Below, piece after piece: positions 1-64,000 of a stretch of DNA of 64,000 nucleotides (position 1 is its first letter; every line of letters begins with the position of its first letter). Origin of the DNA: Nemertoderma westbladi (Eukaryota; Animalia; Xenacoelomorpha); NCBI GenBank assembly GCA_032718475.1, contig JAUCBJ010001165.1:13460-77459 (forward strand), given 5' to 3'. Position numbers and translations under genes: made by a program. The notes under the pieces were generated by a model. The model searched no databases. It had not been told where the DNA came from and saw nothing but the letters and a program-made list of their open reading frames with translations.

Positions 1-1189
1 ACTTTCTAGGGGGCATGTCCGCCTGTGACACCGCCATCACTTTCTAGGGTGCATGTCCGCCTGTGACACCGCCATCACTTTCTAGGGTGCATGTTCTCCT
101 GTTTCACCGCCATCACTTTCTAGGGGGCATGTCCGCTGTAACACTGCCATCACTTTCTAGGAGGCATGTCCTCCTGTGACACCGCCATCACTTTCTAGGG
201 GGCATGTCCGCTGTAACACTGCCATAACTTTCTAGGGGGGATGTCCTCCTGTGACACCGCCATCACTTTCTAGGGGGCATGTCCTCCTGTGACACCGCCA
301 TCACTTTCTAGGGGGCATGTCCGCCTGTGACACCGCCATCACATTCTAGTGGGCATGTCCGCCTGTGACACAGCCATCACTTTCTAGGGGGCATGTCCTC
401 CTGTGACACCGCCATCACTTTCTAGGGGGCATGTCCGCCTGTGACACCGCCATCACTTTCTAGGGGGCATGTCCTCCTGTGACACCCCCATCACTTTCTA
501 GGGGGCATGTCCTCCTGTGACACCGCCATCACTTGATAGGGGGCATGTCCGCCTGTGACACCGCCATCACTTTCTAGGGGGCATGTCCTCCTGTGACACC
601 GCCATCACTTTCTAGGGGGCATGTCCTCCTCTGACACCGCCATCACTTTCTAGGGGGCATGTCCTCCTGTGACACCGCCATCACTTTCCAGGAGGCATGT
701 CCTCCTGTGACACCCCATCACTTTCTAGGGGGCATGTCCTCCTGTGACACTGCCATCACTTGATAGGGGGCATGTCCGCCTGTGACACCGCCATCACTTT
801 CTAGGGGGCATGTCCGCCTGTGACACCGCAATCACTTTCTAGGGGGCATGTCCTCCTGTGACACCGCCATCACTTTCTAGGGGGCATGTCCGCTGTAACA
901 CTGCCATAACTTTCTAGGGGGGATGTCCTCCTGTGACACCGCCACTAGGGGGCATGTCCGCCTGTGACACCGCCATCACTTTCTAGGGTGCATGTTCTCC
1001 TGTTTCACCGCCATCACTTTCTAGGGGGCATGTCCGCTGTAACACTGCCATCACTTTCTAGGAGGCATGTCCTCCTGTGACACCGGCATCACTTTCTAGG
1101 GGGCATGTCCGCTGTAACACTGCCATAACTTTCTAGGGGGGGGTGTCCTCCTGTGACACCGCCATCACTTTCTAGGGGGGATGTACTCC
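1..1189. repeat. 38-bp tandem satellite (ACTTTCTAGGGGGCATGTCC(G/T)CCTGTGACACCGCCATC), left part
   Basis: Unit recurs at 1, 39, 77 and onward; about 31 near-identical copies with recurring variants; runs off the window start and stops at the LTR of element A. Confidence 0.98.
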
Positions 1190-1204
1190 TGTTCGCGCTT
1201 TTAA

Positions 1205-2769
1205 CCCTATTAGTACCGGGCTATAAAATGTTGTACAAATACCGGGGGGGGGGGGGGGGGTCATATTGACCCCCCCCCCTCTAAAATCTACAAATATTTA
1301 CGAAAACGTCTGATTTTTTGTTTGTACGTAGGTATCACTTGTCTGGATGCGACCGAAAAAAAAAAATTTCGAAAAAATGTACTGGGGTGGTTATATTGCC
1401 GCACCAAAATTATAAGTAGTGCACAATTTTCACAAAATTTGAAAGTTAAATTTTCGGCTAATTATTTTTCAATACAGGTTTTCTGGGGTGCAAAATACAT
1501 TGGAAAATATTTAAAAATGATATGATTACTATAAATGGCTGTTTAGTCCTCTCTGCGTAGGAAAAAAATGAAAAAAACAAGTAAACAGCACTTTTCAGTT
1601 AGAACACAAAATTTTTAAGTCACTTATACGATGCTATAAATTTACATTTTCAGGTTTTCGAGGGCGCTGATTCTAATGGAATACATTTCTAATATGCCAG
1701 ATCATTGCTACTTATATTTTTCGGCGTAATTTGGCAAATTTTGGTGCTAGCACCAAATTTCATACCCATCACCAAAAAGTACAAGTTTGCGATGTCCAGT
1801 GCTGTTTTTATTGATTCTATCGGATTCAGGACCCTCATAAACCCGTATAACGCAAGAAACAAGGTGATACTATCTACTTATCAATTTGCATATTTTCCAA
1901 AATTTGGTGCTGGCACAACAATTTTCACCCACCGGCGAAAAATACAAGTTTGAGAACTCTTATGAAATTTTTACTGATTCCATTGAATTCAGAACCATCA
2001 CAAACCCGTATAACGCAAGAAACAAGGTGACACAATCAATTGATATATTTGATGGTTTTCAAATTTTGGTGCTAGCACCACATTTTGCACCCACATCCGA
2101 AAAATACAAGTTTGAGATGTCTAGTTCGCTAATTATATTTTCTATTGAATTCAGAACAGCCATAAACCTCTAAAACGCAAGAAATAAATTGTCACAAGCA
2201 ATTTTATCTATTGAATGGATTTTCAAAATTTCGTGCTAGCACCAAAATTTGCACACAGCACCGAAAAATACAAGTTTGATACGCTTGGTGCAACTCGTAT
2301 ATATTTCATCGAATCCAGAACCCCAAAAAACCTCAATTGTGCAAAAATCAAGTTTCAAACAATCAATTTACAAAATTGACTTATTTCAAAATTTGGTGCT
2401 GGCACCAAAATTTGGCACCCACCAAAAAAAACAAGTTTGAAATTTCTAAATCAATATATATGAATTCCATCCAATTTCTAACACCAAAAAACCGGTGTAA
2501 ATCAAAAATAGAGATGTTACAATTCATATTTAATGAAATGTAATTTTCAAAAAACGTCTCAAAAAAAGTGCCAAAAGTAGGGTTAAAAAATGGTGCTATA
2601 ACTCGAAAAGTACCCAATATTTTTAAAAACGGTTTTCACTACTAGGAAGACAATAGATTTTTAGGAAAAGTCATAAAATTTCAGATTCCCAACTGCGTTT
2701 GTTTCAGAATTATAATAAAAAAACCACGGGGGGGGGGGTCATATTGACCCTCCCCCGGGTTTAATAGGG
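1205..2769. mobile_element. Non-autonomous piggyBac-type DNA transposon (1565 bp)
   Basis: TTAA TSD at 1201-1204 and 2770-2773; TIRs CCCTATTAGTACCGGG / CCCGGGTTTAATAGGG; subterminal GGGGGGTCATATTGACCC palindromes at both ends; the empty site TTTTAAGACC is seen in the sister LTR near 14955-14964; no transposase ORF. Confidence 0.92.
1700..2520. repeat. About 5 diverged ~163-bp tandem units inside the piggyBac-type element
   Basis: TT(G/C)GTGCT(A/G)GCAC motif at about 1741, 1904, 2066, 2230 and 2393. Confidence 0.85.
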
Positions 2770-4045
2770 TTAAGACCTTTGGCAGTTTAACCCGCCAAAT
2801 CTATATGTCTTCTAGGTTATAAATCGACTTTAGCCTATGACAAGTATTTGATACAAATAAATCCAACATTAGCCGAAGCCAGTCTATGCGCGACCATTCA
2901 CCCACTGGATATACCCGGGAGACTGGATTTGGATGCATTAATTTGATTGCGGTGCAGGCCTACCGTACTATTCGATTGATCGTTAATATATAATCTCTGA
3001 CAAATATTATTCACTTTCGGGAAATATTAGCAGTTCCTTTAGGACGTGGCGCTCTATCCATATAAACAGAGCTATGACTTACACTATACACAACGGGATG
3101 GCTTATAGATCACAAAAGGTGCATTCTTTAGGAAATGCTTTGTTACTCGGTCAAGCACATACAGACTATTGCACACCACTGCACACTGAATTGCCGATAT
3201 TCACTGATTTTAATCATGTATAAAGAGAATAGCAACCGACATTTGTAGGGCCTATTAAGTAGCATTGAATTCACTACAAACCACGATAATGTATGTCGCA
3301 ATTGCTATATGTAACCGGTCTCTCTAACCTTAGTGTATCAAGAAGATTGGGGTTTCTGATCGTTTATCAATATTCTCCAAATAACAATATGCAAACGAAT
3401 GATACAATTAATAACAAACGGTAAATAGCAGTAAATAATGCGGTGAAAAGCAGTTTGAGTTTACAGCACGTAGTATGCAGTACCGTGCCAGACCAGGTAG
3501 GTAGTGTGCCAAGTTAACCAAGATAACAGTTTTGTGATCCTTTAATTAAAGACGTTCTAATGTTGGAATAATTCAGAAACATTCCACAGCCGGTGTTCTA
3601 AGCTGGGAAAAACGTCATTACTGAATCATGTGATTCTGCTGTACAGTTTTCATACAAAGAGGAAAATCTCTCTGATTGGTCAAACTGGCTGAGCCGAACA
3701 AAGAACCAAAGCTCCTGGCAAAAAGCTCTACGTGTACAGCTCAGCTGTTAGCTGTCGTCATAGTAACTACACTGTTTCAAGAGGATTTAGCGTATTGCGT
3801 CATAGAATTGCTAGTTATGTCCGCTAAAGTACACATACAGAAGAAATGGCTCTTTTATGTCCACTAAAACACCAGTACAGTAAGGATACGGCTTTTTAGG
3901 CCTGTTAAACCAACTACAGAGTACTTTGCGGGGAAAATAACCAGCCAATTCCGCAAAAGCTTTTACACCGCTCCCAGAAAATGGGATTTAATTCTATAAA
4001 ATATAAAAAATCACAGTTTCTAAAATATAAAAATACTCTAAACAG

Positions 4046-5564
4046 TTAGTTTTTCTTGCGCGGACGGCGTTTACGCAGTTTTTTGAGGCTAGCAAGAGTC
4101 CTTTTCTCTTTGGGACGAGCCACTTTACTAGGAGTGCTGTAAATCCTGGGTGAAGGGTGCAATACAATTGCATCAGAAGGTTTAGGGTTACGGTCGATGT
4201 CTCATCCATTTCGATATGCTTCTCCTCAAGCTGATTTTCCTCCGCTTATCGTTGGATGCGTTTGTCCAAAACTCTTGCAGAGAATAGGGTCGTCCAAGTT
4301 CGATATCTTCTTAGAGATTCTGGATTTCTTGATCGAACTGAGATAAAGCCAATTCGTTTACCGCTTGGACTTGCTGTTACAACTTACGTTTTTCTAAACA
4401 AACGCAGGTTTCCTTTCTGATCTTTGTAGAATATCGTTTAACTCGTTTCGTACAACGCTCTCCTCCACCTTGATGAAGGGTTGTATCGCGTTAAACTGGG
4501 ACGACCATACGGTTGAATGGTGATATTAGGTGTCCGCGTCCAAATCCGGCTAGATAAGATGGGCGGATAGCTAGAGCTCACTGCCGGAGAGTTACTGATT
4601 AATTGTTAGGGTAGCACTAGATCTTTGAACAGTGAATACAGCTCGTGAAGATCCGTGATACTATCAGAATCGCAAGTCTGAGGTCTAATTAAGGAATGAG
4701 GAGGTCTGACCGAGTATTCCGGAACTCCGATCGTAGGTTTACTCAAGGATCGTTTGAACCGAGTGAGCGTAGGTGATACGTCGAATAAGTTTCGCTCAAA
4801 ACTCCAGTAAGTATAACGAGTACAACTGTGTTTAGCACAACGTTTCCATGGATGTTTATGTCTTTCCGTTTATTAGTTGGGTCTAGGGTATTTATTGTGA
4901 TAATACCAAAGACGCACGTCCTGCAGGGGAAACGCGAGTGATCGTTCGCCGGTTTTACAATATTCCTCCATCTGTTCGAAGCTATCCGGTACAACAGGTA
5001 GCGGTCGATCGGCGGTAAGATACATCATAGTAAAATAGAGTCGTTTGAGTTCTATCATAGGGTCATGATGTATACCTTGAGGATATCGAGTTTCTAGGTT
5101 CTGTTGACTGGCAATATTGAGATATGTTTCGCTCAAAATTCCAGATACTCATTGAAGTTGCTGCTCTTATCCGGATCTTCAACGTCCTCTCTTTCGAGTC
5201 GGTTCCGAATAGAATTCTCGTGTTCTATTCTCGGTTTATCGTTACGACTACGCTGGGCATGGTATTTAAATAAAACCATTTCCCTTTCGGTGTCTACGTC
5301 GTCCGTATCGTGTAAATCGATAGAATGGCCAGTGGTTAAGAAGTCCATATACGTACCATTACGATGCGTGTAGCGAGCGGTGAATTTTCCATAGTCCAAT
5401 TCACGCGTAAGTTGCTTCTAGGAAATCGGCGGTTTGATATAACGACCATCGTCCTCCCTAGTAGTTGGACTAGCATCGCCGCGTATCAAGCTATCAACAA
5501 TCGTTTGTAAAGGTAGAGTATATCATTCCCTGATACCAAGACCATCTTCTATCAACTCCGTCAT
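4046..5564 (-). pseudogene. Degenerate, internally deleted copy of the extra ORF (ORF3) of element A
   Basis: Fragments such as FTARYTHRNGTYMDFLTTGH and ETYLNIASQQNLETRYPQG match ORF 29073; stops and frameshifts; a large deletion near 4195 removes the exonuclease and zinc-knuckle region. Confidence 0.9.
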
Positions 5565-7218
5565 ATCTGCTATATGAGTTTATTAATATTATAATGAGTT
5601 TGTAATTAGGCTAGCGAGCGTCGCTGCCTACCCCAATCGGCCCCCGGACAGTGCGAGATCCTTAGCGCCGATGTGCTGTCGCCGCGGTGCTTTCGCCAAC
5701 GTAGTAGCTACACCACGACAACGACAACCGGCACAAGTCACTCGACTGTCCGTCCCAAAGGCTTGGATTCACTTCAGGTTCTTACTGGAGAGTTAGGGTT
5801 ACTTTCACAATTGCGACTCGCTACTGTAAACACACTTTAGTAGTAACATTCTCCTATAAACACATGAATTCCACACAAATGTCACAAATTACACACACTT
5901 GGGCCATTTGTCCGTTAGTCAGTGCCTTCCAGAATGTCATGTTATTATTATGTATCCTTGGATACTAGCAGTGCGCTATTTATTCCTTATGCTATGCAAT
6001 GGGGCAAGCTTTCTATTGTTCTTTTTAACTCACTTCTAATTATAGCGTTGGTGTTAATATGGTGACATTATAGAAAGCTAGCGGTAGAATTAGGGTAATT
6101 CCAATGCATACAGATCTGGGATGCTATTCAATAGTAATTATTTAATGGTCAATATCCCGTTTATACATGATTTTATAAATTTTATCGGCTATTGACTTAT
6201 ACATTGGAGATTCTCACACTCTAACACACTTAATAGGATGAATCTCCGCTCCCGTGATCTATTAATTAATGGGATTTTGGGAATGTTATAAATTGCATAA
6301 AATTGCAATTTATTAAATTCATTAAAATATGAACTCAAATTTATTCCCGGAAATTTTATTATTTGATAGTTAGATTGACACAATTTTGATTCCAGAGCAT
6401 ATCTGGGGACATAGGATCCTTGATTCTAGGAAAATTGTCTTTTAAGAGTATCGGTAAGTGCTACGATATGTTAATTCGACTAGGACTAGGATTTAAAGGA
6501 TCTGAATTTTACAGATTTTGATTTATAAATTTGTAAATATTAAATAATTAATATTTGAGATGGGCACCGATTTATTCCAGAACTAGTCTGTGGACGTTAA
6601 CCACTGATTCTAATATTTGTCTTTCAAGTATATCGGTGGGTGCCGCGATATCTTAATCGACTAGAATTACAGATGGTCAAAAGGTTTAACAGATTTATTT
6701 TGCGTTTTACGCTACTGTTAGAGGGACATCACGCTACTATATGTATTATTATATATGGTATGAGAGCAATATCGCACGAAGCAATGTCAGTGTGAAGAGG
6801 CAAGTCGTTTCCAAGGTCTACCCAGGGCTTGGTTTAGCCGAGACACTAGGATCTGAACTTTGCATTCCTAATACTCTGCCTACCAATAATACTTGAATAT
6901 AGTAGTGGCTTTATTGTATTTTAATAAGTACGGACATTTCGTCTTAAGTAGTCATGTATTTATAAGATAATACAGATAGTAAGGAAAGAAAAATAATTAT
7001 TTCTTGTCGTCGCACTAAATATATATTATAAGTAATTACGTAAGTAATAAACACTAATATATATTGCACTAATCTACTAAATAATCGCTAAAATAATATT
7101 CTACTAAATAAAATTAAAGAACACGATTATAATAAAATTACATAATAATACCTACATAAATATAAAAATAATAAAACGAATTTAAAATAATATAGTCACA
7201 CACCCACTCCATATGTGG

Positions 7219-10200
7219 TTACGTTATGGAGTCCCTAGATGTTTGTAGGATTAGGGAGGTGGTCGTGGGAAGAGTATCTTGCCTTCCACAGTTTACGGAG
7301 AGTCCTCTATCCCCTTCCAGTAAACATAAACGACTGACTGGGCGATTGAGTCGCTGCATCCCGAATACAATTCCAGGTTTCCTCTTCGTCCTGGAATAGT
7401 GACAATAGAAACATCGCTCTAAGTACACGACGGCCTTACAAAGCCGATTCCAAGAGCTATAGTGGTCCGTCGCTCCCGACAGGAGAGGTGAGAGTCCCTG
7501 CGAGACGTCTGGTGTTCTAGATCTCCAGTCAGTCTCTCTGATCTCCACGACAGATCCGCTCGCGGTGGGGAGGTTCAGATCCACAGCGTCGTCCCTGGCA
7601 ATGTGTAATACAGACAGATCTATCACGGGTTTAAATAACCTCAATTTACTCGTCCGGGTTTTAGGTTTGACTTTCTCCGCTCCCTTGGCTTGTCTAATCT
7701 CAGCCGGGGTAAGATGGGGAGGCCCTTCATTGTCTTTACTTACGAAGTCGGGTTCACCTAACCAGTCTGGAGTATCTGTCAGTTCTTGAGGAGTTGCTCC
7801 TCTGGAAGCGATGTCGGCTAGATTAATCGTCTTGGGGCAATGTCTCCATTGATCTACATTAGAGCTAATATTGTCATTATCTGAGGATTGTGGTGTTCCC
7901 TCAGTTGGGTCATCTCCCTCACTAGTATCATCTTCCCATTCACTCACCTGGCAGACGCGATCTTGAGGCAGTCTTTCCCTGAGCGTTCTACGGGAAGGTC
8001 CAGTAAGGTACCAACCTACTCTAGTTCTTCCCGCATAGGTTTGTAGTGGTTGCGGTTGAGCAGGTCGTTTCTCCAATGTCTCTAGCGCCTCATGCGCGTT
8101 TTGACCGATGAGTATTTGTACTCCAGGATAATCAGTGTCGAATCTAGGGATGTTAAGTTGCTGGGCGTAATCATCTTCGTCCCAATTATTAGGTTCCACC
8201 TGTCTGGTAGCGAAGTTCTTTATTGCCACCATCTTTACTGACCTTATACTGTGTTCTCCTAGTTCATCCTGGGGGGTGGACAACGCACCTACATAATAAT
8301 CCGCGATTACTGTAGATTTCCAAACCTGCATAATTCCGGACATGTTTAACTTAGCTCGGAACTTGGGTTGTCCAGCAAATATGTCTTCGGCTAGTTCTTT
8401 GTCGATGAATGTTCCTGTGCTACCGGAGTCAAGGAGGGCGTTCACTATATAACTCCTTGTAGGTCCATGGACCCTTAACTGTACTACAGGAAATTCTCGG
8501 ATTCCTACATTGGAAGTTGGTGCTTTCCAAGATGGTTGTCTGTCAGAAGTAGTTAGGGGGAGCTCACCGTTGGTATCCTTTTCATACGTATGTGCTCGAT
8601 ACACTGCGATATTTATCTGATAACAGGATTCGTTTTCGTCGGAGAATTCGTACGTATAGAATCCTTCCATCTCAGAAGTTTGGTCAGTGTTGTTCACATC
8701 ACTGAATTGGACATGTAGTTCGGACTCACTTACCTGACTCGAGCTGCTTCGTTCGAATTCAGTGTGCAACAAGATATGATGTTTTGCGCCGCACTTTGCA
8801 CACCTTGCGTCGGAGTAACAGGTTCGCCGTTGGTGTCCTCGTCTGAGGCAATTATAACACAACAGCTTATCCCACATGACTTTACGTCGATCCCTTAATG
8901 ATTTCTTTAAGAATTCATCACATCCACTTAAGCGATGGGGCCCGTCACACAGCGCACATTTCGGTTTGATGTTACTTACTTTAACCTGTGCTGTGTGGTG
9001 CACACTTGTTCTTTCCTCGGGCTTTCTTACATGAATTCTCTTAGGAGACGTAGGAGGAGTTTTTCTTACCTGTTCTCTCCTGTCATTGGTTTGAGACTTA
9101 TATTTACTTACCTGTTCTTTAGGCGTTTTATTGACATAATAAGATCTTTCAGTGTCTTTCCCGCTGTCTTCTTCTTGAGAAGCCTGGCTTTCGCCGTTGT
9201 CGGTATAACACACTGGTGTTATCTTTCTCCTAGAAACGGGTTTCTCACTTACCTTGTTTTCCGGTGTCTTCTCTCTGGACTGCTTTAGGAGCTGTAATTT
9301 CACCTCGCCATCCAAGAATGACAAGAGATCAGCCATGGTAGGATCTCTTCGTTGTTGTTCCATCATATATAACACTGTCTTGTCCCAGCGTGTACATACT
9401 CCGCCCTTGGGCAAATTAGATGCTAAGGCTCCTACAACCATAGAATTCTGGTATTCATGAGACTTACCTAACCAATCTAGTTGTCTACAGATCTCCTGAA
9501 TATCGTCGGAAAACTCTATAATCCCGCTGCTAAGAAACTTTCGGGGCGCCATTAATTTCGCATATAAATACCTAGCTATGTTAGTCCTATTACCATACCT
9601 GATGTTCAGTGTATCCCAAACTTGTCTTAATCCATCTGGATGTCCAATAAACTTTAACGCCATTAACTTGGGAGATCCTTCCAAGCACTCAATGAGGAAT
9701 CTAAGTTTCTCTCCGTTAGATAGCACAGAGCTCTGTATGTTATCTTTGTAATATTCATTAAAAGGTAACCATTTCATCTCATCTCCATTGAATTTGACGA
9801 TCTCTCCCACCTTTACCGCTTGACGGGCTTCGGTTCTAGCCATTTGACGCATAAAACTTTCTTGGGCCATCGTGTTATTGAATATCGAATTATCGGTATA
9901 TAAATTTCTCGGATTATGATCAGGTCTATAGGGAATCTCATTGTCCACAGGTTTATAATTACCCTTAATAGGGTTTACTATAGGAGTTTCCACTTCGCTA
10001 GCAGTATAGATGCGTGTAGGCTCCACACCTTGCGCATGAAATACTTCATTGTTACATTGTTACAGGGGGTGGTGGTATACCCTTTTGTGTACTTACTAAT
10101 TTATCGCGTTCTAACGCGATACTTTGCTGCACTTCTTGCAACTCTAACCTACTTTCCCTTACTGTGCCCTTGAACTGCTTAACAGTCTCCTGCATCTGCT

Positions 10201-12177
10201 CGAGCAGGAGATCCATCCCCCGCCGTCTCTCATCCACCCATTCGACCGCCGAAGCGGGAGTCGCCAACGTTTTAGCGGGCAGACGAGGGACAACGGGCGA
10301 CAAATCATTAATATTTCGCTCGGAGTCCAGGACATGAACTGTCTCAGGTGTTGTTTTGGGGGGCACAGGTAGCTTAGTGCTGTGCAGAGGGAATTTAGAG
10401 GTAGGTTCAGGGAGCACAGGTGTCTCTATCACCGAAGGGGTGATTTCCAGAACAGGCCTAATTATTTCAGGCTCATCTACTATAGTAGGGAGTCTTTCTA
10501 TTTTAATTATTTGGTCTGTGGGTTCTGTACTACCCAAGCCTGTGTTAGCTAGTTGTTTTCGAACAGTTGGGGGCAAATCAAGCAATTTTTGACGGTGGGA
10601 CATTCTTCTACGTCTGCTTAGGCGAGATCGATTTCCTCCGCCTTCAGGATCGGTGGTATCGCCTTCCTCAGATGATGTATATCCCTGTCTTTTGGGAGTT
10701 GATCGATTCATCATCTGCATATTACTAGCTGTTAACTGTTTATTAAAGTTGTCTTGCTTCTCTTGAAGACTTTCCAACTCTAGTTGGGTTGCTTCTTCAG
10801 ATGCCCTCCGTTCTGCTTCTGCCACTGCTATCCTTCTTTCCGCTTCTGCCGCTGCCGCTTTCCTATCCGCTTCTGCCGCTTTTCTATATGCTTCTGCCAC
10901 TTTTCTATCCGCTTCTGCCGCTGCCGCTTTCCTATCCGCTTCTGCCGCTGCCACTGCTGCTGCTGCTGTCTTTCTATCTTCTATACATTTTTTCTTTAAC
11001 TGATCTTCTTGGACTCTTGTGATGCAGAGTTGTTCATCAAATTTAGCTTGGTTTGCAGCTATCATATCCGCATCGATTGCGTCCAACACAAGCTTGGCTC
11101 CTTCACTATTAGGGCTAAGTCCCTCCAGCCGTCTCCTCAACTCTTCGTCTCCTACAAAGCGTTGATAGTCTGACAGATAGATGTCAATAGCATCCCTCTT
11201 ATGCAGTTTCTCTGCTGTTGCTTCACTTTCCACTTGAGAAAAGGTAGCGTCTGTTGATTCTCCAAGGTTTGAGCGCTCCTCTAACTGCGATTTCCACGGG
11301 GCAGTTCTTTGAACTTGGAGACTCACCCGCTGTAGCCAAGTCTTTACGGCAACTTGCAACGACGTGTCTTGTTTTCTTTTCGAAGCCTCCTCAAAGGCAG
11401 ATAAGATTAGTCTGATTCTTAGAATTCTTTCTCTAACTTGATAAAGCAGCTCTCCCTGCTCTTGAGGTCCTTGTGGTTGTCTAAACAGTTGTTCCTCTAA
11501 TCGCTCCATAGAGCTGAAGAATCCCTGTACGTATCCGGCTGTTGACCTCTTCCATACAGCTGGATCGATGGTTTCCTTTGTTACTCCCAAAGTATGTGTA
11601 TGTCTTCCCAAGCAGCTTCCGATAAGTCAAACGGTAGTCCGGGTCCGGGGGAGTTCCATTGCGACTCGACAATAGACTTCAGTTCTTCCCGTGTATATCC
11701 CGCATAACTATCCTTGGTCGATCGCTTACTTCTCGTCCAATCAATCTGGTGTTCCTCCACCGCAATCAATACCCTGGTGAGTACGGCTGCAGGAAGGATG
11801 AGAAGGGGATCCGAATAAACCGCTTCTGCCATCTTTGCTCCGCACTCGGGTGTCAGCTCTACAGTATCCGCACTACTGGAGCTGTCGGGCCGCTGAGAAA
11901 TAAGTTCTCGGCTCGCGGGTTGTTGCTGTTCCGCTGCTTCTTGGTCCTGCTTGACTTGAGCTCGAGTGCCTATGATAGACCTACGGTGTTGGACCAGCCT
12001 AGGGTCTGATATCACTACTGTAGGGATGACCTTGCTTACAGTAGGAGGGGACTTGGACTTTGGTCTCAGACGTTCTATACTCTTAGCTGAGTCCCAGATC
12101 TTTTTAAGACCCTGTCTAACACTCATTCTAGCACTTTCTAAGAGACTATCTAACAGTGTTTGTTTTGTGTCAGACAT
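7219..12177 (-). pseudogene. gag-protease remnant of element A (frameshifted; RT/RNase H and integrase core deleted)
   Basis: ORFs 11581-12177, 10052-11611 and 7219-10026 are colinear with the 2759-aa ORF; Gag core KFNGDEMKW, three Cys/His knuckles and protease LLDSGS present; jumps SSDNDN to DQWRHCP and RTK to KPGIVF mark two deletions. Confidence 0.93.
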
Positions 12178-13509
12178 GTTTGATTGTACAGTTAAATGCC
12201 TACTGCTATATTACAGTTAAAGCAAGTCTAGTAATTCAGTATCACTGTTAGCCTAGTAATTAATTACCGATACTGTTACTCAGTGTAACGTGATATATAT
12301 ACAATATATTAGAATACCGGTATGCTTATAGTATATATATATAAGTATTATTACAGACTAGGTTTGTCACAGAATACCGGAATATAATTTTAGCACAAAT
12401 ATATATAAATATATAATAGGCCTATCGTGAATACCGGTATACAGCTTACACTTATAGTATATATAAGTATAATTATGGACTAGAATTAATTACAGAATAC
12501 CGGTATAATTTCAGCCTAAATTTATTGAAATAAATATAATAAGCCTATTGTAAATACCGGTATGTCAATTATTTTAAAATAATTGAATTTCTGAATGTTA
12601 GGGGTTACTTGGTTACTTTACCTTACTTTATTACCGTTATTTAAGCAGTAGTCCAACTGATATTGAGACCTAATTGTTGTATGGCAGACCTACTATTTAT
12701 AAATCGTTTGAGTTGATTTATAATATTTATACCCGTATGAGGGTTTTTGTTACAATATTGAAATAGATGTTATTATTTCTGGGAAGAAGTCACTACACAG
12801 AAGCTGTGCGCTCTCAGTGAAGTGCTACTTGTTGGACACTAAAACAAATAATTATAATTTACCTAAGTTACTTAATACTACAAGTTACGTACAATTTGGG
12901 GTGAGATTACAATCTCTAAATAAACGCAGAAATTACACGTACGAAATTTTGGGTAATTTTACAAGAAGTCTACAAACCAGCCTAACAGAGGGTTAGATTA
13001 TCTGGTTATTACAACGGACAGGGTACTACGGTATTTGAAAATAATAAGTAGTAGTAAATATACTGCGTTGTCCAGATAGGAAAAATACCACCGTCTGACG
13101 ACCTATAGCCGTATCGCTATAGGTACTACGTTATGTATCACGGAGTGTTCCTACCTAGAGATTAATTACCGCAGTCTACCAGAACCAACGTGGCTATTAA
13201 CCACTTTACAACACAAATATACTGCCTACACACTAATTACCTTCGGAAAGCACTGTACACTAAACCCTAAATTAGGTACAAGTACTTATAAAACAGATAA
13301 TCAGCAGTTAAAAATACTTGTACAGCCAAAAGAACCACGGTATCTGCTGGAGTGACTGGGGCACAAGATCACCAGTCTTTACCTACGCCAAGCAGCCCTG
13401 ATGTAGTACCGGGGTTAATTTAACTATAATGGTATGTTAACAAGCACAATTACTGTAGGAATAAACTTGGGGATATGAATGTTGCGAATAATCGCATAAA
13501 CTCTGAATA

Positions 13510-14660
13510 ATAAATATTACGCTACGCGTACAAACTACTCAAACAAAATGCAGACCAAATGCTGACAGACTACTATCAAGCCTAAACAAACTACGGTATA
13601 TGCAGACTCCGAAATGGTTAGTTAGTATGCGTTCTAACTGAGTAGTACGACTTATTCTTTCGAGGGGGTTTACCTCACAGCACTGGAAGCCCCTACGTTC
13701 CTAACTGGCACTTTATCGGACATACACTCTATACACAACGTAATCTCCTTCGACCTAACAACAGTCAGACAACAATCCAGCCTACAAATTATCTAAATAA
13801 GAAATATTACGCTACCTGTGCAGACTATACAAACAAAGTACAGACCAAACGCTGGCAGACTACTATCAAGCCTAAATAAACTACAGTATATGCAGACTCC
13901 AAAATGGTTAGTTAGTATGCGTTCTAACCGAGTAGTACAACTTATTCTTTTGAGGGGGTTTACCTCACAGCACTGGAAGCCCCTACGTTCCTAACTGGCA
14001 CTTTATCGGACATACACTCTATACACAACGTAATCTCCTTCGACCTAACAACAGTCAGACAACAATCCAGCCTACAAATTATCTAAATAAGAAATATTAC
14101 GCTACCTGTACAGACTATACAAACAAAGTACAGACCAAACGCTGGCAGACTACTATCAAGCCTAAATAAACTACAGTATATGCAGACTCCAAAATGGTTA
14201 GTTAGTATGCGTTCTAACCGAGTAGTACAACTTATTCTTTTGAGGGGGTTTACCTCACAGCACTGGAAGCCCCTACGTTCCTAACTGGCACTTTATCGGA
14301 CATACACTCTATACACAACGTAATCTCCTTCGACCTAACAACAGTCAGACAACAATCCAGCCTACAAATTATCTAAATAAGAAATATTACGCTACCTTTA
14401 CAGACTATACAAACAAAGTACAGACCAAACGCTGGCAGACTACTATCAAGCCTAAATAAACTACAGTATATGCAGACTCCAAAATGGTTAGTTAGTATGC
14501 GTTCTAACCGAGTAGTACAACTTATTCTTTTGAGGGGGTTTACCTCACAGCACTGGAAGCCCCTACTTTCCTAACTAGTACTTTTTTGGACATACGCTCT
14601 ACACACACTACAATCTCTTCAGACTTAACAACAGTCAGACAACAGTCCAGCCTACAAATT
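13510..14660. repeat. Four tandem 290-bp units in the 5' UTR of element A
   Basis: TACTATCAAG at 13571, 13861, 14151 and 14441; the inner copies are nearly identical. Confidence 0.95.
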
Positions 14661-14934
14661 TTCTGTACAATCTGAGCAGGCTTACATGCCTTCTGCACAA
14701 TATTGGCCTACAAATAAATAAAACCTGACAGAAATTAGTAAAATCTCAATGAAAAACCAGGGCTGCAGTCCCTGACTTAATATCAAGACCTACCGGTATA
14801 TAATTATCAAAATCGAATAATACTGCTGTACCTCTACTGCTGTAAGTACCGGTCCGGATGGTTAGGTAGTCAGGCCTACTGGGTACCGGTTGCCGGTACT
14901 TCAGCTTTATTGCATACACTGCAATCTAGAAAAT

Positions 14935-14945
14935 AAAACTGTTAT
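14935..14945 (-). promoter_or_regulatory. Non-tRNA primer-binding site of A (sense ATAACAGTTTT)
   Basis: Abuts the 5' LTR end; perfect inverted complement at 15710-15720 inside the LTR. Confidence 0.75.
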
Positions 14946-15780
14946 TGTTCTCGCTTTTAAGACCTTTGGCAGTTTAACCCGCCAAATCTATATGTCTTCT
15001 AGGTTATAAATCGACTTTAGCCTATGACAAGTATTTGATACAAATAAATCCAACATTAGCCGAAGCCAGTCTATGCGCGACCATTCACCCGCTGGATATA
15101 CCTGGGAGACTGGATTCGGATGCTTTAATTTGATTGCGGTGCAGGCCTACCGTACTATTCGATTGATCGTTAATATATAATCTCTGACAAATATTATTCA
15201 CTTTCGGGAAATATTAGCAGTTCCTTTAGGACGTGGCGCTCTATCCATATAAACAGAGCTATGACTTACACTATACACAACGGGATGGCTTATAGATCAC
15301 AAAAGGTGCATTCTTTAGGAAATGCTTTGTTACTCGGTCAAGCACATTCAGACTATTGCACACCACTGCACACTGAATTGCCGATATTCACTGATTTTAA
15401 TCATGTAGAAAGAGAATAGCAACCGACATTTGTAGGGCGTATTAAGTAGCATTGAATTCACTACAAACCACGATAATGTATGTCGCAATTGCTATATGTA
15501 ACCGGTCTCTCTAACCTTAGTGTATCAAGAAGATTGGGGTTTCTGATCGTTTATCAATATTCTCCAAATAACAATATGCAAACGAATGATACAATTAATA
15601 ACAAACGGTAAATAGCAGTAAATAATGCGGTGAAAAGCAGTTTGAGTTTACAGCACGTAGTATGCGGTACCGTGCCAGACCAGGTAGGTAGTGTGCCAAG
15701 TTAACCAAGATAACAGTTTTGTGATCTTATAATTAAAGACGTTCTAATATTGGAATAATTCAGAAACATTCCACAGCCGG
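14946..15780 (-). repeat. 5' LTR of element A, PBS-proximal part
   Basis: Matches 1190-1204 plus 2774-3593; interrupted by element B. Confidence 0.95.
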
Positions 15781-17103
15781 TGTAAAAGCTTCTGTGGGAT
15801 AGAACTGGCACTTAGCTCCGCAATCCAGTTATCTCCCCGTGCGCTCAAATACTCTAAAACCCTGCTGTGGAGTGTTTACGGATATAATCCGTTCCCTGGC
15901 TCACAAAGTACCGTATATGTAAAAGCTTTGTGGGATGACTGGCTCGTTTGCCTTGCTAAACAGTTCCCCCCCCCATCGCTGTGATACTCTCAAAGGGATC
16001 TGGCTTGAATGGCAAGCTGCCTGTTGGTTGGCTAGATTGCTCCTCCCTGGATGGAAGCTCTCAATAAGCCTGCCTGACATATCTGCCAATAAGATTGGAG
16101 CTAGTTCTGATTTTGTCCAATACCAAGCTACTGAACTGAAAATCCGCTCTGTATGCTCCTAGGTTTCGCTTTTGATTAAAGTTCTTAGTTTTTCATCATT
16201 CAGTCACGAGTTTTAGACTTCTAAGCGAGGAGTGTTATAAGATCGGTTCTGAGATGACGAAATGTTTTCTGCCTTTTGTACGAACATTGGTAGGCTAAAT
16301 TATAGAAAGCATAACTGTTATCTTACTTAAATTAACAACTTACCATATTTCTCGTTCAATCACTTAATAACTCGACTCAATGCAACAATTATATCTTAAC
16401 CTACCGTCATACTGCTTTTACTGTTTGTAATTTTGTATCAGTATAATTGGATGTTATTATTTGAAGAATATCAATAATCAACCCACATTTTCCCAATCTC
16501 CTTGATACACTACAGGTTAGAGAGAAGGGTTATGTACAACAATTGCGACTTTATTATTGTGTTTGTAGTGAATCTAATGTTGTTTGACAGACACTACCTG
16601 AGTCCAGTGCATATCTCTTTATACCTGATCAAAGTCAGTAAATGTCGGCATACCAGTGAGCAGTATTGTGCGTTACCGGTAGCGTGAGTGATTGTAACGT
16701 GATTGGATCTGATAACAAAGCATTCCTAAAGAATGCGCCTTATGCTTGAAATATAAGCCCTATCGTTGTGTTTAATATAAGTCATAACTCTGTTTACATA
16801 GGTAGAGCGCCACGTCCTAAAAGGAACTGCTAATATTTCCCGAAAGTGAATAATATTTGTCAGAGATTATATATTAGTGATAAATCGAATAATACAGTAG
16901 GCTTGCCCGCAAATAAATTTAAGCCCACGAATCCAGTCTCCCGGTGTTATATAACGGGTCATTTGGACGCGCATGGACTGGCTTCGGCTAATGTTCTGAC
17001 TTGTTTTTATATTAAATCTTGTCATCGTATAAAAGGCTATTTATCAATAAAGACATATAAATTTCGGCAGGTTAAACTGCGGAAGGTCTACAAAGCGCGT
17101 ACA
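15781..17103 (+). repeat. 5' LTR of element B
   Basis: Direct repeat of 33385-34708. Confidence 0.97.
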
Positions 17104-17114
17104 ATAACAGTTAT
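17104..17114 (+). promoter_or_regulatory. Non-tRNA primer-binding site of B (ATAACAGTTAT)
   Basis: Immediately after the LTR-terminal ACA; no TGG; exact reverse complement ATAACTGTTAT at 16311-16321. Confidence 0.75.
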
Positions 17115-19159
17115 AAATCTTAATTTGCGGCAAGCAATAAGGTTAGAAAGTACCGGTCGACCGGTAAAGTAGAACCGGTACTCCAGTAGGTCCGTAGGTC
17201 CAACTGCCAGAACCGGTACTCTTGTAGGTCAGTAGGCCCTACTGCCTGAACCGGTACTGCTGTACAAGTACCTTAGTATTATTTCGATTGTGATATTATA
17301 CATTGGTAGGCTGTTTAAGAAATTAGGGACTGTACGTACACCCCTTGTTTCTTTTGGAGCTTATTTATTTCTGTCAGTTCTTATTTACGTGTAAGTTAGT
17401 ATTGAGTAGAAGACGTGTAAGTCTGCTCAGATTGTTCAGATCATTGTAGGCTGGACTGTTGTCTGACTGTTGTTAGGCTTGAAGATTACAGCGTGTGTAG
17501 AGAGTCTGATAAAGGCCAGTTAGTAAGTTGAGGCAACTCATAGTTGTAAGGTCAACCCTCTTTAAAGAATAAGTCGCGCTACCGTATTAGCACGCATACT
17601 CACTAACAAGTTTCAGAATCTGCATATACTGTGGTTATTTAGGCTTGATAGTAGTCCGTCAGCGTTTATACTGTACTGTCTGTATAATCTGTTCAGGTAC
17701 CGTAATAGTATTATTTAGATATTTTGTAGGCTGGATTGTTGCCTAGCTGTTGTTGGTCTGAAGAATTGCCGCGTGTGTAGAGTGTGTCTGATAGGTGCCA
17801 GTTAGTAAGTTGGGGCAACTCGTAGTTGTAAGGTCAACCCCCTCTAAAGAATAAGCCGCGCTACCGTGTTAGCACGCATACTCACTAACGAGTTTCAGAA
17901 TCTGCACATCCTGTAGTTTATTTAGGCTTAATGGTAGTTTGTCAACATTTGGTTTGTATTTTATTTGAGTATTCTGTACGGATAGCGTAATATTTATTAC
18001 TCAGAGTTTATGCGATTACTCGCAACATTCATGTCCCCAAGTTTATTCCTACAGTAATTGTGTTTGTTATACATACCGTTATAGTTAAATTAACCCCAGT
18101 ACTACACGGGCTGCTTGGCGTAGGTAAAGACTGGTGACTTAGTGCCCCGGTCACTCCAGCAGATGCTGTGGTTCTTTTAACTGTTCAAGTATATTTAACT
18201 ACTGGTTATCTGTTTGACAAGTACTTGTACCTAATTTAGGGTTTAGTGTACAGTGCTTTCCGAGAGTAATTAGTGTAGGCATTATTGTGTTGTAAAGTAG
18301 TTAATAGGCACGCTCGTTCTGGTAGACGGCGGTAATTAACTTCTAGGTAGGAACACTCCGTAGATACATAACGTTGTACCTATAGCGATACGGCTGTAGG
18401 TCGTCAGGCGGTGGTATTTTCCTATCTAGACAACGCAGTATTTACTTCTGCTTATTATTCTCAAATACCGTAGTATCCTGTCCGTTGCAATAACCAGAAG
18501 ATCTAACCCTTTGTTGGACTGGTTATTAGTTCCCTGTAAAATTGCCCTAAAAATTTCAGTGCGTAACGTTTTGTCTGTTTATTAGAGATTGTAATCTCAC
18601 CAATAGTAAGTAACTAGTAGATAAGTAACGTAGGCCAGTAGAATTATTCTGTATAGTGTCTCATAGGTAGCACTTCACTGAAAGCGCACAGCTTCTGTGT
18701 AGTGGTATTTTACTGGAAATAGTAACACCTATTTCAATCTTGTAACAAATCCCTTATCAGGGTATATATATATTATAAATCAACTCCAAAGATTTATAAA
18801 TCAGTAGGCCTGTCATAAAACAAGTAAGTCTCAATATCAGTTGGACTACTGCTTACATAACGGTAACAGAGTAACTCAAGTAACTAAGTAACTTATAATT
18901 TCAGAAATTCAATTATCCTAAATAATTGATGTACCGGTATCTCTAATAGGCTTATTATACAATTGTATATATTTGCACTGAAATTATATACTGGTATTCT
19001 GTGAAAAACCTAGTCTGTTATACTTATATATACTATAAGTGTATACCGGTATTTTAATATTGCAATTAATTACCGGTACTAGGCCAACAGTCTTACTGAA
19101 TTACTGGACTTGCTTTAACTGTGACTATAGCAGTAGGCATTCAACTGTGCAACTGAGAT

Positions 19160-22100
19160 ATGTCTGACACACAACAGAATCTGTCGGACAGTCCACCAGA
19201 CATTACACAGAACCTGTCGGACAGTCCACCAGACACTACCATCTGTGACTCAGATAGGAGTGATAAGACTGATAGGACTCAGACAGAGCCCAGTTCACCT
19301 CCTACTGAAAGGAAAGTCACCCCTCTAGTAGTAGAATCAGATCCCAAGCCAACACACCATAGGTCTATTATAGGCACTCGGGCCCAGGTAAAACGGAACC
19401 GAGAAGAAGCTGGCCCATCACAGCAACCTCCTGGCCAAGAACCTAGTTCCCAGCAACCCGATAGCTCCAGTAATTCTGATACTGTAGAGCTGAACCCCGA
19501 ACGCGGAGTGGAGACAGTGGATCCATCTTACCTTGATCCCTTTCTCACTCTCCCGACCGCGAAGATGGCTGCGGTCTTGATTGCGGTGGAGGAACACCAA
19601 GGAGATTGGGCGAGAAATAAGAAATCGACCCAAGAGAGTTATTGGGGATACGCAAGGGAAGAATTGATGTCTGTCGTCGAGTCAAACTGGAATAATCCTG
19701 GAATAGGATTACCGCTCGATTTGTCAGAAGCGACTTGGGAAGATATACACAAGATGGGTGTGGCTAAAGATACTATGGATCCAGCTGTTTGGAAGAGGTC
19801 CGCAGCAGGATATGTGCAGGGATTCTTCAGCTCCTTACAGAGGCAGGAAGAACAGCTGTTTCGACAAACCCTAGGACCTCAAGAGCAGGAAGAGCTGCTT
19901 TATCAAGTACGTGCAAGTACATTACGCATTAGGCTGATCCTATCGGCCTTTGAGGAAACATCTAAAAGAAGGCAAGACACGTCGCTGCAAGTGGCGGTCA
20001 AGACTTGGTTCCAGCGGATAGAGCCCAAGGTTAAAGAAACAGCCCAGTGGAAATCCCGACTGGCTGAGCGACCAACCGATGAGGAATCAACTGGTGCCAT
20101 CCTTTCTCAAGTGGAAAGTGAAGAGGCGGCAGAGGGACCGCGAAAGAGAGACGCAATCGATACCTATTTGTCAGATTATCAGCGATTCATAGGAGACGAG
20201 GAGCTGAGAAGACGGCTGGCTGGATTTTCACCTAATAGTGAAGGAGCTAAGCGTGTGTTGGACTCAATTGATGCTGAGATGTTAGCTGCACATCAAGCTA
20301 AATTTGATGAAGAAAGACGCATCGCTAGAGCCCAGGAAGCACAAGTCCAGAAAAAACGAATAGAAGATCGAAAAGCAGCTGCAGTGGCAGCAGCAGAGGC
20401 AGAGGCAGAAAGAAAAGCAGCAGAGGCAGAAAGAAAAGCAGCAGAGGCAGAAAGAAAGGCAGCAGCAGCAGAGGCAGAGGCAGAAAGAAAGGCAGCAGCA
20501 GCAGAGGCAGAGGCAGAAAGAAAGACAGCAGCGGCAGAAGCAGAAAAGAGAGCGTCTGAAGAGATCGCCCAACTAGAGTTGGAAACTCTGCAAGAGACCC
20601 AAGACGACATTAGTAAGCGTTTTACAGAAGGTCGAATGCAGATAAAAGGTCGATCTAATTCCAAACGCCTAGGGTATACATCCTCGGAGGAAGGAGATAC
20701 CACCGACCCTGAAGGTGGAGGAAATAGATCTCGTCTCAGTAGGCGTAAAAGAATGTCTCCCCGTCAGAGATTGCCTGATTTGCCTCCAGCTGTTAGAAGA
20801 CAAATATCTAGCACTGCAGTAGGTAGTACAGAACCCACAGACCGAACTATTACCATCACCAGACTCCCTACTATAGTAGATGAGCCGGAAATAATTAAGC
20901 CTGTTCTAGAAAACACCCCTTCGGTGAGAGAGACCCCTGTACTCCCCAAACCTACTACAAAATTCCCTTTACACAGTACTATTAAATTGACTGCACCTGG
21001 TGGAGCAGCCCAAGTCCCAGTTCTGGAGACCGAGAGAGACATACAAGATTTGTCTCCCGTCGTCCCGATGCGGCCCGCTACAACGTTGGCGACTCCCGCT
21101 TCGGCGGTCGAGTGGGTTGAGAAGGGACGGCGGGAGATGAGTCTCTTGCTCGGTCAAATGAGAGAACAGCGGGACTGTTCCTCCCAACAGATCCGGGACT
21201 TAGAAGGGACTGTCTACCAACTCAAGGGAACAGTAAGGGATAGTAGGATAGAGCTGCAAGAAGTGCAGCAAAATATCGCGCTCGAGCGCGACAAATTAGT
21301 CAATATACAAAGGGGAATACCAACACCCCCTGTAACCCTGTGTCAACCTGCTAGGTCTGAAGTGTATCATGCGCGAGGTGTGTCGCCTACACGCATATAT
21401 ACTGCTAGCAAAGTAGAAACACCCCCCGTAACCCTGAGTCAGCCTGTTAGGTCTGAAGTATATCATGCGCAAGGTGTGTCGCCTATACGCATATATACTG
21501 CTAGCGAAGTAGAAACTCCTATAGTAAACCCTATTAAGGGAGATTACAAACCTGTGAGTGATGATATTCCCTATAGACCTGATAATAATCCGAAAAATTT
21601 ATATACCGATAATTCGATATTAAATAACACGATGGCCCAAGAAAGCTTTACGCGTCAGATGGCTAGAACAGAAGCCCGCCAAGCGGTCAAAGTGGGAGAA
21701 ATTGTCAAATTCAACGGAGATGAGATGAAATGGTTACCTTTTAAAGAATATTATGAAGATAGCATACAGAACTCTGTACTATCTAGCGGAGAGAAACTGA
21801 GATTCCTCATCAAATGTTTGGAAGGACCTCCCAAGTTAATGGCGTTGAAGTTTATTGGACATCCAAATGGATTAAGACAAGTCTGGGATACATTAAACAC
21901 CAGGTATGGTAATAAAGATAATATCGCTAAGTATTTGTATGCAAAACTGGTAGCTCCCCGAAAGTTCCTTAGTAACGAGATTATAGAGTTTTCCGATGAG
22001 ATTCAAGAAATCTGCAGGCAATTGGATTGGTTAGGTAAGTCCCATGAATATCAGAGCTCCATGGTTATCGGAGCCATAGTCTCTACTTTGCCAAAGGGTG

Positions 22101-25100
22101 GAGTATGTACACGTTGGGACAAGAAGGTGTTGCATATGATGGAACAACAACGAAGGAGTCCTATCATGGCGGATCTCATGTCATTCCTAGACTGCGAGGT
22201 CAAACTACAGCTAATCAAGCAATCCCGAGAAAAAACATCGGAAACCAAGGTAAGTGAGAAACCCGTTTCTAGGAGGAGAGTAACCCCAGTATGTTATACT
22301 GACGAAGGCGAGAGCCAAGTTTCTCAAGAAGAAGACAGCGGAAAGGACACAGACCACTCTTATTATTTTAACAAAAACTCGAGTGACGTAAGTAAATACC
22401 AACCTCGAACCAATGATAGGAGAGATAAGTTTACCAAGACCCCTCCTCAGTCTCCCAAAAGAATTCAGGTAAGAAAGCCCGAAGAAAGAACCAAAGTGCA
22501 TAACATTACCCAAGGTAAAGTGAGCAACATCAAGTTAAACTGTGCACTGTGCGACGGGCTCCACCGCTTGGGTGCGTGTGCTGAATTCCTAAAGAAACCC
22601 CTAGCAGACAGGAGAGAAGTCGTGTGGAATAAGCGGTTATGTTATAATTGCCTCAGACCAGGACACCAACGGCAGACCTGTTACTCCGATATAAGGTGTG
22701 CAAAGTGCGGTGCGAAACATCACAGCTTGCTACATAGTGAACTCGACCGAAACCACCCGAGTCAGGTAAGTGAGCCCGAACTGCACGTCCAATTCAGTGA
22801 TGTGAACGACACCGACCAAGGTTCTGAGTGGGAGGGATTCTACACAGACGAATTCTCTGATGCCAACGAATCCTGTTATCTAATAAACACCGCAGTGTAT
22901 CGAGCACTTACGTACGAAAAGGACAACGATACGGAGTTTCCATCAACCCCCTTGGATAAGCAACCATCTTGGAAAGTTCCAACATCCAACATAGGAATAC
23001 GAGAATTTCCGGTAGTCCAGGTAAGAGTTCACGGTCCCAACAAAAGTTACATAGTGAACGCCCTCCTTGACTCAGGTAGCACCGGAACATTCATCGACAA
23101 GGAATTGGCCGAGGATATTTTTGCTGGACAACCCAAATTCCGAACTAAGTTAAATATGTCCGGAATTATGCAGGTTTGGAAATCTACCTTAACGGCAGAT
23201 TACTATATCGGCTCATTGTCCACTCCACAGGATAGATTAGGGGAACAAAGTATAAGGTCAGTAAAAATGGTGGCAATAAAGAACTTCGCTACTACTCAAG
23301 TAGAACCTTATGACTGGGACGAGGACGAGAACATCCAACATCTAGGAATACCTCGATTCCAAACTGATTATCCTGGAGTACAAATCCTCATAGGCCAAAA
23401 CGCGCACGAGGCGCTCGAGACGTTAGAGAAACGGCCTGCTCAACCGCAGCCATTACAACCTTATGCGGTGAGAACTCGAGTAGGTTGGTACTTCACTGGC
23501 CCTTCCCGTAGAACCCTTGAAGAAAGACTGCCACAAGACCGGACACTTCAAGTGAATGATTGGGAAGAGGAGAGCAGTGAGGTTGACGAACTCACTGAGG
23601 GAATACAATACTCCTCAGACAACGACAACACCTACCAACTCTTCGAGGAAGAGCACACGATCGATTTATTAACCGAGAATAACACATGGAGTGACCAGCA
23701 AACTTTGTGTCAACTAATTTATCCATCAGGATCTATGGACTACAATGACGAACTCAATGAAGAGATAGAGCGTCACAACGCTAGAACCCGAGACGAACTT
23801 GCCGTACGATTCTTTACCCAAGAGCTAGTAGAACCAAATTCGTACGATAAGGCTCTATCAATAGAAGAGGAAAGAGCCAAGCAAATTCAGGAAACAACTA
23901 CGCGTTTTCTAAAAGATCAGGGTAGGTATGAAATCGGCCTACCATTTCGAAAACGAGAACCTAGATTTATAAACAACAGACCCTTGGCCGAGAAAAGACT
24001 CTCTCAATTGCATCGACGCCTTACGGCAAACGCTTCAGCTAAAGAAATGTACCAAACGCAGCTGAAGAAATTTATTAGCAAGGGTTATGCGGAGCGAGTA
24101 CCGGAAGAAACACCCATAACAGAGAGAACATACTACCTAACACATCATTATGTTCCCAAACCCGGTAAACCACATGAAGTACGCGTGGTATTTGATGGCT
24201 CCGCCCTATATAAGGGTCAATCTCTGAATTCCGAGTTGCTACCAGGACCCAACTTACTACAATCACTGTTGGGAATACTTCTGAGATTAAGACAATATTC
24301 TATAGCGTTCGCCTCCGATATCGAAGGAATGTTCTTACAGGTTAAGGCGTTAGATAAAGATAGAGACAGTTTAAGGTTTCTATGGTGGCCTGAAGGAGAC
24401 CTCCAACGGACACCAGAGGAGTACTGGATGACCATCCAAGCTTTTGGGATCATATCCAGTCCTTCCAACGCCTGCTCCGTAGTACGAACTACTGCGGATG
24501 ACAACCGAGACGCCTTCTCCAAAGAGGTGATTGACAACATCAAGAAGAACATCTACATGGACGACAATTTAAAGTCCCTTCCATCGGTAGAACAAGCCAT
24601 TGAGGTCGCGAAAGGAACGGTAGAGTGTTTGAAAAGAGGTGGATTTCGACTGACGAAATTCACTAGCAACTCCCGCGAGTTTCTAGAAGCGATACCGATA
24701 GAAGACCGAGGAGCGAAAGACCTCGATCTGATAAAAGACGATCTTCCAGAGACCAAGACGCTTGGCTTAAAATGGGACACAGAAAGAGATATCCTGTTTT
24801 TTCAACTAAAACAGCGCGAGAATCCAGTTCGGACCAAACGGATTTGTCTAAGTATCCTGAGCACTTATTTCGACCCATTAGGATTTATTAGTCCAGTCAT
24901 ATTGATTGCTCGGAGTTTAGTACAGCAAATGTGGCTGGAAAACCACTCATGGGACGATCCACTTACGGGAGAGCTACTAAAGAAATGGATGAAATGGGAG
25001 GATTCTCTACCTGCCATCGAGAGTTTTATAATTTCCCGTTCATATTTTGGTCATGTTCTCCCTACGTATTCCTATCAACTCCATGTGTTTGGAGACGCGA

Positions 25101-27439
25101 GCGACACGGGAATAGGAATAGTAGCATACCTTCGAGTCGAGACTCCAGATGGAATCAAAGTCGCCTTGGTTACCTCTAAGGCATTGATTAATAACAAGTT
25201 GAAGGTTCCTCGAGCGGAGTTGAAGGCGGCTCTCTACGCTACAGCCATCGGACGGAATGTAACGGAACAGATCGATTATACACTGGAGAAAACTGTGTAT
25301 TGGACCGACGCTTTGCTCGTGTTGGAATATATAACCAATGAAGTCTGTCAGTTCAGCGTCTTTGTCACCAACCGAGTGGCCATCATCCTCAGTCGCACAA
25401 CGATAGACCAATGGAGACACTGCCCTGGTACGATTAACCCAGCTGATATCGCCTCCAGAGGAGCAACTCCACAAGAACTGATAGATACTCCAGACTGGTT
25501 GGGTGGACCCGACTTCCTAAGCAAGGAAGAGGACGAATGGCCTCCTCACCTTACTACGGCGGAGATCAGACAAGCCAAGGGAGCGGAAAAGATTAAACCA
25601 AAAACCCGAGCGAGCAAATCGAAGTTATTCAAACCGCCGATCGATCTATCTGTATTACATGCTTCTGGAAATGATGCTTCGGATCCACAATCCCTCGTCA
25701 CAAACAAATCTGTTGTGGAAATTAAGGACAAAGATTGGCGATCTGGAACACCAGACGTCTCGCAAGGAATCTCACCCCTGTTGCAGAGAGCAATACAACA
25801 TTACAGTTCCTGGAATCGGCTCTGTAAGGCCGTCGCTTATTTAAAACGATTCTTTCATCATCGTTATTCTGGGACGAAGACCACTGGTGATGCTGCACCA
25901 CTGACAACAGCCCAAGTCCATGTTATTAAAGATTTACCGAAATACAAAACACCATGCCGGTTTCTAAAAGAAAAGATCAGTTATCAGGAGCATGAAGAAG
26001 CCAATAAACAAATACTGCGGCTCCTGCAATGCTACGAGGATTCTGACAAGTACTTCCTGCTGTTAAGAAACCCGCAGATGCGCTTGAGGGATCGCTTCTC
26101 TAGCATAATGATCGATGGGTTAATACGTGTTGGAGGAAGGCTTACCAACGCGCCATTGTCCTTTGACACTAAATTCCCCATAATAGTTAGAAATCTTGAA
26201 GTACAAATCAAGATGATTGTAGACGCCCACAGTAAATTATATCATGCTGGTAGAGAACGAGTTCTTAGCGAAATTCGAACGCGCTATTATTTCTATAAAC
26301 CCCGTAGAGCTCTAAATCAAGTTCTTAGGAACTGCATACCCTGTAGGAAAGCATTCAGTAGGCCTTTAACACAGCGAGAGGCAGAATTACCTAGGGAACG
26401 AGTAAGCTTTTATGAACCACCCTTTACTAATACTGGTGTGGATTTATTTGGCCCTATTGAAGTATATCGTGCTAGGACTATAGTCAAGAGATGGTGCGTC
26501 GTCTTCGTGTGCATGACTTGTCGAGCCATCCATCTTGATATGGTGAACGATCTATCCACTAACAGCTTCGTCTTAAGTTTACGACGACAGATCGCTCGCT
26601 TCGGAACTAGTAATACCATGCGATCGGACAAGGGAACGAACTTCATTGGCGCCAATAACGAAATCCAGGCTTACGTAAAGGACTGGAACCAAAGACAGGT
26701 GGACGATCAGCTAAGAATAACCGCGTCTAGCTGGACCTTCAACGCCGCCGACGCCCCTTGGTGGGGAGGAAGTTGGGAGAGATTGATTCGGAGTGTTAAG
26801 ACAGCATTTCACTTTATAGTGCCGTGCCGTGCGTATCTCACCGACGAACTTTTGCGAACGTTAATGGAGGAAATCGCTGCCTATCTCAACGAGAGACCGC
26901 TTATGCCAGTCTCATGGAGTCCCGATTCCCTGGAAGCGCTAACACCCGCGCACTTCCTACTTAAGAAACCTGTAGCCATGCTTCCCCAATCCGAGATTGC
27001 CGACGGAGACGAATATTGCCGCCGAACTTGGCAACTTATGCAGTTGCTATCTCGTCGTTTCGCTGATCACTTTGAAAAGCATTATCTGCCCACACTACAA
27101 CTTCGAACTAAGTGGTTTGCGCAGCAAGAAAATGTCAGCGCCGGAGACATGGTGCTTATTGTGGATCCCGACCTCCCACGTAAGCGGTGGCAGACAGGAC
27201 GCATCATAGAGACTCACATTTCAAGTGACGGTTTGGTACGATCAGTAGAACTCGTAGTTATGCGGCGTAACTTCAAAAAACCGGGAATAATATTTGAGAC
27301 GCAACAACTCAATCGCCCAGTTGGTCGTTTATGTTTATTAGAAAGAGACAGAGAACTCTCCGGAAACTATGGAAGGCAAGACACTCTTCCCACGACCACC
27401 TCCCTAATTCCTCAAACATCTAGGGACTCCCCGCCTTAA
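19160..27439 (+). CDS. BEL/Pao Gag-Pol polyprotein (2759 aa): long N-terminal extension, Gag, three zinc knuckles, aspartic protease, RT, RNase H, integrase
   Basis: KFNGDEMKWLPF Gag core; CALCDGLHRLGAC, CYNCLRPGHQRQTC and CAKCGAKHHSLLH knuckles; LLDSGS; VRVVFDGS and IYMDD; VFGDAS and PRAEL; HCPGTINPADIASRG; HSKLYHAG...CIPC, GVDLFGP, RSDKGTNF, GGSWERLI. Single ORF in PR-RT-RH-IN order typical of BEL/Pao. Confidence 0.98.
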   Translation: MSDTQQNLSDSPPDITQNLSDSPPDTTICDSDRSDKTDRTQTEPSSPPTERKVTPLVVESDPKPTHHRSIIGTRAQVKRNREEAGPSQQPPGQEPSSQQPDSSSNSDTVELNPERGVETVDPSYLDPFLTLPTAKMAAVLIAVEEHQGDWARNKKSTQESYWGYAREELMSVVESNWNNPGIGLPLDLSEATWEDIHKMGVAKDTMDPAVWKRSAAGYVQGFFSSLQRQEEQLFRQTLGPQEQEELLYQVRASTLRIRLILSAFEETSKRRQDTSLQVAVKTWFQRIEPKVKETAQWKSRLAERPTDEESTGAILSQVESEEAAEGPRKRDAIDTYLSDYQRFIGDEELRRRLAGFSPNSEGAKRVLDSIDAEMLAAHQAKFDEERRIARAQEAQVQKKRIEDRKAAAVAAAEAEAERKAAEAERKAAEAERKAAAAEAEAERKAAAAEAEAERKTAAAEAEKRASEEIAQLELETLQETQDDISKRFTEGRMQIKGRSNSKRLGYTSSEEGDTTDPEGGGNRSRLSRRKRMSPRQRLPDLPPAVRRQISSTAVGSTEPTDRTITITRLPTIVDEPEIIKPVLENTPSVRETPVLPKPTTKFPLHSTIKLTAPGGAAQVPVLETERDIQDLSPVVPMRPATTLATPASAVEWVEKGRREMSLLLGQMREQRDCSSQQIRDLEGTVYQLKGTVRDSRIELQEVQQNIALERDKLVNIQRGIPTPPVTLCQPARSEVYHARGVSPTRIYTASKVETPPVTLSQPVRSEVYHAQGVSPIRIYTASEVETPIVNPIKGDYKPVSDDIPYRPDNNPKNLYTDNSILNNTMAQESFTRQMARTEARQAVKVGEIVKFNGDEMKWLPFKEYYEDSIQNSVLSSGEKLRFLIKCLEGPPKLMALKFIGHPNGLRQVWDTLNTRYGNKDNIAKYLYAKLVAPRKFLSNEIIEFSDEIQEICRQLDWLGKSHEYQSSMVIGAIVSTLPKGGVCTRWDKKVLHMMEQQRRSPIMADLMSFLDCEVKLQLIKQSREKTSETKVSEKPVSRRRVTPVCYTDEGESQVSQEEDSGKDTDHSYYFNKNSSDVSKYQPRTNDRRDKFTKTPPQSPKRIQVRKPEERTKVHNITQGKVSNIKLNCALCDGLHRLGACAEFLKKPLADRREVVWNKRLCYNCLRPGHQRQTCYSDIRCAKCGAKHHSLLHSELDRNHPSQVSEPELHVQFSDVNDTDQGSEWEGFYTDEFSDANESCYLINTAVYRALTYEKDNDTEFPSTPLDKQPSWKVPTSNIGIREFPVVQVRVHGPNKSYIVNALLDSGSTGTFIDKELAEDIFAGQPKFRTKLNMSGIMQVWKSTLTADYYIGSLSTPQDRLGEQSIRSVKMVAIKNFATTQVEPYDWDEDENIQHLGIPRFQTDYPGVQILIGQNAHEALETLEKRPAQPQPLQPYAVRTRVGWYFTGPSRRTLEERLPQDRTLQVNDWEEESSEVDELTEGIQYSSDNDNTYQLFEEEHTIDLLTENNTWSDQQTLCQLIYPSGSMDYNDELNEEIERHNARTRDELAVRFFTQELVEPNSYDKALSIEEERAKQIQETTTRFLKDQGRYEIGLPFRKREPRFINNRPLAEKRLSQLHRRLTANASAKEMYQTQLKKFISKGYAERVPEETPITERTYYLTHHYVPKPGKPHEVRVVFDGSALYKGQSLNSELLPGPNLLQSLLGILLRLRQYSIAFASDIEGMFLQVKALDKDRDSLRFLWWPEGDLQRTPEEYWMTIQAFGIISSPSNACSVVRTTADDNRDAFSKEVIDNIKKNIYMDDNLKSLPSVEQAIEVAKGTVECLKRGGFRLTKFTSNSREFLEAIPIEDRGAKDLDLIKDDLPETKTLGLKWDTERDILFFQLKQRENPVRTKRICLSILSTYFDPLGFISPVILIARSLVQQMWLENHSWDDPLTGELLKKWMKWEDSLPAIESFIISRSYFGHVLPTYSYQLHVFGDASDTGIGIVAYLRVETPDGIKVALVTSKALINNKLKVPRAELKAALYATAIGRNVTEQIDYTLEKTVYWTDALLVLEYITNEVCQFSVFVTNRVAIILSRTTIDQWRHCPGTINPADIASRGATPQELIDTPDWLGGPDFLSKEEDEWPPHLTTAEIRQAKGAEKIKPKTRASKSKLFKPPIDLSVLHASGNDASDPQSLVTNKSVVEIKDKDWRSGTPDVSQGISPLLQRAIQHYSSWNRLCKAVAYLKRFFHHRYSGTKTTGDAAPLTTAQVHVIKDLPKYKTPCRFLKEKISYQEHEEANKQILRLLQCYEDSDKYFLLLRNPQMRLRDRFSSIMIDGLIRVGGRLTNAPLSFDTKFPIIVRNLEVQIKMIVDAHSKLYHAGRERVLSEIRTRYYFYKPRRALNQVLRNCIPCRKAFSRPLTQREAELPRERVSFYEPPFTNTGVDLFGPIEVYRARTIVKRWCVVFVCMTCRAIHLDMVNDLSTNSFVLSLRRQIARFGTSNTMRSDKGTNFIGANNEIQAYVKDWNQRQVDDQLRITASSWTFNAADAPWWGGSWERLIRSVKTAFHFIVPCRAYLTDELLRTLMEEIAAYLNERPLMPVSWSPDSLEALTPAHFLLKKPVAMLPQSEIADGDEYCRRTWQLMQLLSRRFADHFEKHYLPTLQLRTKWFAQQENVSAGDMVLIVDPDLPRKRWQTGRIIETHISSDGLVRSVELVVMRRNFKKPGIIFETQQLNRPVGRLCLLERDRELSGNYGRQDTLPTTTSLIPQTSRDSPP

Positions 27440-29072
27440 TGCGTCTGGAGTGGGCGTATGACTATAATATTTTCTCTGTTTTATTTATTTTATATAAATA
27501 TTATTATTTACTTTATTATAATCGTTTTTATTTAATTTTAGTTAAGTAGAATGTTATTTTGGATTATTTGGTAGACTAGTGCAATATATTAGTGTTTATT
27601 ACGTAATTACCTAATATACTTAGTGCGACGACGAGAAACAATTATTTTTCTCTTTCCTTACTGTCCGTATTATATTATAAACGCGAGACTATAGTAAGAT
27701 GATATGTCCGTACTTATTAAAGTACAATAAAGCCACTACTATATTTCGTGTATTATTGGTAGGCAGAGTATTAGGAATGCAAAGTTCAGATCCTCGTGTC
27801 TCGGCTAAACCAAGCTCTGGGTAGACCTTGGAAACGACTTGCCTCTTCACACTGACATTGCTTCGTGCGATATTGCTCTTCTACCTATATTAAATAATAC
27901 ATATAGTAGCGTGATGTCCCTCTAACAGTAGCGTAAAACGCAAATAAATCTGTTAAACTTTTTGACCATCTGTAATTCTAGTCGATTAAGATATCGTGGC
28001 ACCCACCGATATACTTGAAAGACAAATTCTAGAATCAGTGGTTAACGTCCCCAGACAAGTTCTGGAATAAATCCCGTGTAGTGCCCATCTTAAATATTAA
28101 TTTAATATTTATTAAAATCTGGCAAATTCAGATCCTTTAAAATTTCTAGTCAATTGAGATATCGTAGCACTTACCGGTATTCTTAAAAGACCATTTTATA
28201 GAATTAAGGATCTTATGTCCCCAGATATGTTCTGGAATCAAAATTGTGTCAATTTCACCATCAAATAATAAAATTCACGGGAATAAATCTAGAATTCATA
28301 TTTTTATGAATTTAATAAATTGTCATTTTGCACAATTTCTAATATTCCCAAAATTCCACTAATTAATAGATCACGGGAGCGGAGATTCATTCGATTGAGT
28401 GTGCTAGAGTGCGAGAATCTCCAACATATAGTCAATAGCCGATAAAATTCATAAAGTCATGTATAAAGAGGATATTGACAAACTAAAGACTTACTATCAA
28501 ACAGCATCCCAGATCTGTATGCATGAGAACTACCCTAATTCTACCGCTAGCTTTACATAATGTCACCATAGCAACACCCACGCTAGAATTAGAAACGAGT
28601 TAAAAGAACAATAGAAAACTTGTACCGTTGCCTAGCATAGTGATTATATAGCACACGGTTGGTATCCAAGGATACACAATAACAACAACGTGACATTCTG
28701 GAAGGCATTGACTAACGGACAAATGGCCTGTATGATGGTAGTTGGTAGCTGTTGTGTGGAATTTGTGCGTTTGTAGGTGAATGTTGCTGCTAAAGTGTGT
28801 TTACAGTAGCTAGTCGCAATTGTAAGATAACCCAACTCTCCCATAGCAAGAACCTCAAGTGATTACAAGCCTTTGGGACGGACAGTGGAGTGACTTGTGC
28901 CGGTTATCGTTGTCGTGCTGTTGCCACAACGTTGGCGTAAACACCGCGACAGCGGTACATCGGCGCTGAGAATCCCACTGCCCGGGGGGCCTCGATTAGT
29001 AGGCAGCGACGCCCGCTAGCCTAAAACATATATATAAACTCGTTACAATATTGGTGGATCGCGATAGCAGAT

Positions 29073-31484
29073 ATGACGGAATTGATAGAAGATGATCTTG
29101 GTATCAGGGAGCGATATAATGTACCTTTGCAGGCGTTTGTGGATAGCTTGATAAGTGGTGAACCCGGTCACACCACTACGGAGGAAGATGGTCGTTACAT
29201 CGAACCGCCAATGTCCCAAGAGCAACTCACGCGTGAATTGGACTATAGAAAATTCACCGCTCGCTATACGCATCGTAATGGTACGTATATGGACTTTCTA
29301 ACCACCGGCCATCCGATCGACCTACATGATACGGACGATGTAGACACCGAAAGAGAAATGGTTTTGTTTAAATACCACGCTCAGCGGAGTCGTAACGATA
29401 AACCAAGAATAGACCACGATAACTCTATTCGTAACCGGCTCGACCGAGAAAACGTTGAGGAACCCGATAAGCGTATCAACTTCAACGACTACCTGGAATT
29501 TTTGAGAGAAACTTATCTCAATATTGCCAGTCAACAAAACCTAGAGACTCGATATCCTCAAGGTATACATCATGATCCCATGGTAGAACTCCAACGACTC
29601 TATTTCACCATGATGTATCTCACGGCCGATCGTCCACTACCCGTGGTTCCCGATAGCTTTGCACAAATGGAGGAGTATTGCAAAACTGGAGAACGATCAC
29701 CCGCATTCCCTCTACAGGACGTACGTCTATGGTATTATTGTGACGAATGCCCTAGACCCAACCAACAAACCGAAAGAAGTAAACATCCGCGGAGACGTTG
29801 CGCTAAACACAGTTTTACGCGTTGTACGTACGGGAGTTTCGAGCGAAACCTGTTCGATGTATCGCCCACGGTCGCTCGTCTCAAACAATCACTCAATAAA
29901 CCCATGATCAGAGTTCCGGAATACTCGGTCAGGCCTCCTCATTCCCCTATTAGACCTCAAACTCTTGATCCTAATAGTATCACTGATCCTCCCGAACTAT
30001 ATTCTCTGTTCAAAGACGTGGTGTTACCTGAGCAGTTAATAGGTGGTACTCCGGTAGTGGGTTCTTTAGACATTCGACCATCCTACCTAGCCGGATTGGG
30101 ACGCGGGCATCTTATATCGCCATTTAATCCCTACAACCGCCCCGGATTAACCCCGATTCAACCTGCCACGGAAGTCGAGGAGAGCGTTATCAGAAATGCT
30201 TTAGACGCTATTCGACAGAAAATCGGGAAAGGAACACAGGATTACCTCGAGAAACGTAAATTACAGCAACAAGTCCAAGCGGTGAAGGATTTAGCCTTAC
30301 CACAGTTCGATCGAGAGATACAAAACCTCGAGAACGACATCGAGCTGGGACGCACGTACTCTCTACAGGAGTTTCTAGATGAGCGTATGCGACAACGAGC
30401 GGAGGAGAACCAACTCGAAAGGAAACATACGGAAATGGACGAGAGGGAAGAAGCCGCTTTAGCTCAACCCGAAGCCCAAATCCTTATGACGGACCTCTAC
30501 TCTAAAACTATCCGTCATCCCTCGATGATTCCCAACTTCGGAGATAAACTCTTCGCGAAAGTACAACCCCAACCGGTCGATATTAGTACAGGATCGCACC
30601 AGCTTATCGCCGACGCCCCCATGTTACAGCGCCCGCCGATCGAAGCTGCTCGCGTTGACAGTATACTCGTTGAACCTCCGGACAATCGAGCGGATCTTAT
30701 CCGTCGTATGGTACACGATGTCAACATACGCGCTCGTCCTTTAACGAACTCGTTTTATGGGATTAAAGATCACCCTTATTACGTTAATCTGACTCAATAT
30801 TATATGATAAAACCGGAAGATCCTATGCATAGCTTGAAGTTTCTACCGTTAATAAATCCTCTGGACATTGTCGAACTCGAGCAATTACAGAAACATTTGG
30901 ATCAGTTAGTAAAGGTAAACTCATTTAGAAAACCATATAACATTTCTAGAATTGAGAATGATACGATACCTCCTTATAACCTCGATGGCTTCATTAAAAC
31001 TCGATTAGTCCATTGGAATCTCGACGTATTATTCGAGGAGGAGAGAATAAAAAGACACGGAAATATGGAGACGTGTAACACTCAATCCTTGAAGTATAGT
31101 GATCTCCCTGACGCTAACCAATGTGCTACCTTGTGGCACCCGGTAGGGATGACCCTCGAGAACGCTACAAAGGAGTGGAATGAAACTCTTAATATCATTG
31201 AGATGTATGGAGTAGTTACCTACGATAATGAAGGCAGCGTTCCAGTCGGAGAATTAGGAACTACGCGCATGATCCATATACGCGGATTAGCCGGTTCTAC
31301 CCACGTGTTTACTCAAGCGTGCTCCGACGTGATTGATTATTCTTTTGAAACTCTCACCGAAACACAAAAGAATCTCCGGCATGGACAATTCGTACTCGCG
31401 CAGCGTTACGTCATTGACACCGAACGTAAACCGGATGCTACCCCAACCCGTGCTCGAGATGTTGTTCAACGAAAAGATCCTTAA
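29073..31484 (+). CDS. Extra ORF (ORF3) of element B, N-terminal part; frameshifted within the exonuclease-like domain
   Basis: 803-aa ORF conserved in A and C; contains VVTYDNEG (ExoI-like); a 20-bp deletion after 31434 relative to C shifts the frame. Confidence 0.85.
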   Translation: MTELIEDDLGIRERYNVPLQAFVDSLISGEPGHTTTEEDGRYIEPPMSQEQLTRELDYRKFTARYTHRNGTYMDFLTTGHPIDLHDTDDVDTEREMVLFKYHAQRSRNDKPRIDHDNSIRNRLDRENVEEPDKRINFNDYLEFLRETYLNIASQQNLETRYPQGIHHDPMVELQRLYFTMMYLTADRPLPVVPDSFAQMEEYCKTGERSPAFPLQDVRLWYYCDECPRPNQQTERSKHPRRRCAKHSFTRCTYGSFERNLFDVSPTVARLKQSLNKPMIRVPEYSVRPPHSPIRPQTLDPNSITDPPELYSLFKDVVLPEQLIGGTPVVGSLDIRPSYLAGLGRGHLISPFNPYNRPGLTPIQPATEVEESVIRNALDAIRQKIGKGTQDYLEKRKLQQQVQAVKDLALPQFDREIQNLENDIELGRTYSLQEFLDERMRQRAEENQLERKHTEMDEREEAALAQPEAQILMTDLYSKTIRHPSMIPNFGDKLFAKVQPQPVDISTGSHQLIADAPMLQRPPIEAARVDSILVEPPDNRADLIRRMVHDVNIRARPLTNSFYGIKDHPYYVNLTQYYMIKPEDPMHSLKFLPLINPLDIVELEQLQKHLDQLVKVNSFRKPYNISRIENDTIPPYNLDGFIKTRLVHWNLDVLFEEERIKRHGNMETCNTQSLKYSDLPDANQCATLWHPVGMTLENATKEWNETLNIIEMYGVVTYDNEGSVPVGELGTTRMIHIRGLAGSTHVFTQACSDVIDYSFETLTETQKNLRHGQFVLAQRYVIDTERKPDATPTRARDVVQRKDP

Positions 31485-31530
31485 AATCGGTTCCGCTGTT
31501 TATTGAGATCTACAAAATGACTTTCGAAAT

Positions 31531-33306
31531 ATGGAGGATACACCATATCCATTTGTAGATATGCAGTTAATTGCCCCTTGGGCAGAAGGCCGAGGTTTCT
31601 TCCATACCATGTACGCTAATACGTCTAACGACATTACTAAAGTTCAACGAACTTCCATCGGACATATTGCCTTTCAGGAATACGGATGGAATTTCAAGGT
31701 TGGAAATCCCCTTAATTATCAACAAGTATATGGAGACCATTATTCCCGATTATACTTTGACGGACCGTTGACCGCACCTGGCGCCGTGTATAGCTTCATG
31801 AGTGTTCCACTCCGTCCCTCTTTAGCTATCTACACGATCTTGGAAAATACCGCACTTTCCGGTTGGCTAGCCGACGTGTGCAGTCGTACTATACGCTCCC
31901 ATCCGTTAATACTTGGGACCAAACTCGCTAAGCTAGATGAACATAATAAATTCATACGCTTTGAATGTTTCCGGCGATTTCTAACCCCGTTCCGCAACGT
32001 GGATAGCCAATTTAAAGATCGCGCGTTGACCAAACTCAGCCTAAGAAACTCAGCTGCTGAGAAGTTGGATAGTGCCGGATTTGCCCTATTTAAGGATATT
32101 TGTATCGAGAATTTACATTCTTCTGTTATACAAAGACCTCGAATCACCACAGGTTATTCTGTCGTTGAGATTCAAACAGTGGGTCCACCAGAAGAGTCAA
32201 CTACGCTCACCGCATCTACGCACTGGGAAGACGAGCCTATGTGTATGGAATCTGAGGAGATTCAACCCACTACGCCCCGGAACAGCGACAACGATTACAT
32301 TATCGAATGGTATCAAGGTCCACAGTGTCTCACTGCGTATGATTATCGCCATGCCAACTATGTTGATCGTCAGCGTTGTCGGTTATGCGCATCTAGAGAC
32401 CATATTACGCCTATGGATACGAATATCCCATGTTCCTATTTCCAAGAACAGCCTTCAATGGAAATTTACTGCGCTTATTGTCGACTCAATGATTCGCACA
32501 TTTTTGCTGTCTGCCCCCAGTTCATGACGCAATGCCACCATTGTCAGTTGAAAGGACACGCCAGCTTTGATTGTCCCTTTAATAAAGACTTGGAGAGTGT
32601 AGACGAAATGATTGTACTCCGTTATATTCGAGCTTGGGAAGCGAACGCTGATTTACATTGTGACTCACGTCATCGTTACTACCCTGGACGCGCTTACGAA
32701 GGAGTTTATGCGTTCCATCCGTATTTATTCGCTTCTGTCGAACAGAAAGCGTGCATCCCGAGTTACGAGCTATTAAAGCGCGTCGGAGAATGTATTTCGA
32801 CTAAGTTTGTGCGCAAATTCCTTAGAAGAGTTAACCCCAGTGATATTCATTCCTATTATTTAATCAATTTTATCCGACACGATCCGGACTATGGAGAATT
32901 ATTCGTTAACTCGCATCCTGAGTTACAAGAAGTATATCGAAGGCCTTACGAATATCGAGCCCGCGAACGCGAGTTGGAGAGAACCATTAAACCAAGACAG
33001 TTTCTGACAGCCTACGGTCCACCCACGGCTTCCGTTCAGACCACTCGCAGAGGACCTGTGAGAGCAGCCGCCCTAAAGCGAGCTCTAAAGGCCGTTAGAC
33101 CCCAGTCCCCCGATGTTGATGGCAACCTACCCGGAACCTCAACCGGCGGATACACCGACAACAACCCTGCACCCTCTGATGCAATTATATTGCACCCTTC
33201 ACCCAGGAGCTATAGCCCTCCTTGTAAAGTGGCTCGCCCCAAAGAGAAAAGGACTCTGGCTAGCCTTAAAAAACTGCGTAAACGTCGTCCGCGCAAGAAA
33301 GACTAA
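31531..33306 (+). CDS. Extra ORF (ORF3) of element B, C-terminal part: rest of exonuclease-like fold, Cys/His zinc knuckles, basic tail
   Basis: FVDMQ and GPLT..AVYSFMS motifs; CRLCASRDH, CAYCRLNDSHIFAVC, CHHCQLKGHASFDC; KKLRKRRPRKKD end; continuous with the upstream part in element C (ORF 45132-46613). Confidence 0.85.
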   Translation: MEDTPYPFVDMQLIAPWAEGRGFFHTMYANTSNDITKVQRTSIGHIAFQEYGWNFKVGNPLNYQQVYGDHYSRLYFDGPLTAPGAVYSFMSVPLRPSLAIYTILENTALSGWLADVCSRTIRSHPLILGTKLAKLDEHNKFIRFECFRRFLTPFRNVDSQFKDRALTKLSLRNSAAEKLDSAGFALFKDICIENLHSSVIQRPRITTGYSVVEIQTVGPPEESTTLTASTHWEDEPMCMESEEIQPTTPRNSDNDYIIEWYQGPQCLTAYDYRHANYVDRQRCRLCASRDHITPMDTNIPCSYFQEQPSMEIYCAYCRLNDSHIFAVCPQFMTQCHHCQLKGHASFDCPFNKDLESVDEMIVLRYIRAWEANADLHCDSRHRYYPGRAYEGVYAFHPYLFASVEQKACIPSYELLKRVGECISTKFVRKFLRRVNPSDIHSYYLINFIRHDPDYGELFVNSHPELQEVYRRPYEYRARERELERTIKPRQFLTAYGPPTASVQTTRRGPVRAAALKRALKAVRPQSPDVDGNLPGTSTGGYTDNNPAPSDAIILHPSPRSYSPPCKVARPKEKRTLASLKKLRKRRPRKKD

Positions 33307-33370
33307 CGGTTTAGAGTATTTATGTATATTAGAAACTGCGATTTTGTATATTTTATAGACTTCAATCTCA

Positions 33371-33384
33371 TTTTCTGGGAGCGG
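33371..33384 (+). promoter_or_regulatory. Polypurine-tract-equivalent (TTTTCTGGGAGCGG)
   Basis: Abuts the 3' LTR; identical in A (3968-3981) and C (44274-44287). Confidence 0.7.
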
Positions 33385-34708
33385 TGTAAAAGCTTCTGTG
33401 GGATAGAACTGGCACTTAGCTCCGCAATCCAGTTATCTCCCCGTGCGCTCAAATACTCTAAAACCCTGCTGTGGAGTGTTTACGGAGATAATCCGTTCCC
33501 TGGCTCACAAAGTACCGTATATGTAAAAGCTTTGTGGGATGACTGGCTCGTTTGCCTTGCTAAACAGTTCCCCCCCCCCATCGCTGTGATACTCTCAAAG
33601 GGATCTGGCTTGAATGGCAAGCTGCCTGTTGGTTGGCTAGATTGCTCCTCCCTGGATGGAAGCTCTCAATAAGCCTGCCTGACATATCTGCCAATAAGAT
33701 TGGAGCTAGTTCTGATTTTGTCCAATACCAAGCTACTGAACTGAAAATCCGCTCTGTATGCTCCTAGGTTTCGCTTTTGATTAAAGTTCTTAGTTTTTCA
33801 TCATTCAGTCACGAGTTTTAGACTTCTAAGCGAGGAGTGTTATAAGATCGGTTCTGAGATGACGAAATGTTTTCTGCCTTTTGTACGAACATTGGTAGGC
33901 TAAATTATAGAAAGCATAACTGTTATCTTACTTAAATTAACAACTTACCATATTTCTCGTTCAATCACTTAATAACTCGACTCAATGCAACAATTTTATC
34001 TTAACCTACCGTCATACTGCTTTTACTGTTTGTAATTTTGTATCAGTATAATTGGATGTTATTATTTGAAGAATATCAATAATCAACCCACATTTTCCCA
34101 ATCTCCTTGATACACTACAGGTTAGAGAGAAGGGTTATGTACAACAATTGCGACTTTATTATTGTGTTTGTAGTGAATCTAATGTTGTTTGACAGACACT
34201 ACCTGAGTCCAGTGCATATCTCTTTATACCTGATCAAAGTCAGTAAATGTCGGCATACCAGTGAGCAGTATTGTGCGTTACCGGTAGCGTGAGTGATTGT
34301 AACGTGATTGGATCTGATAACAAAGCATTCCTAAAGAATGCGCCTTATGCTTGAAATATAAGCCCTATCGTTGTGTTTAATATAAGTCATAACTCTGTTT
34401 ACATAGGTAGAGCGCCACGTCCTAAAAGGAACTGCTAATATTTCCCGAAAGTGAATAATATTTGTCAGAGATTATATATTAGTGATAAATCGAATAATAC
34501 AGTAGGCTTGCCCGCAAATAAATTTAAGCCCACGAATCCAGTCTCCCGGTGTTATATAACGGGTCATTTGGACGCGCATGGACTGGCTTCGGCTAATGTT
34601 CTGACTTGTTTTTATATTAAATCTTGTCATCGTATAAAAGGCTATTTATCAATAAAGACATATAAATTTCGGCAGGTTAAACTGCGGAAGGTCTACAAAG
34701 CGCGTACA
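33385..34708 (+). repeat. 3' LTR of element B
   Basis: Direct repeat of 15781-17103. Confidence 0.97.
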
Positions 34709-34713
34709 GCCGG

Positions 34714-35081
34714 TGTTCTAAGCTGGGAAAAACGTCATTACTGAATCATGTGATTCTGCTGTACAGTTTTCATACAAAGAGGAAAATCTCTCTGATTGGT
34801 CGAACTGGCTGACCCAAACAAAGAACCAAAGCTCCTGGTAAAAAGCTCCACGTGTACAGCTCAGCTGTTAGCTGTCGTCATAGTAACTACACTGTTTCAA
34901 GAGGATTTAGCGTATTGCGTCATAGAATTGCTAGTTATGTAAAGTACACATACAGAAGAAATGGCTCTTTTATGTCCACTAAAACACCAGTACAGTAAGG
35001 ATACGGCTTTTTAGGCCTGTTAAACCAACTACAGAGTACTTTGCGGGGAAAATAACCAGCCAATTCCGCAAAAGTTTTACA
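34714..35081 (-). repeat. 5' LTR of element A, distal (U3) part
   Basis: Matches 3594-3967; ends in TTTTACA before the TSD. Confidence 0.95.
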
Positions 35082-37019
35082 CCTCCTGTGACACCGCCAT
35101 CACTTTCTAGGGTGCATGTTCTCCTGTTTCACCGCCATCACTTTCTAGGGGGCATGTCTGCTGTAACACTGCCATAACTTCCTAGGGGGGATGTCCTCCT
35201 GTGACACCGCCATCACTTTCTAGGGGGCATGTCCGCTGTGACACCGCCATCACTTTCTAGGGGGCATGTCCGCCTGTGACACCGCCATCACTTTCTAGGG
35301 TGCATGTTCTCCTGTTTCACCGCCATCACTTTCTAGGGGGCATGTCCGCTGTAACACTGCCATCACTTTCTAGGGGGGATGTCCTCCTGTGACACCGCCA
35401 TCACTTTCTAGGGGGCATGTCCTCCTGTGACACTGCTATCACTTTCTAGGGGGCATGTCCTCCTGTGACACCGCCATCACTTTCTAGGGGGCATGTCCTC
35501 CTGTGACACTGCTATCACTTTCTAGGGGGCATGTCCTCCTGTGAAACCGCCATCACTTTCTAGGGGGCATGTCCTCCTGTGACACCGCCATCACTTTCTA
35601 GGGGGCATGTCCGCCTGTGACTCTGCCATCACTTTCTAGGAGGCATGTCCTCCTGTGACACCGCCATCACTTTCTAGGGGGCATGTCCTGCTGTGACACC
35701 GCCATTACTTTCTAGGGGGCATGTCCTCCTGTGACACCGCCATTACTTTCTAGGGGGCATATCCTCCTGTGACACCGCCATCACTTTCTAGGGGGCATGT
35801 CTGCTGTGACACTGCCATTACTTTCTAGGGGGCATGTCCTCCTGTGTCACCGCCATCACTTTCTAGGGGGCATGTCCGCCTGTGACTCCGCCATCACTTT
35901 CTAGGGGGCATGTCCTCCTGTGACACCGCCATCACTTTCTAGGGGGCATGTCCGCCTGTGACTCCGCCATCACTTTCTAGGGGGCATGTCTGCCTATGAC
36001 TCCGCCATCACTTTCTATAGGGCATGTCCGCCTGTGACTCCGCCATCACTTTCTAGGGGGCATGTCCTCCTGTGACACCGCCATCACTTTCTAGGGGGCA
36101 TGTCCGCCTGTGACTCCGCCATCACTTTCTAGGGGGAATGTCCGCCTGTGTCACCGCCATCACTTTCTAGGGGGCATGTCCGCCTGTGACACCGCTATCA
36201 CTTTCTAGGGGGCATGTTCGCCTGTCACACCGCCATCACTTTCTAGGGGGCATGTACGCCTGTGACACCGCCATCACTTTCTAGGGGACATGTCCGCCTG
36301 TGACACCGCCATCACTTTCTAGGGGATATGTCTGCCTGTGACACCGCCATCACTTTCTAGGGGGCATGTCCGCCTGTGACTCCTCCATCACTTTCTAGGG
36401 GGCATGTCCGACTGTGACACCGCCATCACTTTCTAGGGGACATGTCCGACTGTGACACCGCCATCACTTTCTAGGGGACATGTCCGCCTGTGACTCTGCC
36501 ATCACTTTCTAGGGGGCATGTCCGCCTGTGACACCGCCATCACTTTCTAGGTGGCATGTCCGCCTGTGACTCCGCCATCACTTTCTAGGGGGCATGTCCG
36601 CCTGTGACACCGCCATCACTTTCTAGGGGCATGTCCGCCTGTGACTCCGCCATCACTTTCTAGGGGGCATGTCCGCCTGTGGCTCCGCCATCACTTTCTA
36701 GGAGGCATGTCCGCCTGTGACTCCGCCATCACTTTCTATGGGGAATGTCCGCCTGTGACACCGCCATCACTTTCTAGGGGGCATGCCTGCCTGTGACACC
36801 GTCATCACTTTCTAGGGGGCATGTCCGCCTGTGACACCGCCATCACTTTCTAGGGGGCATGTACGCCTGTGACACCGCCATCACTTTCTAGGGGACATGT
36901 CCGCCTGTGGCTCCGCCATCACTTTCTAGGGGGCATGTCCGCCTGTGACTCTGCCATCACTTTCTAGGGGGCATGTCCGCCTGTGACACCGCCATCACTT
37001 TCTAGGGGGCATGTCCGCA
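35082..37019. repeat. 38-bp tandem satellite, right part (about 51 copies)
   Basis: Same unit and same variant units (GGGTGCATGTTCTCCTGTTTCACC; CTGTAACACTGCC) as 1-1189. Confidence 0.98.
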
Positions 37020-38134
37020 GACCTTTAAACTATAGGAATTTTAAGTAAAATATTTTATAATGCGCGAGATTCTTTAATGTAGGGGGCCTATGTTCTTTCA
37101 TTTAATTTTAAACTTCTGTATTTCCAGGGGACCCCCATGGGAACGAGACATTGTCTCATGGGGCTATCCCCGACATCATGTTTCACTTATATTTTAGTAT
37201 AACTCGAACTACCGGTAGTAATCTCATGTGCAAGTCCGTCTTAAATTATGTATAAATTTGTTTCTCTGGATCGGTGTTTGTCTATACTCCATACCACATT
37301 TACTTTCGTATTGTTTTCATATTTTGATGTCAATAAAATAATTCCAATTCCAATTCCTAGCCATCTTTTTAACAAAATACTTAAAATTTCCGCTACAATC
37401 CTTTTGGTTTACCTATTCATGATAAATTTATTTGTTACCATAATAATTCCCTGTTCTAGAATCTTTTATTAGTTGCAGTTCCGTTGTAAAATAATACAGG
37501 TTTGCATTTTTATTTTTATATTTATGGTATTACTACCGTATGTTTACACCAAATTTAGGAAAATAATGCCAGTGTTTTGCTACGGAACATAAATTAATTT
37601 AAGTTAAATTGTTTTTCCTGGCTTATATTATAGTATTGTACATTTATTTTGACATATTCCATACAATCAAGACATTTTGGAATGTTTTTTATTATTAAAT
37701 GTTTAGTTTTCTACTTTATGAATAAAATAAACTCTAGCTAGTAAACAATTATTACATAATATATTTGATCTACCATGACTCGGTAAGTTTTCCTGGAAAA
37801 TTTATTTTATATTTGATTAGGATTAAAATATTTATTTTTTCAACTATAATTTTTTTCCTAGCTCGTAAAAAGTAGTAGCTGACTCAAAATTTAAAATACC
37901 ATCTACTTCTTACTACAATCTAACTGTTAGAAGGACAACTTTTTGTTTAAAAAACTCTGGCATTACATAAGGGCTTATGAAATTTTCAAATTTTGGTGTA
38001 AATATATTATAGTGATAAATATATTGATTGCAAATTTGCAAAAGACGAAAGATCTCAGAAGTCAGGAATTCTTACCGTTACGAATACAATTGATTAAATA
38101 ATTATTTGTACAAGTCTTGCTTCGCATTCGAACA

Positions 38135-39058
38135 ATGCCAGGTCTACCAGCTGTTGAAGAAATCGAAGTGGATGAAGTTCAGCTGCCGATCGCCCCTCAG
38201 CCGAACAACAACGCCAACCAATCAAACTGGCTGTGCCGAATGCTGCTGGATGATTGCGATAATCTAATGAAAGTTTTAGCCGCGGCAATAGGAATTCTTC
38301 TAGTTGCTCTAGTAACAGTAATCATACTGATGCTGTTACCGTCGGGAGCAGACGTGACGACCACAATCAGCTCAATAGGGGAAGCTGGATTAATCACCAT
38401 GACTACAATTACTTCAACGACAATCTCCACAATCACTTCAACAACAACCTCCATAGAGGACAAGTTTTATCACTCGTTTATTGAATGCATTGAGCTACCA
38501 TGTCATCTCTACGCTTATTCTAATATATGCTATAAAGCTACACAATCCGAGACCCAATATACCGTCGGTGGAGCTGATACCATTAAGTATCTATCCACCT
38601 CCAAGAGTCAACTCAGATGCGACGGAGGCTGGATTATATTCTACAGTCGCATCAACAACGACATTAACATCTGGGATGAAGATACTTCTAGTTACTACAG
38701 AGGATTTGGAGATCCCAACGGATCGTACTTCCTAGGAGTGCAAAATATCCATCTGCTGACAAAGGAGAAGGATTGTTACGTAAAGGTCGACATGGGTAAC
38801 TGGACGAGAATCTACAGCAACTTTACGGTGGGGGTTCTTTTTTTTAAGCTAAAGATAGCAAATTATACCAATCCACGTACTGCTGGGACCGCTGTTACCG
38901 GTGTATTGGATAATAGGGAATACGATCTAACGGTCCTGGATAACATAGAGTTTGACTCCGACAAAGTATGGTGGACTGGTGGAACTCATCCCAATAAATG
39001 GGAACTGCAGGAAAAAACATTAGAGATGAAACTTAAATGCAAGCCGAAACGAACCTAA
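38135..39058 (+). CDS. Intronless type II membrane protein with Thr/Ser-rich stalk and divergent fibrinogen-related domain (about 307 aa)
   Basis: First ATG at 38135; hydrophobic LAAAIGILLVALVTVIILMLL; TTITSTTISTITSTTTS; DGGWIIFYSR...YYRGFGDPNGSYFLGVQNIHLLT fibrinogen-type motif; AATAAA near 39076. Confidence 0.8.
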   Translation: MPGLPAVEEIEVDEVQLPIAPQPNNNANQSNWLCRMLLDDCDNLMKVLAAAIGILLVALVTVIILMLLPSGADVTTTISSIGEAGLITMTTITSTTISTITSTTTSIEDKFYHSFIECIELPCHLYAYSNICYKATQSETQYTVGGADTIKYLSTSKSQLRCDGGWIIFYSRINNDINIWDEDTSSYYRGFGDPNGSYFLGVQNIHLLTKEKDCYVKVDMGNWTRIYSNFTVGVLFFKLKIANYTNPRTAGTAVTGVLDNREYDLTVLDNIEFDSDKVWWTGGTHPNKWELQEKTLEMKLKCKPKRT

Positions 39059-39310
39059 AGAGTTCAAGTTCCAGAAATAAACAAACTGTACCGTAGCCCG
39101 TAACAGTAGGTGTTTCTGTAACAAACTAATATAATATTCTCTAATAGTAAGTAACAATAATAGAAACAGAAATAGTTCTACCAACATGTTTTAATAATAT
39201 CCTCTGAGTTACAATAAACAAATGAACGGCACTGCCGTAGGTCGTGTGGCCTCCGTTGGGAACGTCGGTTCCAGGAACCGCAGTAGGAATCCCATAAAGG
39301 ATAGATGGAA

Positions 39311-39900
39311 CCCGTAGACCCAACGGGTCACTCATGGGTTACATCCAACTAGTAGACCCAACGGGTAACCCATGGGTTACATCCAATCCTTAGACCCAAC
39401 GGGTAACCCGTGGGTTACATCCAACCAGTAGACCCAACGGGTAACCCATTGGTTACATCCAACTAGTAGACCCAACGAGTAACCCATGGGTTACATCCAA
39501 CTAGTAGACCCAACGGGTAACCCATGGGTTACATCCAACTAGTAGACCCAACGGGTAACCAATGGGTTACATCCAACCCATAGACCCAACGGGTAACCCA
39601 TGGGTTACATCCAACCAGTACAGCAGTGGACCCAACGGTAACCCATGGGTTACATCCAACTAGTAGACCCAACGGGTAACCAATGGGTTACATCCAACCC
39701 ATAGACCCAACGGGTAACCCATGGGTTACATCCAACCAGTACAGCAGTGGACCCAACGGTAACCCATGGGTTACATCCAACCCGTAGACCCAACGGGTAC
39801 CCTATGGGTTACATCCAACCCATAGACCCAACGGGTAACCCATGGGTTACATCCAACCAGTACAGCAGTAGACCCAACGGGTAACCCATGGGTTCCATTC
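39311..39900. repeat. Second 38-bp minisatellite with a perfect 16-bp palindrome (GTAACCCATGGGTTAC)
   Basis: AGACCCAACGGGTAACCCATGGGTTACATCCAACTAGT at 39316, 39354 and onward; about 15 copies, with a longer CAGCAGT variant recurring. Confidence 0.96.
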
Positions 39901-41247
39901 AACGAGACGCCCTCCGGCTGTTAAACCTAAAGGGTAGAAACAAATAATGTAGTTTATAAATAAATTAAGAGTTTATTATTGTTTCCGTAAGAATAATATA
40001 ATTCAGCTAATTGATATTAATATTATGGTACTTACCATTATTGGTTATTATATTTAGTCTCTTATCTTGAACTCAATAGGAAACAGATCGTAGATAATCG
40101 TTTGTGTCGTTCCCAGCAGGCAGCAGCGACTGCAATTTGGTTTCACAGAATAGGCCTATCGTGATTCTTTAATTTAATCTGACATCGACGATACAATATG
40201 TAGGAGATTCAACTGTAACTGTATGTAGGCCTATCAACAGTATCAAACTATGTGATACTAGAACTACAGAACTGCAGTCATAGTAATAATAGTTTGGTAC
40301 ACTGGTGTAGGCACAGAACCGGAGTGGAGAAACTGAAAGTAAATAGTACCGGTAGAACTAGGGAAGTGGTTACCTAAACCAAGGCCTAGCCTATCCCGGT
40401 AACAGAATGGAGAATGAATTGAATTGAGAAGGTTTATTTATTAATTAAGCAAGAATAAAATTAATTATTAAGTTAAAATTAAGTAAAAAATATAGTTACA
40501 TGAAATAGTATACTACAAAGTTAAACAGCAATAATGTGGCAAATAGTGGACCGCAGTAAATACGTATATTACCAGCCCGGCGTGTTGCTGCGGGGCGAAT
40601 CATGTTAGTGGGTGGAGCTGTTGTGGACGTCCATTAATGTGATGGTGCACTATTCATTTGTCTGACCATATATGGGATTGTTGAATTTCTATATCTTTCA
40701 GTTTTAGCTATTGGCGGTAACGTATTATATTATTGTCATTTCTGAGTTGCATTTGGTTTCTAATTTCAAATCGCAATGAAGGTAGTAAAGTATCTGTGGC
40801 GTAGATAAATTGTTTTTGCAGAATTTAAACAGAGTTTTTCGCGTCTGTCAGTATTGCATCATATAAGGCAACATCACCTCATATCATAAGCAACAATAAA
40901 TGGTAGTGATTGGATATTCCTACATGAACGGTATAGTGTTTATTAATAAATTTTGCGGGAATGATTTTACAATCGTGTCCGCTAAATTACAGTTCTAATA
41001 TGTAGTACAGTGCTTGTAATTTTGATTTTGTGTAAGATAGAACTTTTTTCATGATGTGATGTAGATACTTATTGTATTAAAATTATATACCGATTATAAT
41101 ATTAATAATTAATTAGAAATGGAGATCAAATTAACTAAATAAATGAATACGAGTCCATGTTCTCTATAACGAATACAAGTAAATGTTTTCTGATACATAA
41201 CGTCTAAAACTGTTGCGGGTCCTTACTCCCTCTCGCCTCTGATCCTA

Positions 41248-41578
<331 letters not shown>

Positions 41579-41829
41579 TTTTTAAAATTATAATTTAATC
41601 CACAATTATTTGTCTGGAATTATTAATGAGTCATAGTAGCTAGGAATTTTTAATAGATAGTTAGCGTACCAAGTAATTATTTACTAGCTAGTTTTTTTAT
41701 ACAATATATCGATGGCTGCCAAAATATCGTATTTTTTTAATTCGGCTTGAACAATTTTTCTTTTTTCAGTGTTCTAGAACAAAAAATTTTACAAAAAATT
41801 TAGAACAATTTATTTATTTAATATTATAT

Positions 41830-42089
41830 GTATTATACACTATTCTAGAGCATAAATAATACAAATGATATAATGTTCTAGAACATATAGTTAGTTATTT
41901 TTCAAATTTAGAATAGCTAGTAATACAAAAAAAATTATTATTTATACTATTTATTTATTAAAAATGTTATCTACCAAATTGGATATTTTTTTAAATTTAC
42001 TAGCTATTTCAAAATTAAAAAAAAACTAGCTATATGTTCTAGAACATTATATTTTTTATTTTATTTATGTTCTAGAATAGTATATAATA
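41830..42089. repeat. ~93-bp imperfect inverted repeat (foldback/MITE-like) rich in GTTCTAGAAC palindromes
   Basis: 41830-41923 is the approximate reverse complement of 41997-42089; TTCTAGA recurs about 8 times from 41770 to 42290. Confidence 0.8.
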
Positions 42090-42641
42090 CTTTTCTATTG
42101 TTCTAGAACTCTTCAATGTTGCCGTAGTAACAATGAGATATGTTTTAAAAATGCAGTTCTATACTAAACTCTAGCCCCAAAAAAGTGTTCTAGAACCTTA
42201 ATTGATAGCTAACATGTTCTAGGACTTTAAAAAGTAGCAAAAAATAGCTAGTTTAAAAAATTTATGATTTTTTTTTAATGTGTTCTAGAATACCAATATT
42301 CAACATCATTTTTTTTTGTGCTACAAACTGCAGTTAGTATAGGCCCTATAAGCTTTGATATTTAAGAAATATACTGAAGAAAGACTTTACAAACTAAAAT
42401 ATATTATGTTCAAGCAAGAATAGGTGCACATGTGAAGAATACCAGGATTTCACTTTTCGGTCGACCTTTCATTAGAATTTTATATATGAATATTATTTAT
42501 TTTTTTAAATTTATCATTATTAAGTGTTTTATACTGTAGCGCTTATTTCTGTCTTACTATATAACCTGAACATATACAAATTCGTTTATTTTTTGGTTAA
42601 TTAAATTCATCTCTTCTGTAATCTGTGTTTTTATTGAAAAC

Positions 42642-42819
42642 CTGGTATTCTTCACATGGGGGTAACTGCAAAGTGAAATATAACGGTAGAAAGTCTGGTA
42701 TTCTTCACATGGGGGTAACTGCAAAGTGAAATATAACGCTAGAAAGTCTGGTATTCTTCACATGGGGGTAACTGCAAAGTGAAATATAACGGTAGAAAGT
42801 CTGGTATTCTTCACATGGG
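42642..42819. repeat. 53-bp tandem repeat, about 3.4 copies
   Basis: CTGGTATTCTTCACATGG at 42642, 42695, 42748 and 42801; inverted copy of the motif at about 42429-42446. Confidence 0.93.
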
Positions 42820-42898
42820 CCAAGATTCCGTTGCTACACTGGGTAGAAATCGCCGAAAATAAATATAAAGGAAAATACCATATTGGTTTACTGTATAT

Positions 42899-43095
42899 TG
42901 AAGAGAGGTGGACAATACTGTAGGTGTGGTATCCGTGACAGTGTTATGGATTTGGGTGCAACGTGAAGAGAAGTGGACAATACTGTAGGTGTGGTATCCG
43001 TGACAGTGTTATGGATTTGGGTGCAACGTGAAGAGAGGTGGACAATACTGTAGGTGTGGTATCCGTGACAGTGTTATGGATTTGGGTGCAACGTG
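42899..43095. repeat. 65-bp tandem repeat, 3 copies
   Basis: GAAGAGA(G/A)GTGGACAATACTG at 42900, 42965 and 43030; ends next to the TSD of element C. Confidence 0.95.
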
Positions 43096-43100
43096 CAGCG

Positions 43101-44273
43101 TGTACGCGCTTTTGGAGACCTTTAGCAGTTTAACCTGCCAAAATTTATATGTCTTTAGTTGGTAAATTGACTTTATAAGATGACAAGATTTAATACAAAA
43201 TAAACACAACATTAGCCGAAGCCAGCCTGTGCGCGTTCATTCACCCGATGGTTACACCCGGGAGACTGGATTCGTATGCTTAGATTTATTGCAGTGAAGC
43301 CTACATGTATTATTCGATTGATCACTAATATATAATCTCTGGCAAATATTATTCACTTTCGGGAAATATTAGCAGTTCCTTTAGGACGTGGCGCTCTATC
43401 TATGTAAACAGAGCTATGACTTATACTACACACAACGATATGGCTTAGAATTCACGTATGAGACGCATTCTTTAGGAAATGCTTAGTTATCAATCACGAT
43501 CACAATCATACACACTACCGGTACCGCACAATACTGCTCACTGGTTTGCCGACAGTTACTGACTTTGATCACGTATAAAGAGAACAGCAATTGACTCATG
43601 TAGTGGCTACCAAATAGCATTATATTCACTACAAACCACGATAATATAAGTCGCAATTGTTATATATAGCCTGTCTCTCTAACCTGTAGTGCATCAAGAA
43701 AATTGGGAAATTTGGGTTATTTGTTGATATTCTCCAAATAATAACATCCAACTAACTGACACAAATAATTACAAACAGTAAAAGCAGTAAGACGGTAGGT
43801 TAAGATATGATACAATATAAAACGTGACTCGACCGAGTTGGAACGATGCGATATGATCGATAAGATAAGATAACAGTTATACGCTCTATAATCTAAGCAT
43901 ACTAATGTTTCTTATAAAGTCAGAAAACGAATTGATTCTATAGCCGGTGTTCCTGGCCTAGAATAAACCAACACACTGAACGATGATAGGAAAGAACTAT
44001 ATGAATACCAGCTACCCTTATTTTACAAAGGATCCCACCCACCACAGAGAATGAGCATACAGATAGGAAAATCAGTTCAGTAGATCTGTGATAGGTCAAA
44101 ATCAAAACCAACTCAAATCCTATTGGCAGATACAGAAAGCAGGGCTATGGGGCAACCTTCCTACAGGGAAGAGCAAATCAGCCAATCAACAGGTAGCTTG
44201 TACCATTCAAGCTAGAGATCCTTTTTTAGAGTATTCCAGTAAACGAATCAGTTATCCCACAAAAGCTTTTACA
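43101..44273 (-). repeat. 3' LTR of element C
   Basis: Direct repeat of 60230-61428 with a 26-bp deletion near 44240. Confidence 0.96.
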
Positions 44274-44352
44274 CCGCTCCCAGAAAATGGGATTTAAGTC
44301 TATAAAATATACAAAATCACAGTTTCTAAAATACAAAAAATACTCTAAACAG

Positions 44353-47300
44353 TTAGTCTTTCTTGCGTGGACGGCGTTTACGCAGTTTTTTAAAGCTAGC
44401 CAGAGTCTTTTTCTCTTTGGGGCGAGCCACTTTACAAGGAGGGCTATAACTCCTAGGTGAAGGGTGCAATATAATTGCATCAGAAGGTGCAGGATTGTGG
44501 TCGGTGTATCCTCCGGTTGAAGTGCCTGGTAGGTTGACATCAACTTCGGGGGACTGGGGTCTAACGGCCTTTAGAGCGCGTTTTAGGATGGCTGCTCTTA
44601 TGGGTCCTTTACGAGTGGTCTGAACGGAAGCCGTGGGTGGACCATAGGCCGTCAGAAACTGCCTTGGTTTAATGGTTCTTTCCAACTCGCGTTTGCGGGC
44701 TCGATATTCGTAAGGCCGCCGATATACTTCTTGTAACTCAGGATGTGAGTTAACGAATAATTCTCCACAGTCCGGGTCGCGATGGATAAAATTAATTAAG
44801 TGATAGGAACGAATATCACTGGGATTAACTCTTCTGAGGAATTTGCGCACAAACTTAGTCGAAATGCATTCTCCGACGCGCTTCAGTAGTTTGTAACTCG
44901 GTATGCGTGCTTTCTCTTCGACAGAAGCGAATAGGTAAGGATGGAACGCATAAACTCCTTCGTAAGCGCGTCCAGGGTAGTAGCGATGACGTGAGTTACA
45001 ATGCAAGTCAGCATTCGCTTCCCAAGCTCTGATATAACGGAGTGTAATCAATTCATCTACACTTTCTAAATCGTTATTAAATGGACAATCAAAGCTGGCG
45101 TGTCCTTTCAGTTGACAATGGTGGCATTGCGTCATAAATTGGGGACAGACTGCAAAATGTGCGAACTATTGAGTCGACAATAGGCACAGTAAATTTCCAT
45201 TGACGGTTGTTCGTGGAAATAAGAACATGGGACGTTCGTGTCCATGGGCGTAATATGGTCTCTAGATGCGCATAACCGACAACGCTGTCGATCAACATAG
45301 TTGGCATGGCGATAATCGTACGCAGTGAGACACTGTGGACCTTGATACCATTCTAGAATGTAATCGTTGTCGTTGTTCCGGGGCGTGGTAGGTTGAATCT
45401 CCTCGGATTCTAGACATATTGGTTCGTCTTCCCAGTGCATAGCTGAGGTGGGCATAGCTGTCTCTTCCGGGGAACCTACTGTTTGAATTTCCACGACAGA
45501 ATAACCTGTGGTGATTCGAGGTCTTTGAATAACAGAGGAATGTAAATTCGATGTACAAATATCCTTAAAAATGGCAAATCCAGCACTATCTAACTTCTCA
45601 GAGGCTGAGTTTCTTAGGCTGAGTTTGGTCAATGCGCGGTCTTTAAATTGGCTATCCACGTTACGAAACGGTGTTAGAAATCGTCGGAAACATTCAAAGC
45701 GGATGAATTTATTATGTTCATCTAGCTTAGCGAGTTTGGTCCCAAGTACTAATGGATGGGCGCGTATAGTACGACTGCACACATCGGCTAGCCAACCGGA
45801 AAGTGCGGTGTTTACAAAGATCGTGTAGATAGCTAAGGAGGGACGGAGTGGAACACTCATGAAGCTATACACGGCGCCAGGTGCGGTCAATGGTCCGTCA
45901 AAGTATAATCGGGAATAATGGTCTCCATATACTTGTTGATAGTTTATGGGATTTCCAACTTTGAAATTCCATCCGTATTCCTGAAAGGCAAGATGTCCGA
46001 TGGAAGTTTGTTGAACTTTGGTAATGTTGCTAGACGTATTAGCATACATGGTGCGGAAGAAACCTCGGCCTTCGGCCCAGGGGGCAATTAACTGCGTATC
46101 CACGAAAGGATATGGTATATCCTCCATATTCCGAAAGTCGTTTTGGAGATCGCCATAAACAGCGGAACCGATTTTAAGGATTCTTTCGTTGAACAACATC
46201 TCGAGCACGGGCTGTGGTAACATCGATCCATCGATACCCATGGCCGGTTTGCGTTTGGTGTCAATGACATAACGCTGCGCAAGTACGAATTGACCATGTC
46301 GGAGATTCTTTTGTGTTTCAGTGAGAGTTTCAAAAGAATAATCAATCACGTCGGAACACGCTCGAGTAAACACGTGGGTAGAACCGGCTAATCCGCGTAT
46401 GTGGATCATGCATGTGGTTCCTAATTCTCCGACAGGAACGCTGCCTTCATTATCGTATGTGACGACTCCATACATCTCAATGATATTAAGAGTTTCATTC
46501 CACTCTTTTGTAGCGTTCTCGAGGGTCATCCCTACTGGATGCCACAAGGTGGCGCATTGGTTAGCGTCAGGGAGATCACTATACTTCAGGGATTGAGTGT
46601 TACACGTCTCCATATTTCCATGTCTTTGTATTCTCTCTTCCTCGAATAATACGTCGAGATTCCAATGGACTAATCGAGTTTTAATGAATCCATCGAGGTT
46701 ATAGGGAGGTGTTGCCTCATTCTCAATTCTAGAGATGTTATATGGTTTTCTAAATGAGTTTACCTTTACTAACTGATCCAGATGTTTCTGTAATTGCTCG
46801 AGTTCGACAATGTCTAGAGGATTTATTAACGGTAGAAACTTTAAGTTATGCGTTGGATCTTCCGGTTTTATCAGATAATATTGAGTCAGATTAACTTAAT
46901 AAGGGTGGTCTTTAATCCCATAAAACGAGTTCGTTAAAGGTCTAGCGTGTATGTTGACATCGTGTACCATACGACGGACAAGATCCGCTCGATTGTCCGG
47001 AGGTTCAACGAGGATACCGTCAACACGAGCAGCTTCGATCGGCGGACGCTGTAACATGGGGGCGTCTGCGATAAGATCGTGTGATCCTATACTGATATCA
47101 ACCGGTTGGGGTTGTGCCGTCGCAAAGAGTTTGTCTCCGAAATGGGGAATCATCGAGGGGTGACGGATGGTTTTAGAGTAGAGATCCGTCATAAGGATTT
47201 GGGCTTCGGGTTGGGCTAAAGCGGCTTCTTCCCTCTCGTCCATTTCCATATGTTTCTTTTCGAGTTGGTTCTCCTCCGCTTGTTGTTGCAGACGCTCATC

Positions 47301-48605
47301 CAGAAACTCCTGTAGGGAATACGTGCGTCCAAGCTCGATATCTTCCTCCAGGTTTTGGATTTCTCGATCAAACTGTGGTAAGGCTAACTCCTTCACCGCT
47401 TGGACTTGTTGCCGTAATTTACGTTTCTCTAAGCAATCCTGTGTTCCCTTCCCGATTTTCTGTCAAATAGCGTCTAAAGCATTTCTTATAACGCTCTCCT
47501 CGACTTCCGTGGCAGGTTGCATCGGGGTTAATCCGGGACGGTTGTAAGGATTAAATGGCGATGTCAGATGCCCGTGTCCCAATCCGGCTAAGTAGGATGG
47601 GCGAATGTCTAAAGAACCCACTACCGGAGTACCACTTATTAATTGCTCGGGTAACACTAAATCTTTGAACAGAGAATATAGTTCGGGAGGATCAGTAATA
47701 CTGTTAGGATCAAGAGTTTGAGGTCTCACCGGGGAATGAGGAGGCCTGACCGAGTATTCCGGAACTCTGATCATGGGTTTATTTAGTGATCGTTTGAGGC
47801 GAGCGATCGTGGGTGATACATCGAACAGGTTTTGCTCGAAACTCCCGTACGTATAACGCGTAAAACTGTGTTTAGCGCAACGTCTCCGCGGATGTTTATG
47901 TCTTTCCGTTTGTTGGTTGGGTCTAGGGCATTCGTCACAATAATACCAAAGACGTACGTCTTGGAGAGGAAACGCGGGTGATCATTCTCCAGTTTTACAA
48001 TATTCCTCCATTTGTTCAAAGCTATCGGGAACAACGGGTAGTGGACGATCGGCGGTGAGATACATCATAGTGAAATAGAGTCGTTTGAGTTCTACCATAG
48101 GGTCATGATGTACACCTTGAGGATATCGAGTCTCTAGGTTCTGTTGACTGGCAATATTGAGATAGGTTTCTCTCAAAAATTCCAGGTAGTCGTTGAAGTC
48201 GATACGTTTATCTGGTTCCTCAATGTTTTCTCTTTCAAGTCGGTTGCGAATGGAGTTCTTGTGATCTATTCTAGGTTTATCATTACGACTCCGCTGAGTA
48301 TGATACTTAAATAAAACCATTTCCCTTTCGGTGTCTACATCGTCAGTATCATGTAAATCTATAGGGTGACCGGTAGTTAGGAAGTCCATATATGTACCAT
48401 TACGATGTGTATAGCGAGCCGTGAATTTTCTATAGTCCAATTCATGCGTGAGTTGCTCTTGAAACATCGGCGGTTCAATATAACGACCATCATCTTCCGT
48501 AGTAGTGGGATCGGGTTCACCACTTATCAAGCTATCCACAAACGCTTGTAAAGGTAGAGTATATCGCTCCCTGATACCAAGGTCATCTTCTATCAGCTCC
48601 GTCAT
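44353..48605 (-). pseudogene. Extra ORF (ORF3) of element C, full length but broken by stops and a frameshift
   Basis: ORFs 47982-48605, 47463-47774, 46896-47396, 45132-46613 and 44353-45135 tile B ORF3; the exonuclease-like domain is uninterrupted in 45132-46613. Confidence 0.92.
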
Positions 48606-50070
48606 ATCTGCTGTCGGAGTTTATTAATGTTACAACGAGTTTATATTGTATATTTTAGGCGAGCGGGCGTCGCTGCCTAACACTCTCGGCCCCCCGGACA
48701 GTGGGATCCTCAGCGCCGATGTACCGCTGTCGCAGTGTTTACGCCAACGTTGTAGCAACAGCACGACAACGATAACCGGCACAAGTCACTCCACTGTCCG
48801 TCCCAAAGGCTTGGATCCACTTGAGGTTCTTTATATGAGAGTTAGGTCTACTTTACAATTGCGACTAGCTAAGTAGCTAGTACTGTAAACACACTTTAGT
48901 AGCAACATTCACCTACAACACACAAATTCCACACAACTGTCACCAATTATAAGCATACAGGCCATTTGTCCGTTAGTCAATGCCTTCCAGAATGTCACGT
49001 TGTTATTGCGTATCCTTGGATACTAAACAGTGTGCTATGTAATCTCTATACTAGGCAATGGGGCAAGCCTTTTATTGTTCTTTTAACTCGCATCTAATTC
49101 TAGCGTGGGTGTTGCTATGGTGACATTATGGAAAGCTAGTGGTAGAATTAGGGTAATTCTCATGCATACAGATCTGGGATGCTATTTAATAGTAATTCTT
49201 TGATTGTCAATATCCTCTTTATGCATGATTGTATGAATTTTATCGGCTATTGACTATATGTTGGAGATTTTCGCACTCTAATACACTCAATAGGATAAAT
49301 CTCCGCTCCCGTGATCTATTAATTAATGGAATTTTGGGAATGTTATAAATTGCATAAAATGACAATTTATGAAATTCATTTAAGATATGAATTTAAATTT
49401 ATTCCCGTGAATTTTATTATTTGATGGTAAAAGTGACATAATTTTATTCCAGAAATTTTCTGGGGACGTTAACCACTGCTTCTAGAATTTGTCTTTCAAG
49501 TATATCGGTGGATGCCGCGATATCTTAATCGACTAGAATTACAGATGGTCAAAGGTGTAACAGATTTATTTGCGTTTTACGCTACTGTTAGAGGGACATC
49601 ACGCTACTATAGGTATTATTTAATATAAGGTAGAAGAGCAATATCGCACGAAGCAATGTCAGTGTGAAGAGGCAAGTCGTTTCCAAGGTCTACCCAGAGC
49701 TTGGTTTAGCCGAGACACGAGGATCTGAACTTTGCATTCCTAATACTCTGCCTACCAATAATACCTAAATATAGTAGGAGCTTTATTGTACTTTTAATAA
49801 GTACGGACATGTAATCTTACTATAGTCTCGCATTTATAATATAATACGGACAGTAAGGAAAGAGAAAAGAATTATTTCTCGCCGTCGCACTAGATATATT
49901 ATGTAATTACGTAATAAACACTAATATATTGCAATAATCTACTAAATAATCTAAATAACATTCCACTAAATAAAATTAAATAAAACGATTATAATAAAGT
50001 ACATAATAATATTTACATATAAAATAGAATAAAATAGATAAATAATAGTCATACACCCACTCCATACGCG

Positions 50071-53000
50071 TTACGGCGGGGAGTCCCTAGATGTTTGAGG
50101 AATTAGGGAGGTGGTCGTGGGAAGAGTGTCTTGCCTTCCATAGTTTCCGGAGAGTTCTCTGTCTCTTTCCAGTAAACATAAACGACCAACTGGGCAATTG
50201 AGTTGTTGCGTCTCAAAGATTATGCCGGGTTTCTTGAAGTTACGCCGCATGACGACGAGTTCTACTGAGCGCACTAAACCATCCTCCGAGATGTGCGTCT
50301 CGATGATACGACCTGTCTGCCACCGTCTACGTGGAAGGTCCGGATCTACAATAAGCACCATGTCTCCGGCGCTGACATTTTCCTGCTGCGCAAACCACTT
50401 AGTTCGAAGTTGTAGCGTGGGCAGATAATGTTTCTCAAAATGGTCAGCGAAACGACGGGATAGCAACTGCATAAGTTGCCAAGTTCGACGGCAATATTCG
50501 TCTCCGTCGGCGATCTCTGATCGTGGGAGCATGGCTACAGGTTTCTTTAGTAGGAAGTGCGCGGGTGTTAGCGCTTCCAGGGAATCGGGACTCGATGAGA
50601 CTGTCATGAGCGGTCTCTCGTTGAGATAGGCAGCGATTTCCTCCATTAAAGTCCGCAAAAGTTCGTCGGTGAGATACGCACGGCACGGCACTATAAAGTG
50701 AAATGCGGTCTTAACACTTCTGATTAATCTCTCCCAACTTCCTCCCCACCAGGGGGCGTCGGCGGCGTTGAAGGTCTAGCTAGACGCGGTTATTCTTAGC
50801 TGATCGTCCACCTGTCTTTGATTCCAGTCCTTTACGTAAGCCTGAATTTCGTTGTTGGCACCAATGAAGTTCGTTCCCTTATCAGATCTCATCGTGTTGC
50901 TAGTTCCGAAACGAGCGATTTGTCGTCGTAAACATAAGACAAAGCTGTTAGTAGATAGATCGTTCACCATATCGAGATGGATAGCTCTACAAGTCATGCA
51001 TACGAAGATGACACACCATATCTTGACTATAGTCCTAGCACGATATACTTCAATAGGGCCAAATAAATCTACACCAGTATTAGTAAAGGGTGGTTCATAA
51101 AAGCTTACTCGTTCCCTAGGTAATTCTGCCTCTCGCTGTGTTAAAGGCCTACTGAATGCTTTCCTACAAGGTATGCAGTTCCTAAGAACTTGGTTCAGAG
51201 CTCTACGGGGTTTATAGAAATAATAGCGAGTTCGAATTTCGCTAAGAACTCATTCTCTACCAGCATGATAAAGTTTACTGTGAACATCTACAATCATCTT
51301 GATTTGTACTTCAAGATTTCTAATGAGTATGGGGAATTTAGTGTCAAAGGATAATGGCGCATTAGTCAGCCTTCCTCCAACACGTATTAACCCATCTATC
51401 ATTGTGCTAGAGAAGCGATCCCTTAAGCGCATCTGTGGATTTCTTAACAACAGGAAATACTTATCGGAATCCTCGTAGCATTGCAGGAGTCGCAGTATCT
51501 GTTTATTGGCTTCTTCATGCTCCTGGTAACTGATCTTTTCTTTTAGAAACCGATCGGGTATTTTATATTTAGGTAGATCCTTAATAACATGAACTTGGAC
51601 TGATGTTAATGGAGCAGTATCATTAGTGGTCTTCGTCCTGGAATAACGATGATGAAAACATCGCTTTAGATATGCGACGGCCTTACAGAGCCGATTCCAT
51701 GAACTGTAATGATGTATTGCTCGCTGCAGCAGGGTTGAGATTCCTTGCGAGACGTCTGGTATTCCAGATTTCCAATCTCTATCCTTAATTTCCACAACAG
51801 ACTTGTTTGTGACGAGGGATTGTGGATCCGAAGCATCATTTCCGGAAGCATGTAATACAGATAGATCGATCGTTGGTTTAAATAACTTCGATTTGCTTGC
51901 TCGGGTTTTAGGTTTTACCTTTTCCGCTCCCTTGGCTTGTCTGATCTCCGCTGTAGTAAGGTGAGGAGGCCATTCATCTTCTTCCTTGCTCAGGAAGTCG
52001 GGTCCACCCAACCAGTCTGGAGTATCTATCAGTTCCTGTGGAGTTGCTCCTCTGGAAGCGATGTCGGCTGGATTAATCGTACCAGGGCAGTGCCTCCATT
52101 GATCTATCGTTGTTCGACTAAGGATAATGGCCACTCTGTTGGTAACAAAGACGCTGAACTGACAGACTTCATTGGTTATATACTCCAACACGAGCAAAGC
52201 GTCGGTCCAATAAACAGTTTTCTCCAGTGGATAATCGATCTGTTCCGTGACATTCCGTCCGATGGCTGTAGCATAGATAGCCGCTTTTAACTCCGCTCGA
52301 GGAACCTTCAACTTGTTGTTAATCAATGCCTTAGAAGTGACCAAGGCGACCTTGATTCCATCCGGGGTTTTGACTCGAAGGTATGCTACTATTCCTATTC
52401 CCATATCACTAGCGTCTCCAAACACATGGAGTTGATAGGAATACGTAGGGAGAACATGACCAAAATATGAACGGGGAATTATAAAACTCTCGATGGCAGG
52501 TAGAGAATCTTCCCATTTCATCCATTTCTTTAACAGTTCTCCCGTAAGTGGATCGTCCCATGAGTGGTTTTCAAGCCACATTTGTTGTACTAAACTCCGA
52601 GCAATCAATATGACTGGGCTAATAAATCCCAATGGGTCGAAATAAGTGCTCAGGATACTTAGACAAATCCGTTTGGTCCAAACTGGATTCTCTCGCTGTT
52701 TTAGCTGAAAAAACAGGATATCTCTCTCCGTGTCCCACTTCAAGCCAAGCGTCTTGGTTTCTGAAAGATCATCTTTTATTAGGTCGAGGTCTTTTGTTCC
52801 TTGGTCTTCTACCGGTATCGCTTCCAGAAACTCACGGGAGTTGCTGGTGAATTTCGTCAGTCGAAATCCACCTCTTTTCAAACACTCTACCGTTCCTTTC
52901 GCGACATCAATGGCTTCTTTTACCGATGGAAGGGACTTTAAATTGTCGTCCATGTATATGTCTTTTTTGATGTTGTCAATCACCTCTTTGGAGAAGGCGT

Positions 53001-56000
53001 CTCGGTTGTCATCCGCAGTGGTCCGTACCACGGAGCAGGCGTTTGAAGGACTGGATATGATCCCAAAAGCCTGGATGGTCATCCAGTACTCCTCTGGTTT
53101 CTGTTTGAGGTCGCCTTCAGGCCACCATAGAAACCTTAGACTGTCTCTATCTCTATCTAGCGCCTTGACCTGTAAGAACATGCCTTCTATAGTGGAGGCG
53201 AACGCGATGGAATATTGTCTTAATCTGAGAAGTATTCCCAACAAAGATTGGAGCAAGTTGGGTCCTGGTAACAACTCGGAATTGAGAGATTGACCCATAT
53301 ATAGAGCAGAGCCATCGAATACAACTCGTACTTCATGTGGTTTACCGGGTTTGGGAACATAATGATGCGTTAGATAGTATGTTCTCTCTGTTATAGGTGT
53401 TTCTTCCGGTACTCGTTCTGCATAACCTTTGTCGATAAATTTCTTCAACTGCGTTTGGTACATTTCTCTAGCTGAAGCATTTGCTGTAAGGCGTCGATGT
53501 AATTGAGCAATTCTTTTCTCTGCCAAGGGTCGGTTGTTTATAAATCTAGGTTCTCGTTTTTGAAATGGTAGACCGATTTCATATCTACCTTGATCTTTTA
53601 GAAAACGTGTAGTTGTCTCCTGGATTTGCTTGGCTCTTTCTTCTTCTATTGATAGAGCCTTATCGTATGAATTGGGTTCTACCAACTCTTGTGTAAAGAA
53701 TCGTACGGCGAGTTCGTCCCGGGTTCTAGCGTTGTAACGCTCTATCTCGTCATTTAGTTCATTATTGTATTCAATGGGTCCCGATGGGCGAATCAGTTGA
53801 CATAAAGTTCGCTGATCGTTCCATGATTTATTTTCGGTTAGTAGGTCGATTGTGTTCTCTTCCTCGAAGAGTTGATATATGTCGTCATTATCTGAGGAGT
53901 ATGGTGTTCCCTCAGTGGGTTCGTCCACCTCACTGCTCTCCTCTTCCCAATCCTTTACTTGAAGTAGCCGGTCTTGTGGCAATCTTTCTTCAAGAGTTCT
54001 GCGGGAAGGGCCAGTAAAGTACCAACCTACTCTAGTTCTTACCGCATAAGTTTGTAATGGCTGCGGTTGAGCAGGCCGTTTCTCCAATGTCTTGAGCGCC
54101 TCATGCGCGTTTTGGCCGATGAGGATTTGCACTCCAGGATAATCTGTTTGGAATCGAGGTATCTCCAGATGTTGGATGCTCTCGTCCTCGTCCCAGTTAT
54201 AAGGTTCTACTTGGGTAGTGGCGAAGTTCTTTATTGCCACCATTTTTACTGACCTTATACTTTGTTCTCCTAATTTATCCTGTGGAGTGGACAACGCACC
54301 TAAATAGTAATCTACTGCTATGGTAGATTTCCAAACCTGCATAATTCCGGACATATTTAACTTGGTTCGGAATTTGGGTTGTCCAGCAAAGATATCCTCG
54401 GCTAATTCTTTGTCGATGAATGTTCCGGTGCTTCCGGAGTCAAGGAGGGCGTTCACTATGTAACTTTTGTTAGGACCGTGAACTCTTACCTGTACTACCG
54501 GAAATTCTCGTATTCCTACGTTGGAGGTTGGAGCTTTCCAAGATGGTTGTCTGTCAAAGGTGGTTAGGGGAAACTCCGTGTCGGTGTCCTCTTCATATGT
54601 AAGTGCTCGATACACTGTGGTATTTATTAGATAACAGGATTCGTTGGCATCGGAGAATTCGTCCGTATAGAATCCTTCCCACTCAGAACCTTGGTCAGTG
54701 TCGTTCACATCACTGAATTGGACATGTAATTCGGGCTAACTTACCTGACTCGGGTGGTTCCGTTCGAATTCACTGTGTAACAAGACGTGATGTTTCGCAC
54801 CGCACTTTGCACACTTTATGTCGGAGTAACAGGTTCGCCGTTGGTGTCCTTGTCTGAGGCAATTATAACATAGCCGCTTATCCCACACGACTTCTCGTCT
54901 GGCTACTAGGGATTTCTTAAGGAATTCAGCACACGCACTCAAACGGTGGGGCCCATCGCACAGCACACAGTTTGGCTTGATGTTGCTCACTTTACCTTGG
55001 GTAATGTTATGTACCTTCGCTCGTTCTTCGGACTTTCTGACCTGAATTCTGTTGGGAGACTGAGGAGGGGTCTTGGTAACCTTGTCTCTCCTATCATTTG
55101 TTCGAGGCTTGTATTTACTTACATCTCTCTGAGTTTTGTTAACATAGTAAGAGTGGTCAGTGTCTTTTCCGCTGTCCTCTTCTTGAGAAGCTTGGCTTTC
55201 GCCGTCGTCAGTATACATACTGGGTTTACCCTTCTCCTAGTAACTGGTTTCTCACTTACCTTATTTTCCGATGTTTTTTCTCTAGACTGCTTTATGAGTT
55301 GTAGTTTGACCTCACCGTCTAGGAATGACATGAGATCAGCCATGGTAGGGCTCCGTCGTTGTTGCTCCATCATATACAACACTTTCTTGTCCCAGCGAGT
55401 ACATACTCCACCCTTTGGTAAAGTAGAGACTATGGCTCCAATAACCATAGAACTCTGATATTCATGAGACTTACCTAACCAATCCAATTGTCGGCAGATC
55501 TCTTGAATCTCATCGGAAAACTCTATAATCTCGTTACTAAGGAACTTTCGGGGAGCTACTAATTTTGCATACAAATACTTAGCGATGTTATCCTTATTAC
55601 CATACCTGGTGTTTAATGTATCCCAAACTTGTCTTAATCCATTTGGATGTCCAATAAACTTCAACGCCATTAACTTGGGAGGTCCTTCCAAACATTTGAT
55701 GAGGAATCTCAGTTTCTCTCCGCTAGATAGTACAGAATTCTGTATACTATCTTCGTTTTCATTAAAATGTAACCATTTCATCTCGTCTCCATTGAATTTG
55801 ACGATTTCTCCCACTTTGACCGCTTGGCGGGCTTCTGTTCTAGCCATCTGACGCGTAAAGCTTTCTTGGGCCATCGTGTTATTTAATATCGAATTATCGG
55901 TATATAAATTTCTCGGATTATTATCAGGTCTATAGGGAATATCATTACAAACAGGTTTATAATCACCCTTAATAGGGTTTGCTATAGGAGTTTCTACTTC

Positions 56001-58205
56001 GCTAGCAGTATAGATGCGTGTAGGCTCCACACCTTGCGCATGAAATACTTCAGGCCTAACAGGTTGACACATTGTTACAGGGGGTGTTAGTATGCCCCTT
56101 TTTACATTTACTAATTTATCGCGTTCTAGCGCGATACTTTGCTGCACTTCTTGCAGCTCTAACCTACTTTCCCTGACAGTTCCCTTGAACTGGTGGATCG
56201 TCTCCTGCATCTGTCCGAGCAGGACATTCATCCCCTTCCGTCCCTCCTCCACCCACTCGACCGCCGAAGCGGGAGTCGCCAACGTTGTGGCGGGCGGACG
56301 AGGGACTACGGGCGACCAATCCATTCGCTCGGAGTCCATGACAGGAACCATTTCAGGGGCTGTTCTACTAGGCACAGATAGTTTCGTGCTGTGTAAAGGG
56401 AATTTAGAGGTTGCTCCCTGGAATACAGGTGTCTCTAGCACCGAAGTGGTGGCTTCGAGAACAGGCCTAATTATTTCAGGTTCATCCGTTATAGTAGGGA
56501 GTCTACTTACAGTAACAATTCGGTCTGTGGGTCCTGTACTACTTACGGCTGTGCTAGCTAGTTGTCTTCTAACAGCTGGAGGTAAATCAGGCAATTTCTG
56601 ACGGGGAGACGTTCTTTTACGCCTACTTAGACGAGATCTCTTTCCTTCACCTTCAGGGTCGGTGGTGTTTCCTTCTTCAGATGATGTATAACCTTGTCTT
56701 TTGGAAGTAGATCGACTCATCATCTGCATGCGACTATCCGTTAACCGTTTATTTATACTATCTTGACTTTCCTGAATATTTTCCAACGCTAGCTGGGCAA
56801 TCTCGCCAGACGCTCTCCTTTCAGCTTCTGCTAATGCATCCGCCGCTTTTCTTTCTGCCTCTGCCACTGCAGCTTTTCTTTCTGCCTCTGCCGCCTTTCT
56901 TTCTGTTTCTACCGCCTTTCTTTCTGCTTCTACCGCCTTTCTTTCTGCTTCTGCCTCCTTTCTTTCTGCTTCTGCCTCCGCTGCCCTTTTTGCCGCTTCC
57001 ACTGCCGCTGCCGCTTTTGTCGCTGCTTCTGCCTTTCGGTCCTCTATCTGTTTTTTCTTGACTTGTTCTTCCTGGGCTCTAGCGATGCGGAGTTGTTCAT
57101 CAAATTTAGCTTGGTTTGCAGCTAACATTTCAGTATCAATTGCATCCAACACGTGCTTGGTTCCTTCACTATTAGGGGAAAGTCCAGCCAGCCGTCTTCT
57201 CAACTCCTCGTCTCCTAGGAATCTCTGATAGTCTGACAGATAGATATCAATGTCATCTCTCGGTCGCGGTCTCTCTGCTGTCACTTCACTTTCCACTTGA
57301 GAAAAGGTGGCATCGGTTGATTCTTCGTAGGTTGGTCGCTCAGCCAACCGGGATTTCCACTGGGCTGTTTCTTGAACTTTGAGACCTACCCGCTGGAACC
57401 AAGTCTTGACAGCAACTTGCAGCGACGTGTCCTGCCTTCTTTTGGAAGTTTCCTCAAAGGCCGATAGGATCAGTCTAATGCGTAGGGTTCTTTCTTGTAC
57501 TTGATAAAGCAGCTCTTCCTGCTCTTGAGGTCCTTTTGGTTGTCGAAACAGTTGTTCTTCTAGTCTCTCTAAGGAGCCGAAGAATCCCTGCACATATCCT
57601 GCTGCCAACCTCTTCCAAACAGCAGGATCCTTAGTATCTTTAGTCACTCCCATCCGGTATATGTCTTCCCAAGTAGCTTCTGACAAATCTAGCGGAAATC
57701 CGGGTCCGGGAAAGTTCCATTGTGACTCGACAATAGACATCAATTCTTCCCTTGCGTACCCCGCATAACTATCCTGGGTCGATTGCTTATTTCTCGCCCA
57801 ATCGCTTTGGTGTTCCTCCACCGCAATCAAGATCGTAGTTAGTACTGCGGCTGGAAGAGTTAGCAGGGGATCCGAGTAAGCTGTATCCACCATCTTCACT
57901 CCGCGTTCGGGGATCAGCTCTACAGTATCCGAACTACTGGAGCTATCGGGTCGCTTGGAACTAGGTTCTTGACCAAGACGTTGCTGCGATAGGACAGCTG
58001 CCTCTTGGTTCCGTTTGACCTGGGCTCGAGTGCCTATGATAGACCTATGGTGGATTAGCCTAGGGTCTGATACTACTGGAGGAGTGACCTTTCTTTTAGT
58101 AGGAGGTGAACTGAACTCTTTTCTTAAACGTTCCACACTCCTATCCTTGTCACAGATGGTTATATCAAGTAGACTATCTGATAGGTTTTGTTTTGTGTCA
58201 GACAT
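50071..58205 (-). pseudogene. gag-pol of element C, disrupted
   Basis: ORFs 55119-58205, 54736-55218, 51250-54708, 50776-50997 and 50071-50691 tile the 2759-aa protein; frameshift near 55215; stops at 54736, 51250 and 50776. Confidence 0.95.
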
Positions 58206-59379
58206 ATTTAGTTATACAGTTGAATGCCTACTGCTATAGTTACAGTTAAAGCAATTCTAGTAATTCAGTAGGACTGTTGGCCTAGTACCGGTAATTAATT
58301 ACAATATATTAGGATACCGGTATACACTTATAATATATATAAGTATTGCAGACTAGGTTTGTCACAGAATACCGGTATATAATTTCAGTGCAAATATATA
58401 CAACTATATAATAAGCCTATTATAGATACCGGTATATCAATTATTTAGGATAATTGAATTTCTGAAATTATAAGGTTACTTGGTTACTTGAGTTTACTCT
58501 ATTACCGTTATTTTAGCAGTAGTCCAACTGATATTAAGACCTAATTGTTGTTTGACAGGCCTACTAGTTTATAAATCTTTTAAGTTGATTTATAATATAT
58601 GTACATATATACCCTGATAAGGGGTTTTGTTACAATATTGAAATAGATGTTACTATTTCCGGGAACAATCACTACACAGAAGCTGTGCGCTCTCAGTGAA
58701 GTGCTACTTATTGGACACTAAAACGAATAATTATACTGGCCTACGTTACTTATCTACTAATTACTTACAATATTGTTGAGATTACAATCTCTAATAAACA
58801 CACGAAAAAACTATACGTACGAATTTTTAGGGTAATTTAACAGGGAAACTAAGAACCAGTCTAACAAAGGGTTAGAACTTCTGGTTATTACAACGGATAG
58901 GATACTACGGTATTTGAAAATAATAAGCAGAATTAAATATACTGCGTTGTCCAGATAGGAAAATACCACCGCCTGACGACCTACAGCCGTATCGCTATAG
59001 GTACTACGTTATGTATCACGGAGTGTTCCTACCTAGAAGTTAATAGAGCTAACGAATGTGCCTATCAACCACTTTACAACACAAATATAATGCCTACACT
59101 AATTACTTTCGGAAAGCACTGTACACTAAACCCTAAATTAGGTACAAGTACTTGTAAAACAGATAACCAGTAGTTAAATATACTTGAACAGTTAAAAGAA
59201 CCACGGCATCTGCTGGAGTGACCGGAGCACAAAATCACCAGTCTTTACCTACGCCAAGCAGCCCGTGTAGTACCGGGGTTAATTTAACTATAACGGTATG
59301 TATAACAAACACAATTACTGTAGGGATAAACTTGGGGACATGAATGTTGCGAGTAATCGCATAAACTCTGAATAATAAA

Positions 59380-59935
59380 TATTACGCTACCCGTACAGAA
59401 TACTCAAATAAAATACAAACCAAAATGCTGGCAGACTACTATCAAGCCTAAACAAACTACAGTATGTGCAGATTCCGAAATTGTTAGTTAGTATGCGTGC
59501 TAATACGGTAGTACGACTTATTCTTTAGCAGGGGGTTGACCTTACTACTACGAGTTGCCCCAACTTACTAACTGGCACTTTATCAGACTTACTCTACACA
59601 CGCAGCAATTCCTTCAGACCCAACAACAGCCAGACAACAATCCAGCCTACAAAATATCTGAATAATATTACAGTACCTGAACAGACTATACAAACAATAC
59701 AGGATAAACGCTGACGGACTACTATCAAGCCTAAATAAACTACAGTATATGCAGATTCCGAAATTGTTAGTTAGTATGCGTGCTAATACGGTAGTACGAC
59801 TTATTCTTTAGCAGGGGGTTGACCTTACAACTACGAGTTGCCCCAACTTACTAACTGGCACTTTATCAGACCAACTCTACACACGCTGTAATCTTCAAGC
59901 CTAACAACAGTCAGACAACAGTCCAGCCTACAATG
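59380..59935. repeat. Two ~283-bp tandem units in the 5' UTR of element C
   Basis: TACTATCAAGCCTAAA at about 59437 and 59720; homologous to the 290-bp unit of A and to 17445-17990 of B. Confidence 0.88.
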
Positions 59936-60218
59936 ATCTGAACAATCTGAGCAGACTTACACGTCTTCAGCTCAATATTAACTTACTAGTAAATAAAACC
60001 GACAGAAATAAGTAGAATCTCAATAAAAAATCAGGGCTGCAGTCCCCGATTAAGTTCTAAGACCTACCGGTATACAATAATCAAAATCGAATAATACTAA
60101 TGTACTTATACAGCAGTACCGGTTATGACAGTTGGGCCTACTGACCTACAGAAGTACCGGTTCAGGTTTACCGGTCGACCGGTACTTAGCAACCTTATTG
60201 CCTACTGCAATAAGATCA

Positions 60219-60229
60219 ATAACTGTTAT
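60219..60229 (-). promoter_or_regulatory. Non-tRNA primer-binding site of C (sense ATAACAGTTAT)
   Basis: Abuts the 5' LTR; exact inverted complement at 60999-61009. Confidence 0.75.
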
Positions 60230-61428
60230 TGTACGCGCTTTTGGAGACCTTTAGCAGTTTAACCTGCCAAAATTTATATGTCTTTAGTTGGTAAATTGAC
60301 TTTATAAGATGACAAGATTTAATACAAAATAAACACAACATTAGCCGAAGCCAGCCTGTGCGCGTTCATTCACCCGATGGTTACACCCGGGAGACTGGAT
60401 TCGTATGCTTAGATTTATTGCAGTGAAGCCTACATGTATTATTCGATTGATCACTAATATATAATCTCTGGCAAATATTATTCACTTTCGGGAAATATTA
60501 GCAGTTCCTTTAGGACGTGGCGCTCTATCTATGTAAACAGAGCTATGACTTATACTACACACAACGATATGGCTTAGAATTCACGTATGAGACGCATTCT
60601 TTAGGAAATGCTTAGTTATCAATCACAATCACAATCATACACACTACCGCTACCGCACAATACTGCTCACTGGTTTGCCGACAGTTACTGACTTTGATCA
60701 CGTATAAAGAGAACAGCAATTGACTCATGTAGTGGCTACCAAATAGCATTATATTCACTACAAACCACGATAATATAAGTCGCAATTGTTATATATAGCC
60801 TGTCTCTCTAACCTGTAGTGCATCAAGAAAATTGGGAAATTTGGGTTATTTGTTGATATTCTCCAAATAATAACATCCAACTAACTGACACAAATAATTA
60901 CAAACAGTAAAAGCAGTAAGACGGTAGGTTAAGATATGATACAATATAAAAAGTGACTCGACCGAGTTGGAACGATGCGATATGATCGATAAGATAAGAT
61001 AACAGTTATACGCTCTATAATCTAAGCATACTAATGTTTCTTATAAAGTCAGAAAACGAATTGATTCTATAGCCGGTGTTCCTGGCCTAGAATAAACCAA
61101 CACACTGAACGATGATAGGAAAAAACTATATGAATACCAGCTACCCTTATTTTACAAAGGATCCCACCCACCACAGAGAATGAGCATATAGATAGGAAAA
61201 TCAGTTCAGTAGATCTGTGATAGGTCAAAATCAAAATCAACTCAAATCCTATTGGCAGATACAGAAAGCAGGGCTATGGGGCAACCTTCCTACAGGGAAG
61301 AGCAAATCAGCCAATCAACAGGTAGATTGTACCATTCAAGCTAGAGATCCTTTTTTAGAGTATTCCAGCGTCTGGGGGGAACTGGTTAGCAAGGCAAACG
61401 AATCAGTTATCCCACAAAAGCTTTTACA
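60230..61428 (-). repeat. 5' LTR of element C
   Basis: Direct repeat of 43101-44273. Confidence 0.96.
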
Positions 61429-61670
61429 CAGCGTTTCTAACTTTACATTGCAGTGCGACAATATTTCGCATTATGTCCCTACGCCATACATTTTACGATG
61501 TATGTCCACCAGTATATCCAGTTTGTCACCGCGTCATTATTATGTTGTTCTAGAAAGTTTAAGTGCATAATTGCAAATAATTCCCCACAAATAAATATAA
61601 TTATATCGATTCGCCATTGTTCATAATTATTACTACTTTTTGTTGGGCACAGCTTTGCAAAGACGGCAAT

Positions 61671-61743
61671 GACGTCCAAGTGGGATCGAACTGGTGACCT
61701 CCGGGCTAGAAGTCTGTCACTCTAACCATTCAGCTAGCGGCTC
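61671..61743 (-). mobile_element. tRNA-derived SINE head or tRNA pseudogene (Arg-TCT-like)
   Basis: Minus strand GAGCCGCTAGCTGAATGGTTAGAGTGACAGACTTCTAGCCCGGAGGTCACCAGTTCGATCCCACTTGGACGTC has A box (TAGCTGAATGG) and B box (GTTCGATCC) at tRNA spacing, but the stems pair poorly. Confidence 0.7.
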
Positions 61744-62543
61744 AGGTAAAAGATAGACCTGGAAATACTACCTGATACCTTGTATATCCGCAATTTACTG
61801 TACCTCTTCATGGACTCAACCGTACTGTAGGTACTTAGCCGTCTTTAACCACTTCCAATCACAACCGCAAATGAAGGGGTAGTGTATATTAAACATAAAC
61901 CATCACGGCTACAATGATTAACTATACACTCTACAGTAACTAAGTACTAATTTTATGTATTATTATAATTTGTATATTTCTATAGCGCCAAATTTACATG
62001 AAAACACCCTGTGGTGCTGAAACTTATTTTCAACTCTTAAGTTTCGATTTAAAAAGTTCAAAGCCGTCCATCTATTCTTTCTGGTAATTCGTTCCTAAAA
62101 CTACAATTAGAACATCACAGATTGCAGGGCAGTCACGTATATTTAAATCAAACCAAACCTAAGCAGTGAAACTATATCAAATTTGAGGGGCGAGTCAAAA
62201 CTGCGAGCCATCAGCGAAATGTTATAATTATATTATGGCCGTTTTCTAAAAGTCTCTGCGGTCGGGTGTCTGTGTCAGTGTGTGTGTCGGAAGTCATAAT
62301 TGTCGAAATCCAGAGATATAACTAGCCATAGTCCTTACTACGATCAGTTTGACAAGTATGTATGTACTGCCTATCACTATGACTGACTGCTGATCTTGTG
62401 TCTGACGTCTGCTTATACTGCTGCAGTGTGGTATAAACCGGTAATGGTTCACGTTTACGTTCACCGGTCCGGTTAGTTGCTACAATACAAAACTAAACTA
62501 CTCCATCTAAACTGTTAACATCCTTCGCCTATACAGAGCCGAG

Positions 62544-63472
62544 ATGAGTAAGCCTAAGGACTCTCGAGGGAAGCAATCGCTTGCGAAGTCCAAATCGACC
62601 TATAGCGTACCGTACTTCCGATACAAAACAACCCTGGTACCGTATCTTCCGACGAAGAAGAATGCGTTGTCGCGTCGACATTCGATTCTCCAGGTAATTC
62701 CCTTGCTGATACAGGCCTCTCTGTAAGTGACCAAAAATTTGTCAATATAATTACCAAGCAAATTCGTACAGAAATGGCTCATCAGTTCTCCCAAAACAAC
62801 AAAGGTATCAGTCGTCAAATAAACGATTTAGTTACATCTGTTGACTTTACTAACTCCCAACTGGAACAACTTTCTGACCACATAACCGGTAAACTAGCTA
62901 AATTTAGCTCGAGGTTAGATAGCTCCGATAAGGTCATTATTAGTGACCGCATTATTCAACGTAAGTGGAACCTAATTATATACGGTTTGGAGTCTAAAGG
63001 TACCGGTAACGAACCTAACAAAGTAACTAAATCTCTCTCCTCGAATCTCGCTATGTCGGTTGGTATTAGCTCCAACCAGCCTTTAGCAGCTTGTCATCGC
63101 CTTTCTTCTGGACCAAAGGCCCCAGTTATTGCTCGCTTCATTTGTCTCGATGACATACAGGAGTGGTTTGGCAAAATAGCGGTTCTTGGTAAATTAAACC
63201 CTCCGATTACAATTTCTCGTGATCTCCCATCGGAACTCTTGCCTATTCGCAAAGACTTACTCCAATTAAAGAGATCCATGTCGCCCGAAACCCGCAAAAC
63301 AACCCATCTAATAATTGATCATCGATCATACCCATTCATTTACTTGAAATGTAAAGACGGATTTGTAACCACATCGAATCTAATACCGGAAATTCCATCT
63401 ATCGCCTCAATCCCCGAAACAACATCCGCTGCGAAGTCTATTCGTGGCAGGGGACAAGGACGCGGGAAGTAA
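62544..63472 (+). pseudogene. LINE (CR1/L2/L1-type) ORF1-like protein remnant: coiled coil plus RRM-like domain, frameshifted
   Basis: QRKWNLIIYGL, ACHRL, PVIARF and ITISRDLP motifs after a heptad region; basic N-terminal piece 62544-62726 is in another frame; no ORF2 visible downstream. Confidence 0.7.
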
Positions 63473-63689
63473 TCGAGAAATCGACCTCGCCAACCTCTAT
63501 AACGAGACTCATCTCGTGACCTCACGCGCTGCTCAACAAGTTTGGGATCATTTAAAACCTTTATATAACAATCTTTGGTTCGCCAAATTCTCTACGTCTA
63601 TAATTACAAGGTTTATTTTCTAGATTCTAGATTTTTCTATCTCCTGTAAATTTTTAGTCCAATTGTAGAGATGATTTCTGTAATATTCA

Positions 63690-63930
63690 TTTAGTATTAT
63701 TCAGTTGTATTATTATTCAGTTAGCAAATTTTTATATTCAGTGTAATTGGAGAGATAATTTTTTCTAATTGGAGAGATTATTTTCGTAATATCCAGTCTA
63801 ATTGGAGAGATAATTGTTGTAACATTCAGTCTAATTTCTATTTAGAGAAATAATTTTTTATATTTGGAATTACAATTTTTGTAATATGTGAGTCTAATTG
63901 GAGAGATACTTTTTTCGAATTGGAGAGATA
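63690..63930. repeat. Degenerate short repeat (TAATTGGAGAGAT / ATTCAGT motifs)
   Basis: AATTGGAGAGAT occurs 5 times with irregular spacing. Confidence 0.7.
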
Positions 63931-64000
63931 AGAAGTATCAAGCCAACGACCTACCAAGATATTTTTTTAAGCAACTTTATTTTCCTACGGTATAATTCAA

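Follow-up and report, generated by a model that had tools for sequence, protein, structure and literature searches.

A BEL/Pao retrotransposon family that probably primes reverse transcription with its own RNA

Three related LTR elements, which we call A (minus strand), B (plus strand) and C (minus strand), lie in a 64-kb window, the whole stretch of DNA that was analysed. In each of the three, 11 nt starting at the very first base after the 5′ LTR are perfectly complementary to an 11-nt motif inside that LTR. The motif's last base lies opposite the base that immediately follows the LTR, the position at which a minus-strand primer has to end. We consider it probable, by analogy with Tf1, that minus-strand DNA synthesis in these elements is primed by the element's own RNA after cleavage by RNase H. 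This reading draws on a match that many relatives possess only in spliced form, that lies at the primer position and that is written in different letters in each family, a combination that fits poorly with a DNA-binding site, a host RNA or chance. The signature extends beyond the family of A, B and C, and most of the relatives need splicing for it.

Element B (15781-34708, plus strand, 18.9 kb) is bracketed by the target-site duplication GCCGG (15776-15780 and 34709-34713). Comparison of its two LTRs places the 5′ LTR (TGT..ACA, 1,323 nt) at 15781-17103 and the 3′ LTR at 33385-34708, both on the plus strand and 99.8% identical, with a polypurine tract, GGGAGCGG, just upstream of the 3′ LTR (33377-33384, plus strand). 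An open gag-pol reading frame of about 2,760 aa (19160-27439, plus strand) encodes Pao-type domains, namely DUF1759, zinc knuckles, a protease with LLDSG, a reverse transcriptase (RT) with YMDD, RNase H/Peptidase_A17, integrase and DUF5641. Motifs at residues 1303, 1800, 1978 and 2428 give the order PR-RT-RH-IN. Pfam returned four hits on B (DUF1759, Peptidase_A17, Integrase_H2C2 and DUF5641), and PF05380 is present in 120 of 120 homologs among those listed. The homologs with names, about 40% identical, are uncharacterised proteins of marine invertebrates, namely cnidarians, echinoderms, a mussel and a ribbon worm. Two further reading frames follow on the plus strand: ORF2 (29073-31484, 803 aa), which is 92% identical to its copy in C, and ORF3 (31531-33306, 591 aa), which has CCHC-like knuckles and a C copy about 90% identical. 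Searches with both gave no Pfam family, no envelope family and no usable Atlas match, and neither frame was found in the 123 related loci described below. For ORF3 no credible sequence homolog was found, its best match, P0121, being a repeat-rich protein that looks spurious.

Element C (43101-61428, minus strand, target-site duplication CGCTG) has LTRs that are 97.2% identical and that LTR comparison places at 60230-61428 (5′) and 43101-44273 (3′), both on the minus strand; its RT is 95% identical to that of B. Element A is defective, having lost its RT region, and B is nested in its 5′ LTR. The downstream part of this LTR lies at 14946-15775 (minus strand) and the upstream part at about 34714-35081, past B. 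The 3′ LTR of A covers 2770-3967 (minus strand), with its final bases near 1190-1204. About 12 nt before the end of this LTR sits a 1.56-kb DNA element (1205-2769, ends CCCTATTA..TAATAGGG, TTAA duplication), presumably piggyBac-like, that carries 163-nt tandem repeats. A 38-nt satellite at 1-1192 and 35085-37018 was the insertion target of A, and B later entered A's 5′ LTR. The 2-kb leader contains a 290-nt unit (13502-14664, 17432-18005 and 59367-59946) present in four copies in A and about two each in B and C. Between the elements, at 38102-39058, an intronless ORF encodes a predicted membrane segment and a fibrinogen C-terminal domain.

The predicted self-primer motif of B, ATAACTGTTAT, lies at 16311-16321 (plus strand; 3′ LTR copy at 33916-33926), 793 nt from the LTR end, and its complement, the predicted primer-binding site ATAACAGTTAT, which contains no TGG, lies at 17104-17114 (plus strand). 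In C the predicted motif at 60999-61009 pairs with a predicted site at 60219-60229 (both minus strand) over a distance of 780 nt. In A the distance is 775 nt. Here the predicted motif, AAAACTGTTAT, at 15710-15720 (minus strand) has its second base changed, identically in the 3′ LTR (3523-3533), and the predicted site, ATAACAGTTTT, at 14935-14945 (minus strand) carries the matching change. Comparison of 5′ and 3′ LTRs puts the LTR end (..ACA) directly 5′ of the 11-mer in all three elements; in A, the 3′ LTR end used to set this border sits past the inserted DNA element. The first-pass annotation had given these motif and site pairs with their positions and sequences, and all of them hold. It had also described the elements as free of a TGG-type tRNA site, in agreement with which the 26 nt that follow the LTR in B and in C contain no TGG, nor does the region after the LTR of A.

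A compensatory change in A had likewise been proposed, and is borne out by cross-pairing. The site of A pairs over 11 nt with A's own LTR and over 9 nt with the LTR of B or C, and the sites of B and C pair over 9 nt with the LTR of A. In B and C the motif forms an odd palindrome, identical to the primer site except at the centre base; in A the palindrome is broken and pairing over 11 nt is retained. Within the window the covariation amounts to a single base pair, which we count against own-RNA priming. The same annotation was right that pairing stops at 11 nt, for which it named the PBS-distal side and which holds on both sides of the duplex in all three elements. It was right, too, that the flanks of the motif are diverged (53-67% identity on either side). 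Rather than a sharp U3/R border, the motif is an invariant island of 12 nt: between elements, the preceding 300 nt are 54-66% identical, the following 100 nt 53-67% and the remaining LTR 76-85%. An alternative 12-bp pairing with G-U in C is absent from A and B and was rejected. What we take to be a likeness of the primer to the Tf1 primer sequence is given no weight in the argument.

In dinucleotide shuffles of each LTR, 11 nt of pairing was reached in 3, 4 and 3 of 1,000 (p 0.003-0.004 each); because A, B and C belong to one family, these three tests amount to about one. The figures thus leave some room for a chance complementarity in an AT-rich LTR that three copies have inherited, there being one family, one compensatory pair and a p of about 0.003 before allowing for the number of windows screened. 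Chance would not account for an invariant island within diverged flanks, nor for the recurrence of the match in 8 of 11 families as against 2 of 536 cross-family pairs, and we regard it as extremely improbable.

That recurrence emerged from RT relatives. An RT alignment of B with 18 of its 120 listed homologs, used as the query, yielded 123 loci, of which metagenomes contributed 80 and genome bins 43. The 43 BEL/Pao loci from the bins (L081-L123) were found in bins of prokaryotic genomes and are likely to be host contamination. Of the 123 loci we kept 21 with a definable LTR end. TGG is absent from 14 of them; in the other 7, which serve as the outgroup, it follows the LTR at a distance of 0-7 nt. 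Duplicates (L007 and L055), a locus whose LTR start was not found (L028) and loci with cut or unclear ends were left out. The LTR ends of L062, L095, L097, L101, L114 and L071 were moved by a few bases by eye, and that of L095 is not CA. In RT trees B and C join the non-TGG elements (FastTree 0.97 with 116 sequences; UFBoot 100 with 25 sequences), as their long-branched putative sister.

Two of the 14 non-TGG relatives, L017 and L081, have a contiguous complement of their own (10 and 11 nt, respectively), and five others have a shorter complement that starts right after a splice-acceptor-like AG. In 9 of the 14, perfect pairing of 10-15 nt exists only across a predicted GT-AG junction in the LTR. 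The introns predicted for these nine are 71-451 nt long, with a GTAAG or GTGAG donor and a pyrimidine-rich acceptor, and the length of junction pairing was matched by at most 1 of 200 shuffles per relative. Because the match is present only after splicing, it points to pairing of RNA and not to a DNA site. In A, B and C a splice junction gives no better pairing (6 nt, p 0.27-0.56). A perfect complement of at least 10 nt in either form is thus found in 11 of the 14 relatives (7 of 10 families), and in 14 of 17 non-TGG elements when A, B and C are included (8 of 11 families). The controls gave 0 of 7 TGG elements (Fisher p 0.004 by family), the LTRs of which are shorter on average, a difference for which the shuffles allow, and 2 of 536 cross-family pairs. 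These three results, from relatives, TGG elements and cross pairs, also lend support to the earlier inference that this BEL/Pao family self-primes.

Duplexes in the clade are 10-15 nt long, most often 11. The 3′ arm is always 0-4 nt away from the LTR end, and the paired stretch of the relatives lies about 50-220 nt from it. The strict test was missed in three of the 14 relatives (L052, 6 nt; L062, 6 nt; L086, 8 nt); tolerating one G-U lengthens these to 11, 11 and 9 nt, B reaching 10 under the same loose rule. A blind search gave a match of at least 10 nt in 9 of 14 loci, yet up to 22% of shuffles reach 10. The matches that it gave in L020 and L087 are doubtful, as is a 12-nt match in L038, and none of these is counted in the 14 of 17. 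Uninterrupted and junction forms are neighbours in the RT tree three times (L017/L018, L081/L082 and L063/L065), the primer forms of L018, L063 and L065 coming from the blind search; this arrangement suggests repeated loss or gain of the intron. In the LTRs of L082 and L085, AATAAA follows directly after the paired bases of the second exon, 45-50 nt before the LTR end.

Contigs from four public runs were compared with B. Among the 18 contig pieces listed, alignments end at 17114 in six and at 17115 in two, that is, at the end of the 11-mer. The most abundant contigs, considered over the motif stretch only, read G at 16314 and A at 16317 at about 96-100% of depth in all four runs, and we count these changed letters against own-RNA priming. 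In one contig from these runs, the number of mismatches leaves room for changes in the primer site without placing them, and it is given no weight. Public contigs cover the block around the motif (16256-16325) far more heavily than the LTR upstream of it, which suggests a conserved promoter or 5′-end signal across subfamilies. The LTR pattern had no matches in metagenome and viral contigs, and no relative was found when the RT alignment was compared with viral contigs.

The predicted folding of the RNA depends on where it starts. For RNA that begins at the motif, the helix between motif and site has a predicted P of 0.72 in B and 1.0 in C (0.7-1.0 per element), and of 0.96 in an alignment fold; with at least 40 nt of upstream sequence the prediction falls to 0.0 in B and C. 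Two predicted hairpins flank the primer site. One, in U5 just before the LTR end (17063-17084 in B, plus strand), is kept in A and C with a mean P of 0.97 in the alignment fold; its eight pairs among the three elements comprise five that are the same, one with a one-sided change, one compensatory and one broken. The other, in the leader (17116-17144 in B, plus strand), lies directly 3′ of the primer site and has four invariant inner pairs and an outer stem that is partly broken in A. From three sequences only, the three-duplex pretzel of Tf1 is not predicted: the flanks are predicted to fold as local hairpins, and the one long-range candidate reaches P 0.29. Rfam gave only three weak matches, far below threshold. 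The base two nucleotides before the paired stretch is a purine in every one of 16 elements, with A in 13 (background 0.25), a pattern found post hoc, counted with one row per close group and with 5 of the 16 rows taken from looser searches; the start may accordingly be 2 nt upstream of the motif. Taken together, the predicted fold, this purine and the narrow range of duplex lengths are indirect hints that the 5′ end of the RNA lies at or just above the paired stretch; the first-pass annotation had proposed the motif itself as the transcript 5′ end. An R-U5 of about 790 nt is long, and we count that length against own-RNA priming.

Own-RNA priming could also operate with a motif that is internal to the transcript, which would then start far upstream, or with the 3′ LTR copy or a second packaged RNA, one or two cuts freeing the primer. 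Such a version would spare the junction relatives a first exon of only about 3-11 nt, the length implied if their transcripts start at the duplex. No TATA box was found at -30, and an AG 5 nt before the motif is conserved among B, C and the 5′ LTR of A; about 45 nt upstream lies a T-rich block that is likewise conserved. However, the four intact LTRs that were examined have no conserved splice donor upstream, adding 40 nt or more of upstream sequence abolishes the predicted helix, and the fixed purine and narrow duplex length suggest a defined 5′ end. Within own-RNA priming, we hold an internal motif to be a minority possibility, unlikely but of some weight.

The helix could instead be structural or regulatory, closing R-U5 for packaging, dimerization or translation, with a host RNA that displaces it or acts as the primer at another place. 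Predictions give R-U5 a high degree of structure, and in B and C both sites are near-palindromes, which resemble dimer initiation sites. Yet the pairing is retained in A despite the lost palindrome, and the 3′ arm always falls within 0-4 nt of the LTR end, where a primer must end. Site sequences differ freely among families, so that no single host RNA fits as the primer that this explanation needs. It has a parallel in the fungal GalEa copia elements, which in excerpts from PMC5445492 have a palindromic non-tRNA site of unknown role at the primer-site position. On balance we find a structural helix improbable. A host tRNA half or other small RNA might also pair with the site, leaving the LTR motif as a by-product. 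Half-tRNA primers are known in copia lineages, according to passages in PMC6317226; no tRNA was found within the 64-kb window. Here the change between A and B/C would demand two host RNAs together with a parallel change in the LTR, and the splice-junction matches of the relatives would go unaccounted for, which makes such a primer very unlikely in our view.

Priming by the element's own RNA would proceed as follows. Transcription would start at the motif itself or as much as about 2 nt upstream, and the RNA 5′ end would fold back over about 790 nt onto the primer site, between the two predicted hairpins. The element's RNase H, a domain found in B, would then cut after the last paired base, as in Tf1, for which RNase H cleavage was reportedly described by Levin in 1996. 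The Tf1 primer is 11 nt long. From the 3′ end so freed, RT would copy directly into the ACA that terminates U5, giving a strong-stop DNA of about 780 nt. Plus-strand synthesis would copy the primer back into the primer site and so carry changes from arm to arm; such copying would keep the arms matched, and would account for pairing that stops near 11 nt throughout the clade. In most relatives the primer would exist only once the LTR intron has been spliced out, the family of A, B and C representing the uninterrupted form.

More broadly, we lean slightly towards the view that a large marine-animal BEL/Pao clade has dropped tRNA priming in favour of a primer made of roughly the first dozen bases of its own RNA. 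The host spliceosome would, in most families, create this primer by splicing a first exon of about 3-11 nt to a more downstream exon of the LTR, coupling replication to splicing, and A, B and C would form a deep, oversized, uninterrupted branch. Self-priming has so far been demonstrated in Tf1, and there are predictions of it in some gypsy and copia lineages. If the present reading is true, BEL/Pao is the third LTR superfamily with self-priming, and tRNA independence arose repeatedly. Host defences directed at tRNA primer sites, tRNA fragments among them, would then not reach the elements, and primer sites missing from annotations of marine animal genomes would be accounted for. Through the splice-junction primer of the relatives, splicing and reverse transcription would be connected in a new way. 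For A, B and C the predictions are exact to the base.

The first-pass annotation had noted that BEL/Pao elements are generally described with tRNA sites, and the ICTV profile of Belpaoviridae agrees, giving an 18-nt tRNA-Arg or tRNA-Gly site, tRNA priming and a length of 4.2-10 kb (PMC8742986). The present elements resemble the BEL/Pao elements of that profile in their single gag-pol ORF, PR-RT-RH-IN order, Pao Pfam domains, TG..CA LTRs, polypurine tract and 5-bp target-site duplication, and their LTRs of 1.2-1.3 kb are at or just above its range (PMC8742986). They differ in that B has no TGG site, measures 18.9 kb as against 4.2-10 kb and carries two extra ORFs of no known family. Because the tRNA-Arg or tRNA-Gly site that serves as a criterion is missing, we file A, B and C as a variant BEL/Pao lineage and not as a typical semotivirus. 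Among the titles and abstract openings listed from the open literature, none reports self-priming in BEL/Pao; Repbase, GyDB and subscription journals may carry comments on such primer sites. The main texts of PMC3118150, PMC554778 and PMC6238403 make no mention of a primer-binding site or tRNA, and excerpts from PMC3601003, PMC5445492, PMC6934838 and PMC8220671 hold nothing on BEL/Pao self-priming.

For the plant lineages Tcn1 (gypsy) and TAR (copia), passages in PMC6317226 predict self-priming by the rule of at least 10 nt complementary to the LTR, 0-5 nt after it; the same passages do not mention self-priming in BEL/Pao. A, B and C all conform to this rule of at least 10 nt, the plant elements belonging to other superfamilies. 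In the Tf1/sushi group of Ty3/gypsy chromoviruses, including Tf1, Tf2, Tj1 and Tosmo1-3, the self-primer lies at the RNA 5′ end, as excerpts from two sources describe (bioRxiv 10.1101/2022.12.06.519325; PMC4600332). So far as those excerpts go, A, B and C share with this group a primer site that adjoins the LTR, complementarity of that site to their own 5′ LTR and the lack of a tRNA site. Unlike Tf1/sushi elements, they have Pao domains, and no chromodomain is among the four Pfam hits of B. They also differ from Tf1 in an R-U5 of about 790 nt, in a pretzel that is not predicted, in relatives most of which need splicing and in being known from sequence alone. Thus, A, B and C are not members of the Tf1/sushi group but, by analogy, likely work as its members do.
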